Shown: piece after piece, positions 1 to 64,000 of the stretch | Position numbering within the stretch: position 1 is the first letter of the stretch | Layout of the letters: the number at the start of each line of letters is the position of its first letter | Assembly: GCA_024229515.1 (NCBI GenBank) | Contig: JAAESI010000117.1 | Coordinates: 22,419-86,418 of the forward strand | From: Pseudomonadota bacterium | GTDB lineage: Bacteria > Myxococcota_A > UBA796 > UBA9615 | Length of the DNA stretch: 64,000 nucleotides | Reading direction: 5' to 3' | Position numbers and translations under genes: made by a program | Notes under the pieces: model-generated | What the model was told of the DNA's origin: nothing | Seen by the model: the letters and a program-made list of their open reading frames with translations, nothing else | The model's database searches: none

Positions 1-2390
1 AGGGCGAGTACCGCGAGCTGTTCAAGGAGGCGCTCCGCAACGGCTTCACCCGGGCCCGCGTCGACGGCGAGACGGTGCTGCTCGAAGACGCTCCGACGCT
101 GGACAAGGACTTCAAGCACAACATCGAAATCCTGGTCGATCGGCTCGTCATCAAGGAGGGGCTGGAGTCCCGCCTCACCGACTCGGTCGAGACCGCCCTG
201 CGGGAGGCGGACGGCCTCCTCATCGTGGATGTCCCGGGCTCGGATCCGCAGCTGTACAGCGAGAAGCTGGCCTGCGCCTACTGCCAGCTGAGTTTCCCCG
301 ACCTCGAACCGCCGCTGTTCTCGTTCAACACGCCCCTGGGCATGTGCTCCGACTGCAACGGCCTCGGCTTCCGCAAGGTGCTCGACGGCGCGCTCGTGGT
401 CGCCGATGAGGAGCTGAGCCTGGACGAAGGCGCGATCGTGCCGTGGGCCTCGGCGCTGAAGCGGAAAAGCGGCTGGCAGTACCGCTACGTGAAGCAGGCG
501 ACCGACGCCCTGAACATCTCGCGCACCAAGCCCTGGCACAAGCTGCCTAAAGAGCAGCGCGACATCCTCCTGTTCGGCACCGATCAGGAGATCGTCATCA
601 AGTGGCAGGGCAAGCGCTCCAAAGGCGAGTGGAAGACCACCATCGAGGGCGTCATCCCGAGCCTCGAGCGCAAGTACAAGCAGACCGAGAGCGCCAACAT
701 GCGGCGCTACTACGAGAGCTTCATGCGCACCCTCCCGTGCCCCACCTGCCACGGGAGCCGCCTCCGGGCGGAGGCGCGCGCGGTGCGGGTCGGCGGCACC
801 ACGCTGCCGACGATCGTCGGCATGACCATCGGCGAGGCCTGCATCGCCATCGACACCCTCGACCTGGACGGCAGCAAGGCGGTCATCGCGGAGGAGATCG
901 TCAAGGAGATCGCCGCCCGCCTCGGCTTCCTCGTCAACGTCGGGCTGGAGTACCTCACGCTGGATCGGCTGGGCCCCACCCTGTCGGGCGGCGAGTCGCA
1001 GCGGATCCGGCTCGCAGCTCAGGTCGGCACAGAGCTCACCGGCGTCATCTACATCCTCGACGAGCCGTCGATCGGGCTGCACCAGCGGGACAACCAGCGC
1101 CTGCTCAAGACGCTCCAGCACCTGCGCGACATCGGCAACTCGGTGGTGGTCGTCGAGCATGACCAGGAGACGATCGAGGCGGCCGACTTCGTGGTCGACT
1201 TCGGCCCCGGGGCGGGCACGCTCGGCGGCGACATCGTCTTCTCGGGCAAGCCCAGCAAGCTCCGCACCTCCAAGACCCTCACCGGCAAGTACCTGTCGGG
1301 GCGCAAGAAGATCGAGGTGCCGTCCGACCGGCGCAAGCCCGGCAAGAACTGGCTCGAGGTCCTCGGCTGCAACGCCAACAACCTGCGCGACGTGGATGTG
1401 CGCATCCCCGCGCAGTGCCTCGTCGCGATCACCGGGGTCAGCGGCGCGGGCAAGAGCTCCGCGATCAACGCCACGATCTCACCGGCGCTGGCGAACCACT
1501 TCCACAACGCCTCGCGCGGGGTCGGGGCGCACAAGCAGATCAAGGGGCTGGAGCACTTCGACAAGATCATCGACATCAACCAGCAGCCCATCGGGCGCAC
1601 GCCGCGGAGTAACCCGGCGACCTACACGAAGCTGTGGGACCCGATCCGGGAGGCCTTCGCCAACACCAAGGAGGCCAAGGCGCTGGGGTTCGAGAAGTCG
1701 CGCTTCAGCTTCAACGTCAAGGGCGGCCGGTGCGAGACCTGCGGCGGCGCGGGCGCGATCAAGATCGAGATGAACTTCCTCGCGGACGTGTTCGTGCCCT
1801 GCGAGGTGTGCGGCGGCAAGCGCTTCAACGACGCCACCCTGCGGTGCAAGTACAAGGGGCTGGACGTCAGCGAGGTGCTGAACCTGACCATCGCCAACGC
1901 GCTGGAGCACTTCAGGAACAACCCCAAGATCCGGCGGGTGCTGCAGACGCTCGTGGACGTGGGGCTCGGCTACGTCGCGCTGGGGCAGAGCAGCACCACG
2001 CTGTCCGGCGGCGAGGCGCAGCGGATCAAGCTGTCGCGGGAGCTCGCCAAGCGGGACACCGGAGGCACGCTGTACCTGCTGGACGAGCCGACCACGGGGC
2101 TGCACTTCGACGACATCGCCAAGCTGCTCAAGGTGCTGGATCGGCTCGTCGATCAGGGCAACACCGTCGTCGTGATCGAGCACAACCTCGACGTCATCGC
2201 CTGCGCCGACTGGATCATCGATCTGGGCCCCGAGGGGGGCAGCGGCGGAGGGCTCGTCGTGGCCGAGGGGCCGCCCGAGTTCATCGCCAGCAAGAAGGAC
2301 GTCTCCCACACGGGTCGGTTCCTCGCGGAGATGATGGACGAGGCGCCCACCACGCCGCCGTCGGCGGGAGACGAACTCCGAGTCTTCTGA
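1..2390 (+). CDS. uvrA: Excinuclease ABC subunit A (UvrA), 5'-truncated by the window edge
   Basis: 771-aa ORF open to position 1; two ABC ATPase modules with LSGGE signature motifs (TLSGGESQRIRLA, TLSGGEAQRIKLS), CxxC zinc-finger pairs, typical UvrA C-terminus. Confidence 0.9.
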   Translation, partial: GEYRELFKEALRNGFTRARVDGETVLLEDAPTLDKDFKHNIEILVDRLVIKEGLESRLTDSVETALREADGLLIVDVPGSDPQLYSEKLACAYCQLSFPDLEPPLFSFNTPLGMCSDCNGLGFRKVLDGALVVADEELSLDEGAIVPWASALKRKSGWQYRYVKQATDALNISRTKPWHKLPKEQRDILLFGTDQEIVIKWQGKRSKGEWKTTIEGVIPSLERKYKQTESANMRRYYESFMRTLPCPTCHGSRLRAEARAVRVGGTTLPTIVGMTIGEACIAIDTLDLDGSKAVIAEEIVKEIAARLGFLVNVGLEYLTLDRLGPTLSGGESQRIRLAAQVGTELTGVIYILDEPSIGLHQRDNQRLLKTLQHLRDIGNSVVVVEHDQETIEAADFVVDFGPGAGTLGGDIVFSGKPSKLRTSKTLTGKYLSGRKKIEVPSDRRKPGKNWLEVLGCNANNLRDVDVRIPAQCLVAITGVSGAGKSSAINATISPALANHFHNASRGVGAHKQIKGLEHFDKIIDINQQPIGRTPRSNPATYTKLWDPIREAFANTKEAKALGFEKSRFSFNVKGGRCETCGGAGAIKIEMNFLADVFVPCEVCGGKRFNDATLRCKYKGLDVSEVLNLTIANALEHFRNNPKIRRVLQTLVDVGLGYVALGQSSTTLSGGEAQRIKLSRELAKRDTGGTLYLLDEPTTGLHFDDIAKLLKVLDRLVDQGNTVVVIEHNLDVIACADWIIDLGPEGGSGGGLVVAEGPPEFIASKKDVSHTGRFLAEMMDEAPTTPPSAGDELRVF

Positions 2391-2411
2391 CTGCGGTTCG
2401 GCCGCCAGGCC

Positions 2412-5400
2412 CTAGCGAACGACCGCATCCGCGGGAGCGGCCGGAGCCGACGCGGTCGCGCTTTCCCGGTAGACACCGAGGCTGAGCGAGCCGATGTGGT
2501 CCTGGTCGTCGCGGGCGAAGATCTCGATCCGGTTGTCGCCGGGCACGAGGTCCACCTTCAGCTCGAAGGGATGCTCGGGCGAGGCCGCCGGAGCCAGCGT
2601 GTAGCTGACCTTCTTGTCGTTCACGAACACGAACAGGTCGCGCACGTCCGAGTCGTCCACGATGGCGCCCGAGACCGTCAGCTGGTCGGTCACCACGACG
2701 GACCCGCCGGGGTTGCTGGCGAGCTGGACCACGGGGGGCGAGTTGCTCAGGTGACGCGTGGCTTCGACCAGCTCGTCGCCGCGGGCGGCCGGGACGAGCT
2801 CCGCGGCTGCGATCCAGCCGGTGGTGCCCCACGGGAGGCGAGTGCGGAACCACTGGCCGAGGCGGCCGTCGATCTGCACTGCGCCGACGGCGGAGGCGAC
2901 CGGATCACCGTGCTCGGAAGCGCCGCCGTAGATGGACGCGCTGGCCCCCTTGGGCTTCATCTTGCGGTCCACCGAGGCGACCTCGTCGCTGGGGCTGAAC
3001 AGCGGGATCTCGAGCTCGCTGGAGAGCACCTCCATGAAGAGGGCGTCGCCGACGGTGAGCGACGCCTCGATGGTGTCGCGCTGGCCCACGTCCTGCTCGA
3101 CGCGGAAGTGCAGGCGGTGCTCGCTGCTGGCGCCCGGGCGGAGGCTGAACTCGTCGCTCCCCTCGGTCAGGAACAGCGCCTCGCCGGAGCGGTTCTTGAA
3201 GCGCACGAAGCCGCGCCGGAGGTCTTCCTCACCCTCGGGGACCACGCCCCGGTCGGCCTGCCACAGGTCCGCCGTCGCGCCGGTGCCGATGTTCTTCACG
3301 GCGACCACGAGGTCGATCTCTTCGCCCGCCTGGAGCAGCCCGTCGCCGTTGCCGCGGGATCCCCCGCTGCCGTCGTCGACGATCTGCCAGGAGAAGGCGA
3401 ACCGCGGGTGCGGGACCTCTTCGATCTGGAGTCGGCTGGTGAACGGACCGGGAGCGGGACCGCCCTCGGTGAAGAACCGCCAGCTGACCGCCTCGGTGCG
3501 GGCGTTCAGCCACAGTCCGGGGGTCGTCTCGACGGAGAAGGTCTTGGTCTCGCCCGCGCCGATCTTGCCGAAGACGAACTCACGCCCCCGGAAGAAGCCG
3601 GGGCGCGCGGCCGCCGCCTCGTCCGCCGGGACGGTCACGGCGCGGAGCCGGTAGATGGGCGCGTCGCCGGTGTTGGTCACGGCCAGCTGCACGTTGGAGG
3701 TGATGCCCGGGGTGAGCATGCCGTCCTCGCGGTCGACGGTCAGGGCCACCTGCACGGTGGGAGCGGCGGACGCGGCCGCCTTGCCCTTGCGCTTCTTGGC
3801 CGGCGGCGCGGACCAGTCGATGCCGACCGTGCCGAGGTCGTCTTCCAGCTGCTTGACGCGATCGGCGAAGAGGCTGTCGAGGATCGGGCCGGCGGCCGCG
3901 ATCATCTCGGAGCCCTTGGCCGAACCGGCGGTGGTCAGCAGCGCCTTCGCGGCCCGGATCTCCGGGTCCTCGAGGTCATCGGCGGGGCCGGTCTCGCGGT
4001 CGTTGTCCTTGCGCTCGAAGCAGTCGTTGCAGGAGTAGACCCAACGCGGGATCTGGATCTCCGTGCCTTCGCCACCCCACCCGAAGGCGTGCTCGAGGTC
4101 TTCCTCGCGAAGCTCAAAGTCCTGCCAGAAGAGCTGGACGTGGCCGTCGTCGGTCCGCACGAGGGCGGGCCGCAGCTCGATGTCGGGGACGATGCCGACG
4201 CCCTGGATCGAGCCGTCACCGGCCGTCAGGTACTGCGCGATGGTGAGCTTGAGCGCGCCGGTGTGGAAGTCGCGGTCGTAGAGGTTCTGGACCGAACCCT
4301 TGCCGAAGGTCCGCACGCCCAGGAGGGCGGCTCGATCGTGGGCCTGCAGGGCGCCCGCGACGATCTCGGAGGCAGAGGCGGAGGCCTCGTCCACGAGCAC
4401 CACGATCGGCAGCTCGTCCTCGGTGCCGAAGCGTCGCGCGGGGGTGTCCTCTCGCGCGGAGCCGGCGAGCCCCTCGGTAGCGACGATGACGCCGCTGTCG
4501 ATGAACTTGTCGGTCACCTCGATCGCCTGCTGCAGGTACCCGCCGGGGTTCTGCCGGAGGTCGATGACGATCCCCTTGAGCTGCCCCTGCTTGTCCTGGA
4601 TGGCGTCGGTCTCGAGCTCCTCGAGGGCCATCTCGATGCGGTCGTAGGTCTGCTGCGAGAAGTGGCTCACCTGGATGAGTCCGACGCCGTCGCCGGCGTA
4701 CGCCCACTCGACCGACGGAACCTCGATCTTGTCGCGGGTGATGGCGACCTCGCGATCCGGTCCCTTGTCGTTGCTGACGGTGATGACGACCTCGGTGCCG
4801 ACCTCGCCGCGGAGCTTCCCGACGGCCTCCTGCAGGGTCATGTTGACCGTCGACTCCGAGCCGATCTTGTCGATGCGGTCGCCGGCCCCGAGCCCCGCGC
4901 GGGACGCGGGCGTCCCCTTGAGGGGGTACAGGATGGTGAGGCGGCGGTCGCGGATGCCGATCGTGATGCCCAGGCCGCCGAAGTGGCCCTTGTTCGTGAT
5001 CTGCATCTCCTTGTAGTAGTCCGGCTCGATGTAGACGCTGTGGGGGTCGAGCGTCTCGAGCATGCCGTTCATGAGCGCGTACTCGACCGGGGGCCGCTCG
5101 ATCTCGGCGGCGAGGTGGTCGTCGACGAACACGGCGACCTTGCGGATGACGCCCGCGAGGTCGGCGATCGAGTCCATCGCGGGCAGCGCGATCGAGGTCT
5201 CGTCCGCGCCCACGACGACGCGCAGGATGTTGCCGTCGTCCTCGAGCTCGTAGAGGAACTCGGGCACCCGGCGGCCGACCCGGTCCAGGGACGCCACGAG
5301 CATGTCCTCCGCGTCCACGCGCGTGGGATCGACGTACTCACCGGTGATCTTCGAAGCGGCGCCGGTGAAGTACCGGAGCTCGGACAGGCTGTAGTCGTCG

Positions 5401-5528
5401 TCGCCGAAGGCGGTCGCCAGCGCGAGGGGACCTCCGGCGCTGGAGAACGGGCCCCCGGGGGTCACCAAGATCCAGGCGCCGACGAGGACGCCTGCCATCA
5501 ACGCGGCTCCCGCGAGCTTTCGCCTCAT
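2412..5528 (-). CDS. C-terminal processing (S41, tail-specific) peptidase with PDZ domain and a roughly 580-aa C-terminal extension
   Basis: ORF 2412..5597; start moved to internal ATG at 5528 (MRRKLAGAALMAGVLVGAWILV signal-like N-terminus); S41 core VVLVDEASASASEIVAGALQ...GVRTFGKGSVQ; alternative starts 5546 and 5597. Confidence 0.8.
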   Translation of the reverse strand: MRRKLAGAALMAGVLVGAWILVTPGGPFSSAGGPLALATAFGDDDYSLSELRYFTGAASKITGEYVDPTRVDAEDMLVASLDRVGRRVPEFLYELEDDGNILRVVVGADETSIALPAMDSIADLAGVIRKVAVFVDDHLAAEIERPPVEYALMNGMLETLDPHSVYIEPDYYKEMQITNKGHFGGLGITIGIRDRRLTILYPLKGTPASRAGLGAGDRIDKIGSESTVNMTLQEAVGKLRGEVGTEVVITVSNDKGPDREVAITRDKIEVPSVEWAYAGDGVGLIQVSHFSQQTYDRIEMALEELETDAIQDKQGQLKGIVIDLRQNPGGYLQQAIEVTDKFIDSGVIVATEGLAGSAREDTPARRFGTEDELPIVVLVDEASASASEIVAGALQAHDRAALLGVRTFGKGSVQNLYDRDFHTGALKLTIAQYLTAGDGSIQGVGIVPDIELRPALVRTDDGHVQLFWQDFELREEDLEHAFGWGGEGTEIQIPRWVYSCNDCFERKDNDRETGPADDLEDPEIRAAKALLTTAGSAKGSEMIAAAGPILDSLFADRVKQLEDDLGTVGIDWSAPPAKKRKGKAAASAAPTVQVALTVDREDGMLTPGITSNVQLAVTNTGDAPIYRLRAVTVPADEAAAARPGFFRGREFVFGKIGAGETKTFSVETTPGLWLNARTEAVSWRFFTEGGPAPGPFTSRLQIEEVPHPRFAFSWQIVDDGSGGSRGNGDGLLQAGEEIDLVVAVKNIGTGATADLWQADRGVVPEGEEDLRRGFVRFKNRSGEALFLTEGSDEFSLRPGASSEHRLHFRVEQDVGQRDTIEASLTVGDALFMEVLSSELEIPLFSPSDEVASVDRKMKPKGASASIYGGASEHGDPVASAVGAVQIDGRLGQWFRTRLPWGTTGWIAAAELVPAARGDELVEATRHLSNSPPVVQLASNPGGSVVVTDQLTVSGAIVDDSDVRDLFVFVNDKKVSYTLAPAASPEHPFELKVDLVPGDNRIEIFARDDQDHIGSLSLGVYRESATASAPAAPADAVVR

Positions 5529-5704
5529 CGAATCTGCTTCCGGCATAGAGAACACCGGCGGGTGAACCGCGGCGAGGGGACTCGTCTGTGTACGCATTCA
5601 GTCATTCCAGGGGGGGCTGTTGATCATGGGTGCCCTGAGGGCCGACCGCAAGGTTCCGTGCTCGCAGCCGGTAAGACACCTGGGGAATGTGGAGCCATCC
5701 CTCA

Positions 5705-5733
5705 TTGACAGAGGGGGTACCGCGCCGTAGAAA
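5705..5733 (+). promoter_or_regulatory. Candidate sigma-70-type promoter for the PBP gene
   Basis: TTGACA (5705-5710), 17-bp spacer, TAGAAA (5728-5733), about 34 bp upstream of the start at 5767. Confidence 0.35.
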
Positions 5734-5766
5734 TCCTCGCCCCCTGGCCCCAAGGTTTCCTCCCCC

Positions 5767-8700
5767 ATGGTCCTCCGCACCAAGTGCCCGTCCTGCGGCG
5801 CTACGTACCGGCTGAAAGAGCCGCTCCCCCGCTCGGGGAAGCGGTACCGCTGCAACTGCGGCACGGTGATCACGATCTCCTACCCCGACGAAGTCGTCGC
5901 GGAGTTGGAGCGTCGCGGTACACAGTTCGAGCCGGCATCCACCCCCCTGGACACCGTCGAGCCGCCGGAGGTTCCCCTCCAGGACGAACCGACGGTCCCG
6001 CTGGCGCGTCCTTCGCGACCCGCGCCTCCGCCGCCGGCCCCCATTCCGAAGCCGGCGCCCCGGCCCGCCGCGCCCCCCGCGGCCGCTGCGCCTCCGCCCC
6101 CCGCGGTGCCTCCCGCGCCCCGCCGGGCCCCCACTTCGGGCAGCGGCCTGGGTCTGAGCGCGCCGCCGTCGATCCCGCCGATGCCCCAGGCGCGGCCGAT
6201 CCCCCAGTACGACCTGAACCAGTCGCCGACTATCCGCACCGAGCCGATGGACAGCCTCCGGCAGCCGCCGAGCAACGGCAACGGCGCGCCCAACCCGTTC
6301 AGCAACAAGCCGGTCGTCGAGCCGGGGCTGGCGAGCGACCGGCGCCACACCAACCCCGGTGGCGCCCTCCCCCCGAGCCGCACGATCGACATGCCCGAAG
6401 GGGACACTCGGCTGCAGGACGAGGCCCCGCCGCCGCGTGATCTGACGCCGGTGCAGGCGAAGTCGCCGGCGCCGGCGCCGGCCGCGGACCTGGACGGTCC
6501 CGCCCCCGCCGTGCCGCCCAAGAAGAAGCGCCGCAAGAAGAAGCGGAAGCCCGGCGCCAAGGGCAAGGGCAAGGCCGCCCGAGCCGCCAAGGAGCCGCCC
6601 AAGACGTTCCTGGGCAAGGTCTACCGGAGCAAGTTCGTCCGGTTCTCCCTGCTGATGGTGGTGCTGATCGGGCTGGCCGGAATCGGCACCCTCGTCGGCG
6701 TGATCATGCACTACAGCAAGGGGCTCCCGTCGGTGGACACCCTCGCGGTGTACGAGCCCCCGACGGTCACGATCGTGCGCGACGGCGAGGGCCAGATCAT
6801 CGGCCAGTTCTGGGAAGAGCAGCGCTACCTGGTGCCCCTGGAGCGGATCCCCAAGCACGTCCAGGACGCGTTCGTGGCGTCGGAGGACGCGGCCTTCTGG
6901 GAGCACTCCGGGCTGGACTACATGGGCATCGCCCGCGCGATGCTCAAGAACATTCAGGAGCGCCGCATGGCGCAGGGCGCCTCCACGATCACGCAGCAGG
7001 TGGCGCGGTCGTTCCTGCTGACGCGGGAGAAGAAGCTCGAGCGCAAGATCAAGGAAGCGATCCTGTCGGTCCGGGTGGAGAAGAACTTCTCCAAGGAGCA
7101 CATCCTCTACCTGTACTTGAACCAGATCTTCCTGGGCCATGGAGCCTACGGCGTGGGTGCGGCGGCGCAGCTGTACTTCAACAAGGACATCTCCGAGCTG
7201 ACGCTGGCGGAGGGCGCGATCATCGCGGGGCTTCCCCAGGCGCCTTCGAACTACTCGCCCAACCGCAACTTCGACGCCGCCCGGCAGCGGCAGCGCTACG
7301 TGCTCAACCAGATGGCGGACAAGGGCTACATCACCCAGGAAGAGGCGGACATCGCCTACGACACGCCGCTGGTCTTCAGCAAGAAGCGCGACAAGAACCT
7401 GGACCACGCGCCCTACTACGTGGAGCACGTGCGCCGGTACCTGGTGCAGACCTACGGGCACGACACGGTCTACAACCAGGGCCTGCAGGTGGTGCTCCCG
7501 CTGGATCTGGAGCTGCAGTACGTCGCCAACGAGGCGGTCAAGACGGGGGTGCGGCGCAGCGACAAGCTGATGGGCTACCGCGGCGCGATCGAGCAGCACG
7601 CCGCCCCCAGCGCGCAGGCGGAGCGGCGGATCGAGATCGACCGCAAGCGCGCCGTCGATCTGCGGCCCTACGACCCGGCCTTCGAGCTTCCTGAGGGAGC
7701 CGTCGACCCGGACCTCATCCCGCCGCTGCAGGAGGCGGAGATCTCGCGCGCCATCGTCGCGTCGGTGGAGAAGAAGTACGCCTTCGTCGACGTCGGCAGC
7801 CGCCGCGGCCTGCTCCACGTCGAAGAGTTCACGTGGTGCCACAACGTGAACCCGGAGGTGACCTTCAAGTACTTCCGCTGCAAGTCGGTGGACGACGTGC
7901 TCGAAGTCGGGGACGAGATCGAGATCAGCGTCGTCGCCGAGACCGAGGAGTGGACCAAGACACTCGGCCGCAAGTGGGAGGGCTCCTACGAGTGGCCCCG
8001 CCTCGCCATGGAGCAGCCTCCGCTGCCCGAGGCCGCGCTCATGTCCGTGCGGATCACCGACGGCGCCGTGCTCGCGATGGTCGGCGGCGACGACTACACC
8101 GAGTCGGAGTTCAACCGCGCGACCCAGGCCAAGCGCCAGGTCGGTTCGACGTTCAAACCGCTGGTCTACGCCGCCGCCCTGGACAGCGAGGACGTCGAGT
8201 TCCACGCCAGCTCGATCCTCATCGACGCCCCCATCGTCGAGGAGAGCCGCGGCGAGAAGGGCGAGGTCTGGACCCCCGGCAACAGCGGCGGCGAGTACCT
8301 GGGCGAGACCACGTTCCGCCGAGGGCTGATCCTCAGCCGCAACATCGTCACGTTGAAGGTGCTGCAGAAGATCGGGGTCAACTACTTCTACGACTACATC
8401 CAGCGGTTCGGCTTCGAGAGCGAGCTGAACAAGGACCTGTCGATGGGGCTGGGCACCGCCAGCATCGCGATGGCGGAGATGGCGCGGGCCTACACGGTGT
8501 TCCCGACGCTGGGCGCCCGGCAGGACCTGTACTACGTCAGCGAGGTCCGCGACCGGCACGGCAACGTGCTCGAGGCGACGACCGCGGGCGAGCGGATCGA
8601 GGACGTGATGGACGAGAACACCGCGTTCATCATGGTCAACCTGATGCAGGACGTGGTGCGGGCCGGTACGGCGACCAAGGCCAACGTGCTGAAGGTGCCG

Positions 8701-9072
8701 CTGGCGGGCAAGACGGGCACCACCAACGGCTACCGCGACGCCTGGTTCACCGGCTACACGCCGGAGCTGCTGACCACCACCTGGGTCGGCCTGGATGACT
8801 TCAAGCCGCTGGGCCGCGGGCAGTACGGCGGCGACGTCGCCCTCCCGATCTTCATCGAGTACATGAAGGCCGCCCTCGTGAAGTACCCCCCCAGCGAGTA
8901 CGAGAAGCCGTCCGGGGTGAGGTTCCACAAGGTCGACCCCATGACCGGGCTGCTCGTCGAGAAAGGCCGCGCCGGCGTGAATGTTCCGTTCCGCAAGGGC
9001 ACCGAGCCCACCCGCATGGCCCCCGAAGCGGGCGCCGTCGACACGGCCGACTTCCTCAGCGGAGGCTACTGA
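5767..9072 (+). CDS. Class A penicillin-binding protein (PBP1A-type glycosyltransferase/transpeptidase) with N-terminal zinc ribbon and Pro/Ala-rich linker
   Basis: 1101 aa; N-terminal CPSCG...CNCG zinc ribbon; long proline-rich low-complexity region; TM segment; GT51 motifs (EDAAFWEHSGLD, GASTITQQVAR); transpeptidase STFKP, SRN, KTGTT. Confidence 0.85.
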   Translation: MVLRTKCPSCGATYRLKEPLPRSGKRYRCNCGTVITISYPDEVVAELERRGTQFEPASTPLDTVEPPEVPLQDEPTVPLARPSRPAPPPPAPIPKPAPRPAAPPAAAAPPPPAVPPAPRRAPTSGSGLGLSAPPSIPPMPQARPIPQYDLNQSPTIRTEPMDSLRQPPSNGNGAPNPFSNKPVVEPGLASDRRHTNPGGALPPSRTIDMPEGDTRLQDEAPPPRDLTPVQAKSPAPAPAADLDGPAPAVPPKKKRRKKKRKPGAKGKGKAARAAKEPPKTFLGKVYRSKFVRFSLLMVVLIGLAGIGTLVGVIMHYSKGLPSVDTLAVYEPPTVTIVRDGEGQIIGQFWEEQRYLVPLERIPKHVQDAFVASEDAAFWEHSGLDYMGIARAMLKNIQERRMAQGASTITQQVARSFLLTREKKLERKIKEAILSVRVEKNFSKEHILYLYLNQIFLGHGAYGVGAAAQLYFNKDISELTLAEGAIIAGLPQAPSNYSPNRNFDAARQRQRYVLNQMADKGYITQEEADIAYDTPLVFSKKRDKNLDHAPYYVEHVRRYLVQTYGHDTVYNQGLQVVLPLDLELQYVANEAVKTGVRRSDKLMGYRGAIEQHAAPSAQAERRIEIDRKRAVDLRPYDPAFELPEGAVDPDLIPPLQEAEISRAIVASVEKKYAFVDVGSRRGLLHVEEFTWCHNVNPEVTFKYFRCKSVDDVLEVGDEIEISVVAETEEWTKTLGRKWEGSYEWPRLAMEQPPLPEAALMSVRITDGAVLAMVGGDDYTESEFNRATQAKRQVGSTFKPLVYAAALDSEDVEFHASSILIDAPIVEESRGEKGEVWTPGNSGGEYLGETTFRRGLILSRNIVTLKVLQKIGVNYFYDYIQRFGFESELNKDLSMGLGTASIAMAEMARAYTVFPTLGARQDLYYVSEVRDRHGNVLEATTAGERIEDVMDENTAFIMVNLMQDVVRAGTATKANVLKVPLAGKTGTTNGYRDAWFTGYTPELLTTTWVGLDDFKPLGRGQYGGDVALPIFIEYMKAALVKYPPSEYEKPSGVRFHKVDPMTGLLVEKGRAGVNVPFRKGTEPTRMAPEAGAVDTADFLSGGY

Positions 9073-9563
9073 TGCTTCGAAAGACGATGCTCCTGGCCCT
9101 CGCCCTGGCGGCCCTCACCGCCTGCGAGGAGGCCGACTCCTCCGTCGTGTTGGCCGTCTGCAATCCCATCCTGGACGACCTCGACCCCGGCATCGGCCCG
9201 GTCGACGGAGGCACCCAGGTCACGGTGAATGGGCTGTTCGTGGCCACCGACCTGGGCGTGCGCGACGTGACGGTGTTCGTCGGCGGCGCGGAGGCGGAGG
9301 TGACCGGCGCGTTCCGCGGCAGCGGCTGCACCAACTGCGACGCCTGCGTGGCCGAGGCGCTGCGCTGCGCCGAGTGCGAGCGGGTGTGCCGGGGCGACGC
9401 CAGCTGGACCGACCCCGACACCGAGGAGCACTTCGCGCCCGAGGTGTGCGAGGAGTGGATCTCGTTCGTGACCCCCGAAGCGGTCGAAGCCGGCTCCGCC
9501 GACATCCTCGTCAGCAACGCCCACGGCTCCTCCCAGGAGCTGAGCTTCGAGTACGAGGACTAG
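9072..9563 (+). CDS. Hypothetical lipoprotein, IPT/TIG-like with Cys-rich insert
   Basis: Start overlaps PBP stop (TGATG); lipobox LAALTAC; GC3-rich frame. Confidence 0.55.
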   Translation: MLRKTMLLALALAALTACEEADSSVVLAVCNPILDDLDPGIGPVDGGTQVTVNGLFVATDLGVRDVTVFVGGAEAEVTGAFRGSGCTNCDACVAEALRCAECERVCRGDASWTDPDTEEHFAPEVCEEWISFVTPEAVEAGSADILVSNAHGSSQELSFEYED

Positions 9564-9577
9564 CCAGGCTCCCGGGC

Positions 9578-10324
9578 ATGAAGCTCCTGCTCCTGACGAT
9601 CGCCCTGCTGCTCCCGAGCGCCGCCCTCGCCGGCGACCCCTGCCCGATCACCCTCGAGCTGCACGAGTACACGCCGACGTGGCGCGATCGGGGGGCCGAT
9701 CTGGACGCGCTGGAGTCCCAGCGCAGCTGGTACGGACTCAACTACCGGGGGACCGAGACGGTGCGGGTTCGGCACGTCATCGCGGGCAGTCCCGCCGCCG
9801 CCTCGGGGCTCGCCGCCGGCGACCTGCTGACCTCCTTCAACGGCACGCCGATCACCAGCCGCAGCCACCTCGGCGAGCTGTTCGACGCCCTCGGCACCAG
9901 CAACAGCAAGGTCTCGCTGGGGGTCGATCGCAAGGGCACGGCCATGACCGTCGAGCTGGTGCGGGGCGCCGCCGACCCGGTCTTCTTCGGGCTCGTCAAC
10001 GCGACCGAATCGACCGAGTGTCGGTCGGTCTCGATCTGGAGCCTCACTGAAGCCCAGGCCGCCGCGGTCGCTTCCGGCGCGTTCACCGACCAGCGCGGCT
10101 TCCGCTGCGACGACGCCCACACGGCGATGGGCTCAGCCTTCGAGTCGGGCGACGTCATCATGATCCGGGGCGGCCGACGCATCCTCCTGACGATGCCGGG
10201 GTGGGGCACCACGTGCGTCGCGGTCGCCGACTACGACGGGGCGAAGCTGACGACCGACGCGCTGAGCGCGCTGCTCGAGAGGCTCGCGAAGGCCTACGTG
10301 GCCGACCGCCACGACAACCCCTAG
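9578..10324 (+). CDS. Secreted PDZ-domain protein
   Basis: ATG at 9578 inside longer ORF 8981..10324; signal peptide MKLLLLTIALLLPSAALA; PDZ-like segment VIAGSPAAASGLAAGDLLTSFNGTPI. Confidence 0.6.
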   Translation: MKLLLLTIALLLPSAALAGDPCPITLELHEYTPTWRDRGADLDALESQRSWYGLNYRGTETVRVRHVIAGSPAAASGLAAGDLLTSFNGTPITSRSHLGELFDALGTSNSKVSLGVDRKGTAMTVELVRGAADPVFFGLVNATESTECRSVSIWSLTEAQAAAVASGAFTDQRGFRCDDAHTAMGSAFESGDVIMIRGGRRILLTMPGWGTTCVAVADYDGAKLTTDALSALLERLAKAYVADRHDNP

Positions 10325-11634
10325 CCAGGCCGCGCTCTCCCCGCCCGCGGCAGGATCACCGCGAAGACGGTCCCGCCCCCCGGCGCCGAGGAGACCTCGA
10401 TGCGGCCCCGGTGCTCGGTGACCAGGCCCTCGCAGATGGACAGCCCCAACCCGGTCCCCTGCCCGGTCGGCTTGGTGGTGAAGAACGGCTCGAAGAGTCT
10501 CCCCTTCTGCTCTTGGGACAGGCCCAGCCCGTCGTCGATCACCTCGACGCGCACCTCGCGCTTGCCCGCGGCGGCCCGGATCACGACGCTGCCGACCGGC
10601 TTGCAGGCGTCCACCGCGTTCATGAGGAGGTTCACGAACACCTGCTCCATGCGATCGGCCGAACCGACCGCGGGCAGCGGGGTGTCGAGTTCGAGGCGCA
10701 GGTCGACGCCGTCGCGGCCGAAGCGGTAGGCGGTCAACGCGGCGGCGCGGCGGGCCGGCTCCGCGAGGTCGAGCGCGACGAACCCACCAGGCTCGACGCG
10801 CACGTAGGAGGCGAGAGCGTCCACGACGCCCGCTGCCTGCTTCGCAGCCCGATCCAGGTAGGAGAGGCACTCCGCGACCCCGGGGTCGAGGCCGTCCGTA
10901 CCGGCCGCGGTGGTCAGATCGAGGCGGAGCGAGTCGGCCGCCCCCATGACGGCCTGAATGGGGTTGCTGATCTCATGCGTCAGCTCCGCCGCCAGCCGCC
11001 CCGTAGCCGCGAGGCGGTCCGCCCGCAGCAGCCCGAGGGTCGCCGTTTGAAGCTCCTCCAGCGCCCGCCGCCGACTCGCTTCGTACAGGGAGACGAGGAG
11101 GAACATCCAGAAGGCCGCGTCCAGGAGGATGACGACCTGGAACCAGGCCTCCTCGCCCCCTCCGACGGGTAGCCCCGGGATGCGCGCGAGGCTGTATCCG
11201 ATTCCCTCCAACACGACGGCCCCGGTTGCGCCAGCCCCCCACCCGATGCCGGAAAAGAACGTCACGACCACCGGGATTGTCACCACGGCGGTCCAGGCGG
11301 GTGACTCGAAGCCGCCGGTGGCCTCCCGGAAGACCGCCATCGTGATGTAGACGACGAGGCCGAGGCCAAGCCCGAGGATCCGGGAGGAGACCCCCGCCCT
11401 GGCGCACAGCAGTCCGAGCACCCCTACGGCGGCCCAGGACAGCGTCATCCAGCCGACCGAGTTGGAGTGCGACGCAAGGGCCAGCAGAGGGGCGTTCAGC
11501 AGACCAAGGGGGATGCTCAGCAGGGAGCCGGCGACCAGGAGGCGGGCGCGAAAGAGTTCGTCGCCGCTGCGCCCCGTGGTGAACCGGTCCAGCGTGGCGC
11601 GAACCCGAACTGGGAGGGGGAAGGCCGGTGCCAT
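10321..11634 (-). CDS. Membrane-bound sensor histidine kinase
   Basis: 437 aa; N-terminal TM helices; H-box ELTHEISNPIQAV; HATPase motifs (NLLMNAVDA, DDGLGL, GTGLGLSI). Confidence 0.8.
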   Translation of the reverse strand: MAPAFPLPVRVRATLDRFTTGRSGDELFRARLLVAGSLLSIPLGLLNAPLLALASHSNSVGWMTLSWAAVGVLGLLCARAGVSSRILGLGLGLVVYITMAVFREATGGFESPAWTAVVTIPVVVTFFSGIGWGAGATGAVVLEGIGYSLARIPGLPVGGGEEAWFQVVILLDAAFWMFLLVSLYEASRRRALEELQTATLGLLRADRLAATGRLAAELTHEISNPIQAVMGAADSLRLDLTTAAGTDGLDPGVAECLSYLDRAAKQAAGVVDALASYVRVEPGGFVALDLAEPARRAAALTAYRFGRDGVDLRLELDTPLPAVGSADRMEQVFVNLLMNAVDACKPVGSVVIRAAAGKREVRVEVIDDGLGLSQEQKGRLFEPFFTTKPTGQGTGLGLSICEGLVTEHRGRIEVSSAPGGGTVFAVILPRAGRARPG

Positions 11635-11642
11635 GCCGGAGC

Positions 11643-11927
11643 CTAGAAGTTGAAGAGGTCGTCGAGCTTCTTCTTGGCCTCGTCCGCGGCCTTGTTCGTG
11701 CCGTCCCGCGCGCCCTCGATGTAGACGAAGGCGCCGCAGTAGTTGGCCTCATCCCGGTGGCGGATGAGCTCGGTGCCGTGCTCGGTGCACTCGTTGTGGC
11801 AGGACGGGTCATGAAACTTGCAGTTGAGGCACGCGTGCAGCGCGGCGGAGCACCAGGGGCACTCCTCCGATCGCAGGATGCGGGTCTCGAACGGGATCTC
11901 GCGGAGGCACTTGTGACAGACCTTCAT
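11643..11927 (-). CDS. Small Cys-rich (putative zinc-binding) protein of unknown function
   Basis: Start at internal ATG 11927 (MKVCHKC...); about 94 aa with 9 Cys in CxxC / CxxxC-like spacing; lysine-rich C-terminus. Confidence 0.5.
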   Translation of the reverse strand: MKVCHKCLREIPFETRILRSEECPWCSAALHACLNCKFHDPSCHNECTEHGTELIRHRDEANYCGAFVYIEGARDGTNKAADEAKKKLDDLFNF

Positions 11928-11974
11928 AGCGGCCGATGGTACCGCGATCGGCCGCGGGGTAGAGTCGCCGGCCC

Positions 11975-14242
11975 ATGACAAAAAAGAGCCTCGACCGAGC
12001 CGCCCTCGAGTACCACCGCGCCTATCCCCCGGGAAAGCTCCGCATCGAGCCGAGCAAGCCCGTCGGCACCCCGCGTGATCTCAGCCTCGCCTACAGCCCC
12101 GGCGTGGCCGCCCCGTGCCTCGAAATCGCCAAGAACCCCGACGACGCGTTCGAGTACACCGGTCGCGGCAACCTCGTCGCGGTGGTCACGGACGGCACCG
12201 CCGTGCTCGGCCTGGGCAACATCGGCCCACTCGCAGGCAAGCCGGTGATGGAGGGGAAGGCGGTCCTGTTCAAGCGGTTCGCGGACATCGACGTGTTCGA
12301 CCTCGAAGTGGACAGCGCCGGCACCGAGGACTTCATCGCTACGGTGCGCTCGCTGGCCCCGACCTTCGGCGGCATCAACCTCGAGGACATCAAGGCGCCG
12401 GAGTGCTTCACCATCGAGAAGCGGCTCCAGGAAGAGCTCGACATCCCGGTCTTCCACGACGACCAGCACGGCACCGCGATCATCGCGGGAGCGGCGCTGT
12501 ACAACGCGCTGGAGCTGGTCGGAAAGAACCTCGAGGAGGCCCGCATCGTCATGAACGGCGCGGGCGCGGCGGGCATCGCCACGGCCGAGTTGATCGTCGC
12601 CATGGGGGCCAAGAAGGCCAACATCATCCTGTGCGACAGCAAGGGCGTGGTCTTCAAGGGCCGCACCGAGCGGATGAACCAGTATAAGACGTCGTTCGCC
12701 AGCGACACCGAGGCGCGGACCCTCGCGGAGGCGCTGACGGACGCAGACGTCTTCATCGGCGTGTCGGTCGCCGGGGTCGTCAGCAAGGACATGCTCCGAG
12801 CGATGGCGTCCGACCCGATCGTGTTCGCGTTGGCCAACCCGGACCCGGAGATCACCTGGCCCGACGCCAAGGACGCGCGCGACGACGTGATCATGGCGAC
12901 CGGCCGGTCGGACTACCCCAACCAGGTGAACAACGTCCTGGGCTTCCCCTTCATCTTCCGCGGCGCCCTGGACGTGCGGGCCCGCAAGGTGAACGACGCG
13001 ATGAAGATCGCGGCCGTCCGGGCGCTGGCCCAATTGGCCCGCGAGGAGGTGCCCGACAGCATCAGGCGCGCCTACAAGAAGCCGGACATGCGGTTCGGCC
13101 GCGAGTACCTGATCCCCAAGCCGTTCGACCGGCGCGTGCTCCTGTGGGTCGCGCCCGCGGTGGCCAAGGCGGCGGTCGAATCGGGCGTCGCACGCAAGGA
13201 CGTGACCGACTGGGAGCAGTACCAGCACCGCCTCGAGCGGCTGCTGGGGCGGACCCACCAGATCATGCGCCCGCTGATCAACCGGGCCCGGCTGGAGACC
13301 AAGCGGATCGTGTTCCCCGAGGGGTCGCGGCCGAAGATCCTGCGCGCCGCCCGGAACCTCGCCGAGGACGGCGTCTGCACCCCCGTGCTGCTGGCGAACG
13401 CGCGCGACGTGGAGTACACGCTGCTGAAGGAGGGGATCGAGCTCCCGGACTCGGTCGAGATCGTGAACCCGGACGAGAACGACCGGCGCGACGCGTACCA
13501 GAAGCTGCTGTGGAACATGCGCAAGCGGAAGGGGCTGACCCCGCGCGACGCCTCCGCCTGGCTGCGGAACCGGAACACCTTCGGGATGATGATGGTGAAG
13601 GCTGGGGACGCCGACGGCATCGTCACCGGGCTGAACTACAACTACGCTGAAGCGGTGCGCCCGGCCCTGCAGATCCTCGGGCCGCGCGAGGGCGTCTCGA
13701 CGGTGTCGGGGCTGTACGTGATGGTGCTCAAGGAGCGGCTGCTCTTCTTCGCCGACTGCACTGTCAACGTGAACCCCACCGCCGAGGACCTCGCCGAGAT
13801 CGCCGTCAACACCGCCGGCGTGGCCCGCGCGTTCGACGTCGAGCCCAAGGTCGCGATGCTCAGCTTCAGCAACTTCGGCTCCACGCCGACCCCGGAGAGC
13901 AAGCGGGTCAAGCGGGCAGTCGAGATCCTCGCCGAGCGTGAGGTGGACTTCGAGTTCGACGGCGAGATCCAGGGCGACATCGCCTTCAACGTCGCCCTCC
14001 GCGAAGAGGTCTTCCCCTTCAGCAACCTGCGGGGCGAGCCCAACGTGCTGGTCTTCCCGGATCTGCAGTCGGGCAACATCGCCTACAAGCTGCTGACCCA
14101 GCTCGCCGGCGCCACCGCCATCGGGCCCCTTCTGGTCGGCATGAGCCACCCCGTCAACGTGCTCCAGCTCGGCTCGGACGTCTCCACGATCGAGTCGATG
14201 GCGACAATCACCGCGGTGGAGGCGGCCCTCGGCGCATACTGA
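11975..14242 (+). CDS. maeB: NADP-dependent malic enzyme with C-terminal phosphotransacetylase-like domain (MaeB type)
   Basis: 755 aa; malic enzyme core ([35 protein letters not shown]) followed by PTA-like domain. Confidence 0.85.
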
Positions 14243-14246
14243 GCGC

Positions 14247-14852
14247 ATGGTCGACCTCTCCATCGCCTGCCGCTGCGGCAAGCTGCAGCTCGTCACCGCG
14301 AACGTCAGGCCCGAGACCTCCAACCAGGTCGCCTGCTACTGCACCGGCTGCCGGACCTACGCGGAGCGGCTGGGACGGCTCGACATCCTCGACGAAGACG
14401 GCGCCACGGAGCGGTTCCAGGTGACCCCCGCATCCGTCACGATCACCGCCGGCCGCGAGCACCTCGCCTGCCTCCAGCAGACCAAGGGGGGCGCGTTCCG
14501 GTGGTACGCCCGCTGCTGCGACAGCCCCATCGCGCTGACGCTGCCGGGTCCGCGGGTCCCGTTCGTCGGCATCGACTCCCTCACGGTGCAGGGCGACGGG
14601 CTCAACGCCGCCGTCGGCCCCGTGCGCGCGCGGGTCAACGGATCGTTCAAGGGCGCAGCCGCCCGGGCCCGCAAGGCCGACCTCCGCTCCCTCTTCGCGA
14701 TGCTGCGGCACCTGATGCCGCTGACGTTCCGCTGGTGGTGGCGCGGCGATCACAAGCGCTCCCCGTTCTTCGAGAACGGCGCGCCGGTCGAGCCGGTGCA
14801 GCAGCTGTACGACGCTCCCCGCACGCTCGCGCAGACCGCCGGCTGTCGCTGA
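14247..14852 (+). CDS. Hypothetical Cys-containing protein (GFA/DUF-like)
   Basis: 201 aa, CRCG...CYCTGC...CC cysteine pattern, good GC3. Confidence 0.45.
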   Translation: MVDLSIACRCGKLQLVTANVRPETSNQVACYCTGCRTYAERLGRLDILDEDGATERFQVTPASVTITAGREHLACLQQTKGGAFRWYARCCDSPIALTLPGPRVPFVGIDSLTVQGDGLNAAVGPVRARVNGSFKGAAARARKADLRSLFAMLRHLMPLTFRWWWRGDHKRSPFFENGAPVEPVQQLYDAPRTLAQTAGCR

Positions 14853-14918
14853 CGCAGGGCCAATCGCGAGAATTCGCTTAACCCTCCGAATGGCCGCTGG
14901 GTCCATCCGTCGAACCAC

Positions 14919-15650
14919 GTGAACCCACCCCCGGAGAGCCCCATGCCCCGCCGATTCTCGATCCCCGTCCTCGCTACCGTTGCCGTCCTGAGCCTCGCCC
15001 TCGTCGCCCCCGCCTCCGCCCGCAAGCGCGGCGGACAAGGCATGGCGCCGACCGAGGCCGAGCAGGCGGTCCATTCGCTCAAGCAGCAGATCGCCGCCGA
15101 GGAGCTGGTCGTCGCGCTTGACCTCGACACCGGCCAGAAGAGCGCGCTGGCGGAGGTCGTCGCCGACGCCGTCGCCCAGCGTGAGGCGCACCGCGCCGAA
15201 AAGGCGGGCAAGGCCATCCAGGTCCAGGATCTGCTCGAGGACTACCTCGCCGAGGTGCAGCGCAACGGCGCCGTCTCCGAGGACACCGCGCAGGCGCTCC
15301 GTGAGTTCCGCGCGGCCAACCGCAAGGACCCCGAGGCCCACCGCGACGCCCGCCAGGACACCAAGGCGAGCCTCCAGGCGATCCTGTCCGAGGACCAGCA
15401 GCAGACCCTCCGCGACTTCCGCCCCATGAGCGCCGTCGGCCCCACCGACGAGGAGCGTGCCGAGCGTCAGGCGCGGCGCAGCCAGCGCAGCGAGCGGGTC
15501 CGTGAGAAGGCCGGCGAGCGCGGCTTCGACGCCGACGACATCGAGGCCGTGCGCCAGATGCGTGAGCAGCGGGGCGAGCGCAAGCACACCCGCCGCGTCG
15601 TCCGCGACGTGCTCTTCAGCGCTGCCTTCCTGGACGCCCTGACCCGCTAG
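14919..15650 (+). CDS. Secreted helical protein, possibly Spy/CpxP-like (LTXXQ-type) periplasmic protein
   Basis: Signal peptide (alternative start 14943 MPRRFSIPVLATVAVLSLALVAPASA); charged helical repeats; weak family call. Confidence 0.45.
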   Translation: MNPPPESPMPRRFSIPVLATVAVLSLALVAPASARKRGGQGMAPTEAEQAVHSLKQQIAAEELVVALDLDTGQKSALAEVVADAVAQREAHRAEKAGKAIQVQDLLEDYLAEVQRNGAVSEDTAQALREFRAANRKDPEAHRDARQDTKASLQAILSEDQQQTLRDFRPMSAVGPTDEERAERQARRSQRSERVREKAGERGFDADDIEAVRQMREQRGERKHTRRVVRDVLFSAAFLDALTR

Positions 15651-16189
15651 TCGGGGACGACGACCTCACCGCCGTCGGCCTGCCAGTGGGCGATGCCGCC
15701 GGCCAGGCTGAGGGTGTTGCCGAACCCCTTCTCGCGAAGGAACATCGCCGCATCGAGGGAGCGGACGCCTGAGGCGCAGTAGACGAAGATCTCCTGCTCC
15801 TTGTCGTCCAGCTCCTCGATGCGGCGCGGCAGATCCTGGGTGGGGATGTGCCGCGCGCCCACGATCATTCCGTTGGCGACCTCCGCGGGCTGCCGAACGT
15901 CGATCAGCATGAAGCCCTCTTCGCCGTCCTTGAGGCGGTCGATGACCTTCTGCGGATCCACCTGCAGATCGAACGGACTGGGGCTGGGGTCCGACGGCGG
16001 CCGCGGGGTCGACGGCGGAGCCTGGTACGTGGACGACGTCCGCGGTTCTTCAGCACCGAGCCCGGTCACCTTCTGGACCACCTTCCAGGCGATCTTGGCG
16101 GGCAGCAGGGCCAGCTTGAGCTGAAGCTTCACGAGGGTCTTGAGCATCGAGTCCAATCTCCGATCCCTTCCACTATATTGCGCCGCCAT
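15647..16189 (-). CDS. Rhodanese-domain (sulfurtransferase-like) protein
   Basis: Rhodanese core LIDVRQPAE...FVYCASGVRS with active-site Cys; start uncertain (16189 or internal 16147). Confidence 0.65.
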   Translation of the reverse strand: MAAQYSGRDRRLDSMLKTLVKLQLKLALLPAKIAWKVVQKVTGLGAEEPRTSSTYQAPPSTPRPPSDPSPSPFDLQVDPQKVIDRLKDGEEGFMLIDVRQPAEVANGMIVGARHIPTQDLPRRIEELDDKEQEIFVYCASGVRSLDAAMFLREKGFGNTLSLAGGIAHWQADGGEVVVPD

Positions 16190-16985
16190 GAGCGCCGCCC
16201 CCCAAGTCCACTACCTCGCGCAAGACGGCATCGCCGTCCTGACTCTTAGCGCGCCTCCCGCCAACTGCTACAGCCATGCGCTGATGAAGTCTCTGGACGA
16301 GGCGATCCTGGCCGCGCGGTTCGACGACGAGGTCCAGGTGATCGTCGTCATCGGGGAAGGGCAGCGCTTCTTTTGCGCGGGCGCCGACATCTCGATGCTC
16401 GCCAGCGTCACCCCGTCGTTCAAGTACAGCTTCTGCCTCCACGCCAACGAGACCATCTCGCGCCTGGAGCACACCCCCAAGCTCGTGATCGCCGCGCTGA
16501 ACGGCCACTGCGTCGGCGGCGGGCTCGAGGTCGCGATGGCCGCGGACCTGCGCATCGCCCGCAAGGGGGCGGGCAAGTGGGGCCTCCCCGAGGTGAAGCT
16601 CGGCGTGCTCCCCGGCACCGGCGGCACCCAGCGGCTGGCCCGCCTCGTCGGCTCCCAAAAGGCGATGCGGTGGATGGTGGAGGCTCACACCGGCGACTTC
16701 GACGAGGCCCTCACCGAAGGGATCGTCGACTACGTCTACGACTGCGAGCCCGACGCGTTCCTGGGCCGGGTGCTCGAATACGCCAAGAGGTTCACCACTC
16801 CCGAAACAGCAGCGATGGCGGTGGGTCACATCAAGCGCGCGGTGAAGTCCGGCGCCGACTTGCCGCTGGAGCAGGGCCTGGCCCTGGAGCGTGAACTTCA
16901 GGCCAAGCTCTTCGGCAGCGACGACGCGGCCGAGGGGCTGGACGCCTACATCGAGAAGCGAAAGCCCCGCTTCGCAGGACGGTGA
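16188..16985 (+). CDS. Enoyl-CoA hydratase/isomerase family protein
   Basis: Crotonase fold motifs (FFCAGADI, ALNGHCVGGGLEVAMAADLRIA); start chosen at MSAAPQV inside ORF 16140..16985. Confidence 0.8.
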   Translation: MSAAPQVHYLAQDGIAVLTLSAPPANCYSHALMKSLDEAILAARFDDEVQVIVVIGEGQRFFCAGADISMLASVTPSFKYSFCLHANETISRLEHTPKLVIAALNGHCVGGGLEVAMAADLRIARKGAGKWGLPEVKLGVLPGTGGTQRLARLVGSQKAMRWMVEAHTGDFDEALTEGIVDYVYDCEPDAFLGRVLEYAKRFTTPETAAMAVGHIKRAVKSGADLPLEQGLALERELQAKLFGSDDAAEGLDAYIEKRKPRFAGR

Positions 16986-18250
16986 ACATGGACACCAAGC
17001 CTCCCCGCGGAACCCGCGACTTCTTCCCCGACGACATGCGCCTGCGGACGTGGCTCTTCGGGCACTTCCGGGAGGTCGCGCGGCAGTACGGGTTCGAGGA
17101 GTACGACGCTCCGGTGGTCGAGACCGAGGACCTGTACATCCGCAAAGCGGGCGAGGAGATCACCGGCCAGCTGTACAACTTCGCCGACAAGAAGGGCCGA
17201 CGGCTCGCCCTCCGCCCGGAGATGACGCCGAGCCTCGCGCGCATGATTCTGGCCAAGGGGGGCGCGCTCAAGCTGCCCGTGAAGTGGTTCAGCATCCCCC
17301 AGTGCTGGCGCTACGAGCGCATGACGCGGGGCCGCAAGCGTGAGCACTACCAGTGGAACATGGACGTCTTCGGCGTCCCCGGCGTCGCCGCCGAGGTGGA
17401 GCTGCTCGCCGCGATCGTCACCTTCCTGACGCGGCTGGGGCTCAGCAGCGCCGACGTCGGCATCAAGATCAGCTCCCGCAAGGTGCTCCAGGGGGTCCTC
17501 GTGGACCGCCTCGGCGTGCCCGAAGACAAGTTCGCCCCCGTCTGCGTGTTGGTCGACAAGCTCGAGAAGCTGCCGCGCGAGGCGATCGAGAAGGACCTCG
17601 CGGAGCTCGGCCTCGACGGGAGTCTGGTCGACCGCATCATCGAGACGCTGTCGATCCGCGACCTGGACGCACTGACGGAGGCGCTCGGCCCCGAGCACGA
17701 GGCCGTCACCGATCTGATGACGCTCTTCACCCTCGCGGAGGCCTACGGCATCGCCGACTGGCTGGTGCTGGACGCCTCCGTGGTGCGCGGCCTCGCCTAC
17801 TACACCGGCACCGTGTTCGAGGCCTTCGACCGCGGCGCCACCTTGCGCGCCATCTGCGGCGGCGGCCGCTACGACCGCCTGCTGTCGACCTTCGGCGGCA
17901 AGGACGTGCCCGCCTGCGGCTTCGGCTTCGGCGACGTCGTCATCGCCGAACTGCTCAAGGACAAAGGGCTCGTGCCCGAGCTGACCAGCACCTGCGACGA
18001 CATCGTCTTCGCCTTCTCCGAGGACCTGCGCGGAGCCGCCCAGCAGGTCGCGATGAAGCTGCGCTCCGCTGGACGGAGCGTCGACCTGGTGCTCCAGAAG
18101 AAGAAGATGAAGTGGGCCTACACCCACGCGGATGCCCGCGGGGCCAGGCGCCTCGTGCTGATCGCTCCGTCCGAGTGGGAGCAGGGGCTCGTGCGCATCA
18201 AGGACCTCGCGACCGGCGGCCAGGCCGACGTCGCATTCGACACGCTTTAG
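16982..18250 (+). CDS. hisS: Histidine--tRNA ligase
   Basis: 422 aa; class II aaRS motifs (GTRDFFPDDM, QCWRYERMTRGRKREHYQWNMD, GGGRYD); ATGA overlap with upstream gene. Confidence 0.9.
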   Translation: MNMDTKPPRGTRDFFPDDMRLRTWLFGHFREVARQYGFEEYDAPVVETEDLYIRKAGEEITGQLYNFADKKGRRLALRPEMTPSLARMILAKGGALKLPVKWFSIPQCWRYERMTRGRKREHYQWNMDVFGVPGVAAEVELLAAIVTFLTRLGLSSADVGIKISSRKVLQGVLVDRLGVPEDKFAPVCVLVDKLEKLPREAIEKDLAELGLDGSLVDRIIETLSIRDLDALTEALGPEHEAVTDLMTLFTLAEAYGIADWLVLDASVVRGLAYYTGTVFEAFDRGATLRAICGGGRYDRLLSTFGGKDVPACGFGFGDVVIAELLKDKGLVPELTSTCDDIVFAFSEDLRGAAQQVAMKLRSAGRSVDLVLQKKKMKWAYTHADARGARRLVLIAPSEWEQGLVRIKDLATGGQADVAFDTL

Positions 18251-18259
18251 GGAGCCGCC

Positions 18260-19444
18260 ATGACCGACCCGATCTACCTCGTCTCCGCCGTCCGCAGCCC
18301 CATCGGCAAGTTCGGCGGGGGGCTCTCTTCGATGATGCCGGCGGACCTGTCCGTGCCCGTCGCGCAGGCCGCGATGGAGCGCGCCGGCCTCGCCCCCGAG
18401 CACATCGACGAGACCATCTGGGGCCACGGACGCCAGGCCGGCGGCGGCCCCAACACCGCCCGCCAGGTCAGCATCCGCGCCGGCGTGCCGGCGGCCTCCC
18501 CCGCCTACACCCTCAACAAGGCCTGCGCCTCGTCGCTGTTCGCCATCGTGCAGTCCGCCCGCACCATCAAGCTGGGCGAGGGCGAGATCCTGCTCGCCGG
18601 CGGCGTCGAGTCGATGTCGAACACGCCCTACATGCTCCCCCGCGCCCGCTTCGGCTACCGCATGGGCAACGCCGAGGTCATCGACGGCATGTACCGCGAC
18701 GGCTTCTTCTGCCCGCTGGCGGAACAGCTCATGGGGGCGACGGCCGAGACCCTCGCCGAGCAGTACTCGATCACGCGCGACGAGCAGGACCTGTTCGCCG
18801 AAGCCAGCCAGAAGAAGGCCGGCGCCGCGTGGGAAGCGGGCGCCTTCGCCGACGAGCTGATCGGCATCGACGTGCCCGGCCGCCGCGGAACCACCCGCGT
18901 CGAGCGCGACGAGCACATGCGGCCCGACTCCACCGCCCAGCTGATGAAGAAGCTGAAGCCGGTGTTCAAGAAGGAGGGCGGCACGGTGCACGCGGGCAAC
19001 AGCTCGGGCGTCACCGACGGCGCCGCCGCGGTGGTGGTCGCCTCCGCCGCGGCCGTGCAGAAGCACGGTCTGACCCCGCTGGTGAAGATCACCGGCTGGG
19101 CGACGGCGGGCGTCGATCCGAAGGTCATGGGCCTGGGCCCCGTCCCCGCGACGAAGAAGCTGCTCGAGCGGACCGGCCTGTCGATGGAGGACTTCGACCT
19201 CATCGAGCTGAACGAAGCGTTCGCGGCGCAGGTGCTCGCGTGCGACCGCGAGTTGCCGATGGACCACGATCGACTGAACGTGCACGGCGGCTCGATCGCC
19301 CTAGGTCACCCGATCGGCGCCACCGGCTGCCGCATCGCGGTCACCCTCGCGCACGCGATGAAGCGCCACGGCGCCCGCCGCGGCCTCGCCAGCCTCTGCG
19401 TCAGCGGCGGAATGGGTCTGAGCGTCGCCTTCGAGGCGGTCTAG
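18260..19444 (+). CDS. Acetyl-CoA C-acetyltransferase (thiolase II)
   Basis: 394 aa; LNKACASSL active-site Cys region, C-terminal GHPIGATGCR and CVSGGMG motifs. Confidence 0.9.
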   Translation: MTDPIYLVSAVRSPIGKFGGGLSSMMPADLSVPVAQAAMERAGLAPEHIDETIWGHGRQAGGGPNTARQVSIRAGVPAASPAYTLNKACASSLFAIVQSARTIKLGEGEILLAGGVESMSNTPYMLPRARFGYRMGNAEVIDGMYRDGFFCPLAEQLMGATAETLAEQYSITRDEQDLFAEASQKKAGAAWEAGAFADELIGIDVPGRRGTTRVERDEHMRPDSTAQLMKKLKPVFKKEGGTVHAGNSSGVTDGAAAVVVASAAAVQKHGLTPLVKITGWATAGVDPKVMGLGPVPATKKLLERTGLSMEDFDLIELNEAFAAQVLACDRELPMDHDRLNVHGGSIALGHPIGATGCRIAVTLAHAMKRHGARRGLASLCVSGGMGLSVAFEAV

Positions 19445-19890
19445 CCGGCGTGCCCCGCGGTCAGCTCTTGCTGGTACAGCGCGTCTGAGCAGATCGCTGA
19501 GTCGTACGCCGTCACATTGACGGTCACCCGCGCGATGAACGTGCACGCGTCGAACACCACGTTGTTGGTGACGTCGCAGGTCAGGTGATCCCCCGAGTCG
19601 AGGTCCAGCTCGCCGGAACCGCAGGCGACGTCGAAGGCGCAAGCTCCGTTGGAGTCGGTATCGAGCCCCTCGACGAACCACTCGGCGGTGAACGTCGTAG
19701 CGGCGACGTCCGCCGAAGCGACCGGCTCCCAGTCGATGATGTTCTCGACGGTCTCGCCGTCGGGGATCACGCCCGCTTCGGCGAGGCCGGCGCGGGTCTC
19801 ATGGTGCGGAGTGAGAGAAACACAGGGAGGGGCAGCGACTTGCGTGCACCCGGTCAGCAGCAATGGGACCCAAAAACACAGCCTGCGCAT
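19441..19890 (-). CDS. Hypothetical lipoprotein
   Basis: Lipobox PLLLTGC; Cys-rich mature part. Confidence 0.5.
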   Translation of the reverse strand: MRRLCFWVPLLLTGCTQVAAPPCVSLTPHHETRAGLAEAGVIPDGETVENIIDWEPVASADVAATTFTAEWFVEGLDTDSNGACAFDVACGSGELDLDSGDHLTCDVTNNVVFDACTFIARVTVNVTAYDSAICSDALYQQELTAGHAG

Positions 19891-19955
19891 GGCGCGAACT
19901 ATGTACTTTTTTCACATTGCCGTGAACAAATTCGTATGAATGGCGCCTGTCTGAG

Positions 19956-20834
19956 CTACGACGCCGCCCGGTAATCGTCCAGGTACGCGCGACGCTTGGC
20001 GTGGCGGAGCTTGGCGAGGGCGCGGATCTCGATCTGGCGGATGCGCTCGCGCGTGAGGCCGAACTCGCGACCGATCTGCTCGAGGCTCATCGTGTTGTCG
20101 TCGTCGAGGCCAAAGCGCAGACGGAGGACCTTTTCCTCCCGCGGATCGAGGGTCGCCAGCGCCTTCGTCATGCGCTTGCGGAGCACCTGCTCCTCGAGGC
20201 TGACGCCGGGGCCTTCGGCGGACTCGTCGGAGATGAAATCGGACAACGTCGCGTCACCATCCTCGCCCACGGGGCTGTCCAGGCTGACGGGCTCGCGGTT
20301 CATGCGCAGCAGCGTGTCGACCTCGTCGATCGTGCACTCCATCGCGTCGGCGATTTCGGTGCGCGTCGGGTCGCGGTGCAGCTTTTTGCCCAGCTCGCGC
20401 ATGGTCGCGTTGAGGCGGTTGATGACCTCGAGCTTGTAGATGGGCACGCGGATGGTCCGGCACTGGCTCTCGATGGCCCGCACGATCGCCTGACGGATCC
20501 ACCACGACGCGTACGTGCTGAACTTGAAACCGCGGTGGTATTCGAACTTCTCCACCGCCCGCATCAGGCCGATGTTGCCTTCTTGGATGAGGTCGGACAT
20601 CGGGATGCCGCGGTAGCTGTACTGCTTCGCCATGCTGACCACGAGCCGCAAGTTACTCTTGATCATCTTGTCCTTGGCGCGCTCGCTCTCGTGGGGGTTC
20701 CCCTCGAGGACGAGTCGAGCCGTTTCGTACTCCTCGTCGCGGGTCAGGAGGGGATGAGTCCCCATGTCGTACAGGTAGGAATCGAGAACACGGGCGTCAC
20801 GGGGGGGACGAAGCTTACTGGCCATAGAGTGCAT
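19956..20834 (-). CDS. RNA polymerase sigma-70 family sigma factor (group 2/3-like)
   Basis: Regions 2-4 recognisable ([47 protein letters not shown]); start at ATG 20834 or 20885. Confidence 0.8.
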
Positions 20835-20881
20835 GCTCCTGTGCGGGTCGGCCGTTTTGCTTGCACGGCCCGTGCCAGGAA

Positions 20882-21958
20882 TCACTCGGGCGGGTTCAAC
20901 TCCCGAAGCGCGGCGTAGGGATCGAACTTGCCCCGCTCGCGGCGCTTGCGGCGGGTCAGCTCGCTGCGCGCGGTCTCGACAAAGGCCTTCAGGTCGCCGT
21001 CGAACCGGGCGAGGGCGTCATCGAAGTCGTTCAGCCCCGTGTTGTAGACGCGGAACTGCTTGAGGCGGGCGTTGTTGAGGACCCGATCGGGGTTCAGCGC
21101 GCGGGCGTATCCGGCGCTGTGAAAGTCCAGTTCGGCGTACTCGGCGCGGGCCTGCTCGAGCACCTCCTCGCGCTGGACGACGATCTCCGAACGGGACAGC
21201 CCCGAGGCATACAAGCCCCGCAACCGGGTCACCATCGCGTGCATGAAGGCGCGGTAGGCGGCGGAGTCCTCCTCCCGCTGAAGGAACGTCGCCCACACCT
21301 CGGGGTGCTCGTCCGCGATCGACTGGAGGAACCGGCGGGAGGCCTCATCGCCGACGAAGCTGGCGAAGCTCTCGTTGAACTTGCCCTCGCCGCCCATCCA
21401 GAGCGTGGAGTGGCAGAGCTCGTGGAGCACGGTGTTGGACATCTGGGGCAGGTCCCAGTCGAGCATCGAGCGCCACAGCGGGTCCTTGAACCAGCCCAGC
21501 GTGGAGTACGCGCCGGCGCTGCGCACGTAGACGTCCCAGCCCAGCTCCTCGAGCAGCTCCTTCTCCGCGATCGCGTCCTCCTTGTCGAAGAAGCCGATGT
21601 ACGGGAGGGCGCCTACGACGGGGTACTTGTAGGAGTGCGAGGTGAACGAATCGGGGGCGGCCCCGCTGACGTTCCAGATGACGCTGTCGAAATCGGGGTT
21701 GATGGTCGTGTAGTTCTTCGTGGACGACAGACCGATGACCGACTCGCCGAACTCCTTGATGATCGGGACCCACAGGAGCATCTCCCGCTCGTCGTCGGTG
21801 AAGTCCACGGTCTCCAGTGCCCGCTCGTTCGGCACCCGCCCTGCAAGGAGCGACAGCTGCCCCTGGGCTTGCTTCGCGATGTACGAGCACCCAGGTAGGA
21901 GCAGCAGACCCGGCAGCAGGAGTACGACCAGTGGAAGCGCATAGCGACTGCGGAGCAT
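20882..21958 (-). CDS. Putative zinc metallopeptidase lipoprotein (predicted aminopeptidase family, HExxH)
   Basis: Lipobox LLLPGC; HELCH zinc-binding motif. Confidence 0.6.
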
Positions 21959-21981
21959 CGAGCGACGGTATCATCGCCGCC

Positions 21982-22854
21982 GTGCTGCGCCCCCTCCCCC
22001 TCATCCTCCTCGCCCTGGCCGTCGCCGGATGCGAATTCTGGAACCCGCCCGAGCCGGACCTGAACGTCGACGGCATCCTCCAGTGCGGCGACGTCGAGGT
22101 GCTGACCGAGTACGGCAGCGGCGACAGCCTCCCGGTGGAGGTCGGCACCGGCACCGGCGTGGAGCTCCGGCTCGACCTGTTCGACGGCACGCACTCGGCC
22201 CGCCTCGCGGTCGACTCCGGAGGCGGCCTCGTCCGCATGCTGGAGATCTGGGACTCGGTCTCGGGCGACCGCCTCATCACCGCGACCAAAGGCAGCGGCG
22301 AAGAGCTGACCCTCGAGCTCATCGCCACGAACACGCTGTTGCTGGACGGCACGGTGTCGGTGACGTGCGTGGCCTCGGGCGAGGTCTGCTTCAACCTCGG
22401 CGACGACGACGGCGATGGCGACGCGGACTGCGCCGACATCAGCTGCGCGCGCGCGGCCTCCTGCGTGGACGACCAGGACGACTTCTCCACCGCCGAGCTG
22501 GATTGCGGCGACACCCTGGTTCCGTTGGACGTGCCGATCCTGAGCACGATCTCCGACCAGCGCACCATCTACGCCACCAGCCCCGGCGGTGAGGAAGGGC
22601 CCGCCCAGGAGTTCTGGGGCGGCGCCGAGATCGCCATCCACGAGGTCGAAGCCGCCGGCACGATCGAGATCGAGACGCAGACCGAGGCGCTCGTCTGCCC
22701 CGGCATCCCCAGCCCCGAAGTCGTCCTGTGCGTCGAGCCCGTCCGGCTCGCGGCGGGCGAATCGGTCACCGTGTCCACCGACGAGCTGCCCCTGTGGCTC
22801 GAACCGGTCGGCCCGCAGTTCGACGCCGTCTCCGCGCGTCTGAATTGCGACTGA
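21982..22854 (+). CDS. Hypothetical lipoprotein
   Basis: GTG start at 21982 inferred from lipoprotein signal (M)LRPLPLILLALAVAGC; Asp/Cys-rich mature region; divergent from the peptidase gene. Confidence 0.45.
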   Translation: MLRPLPLILLALAVAGCEFWNPPEPDLNVDGILQCGDVEVLTEYGSGDSLPVEVGTGTGVELRLDLFDGTHSARLAVDSGGGLVRMLEIWDSVSGDRLITATKGSGEELTLELIATNTLLLDGTVSVTCVASGEVCFNLGDDDGDGDADCADISCARAASCVDDQDDFSTAELDCGDTLVPLDVPILSTISDQRTIYATSPGGEEGPAQEFWGGAEIAIHEVEAAGTIEIETQTEALVCPGIPSPEVVLCVEPVRLAAGESVTVSTDELPLWLEPVGPQFDAVSARLNCD

Positions 22855-22879
22855 GCCCGACGAAGCCTAGGTTCGCGCC

Positions 22880-23545
22880 ATGTCCGACTTGTTCGCCGAC
22901 GGAGAATTCTGGGGAAGCGGGGGCGCGATCATCGTCGTCATCGCGGCGGCGTCGCTCATCGCGATGGCCGTCTTCCTCTACCGGCTGTGGGTGCTCCAGC
23001 GCGAGCGGGTGGTCCCGCGGCGGCTGATCATCCAGGTCCGAGACCTCGTACTCCGCGGAGAGACGGCCGAGGCGATCACGCTGTGCAAGATGGACGACTC
23101 GCCCCTGGCGCGGGTGTTCATCGCGGGCCTGCGTCAGGCGGGCAAGCCGCGCGAGGTGGTCAAAGAGTTCCTCGGCGAGGTCGGCCGGCACGAAGGCATG
23201 GCGCTGCAGCGCGGCCTCGTGGTGCTGGAGACCGTCGCGGTGGTCGCTCCCCTGCTCGGTCTGCTGGGCACCGTGTGGGGCATGATCGACGTCTTCCAGG
23301 CGATCGAAACGCACGGCGTCGGCGACGCGGCGGCGCTCGCCGGCGGCATCGGCACGGCGCTGTACACGACCCTGGCGGGCCTGCTCGTCGCCATCCCCGT
23401 CCGCGTCGGCCACTCGATGGTGATGGCCAAGGTCGATCAGCTGGTGCTCGGCATGGAGGAGGAGGCGCTCGACCTGCTCGACCTCCTCGTGAACCTCGGC
23501 GAGGGGCCTGAGCCCGGCTCCGAGAGCCTGCGGGCTGTCCCCTAG
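22880..23545 (+). CDS. MotA/TolQ/ExbB proton-channel family protein
   Basis: 221 aa, three TM helices, conserved C-terminal channel helices. Confidence 0.8.
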   Translation: MSDLFADGEFWGSGGAIIVVIAAASLIAMAVFLYRLWVLQRERVVPRRLIIQVRDLVLRGETAEAITLCKMDDSPLARVFIAGLRQAGKPREVVKEFLGEVGRHEGMALQRGLVVLETVAVVAPLLGLLGTVWGMIDVFQAIETHGVGDAAALAGGIGTALYTTLAGLLVAIPVRVGHSMVMAKVDQLVLGMEEEALDLLDLLVNLGEGPEPGSESLRAVP

Positions 23546-23953
23546 ATGGACTTCTCCCACGACCGGAAGCGACGCCCGCTCATCCTCGAGCTGACGCCGC
23601 TGATCGACGTGGTGTTCCTGCTGCTGATCTTCTTCATGGTCTCGACCACGTTCGTGAACGAGCCGTCGGCGTTGGAGGTCGATCTGCCGATGAGCAGCGC
23701 CCCCGACATGATCGTCGAAGGCGAAGACATCGGCATCACGATGACCGACGACGGACGCGTGTTCGTGGACGGTGAAGGCGTGACCATGGAGCAGCTGCGC
23801 GGCGAGCTGCGGCGCATCGCCCAGCAGGCCCCCACCACCCAGGTGGTGCTCCGAGGCGACAAGGGGCTGGAGTACCAGCGGCTCATCGACGTGATGACCA
23901 TCGCGCACGAGCTGGGGCTGACGAACTTCTCGCTGGCGACGGACGAGAACTAG
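23546..23953 (+). CDS. ExbD/TolR biopolymer transport protein
   Basis: 135 aa; N-terminal TM LIDVVFLLLIFFMVS; directly follows the ExbB-like gene. Confidence 0.8.
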   Translation: MDFSHDRKRRPLILELTPLIDVVFLLLIFFMVSTTFVNEPSALEVDLPMSSAPDMIVEGEDIGITMTDDGRVFVDGEGVTMEQLRGELRRIAQQAPTTQVVLRGDKGLEYQRLIDVMTIAHELGLTNFSLATDEN

Positions 23954-23980
23954 CCTCGCGCGAAGCCCGCACCCAGCAGC

Positions 23981-24169
23981 ACCCCAGCGTCCAGATGGCT
24001 CGTCTCGACCACGGCGTGCAACCCGGGCGGCAGCTCAGCGGCATCTGAACGTCAGGTGGCGCCTCAACACGACAGATTCCGTCGACATCGGCCATGTCGA
24101 CGCCAGATGGCGGACGCCTGCACCGTCGGCGGCACCTCAGCATCCAGATGTCCTGTCTCGACCCCGGCT
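23981..24169. repeat. Imperfect direct repeat pair (about 36 bp, roughly 87% identical) plus a third CCAGATGGC core copy
   Basis: ACCcCAGCgTCCAGATGgCtcGTCTCGACCaCGGC at 23981-24016 versus ACCtCAGCaTCCAGATGtCctGTCTCGACCcCGGC at 24134-24169; core also at 24102-24111. Confidence 0.45.
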
Positions 24170-24213
24170 GAGATCGGCCGGAACCGGGCGGAACCGACGG
24201 TGTCAGGTCCTCT

Positions 24214-24889
24214 GTGGCCGCCTGGCTCCCCCTGTTGCTACTCACGACCGCCGTGCTCCCGCAGGCGCACGGCAACGTCGAGTACGCGAAAGGCCGTCAC
24301 AACCTGTTGATCGTCGATGTCGGTGCGTCGCCGGGCATGACCTTTGGCTCCGGCGACGGGGTCCCCGATGACTTCCTGGCCTGGCCGGGCAGCGGGTTCA
24401 TTCACCTCGAGGACGTCGCCCCCGGAACCGAACGGATCGTGGGCCCGATCCCCACACGCCCCCTCCGGCTGTTCGACCAGGGCTCGCTGGTAGCCCGGTT
24501 CGAAGCCCGAACGGGCCACGTCTCCAAACCCGCGCTGAGACCCAGGACGGTCCGTCGGCCTCCTCCCGTCCCCTCGTGGGGGGGGCCTCCTGGCCGCGGG
24601 CGTGGTGCTCCTCTTCGGGCTCGTCGGGCTGAACATCCTGCGCCGGCGGTGGACCGAACTGGCGCTGTGGCCTCCGCCCCAAGACTCGGCCGAGTTGGCC
24701 GCCCTCGAGGAGGGAGTCGCCGATCTCCGACACGTCGCGCCGAAGGAGTCGCGGTGTGGATGCGGTTCCGCCGCCTGGCGCGTGATCTGCCCGGGCTGTT
24801 CGACCGCCAGGAACTGCGACCGGACGTGGAGCGCCTGCTTCGGCCGCCCGCTCCGGCGACCGCGCCGACGGCCGAAGGGGGGGGACTGA
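24214..24889 (+). other. Probable frameshifted gene for a secreted or single-pass membrane protein (frame changes at a G8 tract)
   Basis: Frame 1 ORF from ATG 24214 has signal peptide MAAWLPLLLLTTAVLPQAHG and high GC3 to about 24540; downstream the high-GC3 frame is frame 2 (GGGLLAAGVVLLFGLVGLNILRRR... to stop 24887-24889); G8 homopolymer at 24578-24585 sits at the switch. Confidence 0.3.
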
Positions 24890-25002
24890 GCCTCGCCGGG
24901 CCTTCGGACGGCGGTCAACTGAGCCTCGAGAGCCGCCCCGATCGGGGCCGTCTGAGCCAGGTCAACGAAGGAACTTTGAGCCTCGTTCGATCGACGGAGT
25001 GA
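24760..25002 (+). CDS. Possible small ORF (80 aa) with LSL repeats
   Basis: ATG 24760 preceded by AAGGAG (24743-24748); high GC3; overlaps the frame-2 segment above, so gene model is unresolved. Confidence 0.25.
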   Translation: MRFRRLARDLPGLFDRQELRPDVERLLRPPAPATAPTAEGGGLSLAGPSDGGQLSLESRPDRGRLSQVNEGTLSLVRSTE

Positions 25003-25031
25003 ATTCCCCGCCAGTATTGGCGCGTCTTACC

Positions 25032-25060
25032 TTGAGCGCGATCGTGCGCATCTCTATAAT
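25032..25060 (+). promoter_or_regulatory. Candidate sigma-70-type promoter upstream of ftsB
   Basis: TTGAGC (25032-25037), 17-bp spacer, TATAAT (25055-25060) in a locally AT-rich patch; ftsB GTG at 25090. Confidence 0.4.
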
Positions 25061-25089
25061 CTATAGACGTCCGGAGATCTCGCTCGCTC

Positions 25090-25436
25090 GTGACCGATAA
25101 CTCGACCCTTCGATCTGCGCTTCCGCTGATCCTCTTCGCCGTCCTCGCGGGCGGCGCGGCGTGGGCGTGCTTTGGCGATCGCGGGATCCTGGCCAACCGC
25201 AGCCTCCAGGCCGAGGTCGACTCGCGGCAGGTTCGCATCGAAGAGCGAACCGAGACGATCGCCCACCTCCGCAGTGAGATCGCCCGCATGGAGACCGACA
25301 CGCGGGTGCAGGAGCGCTGGATCCGACAAGAACTCGGCTACGTGAAGCCCGGCGAGCTGCTGTACCTCTTCCCCGGAGACCGCGCCGCGGACTTCGCGTT
25401 TCTGCACGACCGTCACATCGAGCCCGGAGCGCAGCC

Positions 25437-25440
<4 letters not shown>
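25090..25440 (+). CDS. ftsB: Septum formation initiator (FtsB/DivIC family)
   Basis: 116 aa; N-terminal TM then coiled-coil (EVDSRQVRIEERTETIAHLRSEIARMETD) and ELGYVKPGELLY motif. Confidence 0.7.
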
Positions 25441-27641
<2,201 letters not shown>

Positions 27642-27657
27642 GAGGCTCTAGGGAGCT

Positions 27658-28134
27658 CTAGGCGTCGTCCAGGACGGCGCTGATCTGGGTGTCGGTCAAG
27701 CCGAGCTGGTGGCCCACCGCCTCGGCCTGAGGCCGGAACGCCGACACGCCCGCGAGGCTCCCCAGCAGGTACTGCTTGGCCTGTACCGCGAGCTCGTCCT
27801 TGCGGTCCCCGGTGATACCCAGGTCCGAACAGACGGCATTGATCCACTCGTCCTCGCGGTCGGAGATGCGGCCGTCCGCGAGCGCCAATAGCTGAAGCGA
27901 CGACAGGAACAGCTCGCGCTCCTTGTCGGAGCTGAGGGGGCCACCACCGGCAGCCGCGAAGTCCCCACCGTTGGTCGGATCGATGCCGACGCCACGTTCG
28001 AACTCCTCCACCAGGGCAAGCTCGTTGTTGTGAAGCCCGTCACAGTCCGCGAGCGCGCGGAGCCCGCTGGCGATGTACGCCGCGGCGTCTTGGCTGAGGT
28101 CGACGTCTGCGAACAACTCGATCATCGATTGCAC
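27658..28134 (-). CDS. TerB-like domain protein
   Basis: 158 aa acidic helical protein; weak family call. Confidence 0.4.
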   Translation of the reverse strand: MQSMIELFADVDLSQDAAAYIASGLRALADCDGLHNNELALVEEFERGVGIDPTNGGDFAAAGGGPLSSDKERELFLSSLQLLALADGRISDREDEWINAVCSDLGITGDRKDELAVQAKQYLLGSLAGVSAFRPQAEAVGHQLGLTDTQISAVLDDA

Positions 28135-28165
28135 CTCCCGAAAGGGCGCTTATCGTACGCGTTCG

Positions 28166-28855
28166 ATGCGAACTTTTCAGGCCGCTGTGCTCATCCTCTC
28201 GTTCCTCCTCGTCGGCTGCGCCAGCGGCACGGCCGATCACTACGAGCAGGCGATCGGGATCGAGCGGGAGCTGCTCCGCCGCAACCCCACCATCACGTAC
28301 AGCCACCCCGGCTACGTGTCCGTGCTCCGCGAGCTCGACAAGGTCCCCCGCGGGCACGAGGACCGGGACAAGGCCGACACGCTGACCCAGCGGATCTCGG
28401 ACGGCCGGCGCATCGCCCTGAACGACAAGCTGCCGCAGGTCGACCACCTCCCCAACCGGCTCGAAGGGGTGGAGATGCCGCGCCCCAGCGCCGCCGCGGG
28501 ATCCAGCCGTCGGACCGGCCTGCCGCCATCCGCGCCGGCCGCCCGACGCACCCTCGATCGCGCCGCTCAGGGAGCCCTCGGGGAGCTGACATCGGCCCAG
28601 ATCGAGTCGCTCGACATCACGATGTACAGCACCTCGTGGTGCGGCTACTGCCGCAAGGCGCGCTCCTTCTTCCAGGGCCGGGGCATCCCGTTCGTGGAGA
28701 AGGACGTCGAGAAGGATCGCCAGGGGGCCGCGGAGTTCCGTGAGATCTCGGGCGGTCGCGGCGGCGTGCCGGTGATCGTGGTCAACGGCCAGGTCATGCG
28801 CGGCTTCAGCCAGCCGGCCGTCGAAGCGGCGATCGCGCAGGCCGTCGGCGGCTAG
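28166..28855 (+). CDS. Lipoprotein with C-terminal glutaredoxin-like domain
   Basis: ATG 28166 (MRTFQAAVLILSFLLVGC lipobox); C-terminal MYSTSWCGYCRKAR thioredoxin-fold CxxC motif. Confidence 0.6.
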   Translation: MRTFQAAVLILSFLLVGCASGTADHYEQAIGIERELLRRNPTITYSHPGYVSVLRELDKVPRGHEDRDKADTLTQRISDGRRIALNDKLPQVDHLPNRLEGVEMPRPSAAAGSSRRTGLPPSAPAARRTLDRAAQGALGELTSAQIESLDITMYSTSWCGYCRKARSFFQGRGIPFVEKDVEKDRQGAAEFREISGGRGGVPVIVVNGQVMRGFSQPAVEAAIAQAVGG

Positions 28856-29730
28856 TCCTCCGCCGACTCCTCGGCGTCGTCGTCGTCCTCGGTGACGGTG
28901 CCGATCTTCGGCTTGCCCCACAGCCACGCGGTCACGATGCCGATCTCGTACAGCAGGATGAAGGGGAGCGCGACGGCCACCTGGCTGCCCGGATCGGGCG
29001 GCGTGATGGTGGCGGCGAGCACGAACCCGAGCACGATCGCGTAGCGGCGGAAGTGGCGCAGCCCTTCGGCCGTCACCAGACCCATGCGGGCCAGGAAGAA
29101 GATGATCAGCGGCGTCTGGAAGACCGCCCCGAAGGCCACGAGGAACCGGATGATGAAGCTGAGGTACTCCTCGACCTTCAGCTGCGTGGTGACCCCACTC
29201 TTGGCGTTGTAGCTCGTGAAGAACTCGATCGCGTACGGGAGGATGCCGTAGTAGCAAAGCGCGATCCCGACCGCGAACAGCAGCGTCGAGAGGATCACGA
29301 ACGGCCACACCATCCGGCGTTCGTTCTTGTAGAGCCCGGGCGCGACGAAGCCCCAGGTCTGCCACGCGATGACCGGCATCGCGACGACCAGGGCGCCGAA
29401 GAAGCCGACCTTCAGGTCGGTCATGAACGCCTCGTACAGCTTCGTCGCGATGAACTCGCCCTCGTGCAGCTTCCCGTCCGCGGGGGCGATGAGGAAGTCG
29501 AAGATCTCGCCGCCGAAGGGCAGGCAGATCACGAGGCCGACGATCAGGCCGATGCCCGCCTTGACCATGCGGTTGCGCAGCTCGAGCAGGTGCTCCAGCA
29601 GCGTCATGCGGTACTCCTCGACCTCGTCGCCAGGCCCGTCGTCGTCCTCGGCCTCGGGGTCGACGTCCGCGTCCGTCTCGGTCGGTTCGACCGGCTCCTC
29701 GATCGGCACGGGGAGGGTCTCGTCGATCAC
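28852..29730 (-). CDS. tatC: Twin-arginine translocase subunit TatC
   Basis: 292 aa, six TM helices, conserved TatC N-terminus (MTLLEHLLELRNR). Confidence 0.9.
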   Translation of the reverse strand: MIDETLPVPIEEPVEPTETDADVDPEAEDDDGPGDEVEEYRMTLLEHLLELRNRMVKAGIGLIVGLVICLPFGGEIFDFLIAPADGKLHEGEFIATKLYEAFMTDLKVGFFGALVVAMPVIAWQTWGFVAPGLYKNERRMVWPFVILSTLLFAVGIALCYYGILPYAIEFFTSYNAKSGVTTQLKVEEYLSFIIRFLVAFGAVFQTPLIIFFLARMGLVTAEGLRHFRRYAIVLGFVLAATITPPDPGSQVAVALPFILLYEIGIVTAWLWGKPKIGTVTEDDDDAEESAED

Positions 29731-30053
29731 GACGCCTCCTCGTCCGGCTCCGGCGTCGTCTCGGCCACGGCGGGCCCAAATTCAGGTTCGACGGGCGCCG
29801 GCTCGGCCGCACGCTGGGCGGCTCGCTTGGCGCGGAACTCCTCCCGCCGCTTCTCCGCCTCGGCCCGCCGCTCAGCGCGGTCTTCCTCCAGCAGCTCCTG
29901 GTCCAGGGTCTGCCGCAGCTCCCAGGTCGTCTTGCGGATCATCCCGTAGAACTTGCCCAGGTACTGGGCCACCTCCGGCAGGCGCCGGGGGCCCAAGACG
30001 AGCAGTCCGATCCCGAAAATGAGCAGGATCTCCAGTGGGCCCAGGTTGAACAT
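29727..30053 (-). CDS. Twin-arginine translocase TatA/TatB family protein
   Basis: Start at internal ATG 30053: MFNLGPLEILLIFGIGLLVLGPRRLPEV followed by charged helix; immediately upstream of tatC with 4-nt overlap. Confidence 0.7.
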   Translation of the reverse strand: MFNLGPLEILLIFGIGLLVLGPRRLPEVAQYLGKFYGMIRKTTWELRQTLDQELLEEDRAERRAEAEKRREEFRAKRAAQRAAEPAPVEPEFGPAVAETTPEPDEEAS

Positions 30054-30110
30054 TCGGAGGAGTATGGTGCCTTGCGTGGACCCGTGCGAGTCCGTTAAGA
30101 GGATTGTCTG

Positions 30111-30998
30111 ATGTGCCGCATGTTCGCCTTCATGAGCCGGGTTTCGCTGAAGGTCCAGCGATCCCTGGTCAAGGCCGAGAACGCCCTCCAGGCGCAGTCT
30201 CGCGGCCATCCGCATGGTTGGGGCATCGCCTACTACCTCGCGGGCGAGTCCACCCCGCGGCAGGTCAAGAGCATCGAGGCGGCCTTCGCCGACGAGCGGT
30301 TCCAGCGGGTCAGTGAGTTCCTCACGTCACACGCGGTCGTCGCCCACGTGCGCAAGGCGACCGTCGGCGACCTCGCGATCGAGAACACCCACCCCTTCTT
30401 CGACGCCGGCTGGACCTTCTGCCACAACGGCACGATCTTCGGCTTCCGGGACATCGAGGACGAGGTCCGCGAGCGCATCCACCCGCGGTTCCTGAGCCAC
30501 ATCACGGGCACCACCGACAGCGAACACTTGTTCTATCTGGTGCTCACGGCGCTGGAGAAGGTCGGCCTGGACGTCGAACACCCCGCGGGCCGGGTCCCCG
30601 ACGGCACCGGCGACGCCCTCAGCGAGTTGATGTCCTGGCTGCGCGACCGATCGCTGGAGACCGGGGCGGACGAGCGCGAGCCGATGATGAACTTCGCGCT
30701 GACCAACGGCCGGCTGCTCCTGGCTCACCGATTCAACGGTGGCCTGAGCTTCTCCACCCAGAAGCGCCGCTGCGCCGACTTCGACATCTGCCCCATCGCC
30801 GAGAAGGTCTGCTTCGGCCCCCGCCGGACCGGCATCCGTCACACCCACGTCCTGATCGCGTCGGACCCGACGAGCCCGGATGACGTGTGGGAGGAGATCC
30901 CGAACCGGGGCTGGCTGTCGGTGGACGACGAGTTCCGCATGCACGTGCAGGCGCTGGACGGCGTGACCGGGCCGGACTGCTGGTTCAGCGGCAGCTAG
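30111..30998 (+). CDS. Class II (Ntn-type) glutamine amidotransferase domain protein
   Basis: N-terminal Met-Cys (MCRMFAF) nucleophile arrangement and GHPHGWGIAYY motif. Confidence 0.6.
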   Translation: MCRMFAFMSRVSLKVQRSLVKAENALQAQSRGHPHGWGIAYYLAGESTPRQVKSIEAAFADERFQRVSEFLTSHAVVAHVRKATVGDLAIENTHPFFDAGWTFCHNGTIFGFRDIEDEVRERIHPRFLSHITGTTDSEHLFYLVLTALEKVGLDVEHPAGRVPDGTGDALSELMSWLRDRSLETGADEREPMMNFALTNGRLLLAHRFNGGLSFSTQKRRCADFDICPIAEKVCFGPRRTGIRHTHVLIASDPTSPDDVWEEIPNRGWLSVDDEFRMHVQALDGVTGPDCWFSGS

Positions 30999-32443
30999 AG
31001 CAGCGGGGACCAGAGCGACCAGAACGAAGACCACGCCCGCACGATGGGGCCCCGGGCGGCCGCCCACTCGGGGGGTAGCCGCTCGCTGCGTTCTCGCTGC
31101 GCCTCGAAGTAGCCGACGATCTGCCCCACCGCGTCCTCGCCGACGATGCCGAGGTTGAGCTCGTAGTTGAGGTGGAAGCTGCGCGGATCGACGTTGGCGG
31201 AGCCGATCGTCGCCCAGCCGTCGTCCAGCACGAGCAGCTTGCTGTGCACGAACGGCGGCTCCCGGCGCCAGACCTCCACGCCGCCCTCCAGCAGCTCCGC
31301 GAAGGACGACTTCATCGCCCAGTCGACGTACCGGTGGTCGCTGCGCACCGGCACGATGAGCTGCACCTGCACCCCCCGCTGAGCGGCGGTCGTCATCGCC
31401 ATCATCAGCGCTTCGTCGGGGATGAAGTACGGCGACTGCAGCCGCACCACGCGGGTCGCGTTGTGGATGCCCGCGACCAGGGTCTTGTGCCAGATCTCGC
31501 GGTCCCCATCGGGCCCCGACGGGAGCATCCGGCAGGTCGCCTCCCCCGCGGGCACGCTCTCGGGGAAGAACTTCGGTTCGACCAGCTTCTCCCCGGTGGC
31601 GTAGTGCCAATCCTCGGCGAAGGCGGCCATGAGCTGATGCACCGCCAGCCCCTTGACCTCGAAGTGGCAGTCCTCGGAGGTGACCCCCACGTCCTTCTGG
31701 GTGGTGTGCCGGGCCGAGATGTTGGTGCCGCCGGTGAACCCCACGGTCCCGTCCACGACGACGATCTTGCGGTGGTTGCGGAGGTTGATCTGGAAGCGGC
31801 CGCGCAGCAGCGAGCGGGAAGCGAAGGGGCTGATGCGGACGCCGTCAGCCTGCGCCTCCGACACCGCCACGAGGTCGAGGTTCAACGAGCCGATGGCGTC
31901 GTAGAGCAGGTAGCAGCTGACCCCCCGCTGGCTCGCGCGGCGCAGCGCCTGCAGCACCTGCGTGCCGATGGCGTCGCAGTCGTAGATGTACGTCTCCAGG
32001 ACGACGAAGGACTGCGCCGCGTCGATGGCGCCGAGCAGCCGGGGGAACAGCTTGTCGCCGCCGTCGATCAGATCGACCCGGTTGTGGGTGGCGGCCCGGT
32101 ACCGCGACAGCTTCGCCAGCAGGTGGGCGAAGTCGTCCAGGTGATCGGGGAGCCCCTCGGTCTCGAACGGCGCTCCGCTCTGGCTGCGATCCGCCTCCAG
32201 CAGCGCCGAGATCTCACCCCGCACGTCCTGGTTGCGCAGCTCCTTGATGGTCGCCCGCCGGCCGATCCGGTCGACCCCGATGAGCGCGTAGACCATCGCC
32301 CCCACGATGGGGAACACCGCGATGCTGATCAGCCACAGCAGCCGGCTCTGCGCGAGCTTCTTGTGCAGCAGCACGTGCCACGCCGCCCAGAGCGCCAGGG
32401 CGATCCACAGGACGGCGGTCGCCGCACCCCACAGCGCGGTCAT
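30995..32443 (-). CDS. cls: Cardiolipin synthase (phospholipase D family)
   Basis: 482 aa; N-terminal TM helices; two HKD motifs (NHRKIVVVDG, HSKLLVLDD). Confidence 0.85.
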   Translation of the reverse strand: MTALWGAATAVLWIALALWAAWHVLLHKKLAQSRLLWLISIAVFPIVGAMVYALIGVDRIGRRATIKELRNQDVRGEISALLEADRSQSGAPFETEGLPDHLDDFAHLLAKLSRYRAATHNRVDLIDGGDKLFPRLLGAIDAAQSFVVLETYIYDCDAIGTQVLQALRRASQRGVSCYLLYDAIGSLNLDLVAVSEAQADGVRISPFASRSLLRGRFQINLRNHRKIVVVDGTVGFTGGTNISARHTTQKDVGVTSEDCHFEVKGLAVHQLMAAFAEDWHYATGEKLVEPKFFPESVPAGEATCRMLPSGPDGDREIWHKTLVAGIHNATRVVRLQSPYFIPDEALMMAMTTAAQRGVQVQLIVPVRSDHRYVDWAMKSSFAELLEGGVEVWRREPPFVHSKLLVLDDGWATIGSANVDPRSFHLNYELNLGIVGEDAVGQIVGYFEAQRERSERLPPEWAAARGPIVRAWSSFWSLWSPLL

Positions 32444-32453
32444 CTAGGAGGTC

Positions 32454-33248
32454 CTAGGGAAGGAGGGACTTGAGGGCGCGGACCGGGGCACCGGCGAAGT
32501 ATGGGGCCTTGGCCGCGTGCGACGCGACCCGCCGCCACGCTCCGTCGACCCGCAGATCGACGACGGCTCCCGTGCGGGCGCGCACGACTTCGAACAGATC
32601 CTCGCCTTTGGGCACGGCCAGAGCGACGAGGCCGAGCTCCCGCAGCAGGTGCCCGTCGCTGCCCGCGGTGACCGCGAATCCACGCTCCCGGGCCAGCGCG
32701 GCGGTGCGCTCGTTGCCGCCATCCAGCTCCTCGCCGTTGAGCGCCTCCACCGCGTCGAGGTCCTGCAGCGACTCCAGGATGTGGCCGTGCTTGGTGCGCA
32801 CGCTCATCCAGCCGTTCTTGGCCATGGCGAACGGGTGGGCCGCGGACGTCAGGTGGTCGTAGGGCTGCAGGTCCTGAAGCAGATCCATCGCCGAGCGCCG
32901 CACCGGGGTCAACGCAGAGGCGCCGGCGGGCCGGTAGGGGGCGATGTTGCGGTCCCAGAAGTGGCGCAGATCAGCCTTGCGGCGGAAGTAGATGAGGAGG
33001 TGGATGCGCTCCGCGGTGGTCACCTCGACGCCCGGCACGACCTCGCCGTCATCGGCCTCCAGGGCGCCGCCGATGACGTTGTGATCCGTGATCGCGACGG
33101 TCACCCCGCGCTCCTTGGCGAGGGCGATCGCATCCGCGGTGCGGGCGAGGCCGTCGCTGTGGCGCGTGTGGAAGTGCAGGTCGTACAGATCGTGCGTCGA
33201 GCGCAGGTGCGCGACTTCGCCAACGGTCTTCAGGAGCGGAAGAGGCAC
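32454..33248 (-). CDS. PHP-domain metal-dependent phosphoesterase
   Basis: YDLHFHTRHSDG and AITDHN motifs. Confidence 0.7.
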   Translation of the reverse strand: MPLPLLKTVGEVAHLRSTHDLYDLHFHTRHSDGLARTADAIALAKERGVTVAITDHNVIGGALEADDGEVVPGVEVTTAERIHLLIYFRRKADLRHFWDRNIAPYRPAGASALTPVRRSAMDLLQDLQPYDHLTSAAHPFAMAKNGWMSVRTKHGHILESLQDLDAVEALNGEELDGGNERTAALARERGFAVTAGSDGHLLRELGLVALAVPKGEDLFEVVRARTGAVVDLRVDGAWRRVASHAAKAPYFAGAPVRALKSLLP

Positions 33249-33277
33249 TCCCCTCAGGGTAATACCGATCCGCGAAC

Positions 33278-34944
<1,667 letters not shown>

Positions 34945-34948
<4 letters not shown>

Positions 34949-35457
34949 GCTTCCTCCGGGGCAGCGATCGTCACCAGCGGGGCGCCTCCCGTGACGGCCT
35001 CGCCAGCCGCAACGTGCACCGTCTTGACGACCCCGTCGGCCGCCGCGCGGAGCTCGTTCTCCATCTTCATGGCCTCGACCACGACGATCCCCTGGCCCAG
35101 CTCGACGGCGTCTCCTTCGGCGACCAGCACCGCGACGACCTTGCCGGGCATCGACGTGCTGACGACCTCGTCGCCGCCGGCGGCCCCGCCGAACCCGCCC
35201 AGCGCCTTCGTTCGTTCGTCGAGCACCCCGGCCTCGTAGACCGTGCCGTAGAGCGTCACCGCCTGGCCCGCCTCGGTCGGCTGCACGTCCAGCTCGAACG
35301 CCTCGCCGTCCCGCATCAGGTGCAGCACACCGGACTCCGGGAACGAGGCGTCGACCTCGATCTCGGTGCCGTTGAGGGAGACCGCGTAGCGGCCGTCCCC
35401 GAGGTCACGGACGTCGGCTTCCCAGACGTCCTCTCCGATGGTGATTTCCCAGCCCAT
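34945..35457 (-). CDS. Biotin carboxyl carrier (biotinyl/lipoyl-domain) protein
   Basis: C-terminal biotinylation motif EAMKMENE; start chosen at ATG 35457, sharing one base with the upstream stop. Confidence 0.65.
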
Positions 35458-36977
35458 CAGCTGCGCCCCAACCGCTTGAGGCGGCCCGCCATCGTCCACG
35501 AGCTGCCCGCTCCGGGGCCCCCCGCGGGCTCGACCCGGCGCGCGCGCGCCTGCTCGCTTCGGAACGCCGCGAGGGCCGCCGCGACGGCGGCGATCTCCGC
35601 CTTGGAGCCGTCGTCCAAACGCAGGTCCTTGCCCAGGTGGCGCTCGATGTAGCCGGTGTCGTAGTCGCCCTCGACGAACGGTCCGTGCCGCATGACCTGG
35701 ATGAAGAAGGGGATGTTCGTGCGGATGCCGCTGACGACGAGCTCCGACAGCGCCCGCTTCATGCGCTGGATGGCCGCGGGCCGGTCGCGCCCCCAGACCA
35801 CCAGCTTGGCGAGCATCGGGTCGTAGAAGATCGGAACCTCGTACCCGCCGAACATCGCGCCGTCGACGCGCACCCAGGGTCCTCCGGGGAGCCGCACGCT
35901 GTCGATGCGGCCGGGGCAGGGTACGAAGTTGTTGGCCGGATCCTCGGCGCAGATGCGCACCTCGATGGCGTGGCCGTTCTGGCTCAGCTCGTCCTGCGTG
36001 AACGGAGCCGGCTCACCCGCCGCCACCGCGATCTGGGCATGCACGAGGTCCACGCCGGTGACCAGCTCCGTGATCGGGTGCTCGACCTGCAGCCGGGTGT
36101 TCATCTCCAGGAAGTAGAAGTTGCCGTCGGGCGCCAGCAGGAACTCGACCGTGCCCGCCCCGCGGTAGTCCACGGCCGCGGCCGCCCGCGTCGCCACCTG
36201 GGTCATCGCCGCGCGCGTCTCGGGGGTGAGCACCGGGCAGGGCGTCTCTTCCACCAGCTTCTGGTGCCGTCGCTGGACCGAACAGTCACGCTCGAACAGG
36301 TGCAGGTGGTGCCCGTGGCCGTCGCTGAAGATCTGCACCTCGACGTGCCGCGGCCGGTCGATGCACTTCTCCACGTAGATCCGGTCGTCGCCGAACGCCG
36401 ACCCGGCCTCAGAGCGAGCGCCCCGCAGCGCGGACGCCAGCTGGTCGGGGGACTCGACCCGCCGCATGCCCTTGCCGCCGCCGCCGGCGGACGCCTTGAT
36501 CATGACCGGGTAGCCGATCTCCGCGGCCACGCGGACCGCCTCGTCGTCGTCCGAGAGGGGCTCGGTGGTGCCGGGAACGACCGGGACCCCGGCCGCCAGC
36601 ATCGCCTGCCGGGCCGAAACCTTGTCCCCCATCACCTGCATGGCTGCGGGGGGGGCGCCGATCCAGGCCATGCCCGCCTCGACCACCTTGCCGGCGAAGA
36701 CCGCGTTCTCGGCGAGGAAGCCGTAGCCCGGGTGGATCGCCTCGGCCCCGGCCTCGCGCGCGACCTCCAGGATCCGGTCCATGCGGAGGTACGACTCCGC
36801 CGACGGCGCCGGTCCGATGCAGTACGCCTCGAACGCCTGGCGGACGTGGAGGGCGTCCCGGTCAGCCTCGCTGAAGACGGCGATGGGGATGATGCCGAGC
36901 TCGCGACAAGCGCGAATGACCCGGACCGCGATCTCGCCGCGGTTGGCGATCAGGACCTTGCGAAAAGGGGGTGTCAT
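35457..36977 (-). CDS. Biotin carboxylase subunit of an acyl-CoA/acetyl-CoA carboxylase
   Basis: 506 aa; ATP-grasp biotin carboxylase motifs ([40 protein letters not shown]). Confidence 0.85.
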
Positions 36978-37003
36978 CTCGCGCGGGATAATACAGAGGT
37001 AGA

Positions 37004-37300
37004 TTGGGAGCGATGGTCGAACCGTCCGCCAGCACCACGATGGAGATGCTCCTGCTCAGTTGGGACGCACCGATCCACGTTTTGGTCGTCGACGACAACC
37101 CTGCTGACTACGAACTGACGCGCGTCGCAGCTCACGAAGGCGCACGTGATCTCTTCTCCTTCGACTGGGCCGCGGACTACGAGACCGGCCTCGAAGCGAT
37201 GCTCGAAGCCCGGCACGAGGTCTACCTCGTCGATCACCACATCGGCCATCGCTCGGGCGTCGAGTTGATCCGCGAAGCCAGCGTCCAGGCGGCTCGCCGA
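37004..37300 (+). pseudogene. Possible remnant of a response-regulator receiver domain
   Basis: ORF N-terminus IHVLVVDDNPADYELTR...VYLVDHHIG...GVELIREA resembles a receiver N-terminal half, then degenerates into Arg-rich sequence. Confidence 0.25.
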
Positions 37301-37375
37301 CGTGCTCGAGGTCGTGCGCGAGGTGCTCCGGTCTTGAACTGGCGCGGACGCGACGTAGGAGTATCCTCGGGGTCC

Positions 37376-38173
37376 ATGCCGATGCTCCGAACGCTGCTGC
37401 TGTTGACCGTCTTGACCTCGCCCGCGTGGGCCGGGGACGAAGAGCCTATCCCCGAGGTCCCCGTCGTCGAGGCGGAGATGGATCCGGTCGCCCGCCTCGT
37501 GGGTGAGGCCGCGAGCCCGACGATGCCGACGGAGCTCGCCCAGGCCCGGTTCGACGAGATCGTCGCCCGCGGCGCCGGCGCCCTCCCCACGCTTTCGCGC
37601 ATCTACCGGGACAAGTCGTCCGCCGAACTGGAGATCTGGGTCGCCGCCCGAGCCATGGGCCGCATCGGCGGCGACGGCGCCCGCAACACGCTGGTCGGCG
37701 GGCTCGCCTCGCCCCGGATCATCACCCGGCTGGGCGCGGTCTCGGCGCTTGAGCTCATGAAGGACAAGGAGTCCGCGGACGCGCTGGAGAAGGCGCTGTT
37801 CGACCGGGCCATGGCCGTGCGCGCCGCGGCTGCAGACGCCCTCGCCGCCATCGGGAGCCGAAAGAGCAGCGTCGCCCTCAGCGAGGCGCTGAACATCCCC
37901 GCCAACTTCAAGGACGGCAAGTCCCTGTTCGTACGCCGCCACATCGTGGATGCGCTGGGAACCATCGGGAGCATCGGGGGGCTCGAGGCGCTAGTCGGCA
38001 CCCTGGAGGACGAGGAGCCCGACATGCGGCTCGCCGCCGTCCACAGCCTGCAGCAGATCACCGGGATGAACTTCCGGGGCGGCGCGGGCCCGGATGCGCC
38101 CGTCAGCGCCGACGAGGTTCAGAGCTGGCAGAACTGGTGGTCCAACCGCCGCGTGGGCGAGACCGCCGAGTAG
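37376..38173 (+). CDS. Secreted HEAT-repeat (PBS-lyase-like) protein
   Basis: ATG 37376 (MPMLRTLLLLTVLTSPAWA signal peptide); repeated HEAT-like units (AVRAAAADALAAIGS, RRHIVDALGTIGS, MRLAAVHSLQQI). Confidence 0.6.
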   Translation: MPMLRTLLLLTVLTSPAWAGDEEPIPEVPVVEAEMDPVARLVGEAASPTMPTELAQARFDEIVARGAGALPTLSRIYRDKSSAELEIWVAARAMGRIGGDGARNTLVGGLASPRIITRLGAVSALELMKDKESADALEKALFDRAMAVRAAAADALAAIGSRKSSVALSEALNIPANFKDGKSLFVRRHIVDALGTIGSIGGLEALVGTLEDEEPDMRLAAVHSLQQITGMNFRGGAGPDAPVSADEVQSWQNWWSNRRVGETAE

Positions 38174-38179
38174 CCCCCG

Positions 38180-40067
38180 TCAGGGAGTCGGTGGGCCCAG
38201 ATCCATCAGCGAGTCGTGCAGCGAGAGGGAGTCCGACGGCAGCTGGTCGTCGAGCACGCCGCGCACCGCATCGAGCGCGTCCGCCATCCGGAACGGCTTC
38301 GCCAGGAACGCGACCTTCTCGTCCAGCACGCCCGTCGGCGCGATGATGCGCTCCTCGTACCCCGAGATGTACAGCACCCGCAGATCCGGACGGAGCCCGC
38401 GGAGGGTGTCGGCGAGCTCCTGCCCGTTCATCTCCGGCATCATCACGTCGGTGATCAAGAGGTGGAGGGGACCGGCGTAGCCGAGCACCCGGTCCACCGC
38501 CGCGGGCCCACTGGGCGCAACCAGAACCCGATACCCCCGCGCCTCCAGGACGCGCTTGAGGAGGTCCCGGATCACGGCTTCGTCATCCACCACCAGCAGG
38601 GTCTCGGTGGGCTCGACGGGCAGCGGCACCTCCCCCGAACGGACCGAGGAGACCGTGCATCCAGAGGCTGACGGGAGCAGCACCCGCACGACCGTGCCCT
38701 CACCGACGGAGGACCGGATCTCGAGATCACCGGCGCACCGGTCGACGATGTCCTGGACGGTCGCCAACCCCAGGCCCAGGGACGCGGGCGAGGAGTGGTC
38801 GCCTCCGCCGCCGGTGGTGAAGAACGGCTCCGCCGCCTTGGCCAGCGTGCTCGCGTCCATCCCGCGGCCGTTGTCTTCCACTCGCAGTTCCGCAGCAGCG
38901 GAGCCTCGACGGCGCGTCACGACCCGCACGTAGCCGCCCCGTTCGACCGCGTCCCGGCCGTTGGTGACCAGGTTCATGAGGACCTGCTCCAGCTGGGTCG
39001 GATCCACCATCACGGGAGGCAGCCCGGGCTCCAGATCTGCCTGCAGAACCGCGTCCTCCCCAACCAGCTTGTTCAGCAGCGGACTGACCGACTCCACCAG
39101 GATGTTCAGGTCGGTCGGGCGGGGCGCCACGACCTGCTGGCGGCCGAAGCTGCGGAGCTGGTTGGTGAGCCGCGCCGTGAACGCGAGGTCGCGGATCATC
39201 GCGTCCATGTGCCCCTTCGCGGCGGGCACTCCCTCGGTCTCCTCCCGCAGGAGGTCGGCGTGCCCCATCAGCCCGGTCAGCACGTTGCTGAACGTCGTGC
39301 GCGATCCCGCCGGCGAGCCGCCCCAGGAGCGAGACCTTCTGGGCCTGCAGCAAGCTCTGCTCCGCGGCCGTCCGCCGGGAGACGTCCCTCACCGAGGCGA
39401 GGAGGGCGGGCTCGTCGTGCCAGGTCGTGTGCACCGTGCGGATCTCGAGGGGCACGCCGTAGGGCGCCGCCTCGGTCATCCCCGACTCGGTCAGCGTCAC
39501 CGGCAGCCGCCCGCCGACCAGCACCGAGCGGTCCTTCGGCGCCCCGAACAGGCCCGCTCCGGCCTGGTTCACCCAGAGCACCCGGCCCTCTTCACAGAGG
39601 ATGACGAGACCGTCCGCGTTCGCGGCGATCCCCCGGAAGCTCGCCTCGGACTGCCTCAGCTTTGCCGCCTAGTCGTGGAGCACGCCCGTCAGTCGATGCC
39701 GCTCGACCGCGTAGAGCACCGCCTTGACCAGCACCCCCGACCCGATCGCGTCTTATTGCACGTAGTCCTGAGCCCCGGACTGAACCGCCTGGACGGCGAG
39801 TCGGAGATCGTCCACGCCGGTCAGCACGACCACCGGCGGCGGCGCGGGCACGCTCAGGATGTGTTCGAGCCCCACGAGGCCTTCCGAGTCCGGCAGGCCC
39901 AGGTCCAGCACCACCAGGTCGTGATCCTCGAGCCGCTCGAGCGCATCGCCCAGCCGGCCGACCTCGGTCAAGGAGCAATCCACATCATGGGAGGCCAACG
40001 CCTCCAGCAGATGGATCTTCACCAACTCGGCCTGAGCCGGGTCGTCCTCGACCAGCAGAATCCTCAA
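38180..40067 (-). pseudogene. Disrupted hybrid sensor histidine kinase (receiver-PAS-HisKA-HATPase-receiver) with two in-frame stops and one frameshift
   Basis: One reading frame from 40067 gives a receiver (MRILLVEDDP...DYVQ), then TAA at 39755-39753 where Lys is expected, linker, TAG at 39671-39669, PAS-like segment, H-box GGIAHD; a single extra base near 39293 shifts frame into ORF 38180..39283 (FSNVLTGLMGHADLL..., HATPase, C-terminal receiver). Confidence 0.6.
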
Positions 40068-40147
40068 GTGTGCCCTCCCCGACGGTGTCTTCTAGCATGG
40101 CGCCCCTCACCGAAGGGACAAGTGCCCGCGCCCCTCACGGATTGGGC

Positions 40148-40164
40148 GTAGGCAAAAAGCCTAC
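40148..40164. promoter_or_regulatory. Perfect 6-5-6 palindrome GTAGGCAAAAAGCCTAC in a divergent intergenic region
   Basis: Lies between the disrupted kinase (minus) and the LuxR-type regulator (plus, start 40221); candidate operator. Confidence 0.3.
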
Positions 40165-40220
40165 AACTATCACCAACTTGCGCCCAAGCCAGAACGTCCT
40201 CGGAATGCTAGGTTCGCGCG

Positions 40221-41171
40221 GTGGTGCCTCGACTTCTGATCATCGGATCCGCGACCGCCCCCAGCAGTGCGGACGTGGTGCACGCGGCGTCCTCGAGCGA
40301 CGCCCGGCGCGAGCTGGGGAGCACCCCCTACGACGCCCTCGCCCTCTGCCCCGAGGATGACCCCGAGCTGGTCCGGTGGACCCGCATCGCCCAGCCGAGC
40401 GCGGTCCTCCTCGCTCACGGCGCACCTCTGACCCGTGCCGAATTGCTCGCCTGGGGCGTGGACGGCCAGCTCCACGACGAGGCCCTCGAGGCGGTACCGG
40501 CGCTCCGCGCCGAACGTCTGCGGCGAAGCCGCCTGGAGCCCGACGCGCCGATTCGGGTCATGCTCGTCGACGACGACCCCGTCGTCCGTGATTCCCTCGC
40601 CAGCACCCTGCGGCGACGCGAGTTCGAGGTGCAGACGGCCGAGGACGCCGAGGCCGCGCTCGAGATGATGCGGGACTGGCACGCCCATGTGCTGCTGACG
40701 GATCTGAGGATGCCGGGCACCTCGGGCTCCGACCTCCTCGCCTCCGCCGGACGTTGGGATGCCGACCTCGAGCTTGTCGTGCTGACCGGCTTCCCCTCGA
40801 CCGAGGCGGCCGTGGGAACCCTCCGCGAGGGAGCCTCGGAGTTCCTCACCAAGCCAGCCCTCCCCGAAGAGATCGCGGCGGCCGTCAGCCGGGCCGCGGA
40901 ACGCCGCCGTGCTCGGCTGCTCGCCCGGGAGCGCGGACCGCAGCTGGAATCCCCCCAGGGCCTCCGCCCGAGCAAGCCGCTGAGCGCGCGCGAGCAGGAA
41001 GTGCTTCGGTTCGTCGCCTGGGGCTACTCCAGCCGCGAGGCCGCCGAGAAGCTGGGCATCAGCATCAAGACGGTGCAGACCTACCGCGAACGGTTGGGGC
41101 AGAAGCTCGGCAGCACGCGCCGGGCTGACTTCCTGCAGTACGCCATCTCGATCGGGCTGAAGAGCCCGTAG
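40221..41171 (+). CDS. Response regulator with LuxR/FixJ-type HTH and an extra N-terminal receiver-like domain
   Basis: 316 aa; central receiver (IRVMLVDDDPVV...LLTDLRMPGTSG...TKP), C-terminal LuxR HTH; first 110 aa look like a degenerate receiver. Confidence 0.8.
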   Translation: MVPRLLIIGSATAPSSADVVHAASSSDARRELGSTPYDALALCPEDDPELVRWTRIAQPSAVLLAHGAPLTRAELLAWGVDGQLHDEALEAVPALRAERLRRSRLEPDAPIRVMLVDDDPVVRDSLASTLRRREFEVQTAEDAEAALEMMRDWHAHVLLTDLRMPGTSGSDLLASAGRWDADLELVVLTGFPSTEAAVGTLREGASEFLTKPALPEEIAAAVSRAAERRRARLLARERGPQLESPQGLRPSKPLSAREQEVLRFVAWGYSSREAAEKLGISIKTVQTYRERLGQKLGSTRRADFLQYAISIGLKSP

Positions 41172-41174
41172 CCG

Positions 41175-42023
41175 CTAGCTGGGCGAGAGCGGACGTGCGG
41201 TGAACCGCACGAGGCAACGGCCGAGACGAATCTGGTCCCCGTTGCGGAGCCGCACGCTGCTGACGCGGCGGCCGTTGACGAAGCTCCCGTTCGTCGAGTT
41301 CAAGTCCCGCAGGTAGACCTGCGAAGCGTCGAAGACCTCGATGATCGAGTGCCGGCGGCTGACGTCGCTGTCACGCACCACCAGGTCGGTGTTGAGGCGG
41401 CCGATGAGCACCGACTCCTGCGTGTACCGACGGACCGCGCCCTTGTCGGCGCCTTCGAGGATCTCCAGGGTCACCTGCACGGGGGGCGAATCGCCGAGGC
41501 CGGCGACGAGCCCATCAGGCGAGTCGTCCAGCACGGAGTCCGACGCCGGGCCGATGCCGCGATCGTCCGTCTCCGGTGGCAGGGACATGCCCGCGTCCAT
41601 GGCGTCGCGGATCTCTTCGGCCTGCTGCGAGGTGAGGGTGCCGCCGCGCGGAACGTGGGGCAGGGTCAGGTCGCTGTTGTCGCCGCCGGCGAGCAGATCG
41701 GGCGGGCCCGAAGCCTCTTCCGAGGGCGCACCGCTGAGCTGGAATCGGAGGTTGGTCTGGCCGACCCGCAAGGCGGTGCTGTTGCGCAGCCGCGCCTCGA
41801 GCTTCACCTGCTCGTCGACAAACACCCCGTTGGTGGAGCCGAGATCCATGACGTACCAGCCACCTCGCTCGTACGAGATGATGGCGTGGATCGAGCTGAC
41901 TTCCTTGTCGCCGATGATGAGATCACCGACCTGACGTCCGATGACAGTCCTCCCCTGTTCCAGGGGGTAGACCTCGCCAGAACGCTCCCCATCGAGGAAG
42001 ACGAGTTCCGCCCTTGGCTGCAA
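41175..42023 (-). CDS. Tandem FHA-domain protein
   Basis: Two FHA-like modules (TVIGRQ...SSIHAII...DLGSTNGVFV and VLIGRL...VSRRHSIIEV...DLNSTNGSFVNG). Confidence 0.8.
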   Translation of the reverse strand: MQPRAELVFLDGERSGEVYPLEQGRTVIGRQVGDLIIGDKEVSSIHAIISYERGGWYVMDLGSTNGVFVDEQVKLEARLRNSTALRVGQTNLRFQLSGAPSEEASGPPDLLAGGDNSDLTLPHVPRGGTLTSQQAEEIRDAMDAGMSLPPETDDRGIGPASDSVLDDSPDGLVAGLGDSPPVQVTLEILEGADKGAVRRYTQESVLIGRLNTDLVVRDSDVSRRHSIIEVFDASQVYLRDLNSTNGSFVNGRRVSSVRLRNGDQIRLGRCLVRFTARPLSPS

Positions 42024-42076
42024 CTAGAGACCCTCCACGCGAGCGACGAGCCTGAAGACTAGCATAGCGTTCGACG

Positions 42077-43000
42077 TCAGTTTCGCAGCCGGGCCGTCCG
42101 CAGGAGGCGTTCGCACAGCTCGGGGAAGTCCACGCCCACCGCAGCCACCGCCATGGGCAGCAAACTGGTGCCCGTCATTCCCGGAATTGTGTTCACTTCC
42201 AGAACCTTCGGACCGCCGATTCCGCCGCCCATGATGTCGACCCGACAGCTGTCGGTGCAACCCGTCAGGGCCGCCGAAGTCATCGCGATTTCCTGGCAGC
42301 GGGACGCCAGGTCGGGGTCGATGCGGGCAGGCACGTGGTACTCGGTCGCGCCCTTGGTGTACTTCGCCTCGAAGTCGAACCAGCCGTCCACGGGGGCGAT
42401 CTCGACCACCGGAAGGGCCTTGCCCTGGAGCACGCCCACGGTCAGTTCAGGGCCGGGCACGCACTCCTCGACGAGCACGCGATCGTCCAACTCGAGGCCC
42501 GCCTCGATCGCGGCGGCGAGTTCGCTGAGCTCGTGCACGATCGTCACCCCGTAGGAGCTGCCCTCGCGCACCGGTTTGACCACCATCGGCACGTCGAACC
42601 CAGGGGTGGGCGCCGGCTGGCCCGCGGAGACCACGAGCCCCTCCGGCACGGGCACGCCGTTGCCGCGGAGCAGCGCCAGGGTGCAGACCTTGTCCATGGT
42701 GAGGGCGGCGGAGAAGACCGAAGGACCCGCGTAGGGGATCCCCATCGACTCGAGCAGCCCCTGGATGCAGCCGTCCTCGCCCCACTTGCCGTGGAGCACG
42801 GGGAACGCGACGGTCACCGCCTCGGCCCGCAGCTGCTGGTCGATGTCGTAGCCGACGTCGATGTCGACGACGTCGAAGCCGCGGGAGCGCAACGCCTCCG
42901 AGACCGCTTTGCCTGACTTGAAGGAGATGCTCCGCTCGGTGCTGAGCCCGCCCATGAGGACGCCGACGCGTCCAAAACTTCGCTGATCCGCCATGTTCAA
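42077..43000 (-). CDS. ddl: D-alanine--D-alanine ligase
   Basis: 307 aa; ATP-grasp Ddl motifs (RVGVLMGGLSTERSISFKSG, FPVLHGKWGEDG, MVVKPVREGSS, RVDIM). Confidence 0.85.
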   Translation of the reverse strand: MNMADQRSFGRVGVLMGGLSTERSISFKSGKAVSEALRSRGFDVVDIDVGYDIDQQLRAEAVTVAFPVLHGKWGEDGCIQGLLESMGIPYAGPSVFSAALTMDKVCTLALLRGNGVPVPEGLVVSAGQPAPTPGFDVPMVVKPVREGSSYGVTIVHELSELAAAIEAGLELDDRVLVEECVPGPELTVGVLQGKALPVVEIAPVDGWFDFEAKYTKGATEYHVPARIDPDLASRCQEIAMTSAALTGCTDSCRVDIMGGGIGGPKVLEVNTIPGMTGTSLLPMAVAAVGVDFPELCERLLRTARLRN

Positions 43001-43090
43001 CTTCCGCGTGGGGCCCTCTTCGTGAGCGGCCCGGCCCTCCAGGGGCGGGCCGCTTTTCTACCAGACGCGCGTGAGGGGGGATTGATTCCG

Positions 43091-43960
43091 TCAGTCCTTC
43101 GGGCGGGATAGCGCTCCCGGCGGGGGGCCCTCGGCCGCGCTCAAGCGTCCCGCCTCGGCGGGGTCGTCGGGGGCGAGTTCGAGCCCTCCCGCGGCCGCGG
43201 TGATCTGGGACTCCAGGCGCCGGCCGGCGTCGGTGTCGTGCAACGCCTCCGCCGCGATCAGGGCGAGGGCGATCCGGCCCGCCGCCTCCAACTCCTTCAG
43301 CAACTCGGCGCCCCGGTCGGGGGCTGCCACGCAGAGCAATTCGATGGCCCGCCGCTGCACCGCGGGAGCTGCATCGTGGGCGGCTCGATGGAGCCGGTCC
43401 GGAACCTCGGTCGACGGGAACGTCAGGGCCGCCCCGATCGCTTCCAGCCGCTGCGCGAGGACCGCCGCCAGACCCTCGGCCGGGGCCTCCGCCAGCTCGA
43501 TCCAGACCCCGCCGCGATCGATGTTGAGCCCGCTCCACCGAAGGCTGAAGGTGACGAGCGTCGCTCGAGCCTCCGGGCTCAGCGCGGCCAGCACCGCGGC
43601 TTCGTCTCCGCTGGCGACAAAGCGCTCGTCGAACTCGGCGTCCCCGGTGGCGATCGTCTCGGAGGCGAAGAAGCCGTCCATGCGGGGGCGGAGCTTCAGC
43701 GGCCCCCACAGCGCCACGGTCGGCGGCTCCCCCTCGATGCGGACCCGATCCCCCGGCAGGGAGCGGAGGACGACCGACTCGGTGATGGCGCAAGGGGGGT
43801 CGGGCTCGGGAAGCGAGCGTTGGAGGTAGCCGCGAACGGCGGTGACGATGGGGTAGCCGGGGACCCACGCGAGGGCGAGGAGGAAGAGCCACCCGCCGCC
43901 TACCGGCATCGCGCCGCCGAACCGATCAGCGAGACCGATCAGCAGAACAGGGGGCACCAC
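43091..43960 (-). CDS. Hypothetical membrane-anchored protein
   Basis: N-terminal hydrophobic segment, Ala/Leu-rich helical remainder, good GC3; no recognisable family. Confidence 0.4.
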   Translation of the reverse strand: MVPPVLLIGLADRFGGAMPVGGGWLFLLALAWVPGYPIVTAVRGYLQRSLPEPDPPCAITESVVLRSLPGDRVRIEGEPPTVALWGPLKLRPRMDGFFASETIATGDAEFDERFVASGDEAAVLAALSPEARATLVTFSLRWSGLNIDRGGVWIELAEAPAEGLAAVLAQRLEAIGAALTFPSTEVPDRLHRAAHDAAPAVQRRAIELLCVAAPDRGAELLKELEAAGRIALALIAAEALHDTDAGRRLESQITAAAGGLELAPDDPAEAGRLSAAEGPPPGALSRPKD

Positions 43961-44008
43961 CCACCCGCCCAGCAGGAGGACGCAGCTCTCGCTGGGGGTC
44001 TCGCTCAG

Positions 44009-47116
<3,108 letters not shown>

Positions 47117-47219
47117 CGGGGATCTCCGGCCTCGAATCCTAGACGGCCCCCGCGTGCGCGTGAAGGGCTGAATGGGTGCAATAGGGTATCCCCCGGCCAA
47201 TTCGGTCTAGGGTTCGGCC

Positions 47220-48734
47220 GTGCGCATCGCCCTGCTGCAGTGTGAGTTGGAGCACCGTCACCAGGCCCCCCACCTGGCCATGTGCCTGTTCGCACGGGAC
47301 CTGCAAAACGCAGGACATGACGTCCACTGCGGGCTCGTCCACCCCTCCGCGTTGGATGCCGCGGGAGACGCCGCGAGCGGGGTCGATCTGCTCGTCTTGG
47401 ACTCGATCTTCCCGTTCGCGATGGTCCGCCGGCTGAAGGAGCGAACCGGCGCGACGGTGGTGATCGGCGGACACAACGCGCTGCAGCACGCGCTCCGAGG
47501 CCCCGCGGATCTGGCGATCGTCGGGCCGGGACGCCAGGCGATGACGTCGCTGGCCTGGGGAGCCGACCCCGCCCTCATCCCCGGGCTCTGGTGGAAGGAC
47601 CCCGAGGGCGTGCTGCAGGCGTCCCCGGCGGTGCCTGCGGCGCTCGAGTCCCAACTCCTGCCGTTCGATCCGTTCCTGGATTGGGACTACTACGGCCCCC
47701 CGCGGGCTCCCGGATCCAACCTTCGGGTGCCGTCGATCGTGGCCGACTCGGGGTGCGTCTGGAATCGGTCCGCAATCGGCGACGGCGGGCCCTACGCAGG
47801 GATCGCACCGCGGCTCCCCGACGTCCGCCTGGGGCCCGAGGCGACGAAGCAGATCCAATCGACGTTCATTGCCCGCGAGGGAGGCTGCACCTTCTGCGCG
47901 TTTCGCTACACCCCGCACGAACGCGGGGGGGCCGTCGAGGCGGTGCTCGCGCAGGCGGATGTCCTGATCGAGCGGGGCGCGCGGGGGCTGTCGTTGCAGA
48001 CGGAGCACCCCCTCCCCATCACCGCGGCGGTGCTGGACGGACTGGCGGGACGGGGGCTGGACGAGCTCCACATCCGCACGATCCCCTGGCTGCTGAACCG
48101 GAACGTGGCGCTGCTGGATGAGGCCATCGCGGCGGCGGAGCGGACGGGCATCCGGTTGGTGCTCGCCCAGGTCGGGTTCGAAGCCTTCGACGACGCGACC
48201 CTCGGCATCTACCACAAGGGCCTGTCGGGCTCGGAGAATCGGGCGGCGGCGCGGCTGTTGGGGGAGCGCACGGCGGCCCACGACGGCTTCCTCGGGACCG
48301 CCGGCCACGGCCTGGTGCCGCTTCACCCCTGGTCCACGCCGGAGGGGCTGCGCACGACGCTGACGGCGTGCCGCGAGGACGCCCCCTGGCTGCTCCCCCA
48401 GCTGACCCCGGCCAGTCGGATCGAGCTGTACGACGAGTACTCACCGCTGTTCTGGAAGGCGCAGGACGACGGCCTCGTGCAACCCAACCCCGCGTCCTTC
48501 GGTTGGGATTGGACTTGGGCGGATCGCCGCACCGGCGAAGCGGTGGCGGCCTGGGGGGCGATCCTTGAAGCGGCCGTCGCCCCCGAAGCGACCACTGCGG
48601 CGGTGGTGCTCGATGGGGTATTGCACGCCCTGGAGCATCAGTCGAACCCCCAAGATCGTCGGAAGCACTACCTCGACATGCGCGACCGCGCCCGACGCAC
48701 TAAGTTGGATATTCAGGAGTGGAGAGAGCCATGA
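47220..48734 (+). CDS. Hypothetical protein, possibly B12-binding-domain/radical-SAM-like with a non-canonical Cys motif
   Basis: 504 aa; N-terminal Rossmann-like segment (MRIALLQ...DLLVLDSIF...ATVVIGGHNA) resembling B12-binding domains of class B radical SAM enzymes; Cys cluster C-x40-CTFC instead of CxxxCxxC; stop overlaps next gene (ATGA). Confidence 0.4.
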   Translation: MRIALLQCELEHRHQAPHLAMCLFARDLQNAGHDVHCGLVHPSALDAAGDAASGVDLLVLDSIFPFAMVRRLKERTGATVVIGGHNALQHALRGPADLAIVGPGRQAMTSLAWGADPALIPGLWWKDPEGVLQASPAVPAALESQLLPFDPFLDWDYYGPPRAPGSNLRVPSIVADSGCVWNRSAIGDGGPYAGIAPRLPDVRLGPEATKQIQSTFIAREGGCTFCAFRYTPHERGGAVEAVLAQADVLIERGARGLSLQTEHPLPITAAVLDGLAGRGLDELHIRTIPWLLNRNVALLDEAIAAAERTGIRLVLAQVGFEAFDDATLGIYHKGLSGSENRAAARLLGERTAAHDGFLGTAGHGLVPLHPWSTPEGLRTTLTACREDAPWLLPQLTPASRIELYDEYSPLFWKAQDDGLVQPNPASFGWDWTWADRRTGEAVAAWGAILEAAVAPEATTAAVVLDGVLHALEHQSNPQDRRKHYLDMRDRARRTKLDIQEWREP

Positions 48735-49705
48735 CCCGGCTGTTGATCGCGCTGTTCGTCGCTGGCCTGCTGGCCGGATGCCCATCCGAACCGGAGGAGG
48801 AGCGGCCCCCGATCGTCGCCTTCGAGCCGGCCGTGGTGGAGCTCGGCCAATGGACCGTCACCACCGACGGGCTGCCTGAACCGGTCACGGTGCGGCTGGC
48901 CAACCGCGGCTTCGGCCGCGTCTCCGTCACCACCGTCGGCATCGCGGACGACAGGATCGTCACGACGCCGTCGGCGGAACTGCCCGCCGAGGTCGAGCCG
49001 GGCGCGTGGCTGACCATCACCGTCGCGTACGCCGCGAGCCCGACCGGCCCCGTGGACATCAAGACGACGCTGGACGCGACCGTCCGGGCGGTCGGCGACG
49101 CGTTCGACCAGTTCGCCGTGGCGTCCGCGGACGTGCGGGTGATCCTGCTGTGCGACGCCGACGGTGACGGCTACACCGGCGCCGGCTGCGCGGGGCCTGA
49201 CTGCGACGACGAGGACGTCTTCCACAACCCCGCCTCCGAGGAACTCTGCAACGGGCTCGACGATGACTGCAACGGCGTCGCGGACGCCGACGGGGAGGAA
49301 GCCGACGACGACGGCGATGGGCACCTCAGCTGCGCCGAGTGCGACGACGGGGACCCCACCGTGAACCCCGACGCGACCGAGCTGTGCGATGGCGGCGACA
49401 CGGACTGCAACCCCGCGACCTTCTTCGAGGACGGTGAGATCGACTACGACTCGGACGGCTTCCTCAGCTGCGAGGAGTGCGACGACGAGGACCACGACAA
49501 CTCCCCCGACGGCACGGAGATCTGCGACGGCCAGGACAACGACTGCGACGGGGAGCTGTCGGACGCGGAGATCGATGGCGACGGCGACGGGCAGAGCGAG
49601 TGCGACGGCGACTGCGACGACGCCAACCCGGACCGCAACCCCTTCGCCCCGGAGACCGCGGGCGACGGGCTCGACAGCAACTGCAACGGCAACGACGACG
49701 ACTAG
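48731..49705 (+). CDS. Lipoprotein with about 4 MopE-like Cys/Asp-rich repeats
   Basis: GGAGAGAG RBS then ATG 48731; lipobox LLAGC; same repeat type as the 44009..47116 protein (CDDEDVFHNPASEELCNGLDDDCNG etc.). Confidence 0.7.
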   Translation: MTRLLIALFVAGLLAGCPSEPEEERPPIVAFEPAVVELGQWTVTTDGLPEPVTVRLANRGFGRVSVTTVGIADDRIVTTPSAELPAEVEPGAWLTITVAYAASPTGPVDIKTTLDATVRAVGDAFDQFAVASADVRVILLCDADGDGYTGAGCAGPDCDDEDVFHNPASEELCNGLDDDCNGVADADGEEADDDGDGHLSCAECDDGDPTVNPDATELCDGGDTDCNPATFFEDGEIDYDSDGFLSCEECDDEDHDNSPDGTEICDGQDNDCDGELSDAEIDGDGDGQSECDGDCDDANPDRNPFAPETAGDGLDSNCNGNDDD

Positions 49706-49711
49706 CGGCGC

Positions 49712-51517
49712 TCAGCTCCGCGGCTTGGACCGGGGCTCTTCGGCCCGAATCTGGCGACGAAGGCGCCGCGCCTCCTCCGAGGGTCGCGAGTCCAGCTGCT
49801 CCCGCAGGACGCGGACCAGGGAGCCGTACTGGTCCATGGCGTCCACCCTGCGCCCGCCCTCCAGCAGGGTGCGGATCAGGCGGAGGTGGATGTCCTCCCG
49901 CAGGGGATCGACGGCGACGGCCCGACGCAGCAGGCTGACGTCGCCGCTGTTGCCGTCCAGCGCGCGGCGGTAGCGGTCCAGGCGGAGCAGCACATCGATG
50001 CAACGCTCGCGGAAGCGGCTCCGCGGATCAATGGTCCAGACCGCGTCCTCCACCCCTGCGAAGAGGTCACCGCGGTACAGGTCGAGCGCCGCCTGGAGGT
50101 GTGCCCTGGCCGCCCTCTCCGAATCGCCCTGGGCCTCCGCGGTGCGCGCCTTCGCGATGGCGTCTCGGAAGCGCCACAGATCGACGGAAGCGCCCGCCGG
50201 AAGCGCGAGGGAGTAGCGGTCGTTCTCGCAGACGAGCCAGCTGACCGCGCTCTTGTCCTTGTTCGGGCCCAGGGCCTTGCGGAGGGCATAGACCACGCCA
50301 TGCAGGCGGTTCTTGGCCGCCTCGGGCTCGACTCCCGGCCAGAGCAGGCGGGCCAACTGCGAGCCCGCCACGGTCCGTCCGGGCTTGAGCACGAGGAGCT
50401 GGAGCAGCTCCACCGCCTTGCGGCGTGCAAACGCGGAGCGTGGGAGGGGCTCGCCGTCGAGGTGGACCTCGAAGCTGCCGAAGCAGCGGATCTCGACCGG
50501 CGGCTGCACCGCCGCCGGCGGCGGGCCGAGGGCGGGAGGGCGGGGGCCGCGCCAGGCTTCGATGAGCCCCAGCGAGGGGGCGACATAGCGGGTCAGCGGC
50601 AGGGGCACGTGATCGGTGTAGGAGAGCCGGGCGATCCCCTGCAGCACGCCCCCCCGCTCCAGCGGCAGGCAGTACCGGACCTTCGCCGGTCCGCAGCGTT
50701 CCAGGCATGGCTCCGGCCAGTGGACCGAGTCGCCCTCGAGCACCGCCAGGCCCACCTCGCGGACCGGGGCGCAGTCGGCCAGGGACATGTCCCTGGAGCT
50801 CAACGCCAGCCCCCGCGGGCCGACCTCGGCGTTCGACGGCGGGCCGAGCCGGAGCAGGGCCACGTCCGCCGCGGTGAGGGTCCGGAGGCGCTCCCTCAGA
50901 TCCCCTCGAACGTCCGCGTTCGGCCCGACCCAGGCGGCCGCCGAGGCGAGCAGGGCGCTGCCGACGATGCTCCCCAGGCCGGCCAGCACCCGGCCCACCC
51001 GCTCGAAGTCGACGTCGTCTCGCTTCCAGCCGAGGTTGAGCGTGCCGAGCACCCGCCCTGCGGCCCCGATGGGCATCGAGATGAAGGACTTGTACCCCGC
51101 CGCTTTCACGCCGGAGCGCAGGAACCGCTCGTCGTTGTCCAGGCAGCTGGTCTGCACCGCGGCGTTGGTCTGCACCGCCAGGCCGGGGTAGCCATCGGCC
51201 AGGCTGAACCGGCTGATCTCGGCAAAGGTGGCGGCGTCGCAGCCCCGGTGCAGCGTCAGGAGCAGCTCGAGCCCGTCGGGGCGGAGCAGGAAGCACTCCG
51301 CCGAGTCCGCACGGGTGGCGCGCCGCAGCATCTCAAGCACGTCGTCGAGGCTGTCGGCCAGCCTCTGCGGGTCGAGCATCAACGCGGCGCGGCCGATCAA
51401 CGCTAGGTCGCGTTCGTTTCGGCCGATCCGCCGTCGCGCGACAACGGTTCCGTCCAACCGTTCCTGGCCCGGGGGCATGGCCAGGAGGTTGTTGTCTGCT
51501 CGTCCAGACTTCGACAC
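49712..51517 (-). CDS. GAF-domain transcriptional regulator with SARP-type winged helix and BTAD domain
   Basis: 601 aa; N-terminal GAF-like region; winged-helix segment (VEIRCFGSFEVHLDGEPL...HGVVYALRKALG); C-terminal BTAD-like helical repeats. Confidence 0.7.
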   Translation of the reverse strand: MSKSGRADNNLLAMPPGQERLDGTVVARRRIGRNERDLALIGRAALMLDPQRLADSLDDVLEMLRRATRADSAECFLLRPDGLELLLTLHRGCDAATFAEISRFSLADGYPGLAVQTNAAVQTSCLDNDERFLRSGVKAAGYKSFISMPIGAAGRVLGTLNLGWKRDDVDFERVGRVLAGLGSIVGSALLASAAAWVGPNADVRGDLRERLRTLTAADVALLRLGPPSNAEVGPRGLALSSRDMSLADCAPVREVGLAVLEGDSVHWPEPCLERCGPAKVRYCLPLERGGVLQGIARLSYTDHVPLPLTRYVAPSLGLIEAWRGPRPPALGPPPAAVQPPVEIRCFGSFEVHLDGEPLPRSAFARRKAVELLQLLVLKPGRTVAGSQLARLLWPGVEPEAAKNRLHGVVYALRKALGPNKDKSAVSWLVCENDRYSLALPAGASVDLWRFRDAIAKARTAEAQGDSERAARAHLQAALDLYRGDLFAGVEDAVWTIDPRSRFRERCIDVLLRLDRYRRALDGNSGDVSLLRRAVAVDPLREDIHLRLIRTLLEGGRRVDAMDQYGSLVRVLREQLDSRPSEEARRLRRQIRAEEPRSKPRS

Positions 51518-51709
51518 GGGTGCGTAGTGGTGCTTTCGGCTGAGGTTCTGCGGGTGGACTTAGCAAGAACCACGCCCGGAATCAACGGCCCTCGCGTGGG
51601 CCGTCGGAAGGGTCTGTCAGCTGCTGGGGGACCGTACCCGGGCCTATTTGCACATCCGGAGTGTGCGATATGGCCCAGCCCGGCGAGCCTTCGATCGGCT
51701 CCGACCAGC

Positions 51710-53617
51710 TTACGCCTCCGTCGACAGTCCGTAGCGCTTGTCGATGCCGATGATGTGCCCGACGAGCCAGGTCTCCAGGAAGATCATGAAGCGGTCCAGC
51801 ACGTCCGGATCGCCCGAGCCGGCCTCCTCCCGGAGCCCGTGGACCTGCGCCAGGAGCTGCTTGTGCGTCTCCTTGTGCTGGTCGAGGTCGGCGTACCCGA
51901 TGGACTCCATGTAGACCTCTTCGGCGGCGAAGTGGACCCGCGTGTACTCGATGACACCGTCCATGACCGGCCAGATATCCTCGATGTGGCGACCGCGCTG
52001 GATGACCTCGTCCAGGTCGTTGATCAGCCCGATCAGGGTGCGGTGCTGGTCGTCCATGTCGGGCACGCCGACGCTGTACTTCTCCCCCCACTGCATCAGC
52101 GGCGCAAGCACGTCGCCGGGCAGGACCCGGGTCTGGTCGGCGTACTGCGACTCGAACCCGACCGGCGCCTGCGTCATCTTCGTCACGACCCGGTGCATCC
52201 ACACCAGGCAGAACAGCGACAGCACGAACATGAACATCCAGCAGCTGGTCCAGATCCCGGTCCCCTCCAGCAGGTAGCCGAACAGGATCGGGCAGACGAA
52301 GCCGCCGAGGCCGCCGAGCACACCGACCATGCCGCCGACGACGCCGACTTCGTTGGGGAAGTAGTCGGGGATGTGCTTGTAGACCGCCGCCTTGCCGATG
52401 CCCCAGATGGCGCCGAGCAGGATCGCGAGGCCCGCGAACACCCACACGTTGGCCTGGAAGTAGATGCGGGTGACGCCGCGGGCGAGCAGCTGCTTCCGCT
52501 TCACGGCCTCGCCGACCTTCACCATCGGCTCGTGCCAGACGTCCTTGGACGGCAGGATGAGGGTCTCGTCGTCGCCCGTGATCAGGTTCGCGGGCCTCTT
52601 GTCGACGGGGTACGAGGTCTCGCCGACGACGATCGCGTCGGGGAGGATCTCCGAGACGACGCCGTCGCCGCGGGCGATCACGCCCTTGCCGGGGGAGACG
52701 ACCTCCATCTTCGGCACGATCAGCAGGAGGCTGACCAGGACCGAGGTGCCCAGTACGCCGTACATCACCTTGCGAGCACCGAACTTGTCCGACGCCCACC
52801 CGCCGAGCGCGCGGATGACGCCCGAAGGGAAGCTGAACGCCGCCGCGAGGGCACCGGCGGTGACCAGGGTGAGGCCGTAGACGCTGACGAAGTACGGGAC
52901 CAGCCACTGCGAGAAGGCGACGAAGCAGCCGAACACGAGGAAGTAGTACAGGCCGAAGCGCCAGACCCGCATCTGCTTGAGCGGCTTGAGCAGGCCGGCG
53001 AGGGTCTTGCTGGAGACCTCCGGCTTCTTGTTCTCCGTGAGCAGGAGGAACAGCACGGCCACCACGACCATCATCACCGCGTAGTAGACGGGGAGCTGGC
53101 GCCAGTTCTCGAGGTCGGCCCCGTCGTTGGTCAGCCGGTTCAGGAGGGTCGGAGCGAGGATGGTCGTGCCGGCGGCGCCGGCGTTGCCCGCCCCGAAGAT
53201 GCCCAGGGCCGTGCCCTGGTTCTTCTGCGGGTACCAGACCGACGTGAACGCGATGCCGATGGCGAAGCTGGCGCCGCACATTCCGAACCCGAAGCTGCAC
53301 AACGCGAAGGTGAAGAAGGAGTTCGCGTGGGACAGCAGGTACAGCGGGATCGCCGCCAGGAACAGCAGCGACGCGAAGACCGGCTTGCCGCCATAGCGGT
53401 CCGTCAGGATGCCGGCGGGCAGCCGGAAGATCGCGCCGGTCAACACCGGGATGCCGAGCAGCCAGCCGATCTCGACCGGACCCCAGTCGAACACCTGGTT
53501 GCTCGCCAGGAACGTCACGAGGACGCCGTTGAGCATCCAGCAAGCGAAGCAGACCGTGAACGCGAACGTGTTCACCGTCAGGATTCGATGGGAAGTAGCG
53601 GTGGCCTCCTTCAGCAT
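51710..53617 (-). CDS. narK: NarK-type nitrate/nitrite transporter (MFS, NNP family) fused to a C-terminal bacteriohemerythrin domain
   Basis: 635 aa; MFS helices with NNP signature GIFGAGNAGAAG; an 85-aa insert between the two 6-helix halves; C-terminal 125 aa with hemerythrin motifs (DDQHRTLIGLINDL, HFAAEEVYM, DQHKETHKQL, WLVGHIIGIDKRYG). Confidence 0.8.
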   Translation of the reverse strand: MLKEATATSHRILTVNTFAFTVCFACWMLNGVLVTFLASNQVFDWGPVEIGWLLGIPVLTGAIFRLPAGILTDRYGGKPVFASLLFLAAIPLYLLSHANSFFTFALCSFGFGMCGASFAIGIAFTSVWYPQKNQGTALGIFGAGNAGAAGTTILAPTLLNRLTNDGADLENWRQLPVYYAVMMVVVAVLFLLLTENKKPEVSSKTLAGLLKPLKQMRVWRFGLYYFLVFGCFVAFSQWLVPYFVSVYGLTLVTAGALAAAFSFPSGVIRALGGWASDKFGARKVMYGVLGTSVLVSLLLIVPKMEVVSPGKGVIARGDGVVSEILPDAIVVGETSYPVDKRPANLITGDDETLILPSKDVWHEPMVKVGEAVKRKQLLARGVTRIYFQANVWVFAGLAILLGAIWGIGKAAVYKHIPDYFPNEVGVVGGMVGVLGGLGGFVCPILFGYLLEGTGIWTSCWMFMFVLSLFCLVWMHRVVTKMTQAPVGFESQYADQTRVLPGDVLAPLMQWGEKYSVGVPDMDDQHRTLIGLINDLDEVIQRGRHIEDIWPVMDGVIEYTRVHFAAEEVYMESIGYADLDQHKETHKQLLAQVHGLREEAGSGDPDVLDRFMIFLETWLVGHIIGIDKRYGLSTEA

Positions 53618-53648
53618 CTTGGTGTGTCTCCAGGGACGCCTCGCCCGA

Positions 53649-55289
53649 TCAGCAGCTGCGGGCGGAGCCCTTTCTCACGTAGAACCACCAGTTCACGACC
53701 AGGCAGGTGGCGTAGTAGCCGGCGAAGCCGTACAGCGCGTACTCCGGCGTTCCGTTCTTGATCTGCTGGCCGAAGATCTTGGGGATGAGGTACGCCCCGT
53801 AGGCGGCGACCGCGGCCGTCCAGCCGAGCACGGGACCGCGCAGGTCCTTGTCGAACAGCACGCCGATCATGCGGAAGGTCGAGCCGTTGCCGATCCCGGT
53901 CATCGCGAAGAGGATGATGAAGAGGATCAAGAAGGGCATGAAGTACTGGGTCGGGTCCTCGGACCGGGCGGCCGCCGCGGTGAACCAGCCCGCGCCGATC
54001 GTCGCCGCGACCATCACGATCGTGCTCCAGTGGGTGACCTTCGATCCGCTGTCGATCTTGTCGCTGAGCCAGCCGCCGACGGGCCGGATCAGCGCGCCCA
54101 CGCCCGCGCCGATCCAGATGTAGGCCGCCGACTTCATCCCGGTCGGGTCGCCGGCGTGCTCGCCCACCCGGATGACGCCGAAGACGTCGTCGATCAGCTT
54201 GGGGAAGGCGTTGGCGTAGCCGATGAAGGAGCCGAACGTCATGACGTACAGGTAGGTCATGATCCAGTTGTCCCGCTCGCTGAAGATCGCGAACTGGCCC
54301 TGGAGGTTCTTCTTTGTTTCCGCGGGGGTGAGGTACCTCAACAACGCCAGCGTCGTGACGATCGCCACGATGGCCACGAGGAACGTCTTCAGGAGCACCG
54401 GGAAGCCGCCCCAGGGGATGATCAACAGCACGATCGCGAGCGCCGCGCCGGCGAAGCCGAGCGTGGTCATCCAGAGGTGCTTGCCCACCGCCACCGGGGT
54501 CGGCCCGCAGTGGTGGAAGGGCATGTTGTCCATGAACAGGAACGCGAGGATCGTGCAGGTGATGATGATCGGCACCCACACCAGGCCCGCGTTCTGGACC
54601 CACATCTGGGCGGCCGCCCCATCGGCGGCGTAGCTGTACGGGTCGCCGCCCATCGCTCCGAACATCCCGAACGTGATCGCCCACGGGATCAGGAACTGCA
54701 TGGCGCTGACGCCGAGGTTGCCCAGCCCCGCGTTCAGCCCGAGGGCCAGGCCCTGCATCTTCTTGGGGAAGAAGAAGCTGATGTTGGACATCGACGACGA
54801 GAAGGCGCCGCCTCCGGTGCCGGACAGCGCCGCGAGGATGATGAAGACGTAGTAGGGCGTGTCGGGGTTCTGCAGCGCGATCCCGGCGCCCAGGGCGGGC
54901 AGGATCAGCAGCAGCGTGGTCATGAACTTCACGTTCCGACCGCCGACGATCGAGATCATGAACGAGTTGACGATTCGGAGGGTGGCGCCGGACAGCCCCG
55001 CCACCGCCGGCAGCAGGAACAGGAGCCCTCGGTAGCCGCCGTCGTCGTACGGCTGCCCGTCGTTCATGAAGGTGAAGTTGAAGAGCTCGCCGTCGGTCCC
55101 GAAGTGGAGCTTCTGGATGTACTTGGCGACCATGCCCCAGTAGATCCAGACCGCGAACCCCAGGAACAGTTGGGGGATCGACACCCACAGGTTCCGGTTG
55201 GCGACCTTCTTGCCCTCGGACTCCCAGAACTGTTCGTCCTCGGGTTCCCAACGGGTCAGGCGGCTGGCGGGGTTCGGACGATCGGTCAT
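53649..55289 (-). CDS. narK: NarK-type nitrate/nitrite transporter (MFS, NNP family)
   Basis: 546 aa, 12 predicted TM helices, NNP signature GLNAGLGNLG; overlapping ORF 53611..55251 is an off-frame artefact. Confidence 0.85.
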   Translation of the reverse strand: MTDRPNPASRLTRWEPEDEQFWESEGKKVANRNLWVSIPQLFLGFAVWIYWGMVAKYIQKLHFGTDGELFNFTFMNDGQPYDDGGYRGLLFLLPAVAGLSGATLRIVNSFMISIVGGRNVKFMTTLLLILPALGAGIALQNPDTPYYVFIILAALSGTGGGAFSSSMSNISFFFPKKMQGLALGLNAGLGNLGVSAMQFLIPWAITFGMFGAMGGDPYSYAADGAAAQMWVQNAGLVWVPIIITCTILAFLFMDNMPFHHCGPTPVAVGKHLWMTTLGFAGAALAIVLLIIPWGGFPVLLKTFLVAIVAIVTTLALLRYLTPAETKKNLQGQFAIFSERDNWIMTYLYVMTFGSFIGYANAFPKLIDDVFGVIRVGEHAGDPTGMKSAAYIWIGAGVGALIRPVGGWLSDKIDSGSKVTHWSTIVMVAATIGAGWFTAAAARSEDPTQYFMPFLILFIILFAMTGIGNGSTFRMIGVLFDKDLRGPVLGWTAAVAAYGAYLIPKIFGQQIKNGTPEYALYGFAGYYATCLVVNWWFYVRKGSARSC

Positions 55290-55354
55290 CGGTCTGCCTT
55301 CATCGCTTCAGCAGCGAGGTGGAGCGTCGATCTCGTCGACCTCGGATGTCTGGA

Positions 55355-56083
55355 TCAGTTGTTCTTGGGCCGCGTCGGGCTCCAGGGGGTCTTCGGATCC
55401 CGGATCCGATCCTTGTTCCAGTTCCACATCACCTGCTGGTAGGGCCGGGAGATGTAGTGCAGCGGCGCCACGAAGATGTGCACGAGGCGCGTGAACGGGA
55501 CCATGAAGAGGATCAGGAACGCGCCGAAGATGTGCAGCTTGATGACCACCGGCAGGGCGAACACCGCGGCGGTCTCGGGGCTGAGCTTGAACAGCGACCA
55601 CAGGTACGGCGAGAGGTCGGCGGCGAACCACGAGGACCCCCACCGGAAGCCGAGGGCGACCCAGCAGCCCAGGACGACCTGGGCGAGCAGGAGCAGCTCG
55701 ATGGCGATGTCCATCCTGGTGGTCACGGCCTTGATCCGCTCGTTCGTCAGGCGACGATGGAGCAGGCCCACGAGGCCGACCAGGATGCTCATCCCGAAGG
55801 TGACCGCGGTGACCTCGAGGATGATCAGCCGGACCGGCTGACCGTTCCAGGCGAGGATCGCCGCCGGCACGAGGAACGCCAGCAGGTGTCCGCCGAGCAC
55901 GATGAGCAGTCCGATGTGGAACGGCATCACGCCCCAGAAGAGCTTCTTGCCCTCCAGGAACTGGGACGACAGCGAGCTGACCTTGAAGCCCGTCTGGCGG
56001 TACCGGATGGCGGTGCCGATGACGAACGTGATCATCGCCACGTAGGGGAACGCGACGAACATGAAGGTGTTCAGGGTGTTCAT
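55355..56083 (-). CDS. narI: Respiratory nitrate reductase gamma subunit (membrane cytochrome b)
   Basis: 242 aa, five TM helices with conserved His ligands, position after narJ. Confidence 0.85.
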   Translation of the reverse strand: MNTLNTFMFVAFPYVAMITFVIGTAIRYRQTGFKVSSLSSQFLEGKKLFWGVMPFHIGLLIVLGGHLLAFLVPAAILAWNGQPVRLIILEVTAVTFGMSILVGLVGLLHRRLTNERIKAVTTRMDIAIELLLLAQVVLGCWVALGFRWGSSWFAADLSPYLWSLFKLSPETAAVFALPVVIKLHIFGAFLILFMVPFTRLVHIFVAPLHYISRPYQQVMWNWNKDRIRDPKTPWSPTRPKNN

Positions 56084-56844
56084 GTCAGCTTCCCGATTCC
56101 GTAGATCCGTTGTTGGGGCTGGGGCGGGGGGACGGCCGTCGACGGCTTGTGTCCCGCGCCCTTCTCTTCGATGTCGAGCTCACGCCCGATCGACGCGAGG
56201 AAGGGGCTGGTCTCCTCGGGCCGGCCCGAGGGGCCGATGCCGAAGTCGTGTCGCACGATGTGCAGCAGCGTGACCAACGCGTTGCGGTAGACGAGGGCTC
56301 GGTCCTGCGACGTCGCGATCAGCGTCTTGTTGTACTTCTGGTAGACGGCGTTCCGAGCTTCGGTCTGCTGCTCGCCGAACTCCCGCACCATCTCTTCGAG
56401 CGCCGGGTGGAAGATCATCTCGACGAACTCGACCACGATCTCCTCGTCCTTCCAGCGCGCCAACAGGCGCAGGACGTTGGGCAGGTGGTCGGCCAGCTCG
56501 CTGCCGCAGTCGATGCCCGCGGCGCGGTGCTCGCGCCGCAGGTTGACCAGCACTTCGGCGCGCTTGTAGTCGTCGCCGAAGGCGATGTAGCCGATGTCCA
56601 GCGTCGTGACGGCCTGCACCTGGAACGACCGGGTGAACAACTCCTGCGCCTCGTCCAGCTCGGCGTCGGTCAGGATCGGCCCCCCGTCGCCGGGGAGCAG
56701 GTCAGCGAAGGCCTTCAGGGCCGGCTCGGCGTGCTCGTACCGACTCTCGACGTGGGCACGCGCCTCCGCAACCCGCGCCGGAAGGTCCGGTCCGGGGTAG
56801 TCGAAGAGCGCCGCGAGGAGCTCGTAGTGGTCCATCGGGATCAT
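56080..56844 (-). CDS. narJ: Nitrate reductase molybdenum cofactor assembly chaperone
   Basis: 254 aa from ATG 56844 (MIPMDHYELLAALFDYPGPD...) embedded in longer ORF 56080..57735; between narH and narI. Confidence 0.8.
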   Translation of the reverse strand: MIPMDHYELLAALFDYPGPDLPARVAEARAHVESRYEHAEPALKAFADLLPGDGGPILTDAELDEAQELFTRSFQVQAVTTLDIGYIAFGDDYKRAEVLVNLRREHRAAGIDCGSELADHLPNVLRLLARWKDEEIVVEFVEMIFHPALEEMVREFGEQQTEARNAVYQKYNKTLIATSQDRALVYRNALVTLLHIVRHDFGIGPSGRPEETSPFLASIGRELDIEEKGAGHKPSTAVPPPQPQQRIYGIGKLT

Positions 56845-56846
56845 GC

Positions 56847-58400
56847 TCAGCTCCCCCGCTCGGCGGAGCCGTCCTTGAACCCGAAGCCGGTGTTCCCCTT
56901 CACGTCGCCGGTGAACTCGAGCATCTCGATCGCCTGCTCGCGGTGGGCGGCGGGCACGACGAACCGGTCGTCGAACTTGGCCAGCGAGGTCAGGTAGTAG
57001 ATGTCGTCTGCCAGCTCCGCCGTCAGGCCGACGTCGGCCAGGGTCTTGTCGGCCTTGGCGTCGGTGATGTCGCCGACGGTAACGCGGCGGCGGTGGATGC
57101 GCACGGCCATCAGCTTCTTGAGCCGATCGATGACCATGGCCTCGTCGCCGTTGCTGAAGAGGCTCGCGAGGTACTTCATCGGCATCCGGGCCTGCTCGAT
57201 GGTGCCCCAGAGCTCTTCGGTGCTCGTGTCGTACAGCCAGTTGTCCGGCCAGTACTTCGCGATGTCGTGCATCTTCTCGGACTGCGCCGTGTTGTCGACG
57301 TCCTTGACCGAGGCCATCACCGGCAGCATCGGCGGCACGTAGAAGAGCATCGGGAGCGTGCGGAACTCCGGGTGCAGCGGCAGCGCCAGACCCCACGTCT
57401 TGATGAACTTGTACGTCGGCGAGTACTGCGCGGCGTGGATCGTCGAGTCCGCGATGCCGTTGGCCTTGGCCGAGGCGATCACCTTCTCGTCGAAGGGGTC
57501 CTGGATGATGTCCATGTGGTTGTTGACGAGGCTCGCGTCGTCGGACGAGGCGACCTGGTGGATCTTGTCCGCGTCGTACAGGAGCACCCCGAGGTAGCGG
57601 ATGCGGCCCACGCAGGAGTGCATGCACGCCGGCGCGTAGCCCGCCTCGATGCGGGGGTAGCAGAGGATGCACTTCTCGGACTTGCCGGTGTGCCAGTTGT
57701 AGTACGACTTCTTGTACGGGCAGGCCGTCACGCACATGCGCCAGGCGCGGCAGACGGACTGGTTGATCAGGACCACGCCGTCCTCACCGCGCTTGTACAG
57801 CGCCCCCGAGGGGCACGACGCGACGCAGGCGGGGTTGAGGCAGTGGTTGCAGATCCGCGGCAGGTAGAAGAAGCACATCCGCTCGAGCTGGAACATCGCC
57901 TCCTGCTCGGCCTCGGACAGGTCCTTCATGTTGGGATCTTTGCGCGCGTAGTCGGGCGTGCCCGACCAGTCGTCGTCCCAGTTGGGCCCCATCCGGATGT
58001 CCATCGGCTTGCCGGTGATCATCGAGATCGGACGCGCCGTCGGCTGATCGTCGCCGGCCGGCGACTCGATCAGGTCCAGGTAGCGGTAGGTGAACGGCTC
58101 GTAGTAGTCGCCGATCTCCGGCATGTGGGGGTTGTGGAAGATGTTCCGCAGCCCCTTCTTCTTGCCGGCTCCCTTGAGGTCGATCCCGTTGGCGTCCTTC
58201 TCCCAGCCGCCTTTGTAGATCTCCTGGTCTTCCCACTTGGTGGGGTAGCCCGTGCCAGGCTTGGTCTCCACGTTGTTCCACCACATGTATTCGGCGCCCT
58301 TGCGGTCCGTCCAAATGTTCTTGCATGCGATGGAGCAGGTGTGGCAGCCGATGCACTTGTCGAGGTGGAACACCATCGAGACTTGTGAGCGAATGTCCAT
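56847..58400 (-). CDS. narH: Respiratory nitrate reductase beta subunit (Fe-S)
   Basis: 517 aa; four Cys clusters (CIGCHTCSIAC, CNHCLNPACVASCP, CRAWRMCVTACPYKK, CILCYPRIEAGYAPACMHSC). Confidence 0.95.
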   Translation of the reverse strand: MDIRSQVSMVFHLDKCIGCHTCSIACKNIWTDRKGAEYMWWNNVETKPGTGYPTKWEDQEIYKGGWEKDANGIDLKGAGKKKGLRNIFHNPHMPEIGDYYEPFTYRYLDLIESPAGDDQPTARPISMITGKPMDIRMGPNWDDDWSGTPDYARKDPNMKDLSEAEQEAMFQLERMCFFYLPRICNHCLNPACVASCPSGALYKRGEDGVVLINQSVCRAWRMCVTACPYKKSYYNWHTGKSEKCILCYPRIEAGYAPACMHSCVGRIRYLGVLLYDADKIHQVASSDDASLVNNHMDIIQDPFDEKVIASAKANGIADSTIHAAQYSPTYKFIKTWGLALPLHPEFRTLPMLFYVPPMLPVMASVKDVDNTAQSEKMHDIAKYWPDNWLYDTSTEELWGTIEQARMPMKYLASLFSNGDEAMVIDRLKKLMAVRIHRRRVTVGDITDAKADKTLADVGLTAELADDIYYLTSLAKFDDRFVVPAAHREQAIEMLEFTGDVKGNTGFGFKDGSAERGS

Positions 58401-58441
58401 TTAGGCCTCCAGGGGTCGGTTCGGGGTGGAGGGGGAGGTCA

Positions 58442-61400
58442 TCAGAAGACCACCTTGTCCATGCGCTTGATGATCACGTGAGTGTCGCGCTGCGGAGCGA
58501 TGGGACCCCAGTAGTTGAAGTGGTAGGCGAACTGGCCGTAGCCGCCTGCCAGGTAGTTCGGCTTCAGGTGGATCCGCGTGAAGCTGTTGTGCCCGCCGGC
58601 CCGCTTGTTGCCGCGAACCTGGGACTTCGGGATGCCGACCGTGCGCTCGGGCACGTGGTAGACGATGCAGACCCCCTTGGGGATCCGCGCGCTCACCGTG
58701 CACCGGGTGCAGTAGACGCCGTGGTCGTTGTAGACCTCGACCCAGTCGTTGTCCTGGATGCCCATGGCCGCCGCGTCCGGCTCGCTGAGCCAGCAGGGCT
58801 CGCAGCCGCGGGACAGCGTCAACATCCGGTGGTTCTCCATGTAGGTGGAGTGGATGTGCCACTTTCCGTGCGGGGTCAGGCAGTTGAGGATCAGCGCCTC
58901 GCCGCCCTGCAGCGTCGTCTTGAGGTCACCGTAGGCCTCGGGCTTCGGAGACGGCTTGTAGGTCGGCAGGTTCTCGCCGTACGCGATGTACATCTCGTGG
59001 TCGAGGTAGAAGTGCTGCCGGCCCGTGAGGGTCCGCCACGGCACGCGCATGTCGACGTTGTAGGTGTAGGCGCAGTAGGCGCGGCCGTCGTTCATCAGCC
59101 CCGACCACAAGGGCGAGGTGTTGTAGCGGCGCGGCTGGGCCTGCAGGTCGGCGTACCGAATGCGGACGTCCTCGCTCCCCTTGCCCAGGTGCACGAGGTC
59201 GACGCCGGTCTTGGCTGCGGCGTTCTCGTAGGCCCGGACGTTGAGCTTGCCGTTGGTCAGGGTCGACAAGTGCAGCACCGCGTTGGCGGCGTACTCGTCT
59301 TCCTGGATCGACGGGAGCGTCTTGCCGTTGAACTTCCGCACCGGGAAGTGGTTCGACTCGATCATCTCCTCGTAGGCGTCGCCGGCATCGAAGTGGTTGC
59401 CGTGGGCGCCCAGGCCGGCGTCGATGATGCGGTCGCCGAGGGTGACGTACTTCTCGTACAGCTGGGTGTAGTCGCGGTCGACGATCGCCAGCTTGTGCAT
59501 CGTCTTGCCGGGGATCGGCTCGCACTCGCCCAGGTACCAGTCCTGCACGTTCCGCATCGCGATCTCGCCCGGCGAGTCGTGCGCGATGGGAGCGGAGATG
59601 ATGTCCTTCTTGGGACCGGAGAAGTACTGCAGCGCGGCCCCGGACGTGGCCTTCGCCAGCGTCCTGAAGATGTCCCAGTCCGTCTTCGACTCCCACACCG
59701 GCGGGATGGCCGCCGACAGGGGGTGGATGAAGGAGTGGAGGTCCGTGCTGTTGAGGTCCGCCTTCTCGTACCAGGAAGCCGCCGGCAGGACGATGTCGGA
59801 GTAGAGCGCCGAGCTGTCCATGCGGAAGTTCAGGTTGACGATCAGGTCCATCTTCCCGCGGGGGGCGACGTCATGCCACTTGACGTCTTCGGGGCGCTGG
59901 TCGGAGTCCTCGCCGATCGCGTTGCTGTGGGTGCCCAGGTAGTGCTTGAGGCAGTACTCGTGCCCCTTCATGGAGCCCATGATCGCGTTGCCGCGCCAGA
60001 TGTACCAAACGCGCGGGAAGCTGGCCTCGGCGTCGGGATCGCTGACGCAGTAGTTCAGCTGCTTCGACTTGAGCTTGTTCAGCACGTACTGCTGGATGGC
60101 CCCGTCGTCGCTGGCGCCCTGGCTCTGGGCCTCCTCACAGAGGTCGAGCGTGTTCTGGTCGAACTGCGGGAAGAAGGGCATCCAACCGAGCCGCACGGCC
60201 TTGAAGATCGTGTCGGCGGTATGCTTCCGGGTCCAGTCGTTGTCCGGCACGGTGTTGTACCGGCTGAACTGACCGTCGTAGCGGTACTGGCAGGTGTTGA
60301 TGTAGTGCCAGATGGGCGCCTGCTGGAGCCGCACCGCAGCGTGGTGATCCTTGCCGAAGGCGATCGTGCCCCAGGAGTCCACCGGAGCCAGCTTCTCCTG
60401 GCCGACGTAGTGGTTCAGGCCGCCGCCGTTCTTGCCCACGCAGCCCGAGAGCATGAGGGCCATCGCCCCGGCGCGGTACATCAGGTTGGCGTGGTACCAG
60501 TGGTTGATACCGGCACCGATGATGATCATGCACTTGCCTTCGGTCGTGTTGGCCGTGGCGGCCCACTCCCGAGCAAACTGCAGCACCGTCTTGGAGTCGA
60601 CGCCCGTGAAGATCTCCTGCCACGCCGGCGTGTACGCGGCGTCCTTGTCGGTGTAGTCGGTCGGGTACGCGCCCTGAAGGCCGCGGTTGATGCCGTACTG
60701 ACCCATGATCAGGTCGTAGACCGTCGCCACCGCCACGGGGCCGTGGTTGGTGTCCACCTGCATGACGGGCACGCCGCGGTAGACCGTGGTGTCCAGCCCG
60801 AACTCGGTGAAGGCGCACTGCGCGACCTCGGTGCTGCGGTCCAGCAGCGTGAGGACCGGGTCGTACGGCTGATCGTCGACGATGTTCTCGTGGAGCGTGT
60901 TCCAGTTGCCGGGCTTGTCGTCCCAGCGCGCTCCCGAGGAGCCCTTCGGCACGACCAGGCGGCCGCTCTCCTGGTCGAGGTTCACGAACTTCCAGTCGCC
61001 GTTCGTGATGCCCTCGAACTGGGCGAGGTCGCCAGCGCGGAGCAGGCGGCCGGGCTTGTAGCGGTCGCCGTCCTTCTCGAGCTCGACGAGGAAGGGGCTG
61101 TCCGTGTGCTTCTTGACGTAGTCGAGGAAGTACGGGGTCTTGGCCTTGTGGTGGAACTCCGTGAGGATGACGTGCGTGACCGCCATCCAGAAGGCGCCGT
61201 CGCTGCCGGCGTGGATCGGGACCCACTGGTCAGCGTACTTGCAGACCTGGCTGAAGTCGGGCGCGAACACGACCGCCTTGGTGCCGTTGTGGCGCGACTC
61301 CGCGAAGAAGTGGCAGTCCGGGGTGCGCGTCATGTTCAGACACGCGCCCATGTCCGCGATCATCTTGGAGTTGTACCAATCGGCGCTCTCGCAGACGTCG

Positions 61401-62059
61401 GTCTGCTCGCCCCAGATCTCGGGGAACGCCGTGGGCAGGTCGCAGTACCAGTCGTAGAAGCTGAGGTTCACTCCGCCGAAGAGCTGGAGGAACCGGCCGC
61501 CGGCGGCGTAGCTCAGCATCGACATGGCCGGGATCGGGGAGAAGCCGATGACCCGGTCCGGACCGTAGTCCCGCGCCGTGCGGATGTTCGCCACGGCCAT
61601 CAGCTCCAGGACCTCGTCCCAGTGGGCGCGCCGAAAGCCGCCCTTGCCGCGGGCCGTCTGGTAGGTCTGCCGCGCCCGCGAGTCGGACTGCAGCGCCTCC
61701 CAGGCCTTCATCGGGTCGCCGCCGTTGGACGCCTTCTTCGAGCGCCAGGCATCCAGCAGCGCGCTGCGGATCAGCGGGTACTTGATGCGCAGCGGGCTGT
61801 AGAGGTACCAGGAGTAGGAGATGCCGCGCTGGCAGCCCCGGGGCTCGTACGGAGGCAGTGAGTCCTCGAGCAGCGGGTAGTCCAGCTGCTGGGTCTCCCA
61901 CACGACGATGCCGTCCTTGACGTGGACCTGCCACGAGCAGCCGCCGGTGCAGTTCACACCGTGGGTGCTGCGGACGATCCGGTCGTGCTGGAAGCGGTTC
62001 CGATAGAACTCCTCCCACTTGCGGGTCTGCGGGGAGATGATGTCTTTGATCCAACCCAT
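58442..62059 (-). CDS. narG: Respiratory nitrate reductase alpha subunit (Mo-bisMGD catalytic subunit)
   Basis: 1205 aa; N-terminal FS0 motif [11 protein letters not shown]; conserved throughout. Confidence 0.95.
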
Positions 62060-62089
62060 GGCTTATTCCGTTCCTTGGAGCTCTGTGCG

Positions 62090-62983
62090 CTAGATGGAGT
62101 CGACCTGGCGGTCGTAGATGGCCTGGTTGACCGATCCGCGCTTGCGGTTGCCCCAGATCAGCGAGTACAGGAGGAGGAGGAGGACGGTTCCGACCGCGCC
62201 GCTGGCCGCGAGCTTGAGGCCCGTGTCCCGCGGGAGGTGGTTGCTCTGCTCGGAGCTGACCTGCTCGAGGAAGCTGACCAGGGCGACCACCTCGGCCTCC
62301 TCGAGGGAGCGGTCCTCGTAGGCGGCCTGCATGACCGGGAAGGGCGGGCTCCCCAGGATCGCGCGGACGCCGTTGCCGCCGAGGCGACCGAACACCGTCG
62401 TCAGCTCGCGGGCGAGGATGCCGCCGCCGATGATCGCGTCGTTGGTGACGTCGTGGCAGGAGATGCACGACGGTCCGCCGTGGGCGAGCCGCGTCTCGCC
62501 GGTGAACAGATCCTGTCCAAGCTGGATCTGCTCGGGGGTCGCGGGCGGCTCGACGGGAGCCGGCGTGGGCTCCGGGGCCGCCTCTCCGCCGCCCCCGTCC
62601 GCCGCGGGGGGAGCCCCCGAGGCCTGGACGTAGCCCAGGATCGCGTCGACCTGGACCGCCGTCAGCGGCTGATCCGGCATCGGGATGTTGTTGTACTCGG
62701 CGAACAGCTCGACCGCCGTGGGGTCACCGTCCTTCACCATCTTCTGCGAAGCCGGAATGAACTGGTGCAGCCACTCCTTGGTCCGCCGCTCCGTGACCCC
62801 CTGGAGGTCCGGTCCGACGAGGCGGCCGCCGCCAATGCTGTGGCACGCGGCGCAGGTTGTCTTGAAGAGCTTCTCTCCGTCCTGGGCTGCGGCTGCCCGG
62901 GGCAGCAGCAGTCCGCCGATCGCGATCGCGAGGGCGACGGCTCCGACGGGGAGGGTCAAGAGGGTGGCGGTATTTCGACGCAT
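62090..62983 (-). CDS. Membrane-anchored diheme cytochrome c, NarC-like
   Basis: ATG 62983 (MRRNTATLLTLPVGAVALAIAIGG signal/anchor); two CxxCH motifs (CAACH, CISCH); C-terminal hydrophobic anchor; immediately upstream of narG. Confidence 0.7.
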   Translation of the reverse strand: MRRNTATLLTLPVGAVALAIAIGGLLLPRAAAAQDGEKLFKTTCAACHSIGGGRLVGPDLQGVTERRTKEWLHQFIPASQKMVKDGDPTAVELFAEYNNIPMPDQPLTAVQVDAILGYVQASGAPPAADGGGGEAAPEPTPAPVEPPATPEQIQLGQDLFTGETRLAHGGPSCISCHDVTNDAIIGGGILARELTTVFGRLGGNGVRAILGSPPFPVMQAAYEDRSLEEAEVVALVSFLEQVSSEQSNHLPRDTGLKLAASGAVGTVLLLLLYSLIWGNRKRGSVNQAIYDRQVDSI

Positions 62984-63174
62984 GGCCTGCCTTCTCCCGG
63001 CCGCGCACAAGGTCGTACGCGGTTGTCGCGGGAGGTATAGGGGAGGCCGCTTACAGCCCACTTACGGGACCCGACTTTGTTCGGCAGCGGCTCGTCTTTC
63101 GCACGAGGAGGCCGCTATGGTTCGTCGACTGGAGGTGTCGTCTGTCCGCCGAGCTGCCCCTGCATGCCGCGCTC

Positions 63175-63615
63175 GTGCACGTCCCCCTGGGGGGGGCGCT
63201 GCTGATGCCGCTGGTGGCGGCGATCCTTCTGGCCACCCCGCGAGAGGACCGACGGACCTGGGCGGCCGCCTGCCTGCTCCAGGGGGCGATCCTGCTCGGA
63301 GGCCTGATCGCGGCGGCCGCCGGCGAGGACGATGGCCTGGCGATCCAGTTCCTCGTCGACGCCGAGGTGATCGCCGCGCACGAGACGGCCGCCCACTGGT
63401 TCCTGGCCGCCGCCGCCGCGACCCTCGTCGCGTTCGGTGTCGGCTTCGCGGGGCGCGAAATGGTCCGTCGGCGACGGGCGGCGGCGGCGGCCCTGCTGCT
63501 GGGCCTGCTCACGGCGGGGCTGGGGGCACGGGCCGGGCACCTGGGCGGTCAGCTCGTCTTCGAGCATGGCGCCGTCGAAGCCCACCAGCAGGGGAGCCCC
63601 CCCCCGGGCGGCTGA
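63175..63615 (+). CDS. Hypothetical small membrane protein
   Basis: GTG-start ORF with four hydrophobic segments; conserved-looking sequence continues upstream of the GTG with no canonical start, so the 5' end is uncertain. Confidence 0.35.
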   Translation: MHVPLGGALLMPLVAAILLATPREDRRTWAAACLLQGAILLGGLIAAAAGEDDGLAIQFLVDAEVIAAHETAAHWFLAAAAATLVAFGVGFAGREMVRRRRAAAAALLLGLLTAGLGARAGHLGGQLVFEHGAVEAHQQGSPPPGG

Positions 63616-63693
63616 TCGGGGTTGTCGTCCTCCCCCCGGTGTGCGATTAGTGCGCGCCTGCAGCCCACCTGAGGGCTCGAATCGAGGTCCCTG

Positions 63694-64000
63694 ATGACGA
63701 ACACTGCCAAGAGGTACGAGCTGGTCGAGGCCGCGTGCGCGTTCTGGTTCGGCGCCGACAAACGCATGCGGAGCCCGTTCCCGGAGGCCATCCGGCCCGA
63801 GCTCAAGGAGAACGCGCAGCGCGAGTACGTGCTGTGGCTGCGCAACCTGACCGAGACGGACAAGTCGGAGGTCGAGGACGAGGAGCTCGCCGGCGTCTTC
63901 GAGCAGCTGCTCTTCCGCGAAGCGCTCAAGCTCGTCGGCGAGGCCGACACCGACCTGCTGCTGACGATCCACTACCCCTTCATGCCGCGCCTCGGCGACC
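63694..64000 (+). CDS. Hypothetical protein, 3'-truncated by the window edge
   Basis: ATG 63694 preceded by GAGG; open frame to the window end with high GC3; not in the ORF track because no stop is reached. Confidence 0.45.
   Translation, partial: MTNTAKRYELVEAACAFWFGADKRMRSPFPEAIRPELKENAQREYVLWLRNLTETDKSEVEDEELAGVFEQLLFREALKLVGEADTDLLLTIHYPFMPRLGD

Follow-up and report, generated by a model that had tools for sequence, protein, structure and literature searches.

Between exbD and ftsB, an uncultured bacterium related to Myxococcota/Deltaproteobacteria MAGs carries 1.1 kb of DNA in which the coding signal changes its reading frame. Whether this change is real, and what kind of gene (or remnant of a gene) it marks, was addressed within a 64,000-nt stretch of the genome, hereafter the window. 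An earlier note, made from the sequence alone, had described the region as anomalous with a frame switch; its coordinates and features proved to be as described, and third-position GC content (GC3) and codon log-odds concurred. Two ORFs are distinguished below, ORF-A, which begins in frame 1 and continues in frame 2, and ORF-B (Table 1).

In frame 1, GC3 was 0.83-0.90 over 24190-24480, 0.47-0.60 over 24550-24700, and again 0.83 from 24760; in frame 2, it was 0.77-0.97 over 24550-24700. A codon log-odds model trained on 32 long genes of the window returned the same three segments, the coding signal residing in frame 1 from 24214 to ∼24535, in frame 2 from ∼24584 to 24745 (best frame over 24548-24710), and in frame 1 again from ∼24745. 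For the 66 codons beginning at 24547, the difference between frames 1 and 2 was −87 bits, compared with a lead of the true frame over the +1 frame of +119 ± 30 bits in real genes (2,916 windows in 32 genes), where negative values came only from windows upstream of a true start codon. Thus, the switch is far beyond chance, and the frame discontinuity is real. Per codon, the score was 0.27 for the 5′ part of ORF-A, 0.18 for the middle segment, and −0.01 for ORF-B, real genes ranging from 0.24 to 0.84. Because frame 1 is a single open ORF of 262 aa (24214-25002), the break is a discontinuity of codon usage and not a stop codon.

The first switch can be placed only within 24539-24585, since frame 2 is closed up to TGA 24536-38 and neither frame scores well in the 16 codons preceding the first run of eight guanines (G8). 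The earlier note had set the switch near this tract; the tract does lie at the 3′ edge of the interval, where the cumulative codon score has its change point, but the placement cannot be made finer than the interval itself. The first ATG, GTG, or TTG of frame 2 is GTG 24602, within the predicted transmembrane (TM) helix, so the middle segment is not a separate gene; an independent frame-2 gene starting there was rejected, as the helix would be halved and a ribosome-binding site is lacking. Two minus-strand genes, 24238-24918(−) and 24398-24733(−), were likewise rejected, their scores being below those of the plus-strand frames and a PADLOC match being absent.

At the second switch, where frame 1 minus frame 2 reaches its minimum (24745), AAGGAG is followed by a 5-nt spacer and GTG 24754, with ATG 24760 downstream. 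The return to frame 1 is explained by a separate small ORF that starts here behind a consensus Shine-Dalgarno sequence. The earlier note had already named AAGGAG and ATG 24760, which was borne out, GTG 24754 being a further start. Past 24750, the GC of the three codon positions in frame 1 is normal (0.9/0.6/0.83), and this frame starts at the Shine-Dalgarno sequence. The second G8 tract was considered as a site of shifting back and rejected: past 24750, frame 2 has a second-position GC of ∼0.83, which is not coding-like, and its translation is rich in Cys, Arg, and Trp.

Two causes of the break had been proposed, a homopolymer sequencing error or a slippage-prone locus. Eight guanines were present at tract 1 in all eight other metagenome assemblies and at tract 2 in seven of seven, from different samples, and the region was 99.9-100% identical across them. 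As both tracts recur with the same length in these other assemblies, a homopolymer sequencing error is ruled out; both G8 tracts are real, and so is the frame break. Judging by contig names, MEGAHIT and SPAdes were among the assemblers used. Slippage found no support either: tract-length variation was not seen in any assembly (these being consensus assemblies, in which minor within-sample variants are invisible), and tract 2 is uninvolved in the frame change. The window holds five G/C runs of at least eight, which equals the ∼5 expected from a first-order Markov model and speaks for no genome-wide enrichment; two of the five lie here, less than 300 nt apart, whereas the rate found for the window itself predicts ∼0.09 per 1.1 kb. 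The remaining runs inside ORFs of the window leave the frame unchanged.

Table 1. Features of the exbD-ftsB region, in positions of the window (L001 and L002, the two nearest relatives).
Feature	Positions	Strand	Remarks
exbD (left flank)	23546..23953	+	Pfam ExbD E=5e-31; 56% / 53% identity to ExbD of L001 / L002
Non-coding leader of the insertion (260 nt)	23954..24213		Coding score absent in every frame
Direct repeat copy 1, TCCAGATGGCTCGTCTCGACC core	23976..24015	+	40 nt; 83% identity to copy 2
Direct repeat copy 2	24129..24168	+	40 nt; pair of copy 1, imperfect
ORF-A, 5′ part, frame 1	24214..24585	+	GC3 0.83-0.90; codon score +0.27 per codon
G8 tract 1, candidate +1 frame-break site	24578..24585	+	Change point of cumulative codon score
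ORF-A, 3′ part, frame 2	24584..24889	+	Frame 2 best over 24548-24710
Shine-Dalgarno AAGGAG of ORF-B	24743..24748	+	Exactly at the second frame change point
ORF-B, orphan, 82 aa from GTG 24754 (80 aa from ATG 24760)	24754..25002	+	
G8 tract 2, in frame within ORF-B (E-G-G-G), no frame switch	24877..24884	+	
Degenerate 33/33/24-nt repeats, (C/T)TGAGCC(T/A)(C/G)G at 24887, 24920, 24953, 24977	24887..24986	+	Encode GxLSL motifs; repeat families D5, D7
Palindrome CGCCAGTATTGGCG	25009..25022		Conserved; right edge of ancestral intergenic region
Sigma-70-like ftsB promoter, TTGAGC-17-TATAAT	25032..25060	+	10/12 matches, 0.1 expected
ftsB / DivIC-family gene (right flank)	25090..25440	+	Pfam DivIC E=4e-10; 62-68% identity to L001, L002

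A comparison with relatives places the anomaly in DNA that they do not have. The exbD-ftsB gap measures 1,136 nt here versus 85 nt in L001, 127 nt in L002, and ∼46 nt in the more distant L003, which identifies ∼1.05 kb of the present gap as an insertion; the synteny of the flanks is otherwise kept, and the ftsB promoter block can be aligned. Thus, the segment between exbD and the ftsB promoter (about 23954-25005) is a lineage-specific insertion, a status that the earlier note did not mention. A single uninterrupted ORF, which that note had wanted looked for in relatives, was not found among them: with gaps of 46-127 nt, they lack the insert. The palindrome just to the right of it has counterparts in the alignment, CGCCAATATTGGC in L001 and CGTCAGTATTGGCG in L002, and occurs at this one site only in the window; the −35 block of the ftsB promoter, CCTTGAG, is kept in both. 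Searched for signs of a mobile element (terminal inverted repeats, target-site duplications), the borders gave only 12-13-nt matches at chance level, inside exbD and the conserved ftsB promoter. The base composition of the insert is in line with the host genome (GC 0.70 versus 0.69; likewise GC3). The 3′ end of ORF-B (CGATCGACGGAGTGA) is weakly similar to the 3′ end of exbD from L001 (GGATCGACACCGTAA), a resemblance too short for interpretation. In the leader, the predicted RNA fold was no better than for shuffled sequence (z=−0.05) and an Rfam scan gave no match for a structured RNA; its repeat core, TCCAGATGGCTCGTCTCGACC, occurs twice in 64 kb compared with 0.02 expected.

ORF-A begins at GTG 24214 with a signal-peptide-like N-terminus (24214-24273; MAAWLPLLLLTTAVLPQAHG, then NVEY), followed by a beta-rich domain of ∼90-100 aa and a Pro/Arg-rich linker. 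The ribosome-binding site is weak and the signal peptide N-terminus carries no positive charge; Prodigal predicts the same GTG start in a variant contig, L084. Single-sequence AlphaFold2 modeling of the N-domain gave only beta strands at a pLDDT of 50, too low for a fold search. The 3′ part in frame 2 encodes the helix LLAAGVVLLFGLVGLNIL (24587-24640), RRR (24641-24649), and a tail that is coding-like to ∼24745, read-through continuing to TGA 24887-89. The hydrophobic helix followed by RRR reported earlier was thus recovered, with a Kyte-Doolittle mean of 2.37 over 19 residues. Joined at the G run, frames 1 and 2 yield a predicted single-pass membrane protein of type I, in which a signal peptide and an ectodomain of ∼100 aa are followed by a Pro-rich linker and then by a TM helix with its cytoplasmic tail. 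The earlier reading of the region as one frameshifted single-pass membrane protein gene therefore stands as far as the order from signal peptide to TM helix is concerned, but not for the final frame-1 segment, which is the separate ORF-B. With nine guanines (G9), translation would run to TGA 24887-89 and give 225 aa that comprise the signal peptide, the ectodomain, the TM helix, and the tail; the last ∼45 codons are not coding-like. Neither of the two contigs spanning the whole insert has a gene call over ORF-A, and the 262-aa frame-1 ORF is absent from a collection of 15 billion proteins.

ORF-B combines a basic, amphipathic-looking N-terminal part, a Pro/Ala linker, and four degenerate G-x-L-S-L repeats. 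It is predicted as an 82-aa gene in contigs of four other assemblies, and the 80-aa version has been deposited as a hypothetical protein (MCP4869877.1).

The insert is without a known homologue. Exhaustive HMMER searches of 1.84 billion (1.84e9) representative proteins returned no homologue of the insert proteins, the sole match of ORF-B being itself; Pfam, NCBIfam, PHROGs, PADLOC, and PDB gave no match; and a metagenome scan of JGI contigs retrieved the same sequence only. Paralogues of the insert ORFs (from ftsB, exbD, or others) were not found in the window or in the loci of 80 relatives, nor was an intact homologue with an uninterrupted ORF-A found among the 1.84e9 representatives, the JGI metagenome contigs, or the GTDB relatives.

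Within the species, the population is near-clonal (∼99.9% identity). The two SNPs that fall within ORFs, too few for statistics, are both non-synonymous and replace I by F at 24310 and L by W in ORF-B. The contig L084 comes from a strain that is slightly further removed, with 4 SNPs in 995 nt, and departs from the window at 24326, codon 38 of ORF-A; another contig, L085, ends at the same base. ORF-A is thus apparently not conserved even within the species. Contig branch points in the insert are at 23998 and 24326, and the insert appears structurally variable between strains, although chimeric assembly could in principle account for the divergent ends of L084 and L088. This variability, too, had gone unmentioned in the earlier note. 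A His/Asp/Pro-rich ORF on the divergent tail of L084 has no homologue.

The best explanation, to which a probability of roughly 0.55 is assigned, is a strain-variable orphan insertion holding a frameshift-inactivated gene for a type-I membrane protein, ORF-A, which is likely a recent pseudogene, together with the orphan ORF-B. The ∼1.05 kb between exbD and the ftsB promoter of this lineage would comprise three parts: the 260-nt non-coding leader with its local direct repeats; ORF-A, putatively a signal peptide, a ∼100-aa beta-rich ectodomain, a Pro-rich linker, a TM helix, RRR, and a tail of at least 32 coding-like codons; and ORF-B, an independent ORF of 80-82 aa that may be expressed from its own consensus ribosome-binding site and ends just before the conserved ftsB promoter. 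The frame of ORF-A is interrupted within 24539-24585 by a genuine +1 discontinuity, fixed in the population, which would most economically stem from the loss of one G from a G9 run, giving the present G8. Ribosomes starting at GTG 24214 would keep to frame 1, produce an Arg/Gly/Pro-rich stretch in place of the TM helix, and continue into ORF-B; ORF-A is therefore probably a pseudogene of recent origin, at a site that is dispensable and varies between strains. From this reading of the sequence we infer loss of function of ORF-A.

Several observations count against this explanation. The evidence for pseudogene status comes entirely from within the locus. ORF-A keeps a sharp coding periodicity, which means that any inactivation was recent or that the gene is still in use. 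At ∼24745, where the coding signal of frame 2 fades, that frame lacks a stop. The break may lie at G8 or elsewhere in 24539-24585.

Less well supported is the idea that ORF-A was never a gene here, the insert being a scrambled foreign coding fragment with mixed frames, left by illegitimate recombination, of which only ORF-B, if anything, is expressed. The lack of homologues and paralogues would fit, as would the contig branches at 23998 and 24326, the local duplications in the leader, the weak ribosome-binding site at GTG 24214, and the uncharged signal peptide N-terminus. However, the order of segments (signal peptide and ectodomain, then the Pro-rich linker and the TM helix, and last the basic cluster and tail) is sensible and unlikely to arise from random pieces, and GC (0.70 versus 0.69) and GC3 match the host genome, which leaves this origin unlikely.

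Distinctly unlikely, too, is a compensated frameshift, in which the 262-aa frame-1 ORF is the protein made and the frame-2 signal a fossil. Such a product, which would include the frame-1 stretch GGPPGRGRGAPLRARR, would consist of the secreted N-domain, the ORF-B sequence, and between them a novel linker rich in Arg, Gly, and Pro, which is what the former TM segment gives in the wrong frame. Frame 1 is indeed open from 24214 to 25002, it is the best frame for the first and last segments, and the sequence is invariant across assemblies. On the other hand, open out-of-frame stretches are common at 69% GC, with many long spurious ORFs; frame 1 returns just where start codons follow a consensus Shine-Dalgarno sequence, the pattern of a separate gene; the 262-aa product is never predicted by gene callers; and without the TM helix the location of the protein would change.

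ORF-A might instead be functional through recoding, some ribosomes (by a +1 slip of tRNA-Gly on GGG GGG) or RNA polymerases (by adding an extra G on G8) entering frame 2 and producing a membrane-anchored protein. A +1 slip on G8 would let tRNA-Gly re-pair perfectly, with GGC as the next frame-2 codon, coding periodicity is well marked before and after the run, and the length of G8 is strictly kept in eight assemblies. The last point is uninformative in a near-clonal population, however, and the 16 codons before the run are poor in both frames. There is no zero-frame stop at the site, unlike in the prfB type, nor any in frame 1 until 25002, and orthologues to show conservation of the site were not found (1.84e9 representatives, metagenome scan). 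Known transcriptional slippage occurs at A/T runs of about 9 or more. Recoding is hence regarded as very improbable. A phase-variable contingency locus, in which changes of G-tract length in the DNA switch ORF-A (and tract 2 would switch ORF-B), deserves as little credence, for although two of the five G/C runs of at least eight in the window lie here within 300 nt (∼0.09 expected per 1.1 kb) and each tract length, as read from the sequence, would give a different product (G9, the 225-aa membrane protein; G8, the fusion ORF; G7, a short truncated product), the tracts are G8 in 8/8 and 7/7 assemblies from different samples, the number of runs equals the first-order Markov expectation of ∼5, and runs pile up freely in unconstrained DNA.

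It would be a long shot to regard the G8 run as a working switch, by +1 recoding or rare G8-to-G9 slippage, between an orphan envelope protein anchored in the membrane and a soluble protein in which the ectodomain is fused to ORF-B (GxLSL). If this were true, the locus would be a young, lineage-specific gene pair from a strain-variable hotspot beside the cell-division gene ftsB, and G-run switches of this kind would be rare among environmental bacteria of high GC; no result points to such a switch. For annotation, the region is best given two entries, an orphan ORF marked as frameshifted or as a pseudogene and, after it, a small hypothetical ORF; the break should not be "corrected" as a sequencing error. 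It provides a species-specific, strain-variable insertion between the tightly linked exbD and ftsB of an uncultured lineage, with two ORFs that have no relative among ∼15 billion predicted proteins.

How does the locus compare with known systems? As in exbB-exbD-tonB and tolQ-tolR-tolA operons, a gene for a membrane-anchored, Pro-rich protein directly follows exbD; unlike there, the predicted topology of ORF-A is reversed (signal peptide and C-terminal anchor rather than N-terminal anchor), the closest relatives have no gene at this position, and the insert matches no Pfam family at E≤1, those of TonB and TolA included. The stretch ...VPSWGGG-LLAAGVVLLFGLVGLNIL-RRRW resembles the motif, TM helix, and basic cluster of PEP-CTERM and MYXO-CTERM proteins, but a PEP motif is missing, the coding-like frame runs at least 32 codons past RRR, and neither the reconstructed protein nor a 41-aa segment matched any NCBIfam HMM (such as TIGR02595 or TIGR03901) at E≤10. 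With programmed +1 frameshifting (prfB/RF2), the locus shares the direction from frame 1 to frame 2, a P-site tRNA that can re-pair, and a G-rich Shine-Dalgarno-like site; it differs in that the site has neither an in-frame stop nor a conserved counterpart in orthologues, and in that autoregulatory logic is missing. Poly-G/poly-C contingency genes, such as those for surface proteins of Neisseria, Haemophilus, and Campylobacter, likewise have a G tract in the 5′ half of a (here predicted) envelope-protein gene whose product varies with tract length. Here, in contrast, tract-length polymorphism is absent from the eight other assemblies, and in this environmental host of 69% GC, G runs arise from composition. 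From frameshift pseudogenes at homopolymer runs, the locus departs in that neither an intact orthologue nor a paralogue was found and in that its read-through is open and fused to the next ORF. It resembles them in the frame discontinuity at or next to G8, in a locus that is dispensable and absent from relatives, in the failure of gene callers, and in a codon adaptation at or below the range of the genome.

The interval between exbD and ftsB spans 1136 nt in a window of 68.8% G+C and had no match in Pfam, NCBIfam, PHROGs, PADLOC, PDB or Rfam. The features that an earlier note had listed there (both G8 runs, the GTG at 24214, the AAGGAG and the start codons behind it) were all found where it had placed them (see the table). 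In formal terms, a single open reading frame of 262 aa runs through frame 1 (position mod 3 = 1) at 24214–25002. The proposed switch of coding frame was confirmed by third-position G+C and by codon log-odds from a model for which 32 long genes of the window served as training set. In frame 1, third-position G+C was 0.83–0.90 (24190–24480), then 0.47–0.60 (24550–24700), and again 0.83 from 24760; in frame 2 it was 0.77–0.97 over 24550–24700. The log-odds assigned 24188–24450 to frame +1, 24548–24710 to frame +2, and the sequence from 24740 to frame +1 again. Summed over the 66 codons that start at 24547, the frame 1 score lay 87 bits below that of frame 2 (−87 bits). Among 2916 windows of this kind from real genes, the lead of the true frame over the +1 frame was 119 ± 30 bits, with negative values only upstream of the true start in one stop-to-stop ORF.

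Features of the exbD–ftsB region and its neighbours
Feature	Position	Remarks
exbB	22880–23545	clear Pfam match
exbD	23546–23953	clear Pfam match
ORF-A start	GTG 24214	opens MAAWLPLLLLTTAVLPQAHG then NVEY; read in sequence
Tract 1	24578–24585	G8; read in sequence
Shine-Dalgarno-type AAGGAG	24743–24748	ahead of GTG 24754 and ATG 24760
Tract 2	24877–24884	G8; read in sequence
Frame-1 stop	25000–25002	
Palindrome CGCCAGTATTGGCG	25009–25022	perfect arms; within aligned ~85 nt
Promoter-like TTGAGC-17-TATAAT	25032–25060	ahead of ftsB
DivIC/FtsB-family gene (ftsB)	25090–25440	clear Pfam match
GAF-GAF-GGDEF gene	25437–27641	clear Pfam match

The middle segment, read in frame 2 as ...GGG-LLAAGVVLLFGLVGLNIL-RRRW-TELALWPPPQDSAELAALEEGVADLRHVAPKES..., contains a hydrophobic helix of 19 residues, with a mean Kyte-Doolittle value of 2.37, and after it a tribasic cluster. 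Frame 2 is open from after TGA 24536–24538, and its first ATG, GTG or TTG is GTG 24602, which falls inside the helix; thus, the segment cannot be an independent gene and is taken together with the frame-1 part as one orphan membrane-protein ORF (ORF-A). Because the 16 codons of 24539–24585 score poorly in either frame, the break can be placed only to this interval. Tract 1 forms its 3′ edge, which fits the G run as break site without proving it. Per codon, the 5′ part of ORF-A scored 0.27 and the middle segment 0.18, compared with 0.24–0.84 for the 32 reference genes.

Contigs of the same organism were found by exact-protein look-ups with ExbD, FtsB and an ORF-B variant in GCA_002998485.1, GCA_024449815.1, GCA_002896315.2 and several ENA metagenome assemblies, the contig names of which (NODE_, k141_) suggest SPAdes and MEGAHIT as assemblers. 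Across the region they were 99.9–100% identical to the window without a single indel; tract 1 was G8 in eight assemblies and tract 2 in seven, so that a homopolymer sequencing error, one of the two causes suggested earlier, is ruled out. The other, a slippage-prone locus, found no support, as G8 at both tracts in every assembly compared argues against frequent tract-length variation (consensus assemblies hide within-sample minority variants). At the remaining long G/C runs inside ORFs of the window, the frame did not change. A G8 (63189–63196) and a C9 run (63597–63605) lie near the start and end, respectively, of a small membrane-protein-like ORF (63175–63615, +); the best-scoring frame before the C9 run is not the one after it, a difference probably due to the end of the ORF at that point.

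The cumulative frame 1 minus frame 2 score has its minimum at 24745, coinciding exactly with the AAGGAG and the two possible starts of ORF-B, a small orphan ORF (24754–25002, +) of 82 aa from the GTG or 80 aa from the ATG. Downstream, the distribution of G+C over the three codon positions is normal in frame 1, at about 0.9/0.6/0.83; in frame 2, second-position G+C would be about 0.83 and the translation rich in Cys, Arg and Trp. Gene callers predicted the 82-aa version in contigs of four other assemblies, and the 80-aa version is deposited as a hypothetical protein (MCP4869877.1). Hence, coding returns to frame 1 because a separate small ORF starts here, and a second frameshift at ~24745 was rejected. 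Tract 2, also listed in the earlier note, has no part in the frame change: it is in frame within ORF-B, encodes E-G-G-G, and coincides with no change of frame. The codon score of ORF-B (−0.01 per codon) is below that of every reference gene. Its C-terminal half (24887–24999) consists of degenerate 33-nt (11-aa) units, each with G-x-L-S-L; four were discerned (GGLSLAGPSDG, GQLSLESRPDR, GRLSQVNE and GTLSLVRSTE; DNA repeats of 33/33/24 nt). One unit (GQLSLE) bears a superficial likeness to the beta-clamp-binding motif QL[SD]LF.

An ExbD scan of 185,579 species-representative genomes revealed no close relative; the best matches (56%, 53% and 45% identity) came from marine or uncultured MAGs labelled Deltaproteobacteria, "Rickettsiales" or Myxococcota. 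The two nearest loci, L001 and L002, share with the window the order lipoprotein-like gene, exbB, exbD, ftsB, GAF-GGDEF and glutaredoxin-like gene. There, the gap between exbD and ftsB measures only 85 and 127 nt, respectively (about 46 nt in the more distant L003), and the final ~85 nt ahead of ftsB in the window can be aligned to their intergenic regions; therefore, about 23954–25005 is a lineage-specific insertion. With a G+C of 0.703 versus 0.688 for the window, its composition is not foreign. HMMER, run exhaustively on 1.84 billion representative proteins with the 262-aa ORF as query, which covers the ORF-A N-domain and ORF-B, each in its proper frame, returned solely the 82-aa ORF-B itself and hence no homologue of the insertion ORFs. 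A scan of JGI metagenome contigs yielded nothing beyond the identical PVBE01 contig, and tblastn found no paralogue in the window or in 80 loci of relatives.

The palindrome precedes the −35 box of the ftsB promoter by 10 nt. Its counterparts in L001 (about 5650–5665) and L002 (about 6480–6495), CGCCAATATTGGC and CGTCAGTATTGGCG, are kept despite diverged intergenic surroundings, and it is a likely operator for some regulator of ftsB. The non-coding leader contains an imperfect direct repeat of ~40–55 nt (23976–24015 and 24129–24168), the two copies being 83% identical and offset by 153 nt; its core, TCCAGATG-N5-GTCTCGACC, is absent elsewhere in the 64-kb window; further copies of CAGATG/CATCTG occur at about 24045 and 24103. 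Upstream of exbB, a 345-aa protein (21817–22854), syntenic in L001 and L002, begins like a lipoprotein (...LALAVAGC) and weakly matches the NCBIfam acidic double-disulfide repeat (E=1.7e-4, under the curated cut-off).

The organism is nearly clonal (99.9–100% identity over several kb in at least eight metagenome assemblies from different projects), and its few SNPs are concentrated where the GGDEF gene encodes its N-terminal membrane region (25524, 25574, 25657 and 25664). One contig, L084, comes from a more divergent strain; it has 4 SNPs in 995 nt, ~10 times the density of the others, and matches the window as far as 24326 (codon 38 of ORF-A). Its unrelated tail (991–1300) limits ORF-A to 70 codons and includes an orphan ORF, in convergent orientation, of His/Asp/Pro-rich repeats (...DPEHAHEDPELHPDPAHSDAKHADPEHSHEDEKLHP...), for which no homologue was found. 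L085, from another sample, ends at the very same base. In L088, the first 182 nt (1–182) stand in place of exbD and are unrelated and lower in GC; the contig joins the window at 23998 and continues through ftsB to 29440, otherwise identical. Neither foreign piece is present in the 64-kb window. The simplest reading of both branches is strain-level structural variation, with assembly chimeras as the alternative; the start of L088 may reflect the end of a mobile element, a rearrangement in its sample or a chimera. Variant or chimera alike, ORF-A appears not to be conserved even inside the species.

The segments of ORF-A are sensibly arranged: signal peptide, ~100-aa beta-rich domain (pLDDT only 50 with AlphaFold2 on the single sequence), Pro/Arg-rich linker, transmembrane helix, RRR and acidic tail. 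Such an arrangement argues for ORF-A having been a genuine type-I membrane-protein gene, from a family not yet sampled. The frame of ORF-A is now broken by one base: one extra G (G9) would yield a joined reading of 225 aa, whereas translation of the present DNA from GTG 24214 would bypass the helix and continue into ORF-B. This favours an orphan gene inactivated by a recent frameshift, together with a small ORF, both in a dispensable variable insertion (probability roughly 0.55), and the frameshifted single-pass membrane-protein gene is the part of the earlier note that stands. That the region is a scrambled foreign fragment, never a gene in this genome, is unlikely, given the order of the segments; expression of the 262-aa frame-1 fusion is slightly less likely still. 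Very improbable are +1 recoding and, with G8 uniform among assemblies in which minority variants are invisible, phase variation.

Locally, ...VPSWGGG-TM-RRR of ORF-A resembles PEP-CTERM-type sorting signals; this identity was rejected, as the HMM test was negative and the reading frame stays coding past RRR. TonB and TolA were excluded by zero domain matches and a reversed topology. The region is a feature of an ordinary kind, most likely an orphan pseudogene in a variable insertion of an uncultured lineage.

What the first reader, a model, noticed from the sequence alone, without database searches (positions are those of the whole stretch)
49712..51517. GAF-SARP hybrid regulator immediately downstream of the nar operon
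SARP regulators normally start with the winged helix; here an N-terminal GAF-like region of about 330 aa precedes the winged-helix and BTAD domains. GAF domains are known to sense nitrate (NreA) and NO (NorR), and the gene lies 192 bp from the last nar gene on the same strand. It is a candidate nitrate or NO-responsive activator of this locus.
Basis: inference. Interest (0 to 1): 0.55.

Follow-up and report, generated by a model that had tools for sequence, protein, structure and literature searches.

The report
DnrS-type GAF-SARP activator of nitrate respiration
The gene is real and encodes a sensor-plus-DNA-binding regulator that almost certainly switches on the neighbouring nitrate-respiration operon. 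It is a distant relative of the known Thermus regulator DnrS, so it is not a new kind of protein, and oxygen or redox is a likelier signal than nitrate.

Summary
ORF 49712-51517 on the minus strand (601 aa) is GAF + reduced second GAF + winged helix + BTAD. It lies 192 bp downstream of narC-GHJI-narK-narK'(hemerythrin fusion) on the same strand.

It is not a new hybrid. It aligns end to end with a Thermus thermophilus protein that I infer to be DnrS (27% identity, E 2e-38). DnrS is the published oxygen-sensitive GAF+BTAD activator of narCGHJIKT.

The family is large: at least 150 clusters at 50% identity. Every homologue I could place in context sits beside nitrate reductase or nitrate transport genes, either upstream or downstream of them.

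New here:
- An exact GTAAG-N6-GTAAG direct repeat occurs once in the 64-kb window. It lies 10 nt upstream of a -10-like TATACC before narC, which is canonical SARP-box geometry. It recurs in the nar promoters of relatives: 12 non-redundant sites, all in nar promoters, against about 1 match expected.
- Three family-wide cysteines (C249, C271, C283), plus C275 in this clade, sit in the second GAF.

There is no specific likeness to NreA, and none of the five NorR iron-centre residues is conserved. Most likely an oxygen/redox-gated nar activator; the signal is inferred, not shown.

The parts
49712..51517 (-). Regulator CDS, 601 aa, DnrS-family GAF-GAF'-wHTH-BTAD. Alternative ATG start at 51478 gives 588 aa.
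   Evidence: The N-terminus MSKSGR resembles MSSSEH of P0003, which favours the GTG at 51517.
50930..51412 (-). GAF1 (aa 36-196), confidently modelled. Its pocket has no invariant His or Cys.
50543..50929 (-). Reduced second GAF (aa 197-325) carrying C249 (50771-50773), C271 (50705-50707), C275 (50693-50695) and C283 (50669-50671).
   Evidence: hhalign middle domain vs GAF1, prob 97.4%, E 9.8e-12. Cys conservation: 153/157, 152/158 and 143/157 in 164 family representatives. Codon coordinates.
50198..50497 (-). OmpR-type winged helix (aa 341-440), starting with the family motif E-I/L-R-C-F-G (C345 present in 151/164).
   Evidence: Pfam Trans_reg_C; AfsR/EmbR alignment.
49745..50185 (-). BTAD domain (aa 445-591).
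   Evidence: Pfam BTAD, E 3.7e-25.
51518..51709 (-). 192-bp spacer between narK'-hemerythrin and the regulator. No terminator or sigma-70 match was found. It holds a weak sigma-54-like element at 51562-51577.
63050..63065 (-). Predicted operator: direct repeat GTAAGTGGGCTGTAAG (two 11-bp-phased units) in the narC promoter.
   Evidence: It is the only match in the window even with 1 mismatch allowed. At 2 mismatches the count is at chance level. The same box occurs in nar promoters of relatives.
63034..63039 (-). -10-like hexamer TATACC, 10 nt after the second GTAAG, which is 8 nt after the heptamer GTAAGCG. It lies ~50 nt upstream of the narC ATG.
   Evidence: The geometry rule is from PMC10936776.
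62090..62983 (-). narC, a c-type cytochrome and first gene of the operon. The ATG at 62983 is preceded by GGGAGAAGG.
   Evidence: Pfam Cytochrom_C; 32% identity to the Thermus cytochrome upstream of narG.
55355..62059 (-). narG (58442-62059), narH (56847-58400), narJ (56080-56844), narI (55355-56083).
51710..55289 (-). narK (53649-55289) and a NarK-type MFS fused to a C-terminal bacteriohemerythrin (51710-53617).

Best explanation
The gene encodes a one-component transcription activator of the DnrS family. Its architecture is sensor (GAF1 + cysteine-bearing reduced GAF2) followed by a SARP output (winged helix + BTAD).

Proposed mechanism:
1. Two SARP domains bind side by side to the two 11-bp-phased GTAAG repeats. 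These take the place of a -35 element in the narC promoter (63050-63065), 8-10 bp upstream of the -10.
2. They recruit RNA polymerase as AfsR does, switching on narC-GHJI-narK-narK'.
3. The N-terminal tandem GAF gates this activity. The most likely signal is absence of oxygen or a reducing state, read through a cysteine-ligated metal, Fe-S or thiol centre in GAF2.

Status of each step:
- Shown here: domain architecture, homology to the Thermus protein I infer to be DnrS, strict nar linkage, and the conserved promoter box.
- Inferred: DNA binding to the box, activation, and the nature of the signal.
For: Architecture and homology:
- Domain architecture.
- Collinear homology to the T. thermophilus GAF protein encoded divergently from narC and followed by a Crp/Fnr gene, which is the published dnrST arrangement: tblastn E 3e-26, BLASTP 27% identity over 513 aa, E 2e-38, annotation.
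- DnrS is required for nar transcription and is oxygen-labile (PMC5748679, PMC7694296, PMC6282519).

nar linkage:
- Every homologue with flanking DNA is next to nar or nitrate transport genes. The order is rearranged between clades: downstream in the window clade, upstream in SAR202/Gemmatimonadales, divergent in Thermus.

Promoter box:
- GTAAG-N6-GTAAG is unique in the window.
- GTAAG-N6-G[AT]AAG gives 17 matches (12 non-redundant) in 709 kb of window plus loci, against ~1.0 expected from composition. All lie in regulator/nar intergenic DNA in the nar orientation.
- 8 of the 12 non-redundant sites have TA exactly 10 nt downstream.
- Two boxes with an imperfect upstream repeat face the two divergent nitrate operons in Deinococcus.
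- The geometry equals the SARP rule: repeats 11 bp apart, 3' repeat 8 bp from the -10 (PMC10936776).

Cysteines:
- C249, C271 and C283 are conserved in 143-153 of ~157 occupied positions across 164 representatives.
- A fourth Cys column is occupied in 108/144. In the window clade it is replaced by C275.
Against: - DNA binding by DnrS has never been shown, and I saw no GTAAG box on reading the Thermus narC-dnrS spacer.
- Thermus DnrS and about 40% of the family carry an extra N-terminal PAS-like four-Cys module that the window protein lacks. If that module is the real oxygen sensor, the short form may sense something else.
- GAF2 of the window protein is shortened, has lost the first family Cys, and is modelled with only moderate confidence (pLDDT 40-83). 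I had no coordinates to check that the cysteines cluster in space.
- Several -10-like hexamers lack the T at -7.
- No box precedes the regulator gene in the window, so autoregulation as in Thermus is not indicated.
- No DnrT-like partner is in the window.
Confidence: 0.55

Rival explanations
1. Nitrate or nitrite sensor. GAF1 binds nitrate or nitrite directly, as NreA does, and the protein activates nar when the substrate is present.
For: - GAF1 is well folded, and its only invariant polar residues are E74, R103 and R134; whether they line the pocket, where they could hold an anion, was not checked.
- I did not look for DrpA/DrpB (DUF2249/DUF1858) homologues, so the nitrate input is unassigned here.
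- nar induction normally needs nitrate.
Against: - The best matches are PtsP, fRMsr and NifA-type GAFs.
- In Thermus the nitrate input maps to DrpA/DrpB, not to DnrS (PMC6282519).
Confidence: 0.15
2. NO sensor. A metal centre in the sensor region, either NorR-like mononuclear iron or an Fe-S cluster that is nitrosylated, reports NO and tunes nar expression.
For: - Any Cys-ligated Fe-S centre would react with NO as well as with oxygen.
- Hemerythrin domains, which often bind O2 or NO, recur in these loci.
Against: - The NorR residues R75, D96, D99, C113 and D131 map to G112, N128, R131, F145 and G163 of the window protein, so none is conserved (residue list partly from PMC2941729).
- The output is SARP, not a sigma-54 AAA+ domain.
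- NO is a product downstream of nitrate reduction, which makes it an odd primary inducer of nar.
Confidence: 0.1
3. The cysteines are a structural site (for example zinc) with no sensing role. Control is exerted elsewhere: by a metabolite bound to GAF1 (2-oxoglutarate or a cyclic nucleotide type ligand), by a partner protein, or simply by regulated synthesis of the regulator from a sigma-54 promoter.
For: - Exact TGGCAC-N5-T(T/C)GC elements lie ~40-45 nt upstream of the regulator start codon in four related clades.
- The closest solved GAFs are metabolite-binding types: PtsP and NifA.
- DnrT in Thermus acts in a concentration-dependent way (PMC7694296).
Against: - The window's own sigma-54-like element has 3 mismatches and is not above chance.
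- Swapping the lost first Cys for C275, which keeps four cysteines, suggests selection on a four-ligand site. That does not distinguish a structural role from a sensory one.
- DnrS is oxygen-labile in vivo.
Confidence: 0.15

Closest known systems
DnrS of Thermus thermophilus (dnrST operon of the nitrate respiration conjugative element)
   Same: - N-terminal GAF plus C-terminal BTAD.
- Collinear homology over GAF1, GAF2, winged helix and BTAD (27% identity, E 2e-38).
- Encoded beside a narC-GHJI-transporter operon of the same cytochrome-c-containing type.
- Three of the GAF2 cysteines are shared.
- A hemerythrin gene lies nearby in both.
   Different: - The window protein lacks the ~95-aa N-terminal PAS-like four-Cys module.
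- It has a shortened GAF2 with the first Cys replaced by C275.
- It keeps C345 in the winged helix, which Thermus lacks.
- It lies downstream of nar on the same strand, not divergently upstream.
- It has no adjacent Crp-family DnrT.
- It comes from a ~70% GC metagenome-assembled genome (MAG) of a different phylum.
- I saw no GTAAG box on reading the Thermus spacer.
SARP family (AfsR, ActII-ORF4, DnrI, EmbR)
   Same: - Winged helix + BTAD unit, E ~1e-12 to AfsR and EmbR.
- Predicted target is a pair of 11-bp-phased direct repeats overlapping the -35 region, 8 bp from the -10 (PMC10936776).
   Different: - The SARP unit is C-terminal, behind a 340-aa sensor, where SARPs normally have it at the N-terminus.
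- The context is respiration, not antibiotic biosynthesis.
- The host is not an actinomycete.
- The repeat sequence (GTAAG) is its own.
NreA/NreBC of staphylococci
   Same: Functional analogy: a GAF protein and a Cys-ligated oxygen sensor jointly control narGHJI.
   Different: - No specific sequence or structure likeness to NreA.
- NreA has no DNA-binding domain and acts through the kinase NreB.
- Here sensor and output are one polypeptide.
NorR (GAF-AAA+-HTH NO sensor)
   Same: GAF domain used as a gas or redox sensor upstream of a transcription output.
   Different: - The iron-centre residues are not conserved.
- The output is SARP and presumably sigma-70 dependent, not a sigma-54 AAA+ domain.
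FNR/ANR
   Same: Possible functional equivalent: a cysteine-ligated, oxygen-labile centre controlling a nar promoter from a site overlapping the -35 region.
   Different: Unrelated fold (CRP family) and an inverted-repeat operator. The cofactor in the present family is hypothetical.

Membership tests
DnrS family (Thermus nar master regulator) | N-terminal GAF plus C-terminal BTAD in one cytoplasmic protein | tested here: met
   Pfam on the window protein and on the Thermus protein. Description of DnrS in PMC5748679.
DnrS family (Thermus nar master regulator) | Significant full-length, collinear sequence similarity to DnrS | tested here: met
   tblastn E 3e-26 over aa 46-547. BLASTP 27% identity over 513 aa, E 2e-38. 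That the Thermus AA2-2 protein is DnrS is inferred from its position upstream of narC and its Crp/Fnr neighbour.
DnrS family (Thermus nar master regulator) | Encoded next to a narCGHJI-transporter operon | tested here: met
   The same holds in all relatives with flanking DNA.
DnrS family (Thermus nar master regulator) | Co-operonic Crp-family partner DnrT | tested here: not met
   tblastn of Thermus DnrT against the window gave no hit at E<=0.01. It could lie elsewhere in the genome.
DnrS family (Thermus nar master regulator) | Oxygen-labile conformation; required for nar transcription | not testable with these tools
   Needs genetics and biochemistry.
SARP | OmpR-type winged helix immediately followed by BTAD | tested here: met
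SARP | Target promoters with direct repeats 11 or 22 bp apart, the 3' repeat 8 bp from the -10 | tested here: met
   In silico only: the box at 63050-63065 with TATACC at 63034-63039, and 12 non-redundant sites in relatives. Rule quoted from PMC10936776.
SARP | SARP unit at the N-terminus; actinomycete secondary-metabolite context | tested here: not met
   The SARP unit starts at aa ~341. The neighbours are nar genes.
NreA-type nitrate-binding GAF | Closer to NreA than to other GAF domains | tested here: not met
NreA-type nitrate-binding GAF | Nitrate-contacting residues conserved | not tested
   I had neither the NreA sequence nor a verified residue list.
NorR-type NO-sensing GAF | Residues of the mononuclear iron centre (R75, D96, D99, C113, D131) | tested here: not met
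   hhalign of the family GAF1 profile against E. coli NorR. The residues map to G112, N128, R131, F145 and G163. [quoted passage not shown]
NorR-type NO-sensing GAF | Sigma-54 AAA+ output domain | tested here: not met
   No AAA+ domain found.

The most novel reading that the evidence does not exclude
The DnrS family is a widespread, FNR-independent oxygen switch for nitrate respiration. It comprises at least 150 clusters at 50% identity across Deinococcota, Chloroflexota (SAR202), Gemmatimonadota, Thermodesulfobacteriota and a Myxococcota-like lineage. In this reading a four-cysteine centre housed in a GAF domain is the sensor; I found no precedent for this cofactor site in the literature I could search. 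The SARP output reads a conserved GTAAG-N6-GTAAG operator. The short form in this window would then be the minimal version of that switch.
Probability: 0.3. Interest if true: 0.7.

Novelty: new member of a known kind. Interest (0 to 1): 0.45.

Why it matters
DnrS has been known since 2007 as the master switch of Thermus nitrate respiration. Its sensor chemistry and DNA target are still unknown, because the Thermus protein could not be obtained in active form (PMC5748679).

This locus and its relatives add four things:
- The family is common and strictly tied to nar across several phyla.
- They give a concrete candidate operator to test (GTAAG-N6-GTAAG-N10-TA).
- They identify a conserved cysteine set in a cryptic second GAF.
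- They offer a shorter, non-thermophile version that may be easier to purify.

Together these make the question of how bacteria without FNR or NarXL decide to respire nitrate directly testable. For annotation, 'GAF domain-containing protein' next to nar can be renamed as a DnrS-like nar activator.

Tried and rejected
1. A profile search of the word-indexed protein database with the sensor-only alignment A2 returned only four generic GAF proteins and none of the family. The exhaustive HMMER search was needed.
2. The first full-length AlphaFold run, with 9 sequences, was too poor in aa 195-366 to use (pLDDT 55.8). The second run on the sensor alone, with 21 sequences, was usable. Model coordinates are not exposed, so Cys-Cys distances could not be measured.
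4. A SARP box at other promoters was not found. There is no second site in the window at <=1 mismatch, and sites at 2 mismatches are at chance level. There is none in the 192-bp spacer or in the equivalent spacers of close relatives. MopE-locus control is therefore unsupported.
5. A sigma-54 promoter for the window's regulator: the element at 51562-51577 has 3 mismatches, which is indistinguishable from chance, although it is exact in four related clades.
6. A DnrT-like Crp/Fnr gene in the window was not found.
7. On reading the Thermus narC-dnrS spacer I saw no GTAAG repeats.
8. A FixJ/NarL-type response regulator (40221-41171) and a hybrid kinase (38180-39283) lie ~9 kb away. They score below every curated cut-off and show no link to nar.

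Full report
**The observation**

The window is ~70% GC, so long chance ORFs abound. The ORF at 49712-51517 is nevertheless a real gene, and it lies on the minus strand.

- Pfam finds GAF_2 (aa 57-189), Trans_reg_C (aa 366-422) and BTAD (aa 445-591).
- NCBIfam's best models are AfsR and BagI/FevR SARPs, matching the C-terminal half only.
- The last 261 aa align over their full length to the SARP domains of AfsR (8hvr) and EmbR (2fez) at E ~1e-12.
- Upstream on the same strand lie a c-type cytochrome (narC, 62090-62983), narG, narH, narJ, narI and narK. The last gene is a second NarK-type transporter fused to a bacteriohemerythrin (51710-53617).
- The gap to the regulator is 192 bp, as reported.
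- Downstream, a MopE-motif lipoprotein gene converges on it.

**The N-terminal 340 residues**

A first full-length AlphaFold model from 9 sequences was poor in aa 195-366. A second model of aa 30-345 with 21 family sequences reached pLDDT 76.5 and pTM 0.77.

- Foldseek aligns the model to tandem-GAF phosphodiesterases over ~350 columns.
- The Pfam-silent middle part is a diverged GAF. A profile of the family's middle domain aligns to the profile of its GAF1 with 97.4% probability, E 9.8e-12.

The protein is therefore GAF1 + reduced GAF2 + winged helix + BTAD.

**Relatives and gene neighbourhood**

The word-indexed search found only nine full-length relatives. An exhaustive HMMER search of 1.84 billion cluster representatives found at least 150 full-length representatives at 50% identity, all with E < 1e-79. 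The family is common.

Every relative whose flanks I could read is next to nitrate genes:
- Downstream of narC-GHJI-narK in the window clade.
- Upstream of it in SAR202/Dehalococcoidia, Gemmatimonadales and others.
- Close to a divergently oriented nar operon, with two genes between, in another relative.
- Beside NarK and a molybdopterin oxidoreductase, which I take to be an assimilatory-type nitrate reductase, in Deinococcus.

The linkage survives rearrangement and 30% identity, which argues for a functional tie.

**The closest characterised relative**

tblastn against plasmids hit Thermus thermophilus megaplasmids (27% identity, aa 46-547, E 3e-26) and Deinococcus plasmids (~30% identity, up to 88% coverage).

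In T. thermophilus pAA2-2b the hit is a 601-aa 'GAF domain-containing protein'. It is divergent from narC-narGHJI-MFS and is followed by a Crp/Fnr gene and a hemerythrin gene. That is the published dnrST arrangement. On that basis I take the protein to be DnrS; its identity to the published NAR1 sequence was not checked. BLASTP gives E 2e-38 over 513 collinear residues.

DnrS is described as a GAF + BTAD protein required for transcription of nar and of its own operon. It is made protease-sensitive by oxygen and is proposed as the oxygen sensor. The Thermus authors propose DrpA/DrpB as the nitrate sensor. Its sensor chemistry and DNA site remain unknown because active protein could not be made (PMC5748679, PMC7694296, PMC6282519). 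The window protein is thus a distant new member of a known kind.

**Differences from Thermus DnrS**

Thermus DnrS and about 40% of family representatives (65/164) carry an extra N-terminal module of ~100-150 aa with four conserved cysteines. Pfam calls it PAS in SAR202 members. The window protein and the other short forms lack it.

Across 164 representatives, GAF2 has four cysteine columns:
- One is occupied in 108/144. The window has Ala238 there.
- C249 is present in 153/157.
- C271 is present in 152/158.
- C283 is present in 143/157.

The window clade has lost the first of these but has gained C275, so it keeps four cysteines (C-x21-C-x3-C-x7-C). By alignment to GAF1, these positions fall on the helices and strand that surround the usual GAF pocket; that placement is an inference. 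GAF1 itself has no invariant His or Cys; its invariant polar residues are E74, R103 and R134. No DnrT-like gene is in the window.

- The NorR iron-centre residues map to G112, N128, R131, F145 and G163, so none is conserved.
- There is therefore no specific support for nitrate or NO sensing. A Cys-ligated iron centre, if present, would also react with NO.

**The promoter**

Upstream of narC the sequence reads cccGTAAGTGGGCTGTAAGcggcctccccTATACC (63065-63034, minus strand).

- GTAAG-N6-GTAAG is the only match in the 64-kb window even with one mismatch allowed. At two mismatches the count is at chance level.
- The same exact pattern lies upstream of narC or narG in L004, L006/7/17, L020 and L022.
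- Allowing G[AT]AAG in the second unit gives 17 matches (12 non-redundant) in 709 kb of window plus loci, against ~1.0 expected from composition. All 17 lie in regulator/nar intergenic DNA in the nar orientation.
- 8 of the 12 non-redundant sites have TA exactly 10 nt after the second unit.
- SAR202-type loci carry a second, distinct box: GTAAGYGARATGAAAG.
- One relative has a one-mismatch box ~49 bp before its own regulator gene.
- In Deinococcus, two boxes with an imperfect upstream repeat (GTTAG or GTTAT, then N6-GTAAG) face the two divergent nitrate operons.

This is the SARP rule: direct repeats one helical turn apart, the 3' repeat 8 bp from the -10, overlapping the -35 region (PMC10936776). 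I saw no such box on reading the Thermus spacer. None occurs before the window's regulator gene or at the MopE locus.

**Mechanism proposed**

A dimer of the SARP output binds the two GTAAG units of PnarC and recruits RNA polymerase as AfsR does. The tandem GAF sensor permits this only under the right condition. That condition is most likely anoxia or a reducing state, read by the GAF2 cysteine site, by analogy with oxygen-labile DnrS.

- Architecture, homology, linkage and the conserved box are shown.
- Binding, activation and the signal are inferred.
- The main caveat is that the module missing here (PAS-like four-Cys) could be the true oxygen sensor of DnrS.
- Rivals are direct nitrate or nitrite binding by GAF1, NO sensing, and a purely structural Cys site with control exerted elsewhere. 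For the last, exact sigma-54-type elements precede the regulator gene in four related clades, but the window's copy is degenerate.

**Verdict**

The signal it proposes is unsupported.
- It is a new, distant, shorter member of the DnrS family.
- Interest is moderate. The family's breadth, the candidate operator and the conserved cysteine set were not found in the papers I could search. They make the unresolved DnrS mechanism testable.

Noticed in passing
window 51710-53617 (-): A NarK-type MFS transporter carries a C-terminal bacteriohemerythrin domain (aa ~507-630). Separate hemerythrin genes also sit beside the regulator or the nar operon in Thermus (L038 16240-16806), L004 (12478-13158) and L006 (1-158). 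This suggests a recurrent O2/NO-binding accessory in these clusters.
   Followed up: partly
L006 9832-9846, L008 2739-2753, L009 2237-2251, L012 2727-2741; window 51562-51577 (-): Exact sigma-54-type promoter elements (TGGCAC-N5-T(T/C)GC) lie ~40-45 nt upstream of the regulator start codon in four related clades. The window's equivalent (GGGCGTGGTTCTTGCT) has 3 mismatches and is not above chance.
   Followed up: partly
window 63715-64000 (+), cut by the window end; window 63175-63615 (+): In relatives (L006, L008, L009, L012) a conserved ~150-aa ORF with no Pfam match directly follows the regulator. It has a 62%-identical homologue here, divergent from narC and next to a DUF2231 membrane protein. 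It is a nar-cluster-associated gene of unknown function.
   Followed up: partly
L038 13671-13960; P0009 aa 30-130; L019-L021, L023, P0059-P0069: Thermus DnrS and about 40% of the family have an N-terminal PAS-like module with four conserved cysteines (C-x12-15-C-x2-3-C-x~14-25-C). I did not find it mentioned in the Thermus papers I read. It is a second candidate redox or Fe-S site and is absent from the window protein.
   Followed up: partly
L014 12704, L020 12140, L042 5469, L043 2630: SAR202/Dehalococcoidia-type loci carry a second, highly conserved box (GTAAGYGARATGAAAG-N10-GARAAA) between the regulator and narC. It comes in addition to the GTAAG-N6-GTAAG box, which suggests tandem regulated promoters.
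   Followed up: no
L039 6590-6615 (-) and 6816-6831 (+): In Deinococcus sp. D7000 the family member sits beside NarK and a molybdopterin oxidoreductase, which I take to be an assimilatory-type nitrate reductase. Two boxes with an imperfect upstream repeat (GTTAT or GTTAG, then N6-GTAAGTGG) face the two divergent operons. The family may therefore also control nitrate assimilation.
   Followed up: partly
L001 8073-9875, L006 12398-14173, L008 5354-7132, L009 4719-6497: A ~592-aa MFS_1 + DoxX fusion protein recurs next to the regulator in the window clade's relatives. The window has the MFS-hemerythrin fusion in the corresponding place.
   Followed up: no
window 43238-47245 (+) / 44009-47200 (-): Two very long overlapping ORFs on opposite strands (1335 aa and 1063 aa) have no Pfam or NCBIfam match. 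They lie in a stretch with unusually strong AT skew (-0.31 at 44001-46000).
   Followed up: no
window 38180-39283 (-) and 40221-41171 (+): A hybrid histidine kinase and a FixJ/NarL-type response regulator with a ~110-aa N-terminal extension lie about 9 kb from the nar cluster. Both score below all curated cut-offs, and no link to nar was established.
   Followed up: no

Follow-up and report, generated by a model that had tools for sequence, protein, structure and literature searches.

[quoted passage not shown] The gene sits at the end of the structural genes of a nitrate reductase operon, and the same architecture recurs across several bacterial phyla. The function we propose, at about even odds of being right, is nitrate import gated by O2 or redox state, the transporter being active while its di-iron site is diferrous and blocked once that site is oxidized. 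All features described below lie on the reverse strand.

The open reading frame is unbroken. It begins with an ATG that has GGAGA just before it, 31 nt past the stop codon of the preceding transporter gene, and ends with a stop codon at 51,710-51,712. The identical 635-residue protein is encoded on four independent assemblies, and GC3 hardly changes along its length (0.97 for the MFS portion, 0.95 for the hemerythrin portion). These two observations exclude a frameshift or chimera, and with them the prospect, raised in the earlier note, that the hemerythrin is a separate gene. Homologue lengths across about 170 loci are also bimodal without overlap (487-528 versus 633-648 residues), and clustering at 90% identity gives at least 97 clusters with the fused architecture. 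No support was found for neighboring genes having been merged by a frameshift or a chimeric contig; a few database homologues do carry a frameshifted or truncated hemerythrin (P0023, P0099 and L131). We rejected this explanation, whose probability we consider negligible.

The transporter part matches the Pfam model MFS_1 (E 2e-44), and its best NCBIfam family is the NarK family TIGR00886, in keeping with the 12-helix NNP-type transporter described in the earlier note. Its score of 187.3 bits is below the curated cut-off of 311.7 bits, and the match is cut in two by an 87-residue insert. The neighboring 546-residue NarU-like transporter also falls under this cut-off, at 247.8 bits, which suggests that the cut-off is strict. 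The AlphaFold2 (AF2) model contains 12 long helices in two bundles, and a Foldseek search with it returned the NarK and NarU structures 4U4V, 4IU8 and 4JRE as best matches (E about 1e-11, best 6e-12; TM-score about 0.75 on the target). From the AF2 helices and alignment with NarK and NarU, the N-terminal bundle of TM1-TM6 spans residues 7-195 (53,033-53,599) and TM7-TM9 span residues 216-300 (52,718-52,972), while TM10-TM12 occupy residues 391-481 (52,175-52,447) and include the second glycine-rich NNP motif, GVLGGLGGF. The TM9-TM10 loop holds a beta-rich insert of about 87 residues (residues 304-390; 52,448-52,708) with a barrel-sandwich-hybrid (biotinyl/lipoyl-like) fold, a feature that the earlier note had overlooked.

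The substrate-site residues of E. coli NarK and their roles have been listed (PMC4432589). In a HMMER alignment, residues F24, R65, F118 and N145 of the fusion protein correspond to F49, R89, F147 and N175 of E. coli NarK, and Y225, F229, G230 and R269 to Y263, F267, G268 and R305. All seven nitrate-site residues and the G268 equivalent are without variation in the family alignment of 89 homologues. Lysine and arginine residues number 19 in the cytoplasmic loops versus 0 in the short periplasmic loops, and both termini are thus expected to be cytoplasmic. The C-terminal domain is accordingly predicted to lie in the cytoplasm, a placement that the earlier note had proposed to check, and the same topology puts the beta insert on the periplasmic side.

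Comparison with characterized transporters separates the two adjacent carriers of the operon. The fusion transporter scores 229 bits with Thermus narK versus 40 with narT, the order being reversed for the 546-residue neighbor, and with a NarU model the neighbor scores 252.8 bits and the fusion 41.9. Judged by these sequence scores, the transporter is type-1, an orthologue of NarK1 and Thermus NarK, and not type-2, the group of NarK2, NarT and E. coli NarK. Its unfused orthologues, at 65-72% identity, are nearly always found in narGHJI-K1-K2 operons, which marks the transporter core as a probable respiratory nitrate carrier.

The bacteriohemerythrin is a four-helix bundle formed by residues 506-635 (51,713-52,102), as delimited by the NF033749 model, alignment with 4XPX and DcrH, and the AF2 helices (519-540, 545-572, 578-599 and 604-634; pLDDT about 75-92). 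Three profiles recognize it above their cut-offs: NCBIfam bacteriohemerythrin NF033749 (117.3 bits, cut-off 84) and TIGR02481 (111.2 bits, cut-off 51.75), both over residues 507-630, and Pfam Hemerythrin PF01814 over residues 518-627 (43.7 bits, gathering score 25.3). The four histidine and glutamate motifs recognized in the earlier note, HFAAEEVYM and DQHKETHKQL among them, are all real and align to 4XPX and the DcrH hemerythrin. The domain was indeed correctly placed at the C-terminus; its length had been given as 125 residues, whereas the fold begins near residue 506 and extends for about 130 residues after a linker of 24. The seven iron ligands follow the canonical pattern H-HxxxE-HxxxH-HxxxxD and match those of Methylococcus 4XPX (E 1.4e-18) and the DcrH hemerythrin position by position. 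They are encoded at 52,043-52,045 (H525), 51,932-51,934 (H562), 51,920-51,922 (E566), 51,875-51,877 (H581), 51,863-51,865 (H585), 51,755-51,757 (H621) and 51,740-51,742 (D626). Each ligand is invariant in the 89-sequence family alignment, and identity over the whole domain drops to 25-36% among homologues; ligands that stay unchanged despite such divergence indicate purifying selection on a working metal site. As far as profiles and alignments can tell, the fused domain is an ordinary bacteriohemerythrin. Its nearest multi-domain relatives are the hemerythrins of DcrH-like chemoreceptors (MCP-Hr sensors; 39-45% identity). An exhaustive search with the domain gave 22,006 matches, the top ones mostly multi-hemerythrin repeat proteins, and these matches did not reveal a donor lineage.

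The linker between the two parts, residues 482-505 (52,103-52,174), was defined by AF2 pLDDT and by comparison of fused and unfused forms. It carries the fusion-specific motif P485-x-G-F-E489-x-K/Q-Y/F. All fused forms (100%) have P485 and 98% have E489; among unfused ones the figures are 17% and 8%. The AF2 pLDDT is below 50 at residues 481-505, though the linker is conserved. When fused and unfused orthologues were compared, no residue on the cytoplasmic face of the MFS core tracked the presence of the hemerythrin, and the linker positions alone discriminated between the two forms.

The genes around the fusion are those of a respiratory nitrate reductase operon. It is headed by a c-type cytochrome gene at 62,090-63,061 (Cytochrom_C, E 1.9e-13), NarC-like as in Thermus narCGHJIKT, and this cytochrome-first layout is also found at the Thermus plasmid locus L172 and at L089. 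Next come narG (58,442-62,059) and narH (56,847-58,400), both identified by Pfam, a 254-residue narJ-like frame without a Pfam match that is assigned by its position between narH and narI (56,080-56,844), and narI (55,355-56,083; Pfam). The 546-residue NarK2/NarT-type transporter gene, 31 nt upstream of the fusion gene at 53,649-55,289, is assigned from its NarU score and from its best match, which is Thermus narT and not narK. Downstream, at 49,712-51,517, lies a gene for a DnrS-like regulator with GAF, winged-helix and BTAD domains (Pfam), which shares 27% identity over 468 residues with the Thermus GAF protein encoded upstream of narC (E 2e-34). The role of DnrS has been described (PMC6282519), and oxygen control at the transcriptional level is possible for the regulator here. 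The fusion gene had been called the last gene of the nar operon. It is the last structural gene of the cytochrome c-narGHJ-narI-transporter-transporter cluster, but the regulator gene is co-directional and only 192 bp downstream, and no terminator-like site was found between the two on that strand.

A survey of NarK homologues, as suggested in the earlier note, showed that the fusion is common. It occurs in metagenome-assembled genomes labelled Myxococcota, Planctomycetota, Gemmatimonadota and Bdellovibrionota, and in cultured Zooshikella, among them Z. ganghwensis (WP_084611265.1). No description of a NarK-hemerythrin fusion was found in the library searched, and a brief earlier mention may exist elsewhere. 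The result is consistent with the earlier remark that no characterization of the architecture was known, though the proteins themselves are plentiful in databases, where they are annotated only as 'MFS transporter'. Among about 46 distinct fusion loci, about 29 (roughly 60%) are linked to narGHJI operons; the other 40% or so of family members are not beside nar genes, so that the family is not tied to nitrate respiration throughout. A coherent stand-alone clade of 25 members includes Zooshikella, and several of its members directly follow nuoLMN; no denitrification genes were found within 10 kb of this clade. Its position away from nar genes suggests that the fusion may do more than regulate respiratory nitrate uptake. 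Long match spans that seemed to place other C-terminal domains on relatives proved to be the adjacent NarT-type gene. Apparent NarK1-NarK2 fusions of 868 and 1033 residues were reading frames that run through stops, and no fusion of the Paracoccus type was detected.

In a neighbor-joining tree, with a distant paralogue as outgroup and without support values, orthologues lacking the hemerythrin are interleaved with fused ones; the tree was used for this interleaving only, and not to polarize changes at the root. For some changes the polarity was read instead from linker remnants. Some unfused orthologues stop at the fusion-specific linker, implying that the hemerythrin was repeatedly lost, and such loss from otherwise near-identical nar-operon transporters means that the domain is dispensable for transport. 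No separate hemerythrin gene, as a Rosetta-stone partner would be, was detected within 10 kb of the unfused orthologues at E <= 1e-5.

Inactivation of respiratory nitrate transporters by O2 is general and acts on the transporter itself, by a mechanism stated to be unknown (PMC3445494). Characterized hemerythrin sensors are active in the diferrous and inactive in the diferric state (PMC9388753), and the cytoplasmic opening of NarK needs bending of TM7, TM10 and TM11 (PMC4432589). In the mechanism we propose, the NarK1-type importer would supply nitrate to the cytoplasm-facing NarGHI reductase, and the cytoplasmic hemerythrin that it carries would control it post-translationally. Without O2 the di-iron site would be diferrous and the transporter would cycle. 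On entry of O2 the site would be bound or oxidized, and the altered four-helix bundle would signal through the conserved 24-residue linker on TM12, hindering the C-bundle helices as they move at the cytoplasmic gate and halting nitrate import at once. Electrons would then be diverted to O2 ahead of transcriptional shut-down, the latter probably through the adjacent DnrS-like regulator. Gating by O2 or NO, as the earlier note suggested, is plausible by analogy with known hemerythrin sensor domains and with the O2 inhibition of nitrate uptake. Several observations count against gating by O2 or redox state. The hemerythrin has been lost repeatedly, no cytoplasmic-face residue of the MFS core tracks its presence, a 25-member clade lies away from nar genes, and hemerythrins also bind NO. 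In classical organisms the O2 inhibition was ascribed to the cellular redox state and not to O2 itself (PMC3445494). The linker is modelled with pLDDT below 50, so that any contact between the hemerythrin and the transporter is conjectural.

The main rival to gating by O2 or redox state is that the domain senses nitrogen oxides, with NO, or nitrite at the diferrous site, reacting as denitrification intermediates build up in the cytoplasm and throttling nitrate import in a protective feedback. Deoxyhemerythrin can bind NO and react with nitrite, and nitrite, the product of the operon, is made in the cytoplasm. In M. tuberculosis, inhibition of respiration by NO keeps NarK2 active, so that nitrogen oxides reach the same control point (PMC3445494), and the PF01814 superfamily includes NO-related di-iron proteins discussed for denitrification regulons (PMC1274295). 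The domain nevertheless scores as the O2-binding type with NF033749 and TIGR02481, has canonical ligands, and has McHr and the DcrH hemerythrin as its nearest structures, not RIC/YtfE; the stand-alone clade, with no denitrification gene within 10 kb, also speaks against this explanation, which we hold to be unlikely. An explanation of similarly low probability is that the hemerythrin is not a gate at all but a module for iron, oligomerization or stability, or a membrane-localized buffer or scavenger of O2, serving for example as an oxidation-triggered degradation mark or in O2 supply or removal near respiratory complexes. McHr-type proteins are O2 carriers, several stand-alone members sit right after nuoLMN beside aerobic respiratory genes, the domain is dispensable and repeatedly lost, and the role of the P1B-5 ATPase hemerythrin is itself still split between O2/redox and iron sensing. 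Against this, one hemerythrin per transporter would be a poor buffer compared with soluble hemerythrins, and the multi-domain proteins closest to this domain are sensory MCP fusions. The invariant ligands and the conserved linker, kept across phyla, point to intramolecular signalling.

That the transporter has a role other than nitrate import, or in addition to it, is considerably less probable than either of these. It might carry nitrite or a different small anion, or be a transporter-like receptor whose signal is interpreted jointly with the hemerythrin. The low TIGR00886 score (187 versus 311.7), the unexplained beta insert on the predicted periplasmic side and the roughly 40% of fusion loci outside nar operons would fit such a role. 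The NarU-like neighbor is also under the cut-off, and the invariant seven nitrate-site residues and G268 of E. coli NarK, together with unfused orthologues that are nearly always inside narGHJI operons beside a NarT-type partner, argue for nitrate. Gating of nitrate import by O2 or redox state remains our preferred reading.

The broader claim is that a di-iron O2/redox sensor allosterically gates a secondary active transporter, which would be the first molecular mechanism for the decades-old observation of an O2 block on respiratory nitrate uptake at the transporter, and the first known sensor-gated MFS carrier of this kind. We advance it tentatively, with somewhat less confidence than an even chance. 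If it is true, repeated loss of the hemerythrin would mark lineages that use another route. The fusion is a widespread design that could explain how O2 shuts off nitrate uptake within seconds. O2 control of nitrate uptake sets the switch of electron acceptor in denitrifiers and pathogens, and thereby bears on nitrogen loss and N2O at oxic-anoxic interfaces. With a respiratory nitrate carrier and an O2/redox sensor in one gene, the question is directly testable, and the abundance of the family in environmental assemblies and its presence in cultured Zooshikella make experiments feasible.

The closest characterized relative of the transporter part is Thermus thermophilus NarK, the first transporter of narCGHJIKT, which gave the 229-bit match at 41% identity. 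The two loci have in common a NarC-like cytochrome, narGHJI, a NarT-type partner and a GAF-domain DnrS-like regulator. Thermus NarK, unlike the protein described here, has neither the TM9-TM10 beta insert nor a C-terminal domain, and in Thermus narK precedes narT, whereas here the NarT-type gene precedes the NarK-type fusion. An NNP gene of Paracoccus pantotrophus shares 38-48% identity with the fusion transporter and, from its neighbors, is probably NasA. E. coli NarK and NarU (4JR9, 4U4V, 4IU8) are the best fold matches and share all the nitrate-site residues, but they are only about 17-19% identical, lack both the insert and the hemerythrin, and are type-2, a role filled here by the 546-residue neighbor.

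On the hemerythrin side, the best match among solved structures is McHr of Methylococcus capsulatus (4XPX), whose WLxxH leucine L114 corresponds to L618; McHr is a free-standing soluble O2 carrier, whereas the domain here is fused. The only studied membrane transporter with a C-terminal hemerythrin-type domain is the P1B-5 ATPase, and there too a regulatory role is unsettled. That protein is an ATP-driven primary metal pump, ours an MFS secondary transporter, and its ligand motif is the non-canonical H-HxxxE-HxE-HxxxxD. The canonical HxxxH third motif found here (HKETH) shows that the domain is not of the P1B-5 type. [quoted passage not shown] Of the five features set out for hemerythrin sensors (PMC9388753), our protein shows the conserved ligands and the joining of the hemerythrin to a functional domain within a single polypeptide; the others are a widened substrate tunnel, fast autoxidation and an output activity that depends on O2 or redox state. 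The output in known hemerythrin sensors is a signalling domain or a c-di-GMP enzyme, here it is a secondary active transporter, and the 2022 review of these sensors lists no member with a transporter output. If the proposed gating is true, a secondary transporter would be a new output for hemerythrin sensors, beside chemotaxis receptors and c-di-GMP enzymes (PMC9388753).

The reading frame at 51710..53617 on the minus strand runs unbroken for 635 codons, and its ATG, preceded by GGAGA, lies 31 nt past the stop of the upstream gene. In the product, Pfam recognised MFS_1 with an E-value of 2e-44 and, across residues 518-627, Hemerythrin PF01814 with 43.7 bits against a gathering score of 25.3. 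The top NCBIfam match was the NarK family model TIGR00886, with a score under the strict cut-off, as was also that of the clearly NarU-like 546-aa neighbour; residues 507-630 matched NF033749 (bacteriohemerythrin; 117.3 bits, cut-off 84) and TIGR02481 (111.2 bits, cut-off 51.75). The proposal in the earlier note that one gene joins a transporter to a hemerythrin is thus confirmed: a single frame carries both domains, all three hemerythrin profiles score above their cut-offs, and four independent assemblies carry the identical product rather than two genes parted by a frameshift. The transporter and hemerythrin parts have GC3 values of 0.97 and 0.95, matching narG and the neighbouring transporter gene.

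Fused forms were sought among 5.8 billion proteins clustered at 90% identity; at least 97 clusters combining MFS_1 and Hemerythrin stood among the best 120 matches, with 57-73% full-length identity to the query and no annotation more specific than 'NNP family ... MFS transporter'. The homologues fall into two well-separated length classes, 487-528 aa and 633-648 aa. An assembly error or other artefact is excluded as the source of the fusion by the four assemblies, the two length classes, the 97 clusters and the even GC3, and we give it practically no credence. Carriers occur in genome bins labelled Haliangium, Planctomycetota, Gemmatimonadetes, 'delta proteobacterium', Brocadiaceae and Bdellovibrionaceae, in a Litorilituus MAG, and in the cultured Zooshikella ganghwensis and Z. 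marina (634 aa, named 'MFS transporter'). RefSeq entries of 419-427 aa from Z. ganghwensis, named 'bacteriohemerythrin', share the 90% cluster of homologue P0098 with the 634-aa 'MFS transporter', and probably represent gene calls of the fusion cut short at the N-terminus, which mask its architecture in annotations.

Compared with solved structures, the C-terminal 157 residues matched the Methylococcus bacteriohemerythrin 4XPX (E 1.4e-18) and also the hemerythrin domain of DcrH, with H525, H562, E566, H581, H585, H621 and D626 in register with the ligands of both. Because every ligand aligns, the four motifs quoted in the earlier note are genuine metal-binding motifs. Profile score, ligands and fold were all found to be those of an ordinary bacteriohemerythrin, and 22,006 relatives were found at E <= 1e-3; among the multi-domain relatives tested, chemoreceptor-hemerythrin (DcrH-like) proteins came closest, at 39-45% identity to the domain. 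Across the fused proteins the hemerythrin part has a median of 36% identity to the query, compared with 73-79% for the membrane core, and the seven iron ligands are unchanged in the family alignment. Judged from that alignment, fixed ligands in a fast-diverging domain are the pattern expected where purifying selection maintains a functional metal site.

An AlphaFold2 model built from 89 homologues (mean pLDDT 81) has the usual pair of six-helix bundles, twelve long helices in all (residues 7-300 and 391-481), a beta-rich insert (305-386 in the model), a low-confidence linker (481-505) and a four-helix bundle (519-634). Foldseek matched it to NarK and NarU of E. coli, with E about 1e-11, and in the HMMER alignment F24, R65, F118, N145, Y225, F229, G230 and R269 correspond to F49, R89, F147, N175, Y263, F267, G268 and R305, residues that crystallography and mutagenesis have placed in the nitrate site and coupling switch of E. 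coli NarK (PMC4432589). All eight are invariant in the family alignment, and the NNP-family features tested, fold and site residues, are present. The insert, about 87 aa with a barrel-sandwich-hybrid (biotinyl/lipoyl-like) fold, lies between TM9 and TM10 (residues 304-390; window 52448..52708, minus strand). It is common to all hemerythrin-less orthologues in nar operons, whereas E. coli NarK and NarU and Thermus NarK are without it; a periplasmic partner or a role in nitrate capture are possibilities. Because 19 lysines and arginines fall in the N-terminus, even-numbered loops and C-tail, compared with 0 in the short odd-numbered loops, topology rules and the NarK structures lead one to expect the hemerythrin domain in the cytoplasm and the insert in the periplasm.

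The fusion gene comes last among the structural genes of a minus-strand operon headed by a c-type cytochrome gene (62090-63061), followed by narG (58442-62059), narH (56847-58400), a 254-aa frame at the narJ position (56080-56844), narI (55355-56083) and the gene of the 546-aa NarU-like transporter (53649-55289). Reductases of the NarGHI kind, which have a NarI subunit, are established to face the cytoplasm, so that nitrate must be imported. A GAF, winged-helix and BTAD regulator gene (49712-51517, minus strand) lies downstream, separated from the fusion gene by 192 bp, and a minus-strand search of the interval found no terminator-like site. Beyond it lie a 504-aa, weakly radical-SAM-like frame (47220..48734, plus strand) and proteins of 328 aa (48719..49705, plus strand) and 1063 aa (44009..47200, minus strand) with 4 and 15 MopE-type putative copper-binding repeats.

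The nar genes and their regulator are arranged as in Thermus thermophilus, where DnrS, a GAF-domain regulator, accompanies the narCGHJIKT element (PMC6282519), the leading cytochrome gene taking the place of NarC. The cluster is of Thermus type, in an organism of 69% GC that is probably a Myxococcota-like bacterium, to judge from MopE-repeat proteins, an FHA-domain protein on a matching contig and the labels of the nearest MAGs. The MFS part of the fusion protein matched Thermus narK (41% identity, 229 bits) far better than narT (40 bits) and the 546-aa neighbour had the opposite pattern; therefore the fused transporter is type 1 (NarK1-like) and its neighbour type 2. The regulator is homologous to the Thermus GAF protein (27% identity over 468 residues, E 2e-34), a proposed O2-sensitive activator of nar (PMC6282519), and the cluster may therefore be under oxygen control at two levels. 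On a T. thermophilus plasmid (NZ_AP025614.1, locus L172), DUF2249 genes (drpAB) and a gene for a protoglobin-domain protein lie downstream of narKT at 11746-14034; as DUF2249 is also found fused to hemerythrin domains (PMC6282519), O2-binding domains recur around Thermus-type nar clusters.

Unfused orthologues, such as those of Desulfuromusa kysingii and Geomobilimonas luticola, share 65-72% identity over residues 1-483, beta insert included, and nearly all lie in narGHJI operons ahead of a NarT-type gene. Distinct fused loci with usable flanks comprise about 29 linked to nar and about 17 that are not, most of the latter in a single clade of 25 members, among them the proteins of Zooshikella and Litorilituus. 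In this clade (loci L087, L088, L118, L119, L123, L124, L128; in L087 the gene spans about 8277-10184) the fusion gene on several metagenomic contigs directly follows nuoLMN and precedes a DEAD-box helicase gene. At nine other loci with this transporter type (L095-L097, L103, L105, L110, L134, L139, L144) NarG is about 41% and NarI 25-31% identical to those of the window, which suggests a second, divergent nitrate-reductase lineage paired with the same two transporters. Fused and unfused forms were interleaved in a neighbour-joining tree of the transporter portion, a rough one that used a distant outgroup and lacks support values. The linker motif P485-x-G-F-E489 occurs in 98-100% of fused forms compared with 8-17% of unfused ones, and eleven unfused proteins (L006, L007, L134, L135, L137, L138, L166, P0103, P0107, P0108, P0119) end directly after KYPxGF(E/D)SK. 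These ends are most simply read as secondary truncation, by which the hemerythrin domain would have been lost several times.

A nitrate-type site, a complete di-iron ligand set and a conserved linker are seen directly in one polypeptide, whose gene, like those of most relatives, has a respiratory operon as its context. We put at about an even chance that the protein is a self-contained O2/redox-gated nitrate importer. Its cytoplasmic domain would bind two irons, react with O2 like its solved relatives and pass its state on to the transporter; tethered 24 residues from TM12, it would be well placed to hinder the cytoplasmic opening, at which TM7, TM10 and TM11 bend in NarK (PMC4432589). The sign of regulation, import with a diferrous site and a block once it is oxidised, is proposed by analogy with characterised hemerythrin sensors, which work in the diferrous state and are shut off in the diferric one (PMC9388753). 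Physiology agrees: oxygen quickly inactivates the respiratory nitrate transporters of cells exposed to it, the transporter itself is the control point, since NasA in place of NarK2 escapes control, and O2 control, whose mechanism is unknown, was unaffected in 23 point mutants, with both cysteines among the residues changed (PMC3445494). Gating of the importer would add to regulation of transcription by the adjacent DnrS-like protein, a two-level arrangement as described for M. tuberculosis narK2. The fused architecture put forward in the earlier note is confirmed, and its interpretation there, transport gated by O2 or NO, is partly supported.

Sensing of NO or nitrite instead would fit the chemistry of a diferrous hemerythrin and make sense as feedback, but profile and nearest structures make the domain the O2-binding type, and we consider this unlikely. 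We hold just as unlikely a non-gating role in iron sensing, stability or degradation signalling, oligomerisation or local O2 handling, which is supported by the dispensability of the domain, the nuo-adjacent clade and the unsettled part that the hemerythrin-like domain plays in P1B-5 ATPases. That the MFS part has another substrate or a receptor-like role is very improbable, since the nitrate site is intact and the unfused orthologues lie nearly always in nar operons.

The literature searched, with most subscription journals and transporter databases outside its coverage, held no mention of a NarK- or MFS-hemerythrin fusion. The fusion is a real, conserved, multi-phylum and uncharacterised architecture, and offers a one-gene experimental handle, with a cultured host at hand, on a long-standing question of denitrification physiology. 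The protein has the two sequence-level features of the 'hemerythrin-domain sensor' class, which is defined by three biochemical ones as well, and is thereby a candidate member. Characterised sensors of this class act through a chemoreceptor, a diguanylate cyclase or an HD-GYP phosphodiesterase, and the output module of the fusion protein differs from all of these. P1B-5 ATPases are the only transporter example with a hemerythrin-type domain, but these are primary pumps with a non-canonical HxE ligand motif.

Follow-up and report, generated by a model that had tools for sequence, protein, structure and literature searches.

The seven closely packed genes on the minus strand between positions 51710 and 62983 of the window, the 64,000-nucleotide stretch of contig JAAESI010000117.1 analyzed here, most likely (probability roughly 85%) form a chromosomal operon for a respiratory nitrate reductase that is bound to the membrane, faces the cytoplasm and is built from the four subunits NarC, NarG, NarH and NarI. 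They comprise narC, narG, narH, narJ, narI and two genes for transporters of the NarK family (Table 1). This reading starts from the gene identities and order, the conserved ligands, the homology to the Thermus proteins, the conserved synteny and the native composition of the operon. Taken by itself, the operon is an unexceptional example of a known enzyme type, with a layout widespread among uncultured mesophilic bacteria. The most novel lead at the locus is a transporter-hemerythrin fusion, which is a recurrent architecture.

Table 1. Features of the nar locus and its immediate neighbors (window coordinates)
Feature	Position	Strand	Description
narC	62090..62983	-	membrane-anchored periplasmic dihaem cytochrome c, 297 aa
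narG	58442..62059	-	Mo-bisMGD catalytic subunit, without Tat signal, cytoplasm-facing
narH	56847..58400	-	iron-sulfur subunit
narJ-like assembly chaperone	56080..56844	-	254 aa, long C-terminal tail
narI	55355..56083	-	dihaem b quinol-oxidising membrane subunit
NarK2-type transporter, narT-like	53649..55289	-	probable nitrate/nitrite antiporter, 546 aa
NarK1-type transporter with C-terminal bacteriohemerythrin domain	51710..53617	-	635 aa
bacteriohemerythrin domain of the NarK1-type transporter	51716..52099	-	residues 507-634, predicted cytoplasmic
beta-rich insert of the NarK1-type transporter	52448..52714	-	residues 302-390, between TM9 and TM10, predicted periplasmic
dnrS-like regulator	49712..51517	-	601 aa with GAF, winged-helix and BTAD domains; 192 nt beyond the transporter genes
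divergent intergenic region	62984..63174		presumed nar promoter site
DUF2231 membrane protein	63175..63615	+	divergently transcribed; PF09990, 32 bits

Reductase core and NarC cytochrome

A sequence-only reading of this DNA had proposed a seven-gene nar operon, and all seven genes are indeed present at the coordinates it gave, on the minus strand, which it had left unstated. It had also likened the layout to the narCGHJIK1K2 arrangement of Thermus rather than to the common narGHJI one. The likeness holds for narCGHJI followed by two transporter genes, but the order of the transporters is reversed; the departure from the common layout stands as well, given that E. coli narGHJI has no cytochrome gene. 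From narC to the last transporter gene, the junctions calculated from the coordinates measure 30, 41, 2, -4, 65 and 31 nt, the negative value being a 4-nt overlap of narJ with the start of narI. These genes are not chance open reading frames because GC3 is 0.90-0.97 in the called frames and the catalytic residues are conserved. A Shine-Dalgarno-like motif, GGGAGAAGG, lies just before the narC ATG. Simple scans of positions 49500-64000 detected neither sigma-70 promoter-like sites nor, on the minus strand, intrinsic terminators, which is uninformative in a genome with 70% GC.

NarG scores above the equivalog cutoff (TIGR01580, 1392 bits vs 1084) and retains the FS0 ligands H33/C37/C41/C76 and the Mo ligand D207. 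Among the plasmids of cultured organisms, the closest NarG is that of Thermus (57% identity), whereas classical proteobacterial NarG proteins reach at most 46%. NarH (TIGR01660, 633 bits vs a cutoff of 524; Fer4_11 and Nitr_red_bet_C domains) and NarI (PF02665, 209 bits; TIGR00351, 121 bits vs a cutoff of 106; haem histidines 56/66/184/202 conserved) likewise score above their TIGR cutoffs. NarJ falls below the TIGR00684 cutoff (25.8 bits vs 59) and has no Pfam match, but it aligns with Thermus NarJ over 146 aa (E 1e-18), and a gene is kept at this position in 51 of 52 related loci.

The cytochrome gene directly precedes narG and shares its strand, its stop at 62090 being separated from the narG start at 62059 by 30 nt. 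As anticipated for a NarC, the protein contains two CxxCH motifs (CAACH and CISCH) and a C-terminal anchor: hydropathy, read here without a dedicated predictor, reveals only two hydrophobic segments, an N-terminal signal (residues ~4-34) and the anchor (~254-278), the latter preceding a basic tail. The Pfam Cytochrom_C model covers residues 34-121, and an identical copy of the protein is present in public records (MCP4869907.1). The specific similarity to NarC, which had been put forward as a check, was found: the protein is 32% identical to T. thermophilus NarC over 229 aa (E 4e-22), an alignment that covers both haem domains and brings both haem motifs, the FPVM motif and the C-terminal anchor into register, and the Thermus match is itself encoded directly upstream of narG in both pTHTHE1601 and the NAR1 plasmid. 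In an alignment of 15 sequences including Thermus, C45/C48/H49, C174/C177/H178 and F216-P217-V218-M219 are invariant. Judged by sequence, therefore, the upstream cytochrome c is a true NarC homologue.

The NarC subunit has been described as absent from the nar operons of mesophiles (PMC7694296), and the literature we searched yielded nothing relevant on NarC outside Thermus. Nevertheless, a narC homologue directly precedes narG, at a distance of 17-110 nt, in all 77 related loci, whose labels span about ten phyla, and narGHJI is complete in 51 of the 52 loci with enough room. More speculatively, NarC-type reductases, which have been described to date from Thermus alone, may be a main type of Nar in a number of uncultured mesophilic phyla.

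Transporters and linked regulator

The two transporters represent one NarK subfamily each, and both retain the two substrate arginines, although both score below the TIGR00886 cutoff. The 546-aa NarK2-type protein is 37-40% identical, in two blocks, to E. coli NarK and Thermus NarT, and scores ~250 bits with the NarU and TIGR00886 models, under their cutoffs; its R105 and R402 align with R89 and R305 of E. coli NarK. The 635-aa NarK1-type protein, with its best match to Thermus NarK (41% over 311 aa), aligns R65 and R269 with the same E. coli residues and combines the MFS_1 and Hemerythrin domains. Two narK genes had been proposed at this location; both proteins do belong to the NarK family, but the second is a NarK1-hemerythrin fusion, so that this is not a plain pair.

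In the AlphaFold model of the fusion protein (mean pLDDT 79), the hemerythrin domain forms a four-helix bundle that follows a disordered linker (480-505). The domain exceeds the bacteriohemerythrin cutoff (NF033749, 117 bits vs 84), and its best matches among solved structures are the bacteriohemerythrin 4xpx (E 1.3e-17) and DcrH. Using the bacteriohemerythrin ligand pattern H-HxxxE-HxxxH-HxxxxD, we found all seven di-iron ligands (H525, H562, E566, H581, H585, H621 and D626) to be invariant in 27 fusion proteins. Zero hemerythrin matches in 80 genome loci initially suggested that the fusion is rare, an interpretation that we rejected: the loci with the gene order of the window end before the fusion point, so that the absence of the domain there is uninformative, and a protein search identified ~100 database clusters containing both domains, at 57-73% identity. 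No description of a NarK-hemerythrin fusion was found in the searchable literature.

The hemerythrin domain probably links the importer's uptake of nitrate to O2 or NO in the cytoplasm. It has long been known that oxygen inhibits nitrate respiration by acting on nitrate transport, and we know of no identified sensor behind this effect. A possible, still speculative, interpretation is that the domain is a direct O2 (or NO) switch, such that O2 bound at the cytoplasmic di-iron site would stop nitrate uptake post-translationally. If so, the fusion would provide a molecular handle on the oxygen inhibition of nitrate transport, and it is, in any event, a candidate for the direct control of nitrate uptake by oxygen that can be put to the test.

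The protein encoded downstream of the transporters contains the Pfam domains GAF_2, Trans_reg_C and BTAD and aligns over 514 aa with DnrS, which regulates nar in response to oxygen in Thermus (27% identity, E 1e-37). In 14 of the 80 related loci, a DnrS homologue adjoins the narC operon, and two cysteines, C249 and C271, are invariant in all 12 homologues compared. In its architecture, its homology to Thermus DnrS and its linkage to nar, this is a DnrS-type regulator at the sequence level, with putative oxygen sensing and DNA binding, and it is likely to be an anoxia-responsive activator of the operon.

Direction of catalysis and origin of the operon

Subunit association, electron paths, catalytic direction and regulation can be modeled on the E. 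coli and Thermus enzymes. By this analogy, NarI would oxidize quinol at the periplasmic face and pass the electrons through its two b haems to the iron-sulfur clusters of NarH and on to the Mo-bisMGD of NarG, where nitrate would be reduced to nitrite in the cytoplasm. NarJ would insert the cofactor, the NarK1-type transporter would import nitrate, and the NarK2-type one would exchange nitrate and nitrite. NarC, anchored by a single helix at its C-terminus and with both c haems on the periplasmic side, would be expected to bind NarI and to be required for assembly, as in Thermus. It could also divert electrons from NarI to acceptors in the periplasm, for example, reductases of nitrite, NO or N2O, but this role has no support in the window, where no nir, nor or nos genes were found. 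Because NarC homologues precede narG in all 77 related loci, from genomes labeled as about ten mostly mesophilic phyla, such a proposed bypass, delivering quinol electrons to denitrification enzymes of the periplasm, may be of wide importance in soils and oceans.

Two alternatives assign NarC or the whole enzyme a different role. NarC could be a co-transcribed periplasmic electron carrier, for instance, for a nitrite reductase or an oxidase, rather than a structural subunit of Nar. The identity to Thermus NarC is just 32%, the first haem domain is of a generic kind, that of class I cytochromes c, and among solved structures comes closest to SCO1-fused and ACIII-type domains, and there is no curated NarC family model for testing. 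[quoted passage not shown] Even less probable is that the enzyme runs in reverse, as a Nitrobacter-type cytoplasm-facing nitrite oxidoreductase with NarC relaying electrons from NarI to a terminal oxidase. In principle, NarG-type enzymes can run in both directions, and a periplasmic cytochrome c would offer electrons a natural way out. A closely similar cluster that includes a NarC homologue is noted in Nitrobacter hamburgensis, where the enzyme oxidizes nitrite (PMC7694296). However, NarG of the window exceeds the narG equivalog cutoff, and the operon is accompanied by a homologue of the activator of anoxic nitrate respiration in Thermus. The gene order in Nitrobacter is nxrA-nxrX-nxrB, whereas the 41-nt gap between narG and narH contains no nxrX-like gene. 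Furthermore, the same operon is found in genomes labeled Gemmatimonadota, Myxococcota and Acidobacteriota, lineages that are known as heterotrophs. A nitrate reductase that includes NarC thus remains our preferred reading.

The sequence-only reading had further suggested that the operon might have been acquired horizontally in a Myxococcota-like background. Recent transfer from a Thermus- or Deinococcota-like donor, or carriage on a mobile element akin to the Thermus nitrate-respiration conjugative element, could be argued from the closest match among cultured organisms in the plasmid collection, which is Thermus, from the mobility of the Thermus cluster (PMC7694296) and from the total GC of the operon (0.65-0.66, compared to ~0.70 in the flanks). 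The last signal was rejected after splitting by codon position: the deficit resides in positions 1 and 2 and so reflects amino-acid composition, whereas operon GC3 equals or exceeds that of the flanks, and the synonymous codon-usage distances (0.067-0.115) lie within the housekeeping-gene range (0.066-0.25), making the operon indistinguishable from its surroundings by this check. On neither side of the operon did we find integrases, transposases, tRNA genes or flanking repeats, scans for island-border repeats and tRNAs returning only chance-level matches and coding repeats; the flanking genes encode housekeeping proteins (UvrA, PBP1A, HisRS, TatC, methylmalonyl-CoA mutase and D-Ala-D-Ala ligase). 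NarG is 75-95% identical to homologues from environmental genomes, far closer than to Thermus NarG, and the nearest relatives share not only the operon but also its upstream neighbors. In a neighbor-joining tree of NarG and NarH, computed without support values and with the unreliable taxon labels of metagenome-assembled genomes, the window groups not with Thermus, which forms the deepest branch, but with genomes labeled Nannocystaceae and Polyangiaceae (Myxococcota). The tree is patchy by phylum, with Polyangiaceae-labeled genomes in two separate clades, so that ancient transfers within the family are likely. Recent transfer, in contrast, appears highly improbable: with the same organization being the norm in close relatives and NarGH grouping with Myxococcota-labeled genomes rather than with Thermus, the suggested acquisition is not supported, and the operon looks native to the chromosome. 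The MopE-repeat proteins encoded in this DNA, together with the NarGH neighbors, are only suggestive of a Myxococcota background; HisRS homologues and protein-cluster records carry the labels 'Proteobacteria' or 'Deltaproteobacteria bacterium', or none.

Comparison with known systems

The uncultured relatives (L006-L088; Gemmatimonadota, Myxococcota, Gammaproteobacteria, Acidobacteriota and others) share the narC-GHJI core and the NarK1- and NarK2-type transporters, and their NarC proteins are 44-64% identical to that of the window. The nearest of them (L006-L009) also have the DUF2231 gene upstream of narC, at 67% identity, and L006-L008 have the 150-aa and hemerythrin genes in common with the window as well. 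The main difference is in the transporters: among the related loci that encode both, NarK1 is ahead of NarK2 in 17 of 19, the reverse of the order in the window, and the loci with the NarK1-type gene first have no room for a hemerythrin domain. The hemerythrin domain itself resembles Methylococcus McHr and Desulfovibrio DcrH in its four-helix bundle and in all seven di-iron ligands, but those proteins are free or attached to a chemoreceptor, whereas here the domain is the C-terminus of an MFS nitrate transporter.

In E. coli (narGHJI, narK and narXL), the cofactor ligands of NarG, NarH, NarJ and NarI match those of the window, and a NarK2-type antiporter is found in both systems; however, narK is located upstream, regulation is by NarXL, and NarG is only 44% identical to that of the window.

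The narCGHJIKT cluster of T. thermophilus, located on the NCE element and encoding NarCGHI, is the closest characterized counterpart: narC, narG, narH, narJ and narI come before two transporter genes, one of the NarK1 type and one of the NarK2 type, with identities of 32% for NarC, 57% for NarG, 58% for NarH, 38% for NarJ, 44% for NarI, 41% for NarK and 37% for NarT, and a GAF-BTAD regulator of the DnrS type is linked to the operon in both. The regulatory and electron-donor modules of Thermus are only partly mirrored, given that searches of the window for DnrT, DrpA, DrpB, NrcD/E/F/N, protoglobin and the 188-aa hemerythrin protein gave no matches. The genomic settings differ: in Thermus, toxin-antitoxin and transposase genes accompany the operon on its megaplasmid or conjugative element, whereas the window, which comes from a marine metagenome, places its operon among chromosomal housekeeping genes. 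Within the operon, the Thermus order narK-narT (NarK1, then NarK2) is inverted in the window, where the NarK1-type transporter carries, unlike that of Thermus, a hemerythrin domain and a predicted periplasmic insert, and dnrS, which is upstream and divergent in Thermus, lies downstream on the same strand.

A nar operon of the NarC type

Family searches identified seven genes at 51710-62983, all read from the minus strand, with junctions, in operon order, of 30, 41, 2, -4, 65 and 31 nt. The called frames have a GC3 of 0.90-0.97, NarG contains the FS0 ligands H33, C37, C41 and C76 and the Mo ligand D207, NarI contains the haem histidines 56, 66, 184 and 202, and each transporter contains the two substrate arginines. 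Together, the family matches, GC3 and functional residues, with the junctions in place, confirm the seven-gene nar operon proposed in the sequence-only reading. The NarJ-like chaperone is 254 aa long, compared with 171 aa in Thermus; its C-terminal tail of ~100 aa matches no family model and is proline/glutamine-rich toward the end.

Features of the nar locus and its surroundings (window coordinates; L002 is the organism's own contig past the window end)
Feature	Position	Strand	Basis
c-type cytochrome (narC), 297 aa	62090-62983	-	family search
NarG	58442-62059	-	TIGR01580, 1392 bits
NarH	56847-58400	-	TIGR01660, 633 bits
NarJ-like protein	56080-56844	-	25.8 bits, weak
NarI	55355-56083	-	PF02665, 209 bits
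NarK-family MFS transporter, 546 aa	53649-55289	-	family search
NarK-family MFS transporter, 635 aa	51710-53617	-	family search
bacteriohemerythrin domain, residues 507-634 of the 635-aa transporter	51716-52099	-	NF033749, 117 bits (cutoff 84)
DnrS-like regulator, next gene downstream of the operon	49712-51517	-	GAF, winged-helix, BTAD domains
MopE-repeat protein	48719-49705	+	4 Pfam repeats
radical-SAM-like gene	47220-48734
MopE-repeat protein	44009-47200	-	15 Pfam repeats
DUF2231 membrane protein, 150-aa ORF spanning the window end, 218-aa hemerythrin-domain protein	63175-64000 and L002 8166-9809		divergent from narC

In a translated plasmid search, 14 Thermus plasmids encoded c-type cytochromes covering 71-75% of the window cytochrome. 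The Thermus gene lies immediately 5' of narG in T. thermophilus SG0.5JP17-16 and NAR1, which identifies its product as NarC. The pairwise alignment of the window cytochrome with Thermus NarC shows 32% identity over 229 aa (E 4e-22). Across a 15-sequence alignment including Thermus, both CxxCH motifs and an FPVM motif with a candidate axial methionine are invariant, and the C-terminal hydrophobic segment is kept throughout; hydropathy indicates only an N-terminal signal-like segment and this C-terminal anchor. The cytochrome thus specifically resembles NarC, and the earlier annotation of the locus as a NarC-type nar operon is correct.

Spread and history of narC operons

Over 1100 database sequences are homologous to the window cytochrome, and identity is 51-100% throughout the best 120. 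A NarC-alignment scan of one genome per species yielded 80 loci, every one metagenome-assembled and labelled as Gemmatimonadota, Myxococcota (Polyangiaceae, Nannocystaceae), several gammaproteobacterial orders, Acidobacteriota, Planctomycetota, Bdellovibrionaceae or several candidate phyla. Synteny was scored by translated searches with the window proteins. The narG start lies 17-110 nt past the narC homologue in all 77 loci with downstream sequence; where there was room, 51 of 52 loci have a complete narGHJI and 19 of 45 have a transporter of each type, with NarK1 leading in 17 and NarK2 in 2. DnrS-like genes were found in 14 of the 80. The nearest relative, from other marine metagenomes, has the same operon (NarG 92% identical) and, upstream of narC (L006-L008), the equivalent of the divergent trio, comprising DUF2231, a 150-aa ORF and a 217-aa hemerythrin protein. 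A separate hemerythrin-domain protein is encoded in the Thermus NAR1 cluster as well (L093 8293-8859). Some related genomes carry a second, divergent NarC-like gene just 5' of the narC operon (L014 7984-9442 and L041 9336-9728), accompanied in L014 by a NarI-like gene.

The suggestion that the operon was horizontally acquired is not supported for this locus because the same organization is the norm among relatives. Total GC of the operon is lower than that of the flanks, a deficit that stems from the first and second codon positions; GC3 is no lower than in the flanks, and in synonymous codon usage the nar genes (distances 0.067-0.115) stay inside the span of the other 36 genes (0.066-0.25), so that the composition shows no sign of recent transfer. 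The other 50 kb of the window encode UvrA, PBP1A, HisRS, thiolase, a sigma-70 factor, TatC, methylmalonyl-CoA mutase, biotin carboxylase, D-Ala-D-Ala ligase, signalling proteins and two large cysteine-rich proteins with MopE-type putative metal-binding repeats that bracket the radical-SAM-like gene. Genes for a topoisomerase, a TetR regulator and the like follow in the 10 kb past its end, on the organism's own contigs. Neither these 10 kb nor the rest of the window contain integrases, transposases, tRNA genes or meaningful flanking repeats. In a neighbour-joining tree of concatenated NarG and NarH (rooted with E. coli, without support values, taxon labels as deposited), all NarC-linked enzymes group together, and Thermus branches deepest among them. 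The window enzyme clusters with those of environmental genomes: the marine relative, one labelled Nannocystaceae, Polyangiaceae UTPRO1 and one whose label is doubtful. A coherent Gemmatimonadota cluster adjoins them. Recent transfer is therefore very unlikely, and ancient cross-phylum transfers within the family as a whole are plausible.

The NarK1-hemerythrin fusion and the DnrS-like regulator

A bacteriohemerythrin domain forms the C-terminal end of the 635-aa NarK1-type transporter; the domain's top solved-structure matches are Methylococcus bacteriohemerythrin and DcrH. The two domains are joined in about 100 database clusters (634-643 aa, 57-73% identity); 27 fusion proteins from these clusters keep all seven di-iron ligands without exception, showing that the fusion is real and under selection. 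The fusion gene sits immediately 5' of another narC operon and is found on its own as well, as in a Bdellovibrionaceae genome. In the AlphaFold model (mean pLDDT 79), 12 transmembrane helices are followed by a disordered linker and then a four-helix bundle, which, given the usual MFS topology, is predicted to be cytoplasmic. We hypothesize that this domain senses oxygen or NO. The searchable literature yielded no paper describing a fusion of NarK with hemerythrin, which is weak evidence given that subscription journals and domain-architecture databases lie outside its scope.

The DnrS-like protein is 27% identical over 514 aa (E 1e-37) to Thermus DnrS, the activator through which the Thermus nar operon responds to oxygen (PMC7694296). 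C249 and C271, which lie between the GAF and winged-helix domains, are invariant in 12 of 12 homologues, Thermus DnrS included, and may be an oxygen- or redox-sensing site of the DnrS family; two further cysteines are found in 8 of the 12.

Proposed function and comparison with Thermus and E. coli

The best-supported reading is that the operon encodes a quinol:nitrate oxidoreductase whose active site faces the cytoplasm and which has an additional dihaem cytochrome subunit in the periplasm. NarK1-hemerythrin would import nitrate and NarK2 would exchange nitrate and nitrite, with expression controlled, at least partly, by the DnrS-like protein. Work on Thermus assigned NarC to Nar assembly, NarI binding and electron branching (PMC7694296); by analogy, we infer that the window cytochrome would assist assembly, bind NarI and divert electrons toward periplasmic nitrite and NO reductases. 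That the enzyme instead acts in reverse, as a nitrite oxidoreductase, appears highly improbable, and we give similarly little credence to the cytochrome being a co-transcribed carrier only.

According to a 2020 review, mesophile nar operons lack NarC (PMC7694296). In the searchable literature, NarC is discussed only for Thermus, plus a remark on Nitrobacter, again weak evidence because subscription journals are outside its scope. The operon in itself is of modest interest and belongs to an already known kind; the hemerythrin-tagged nitrate importer and the broad distribution of NarC-type enzymes in uncultured mesophiles are worth following.

The 64-kb window contains no homologues of the Thermus DnrT, DrpA/DrpB or Nrc dehydrogenase. 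Identity to the Thermus proteins is 57% for NarG, 58% for NarH, 38% for NarJ and 44% for NarI; E. coli NarG is 44% identical to window NarG. The 635-aa transporter is of the NarK1 type, resembling Thermus NarK (41%), and the 546-aa one is of the NarK2 type, resembling Thermus NarT and E. coli NarK (37-40%). Thus, the proposed Thermus-type arrangement holds for the narC-GHJI core and the presence of two transporters, all homologous, but not for transporter order: in the window, narI is followed by the NarK2 type and then the NarK1 type, the reverse of narK-narT in Thermus.
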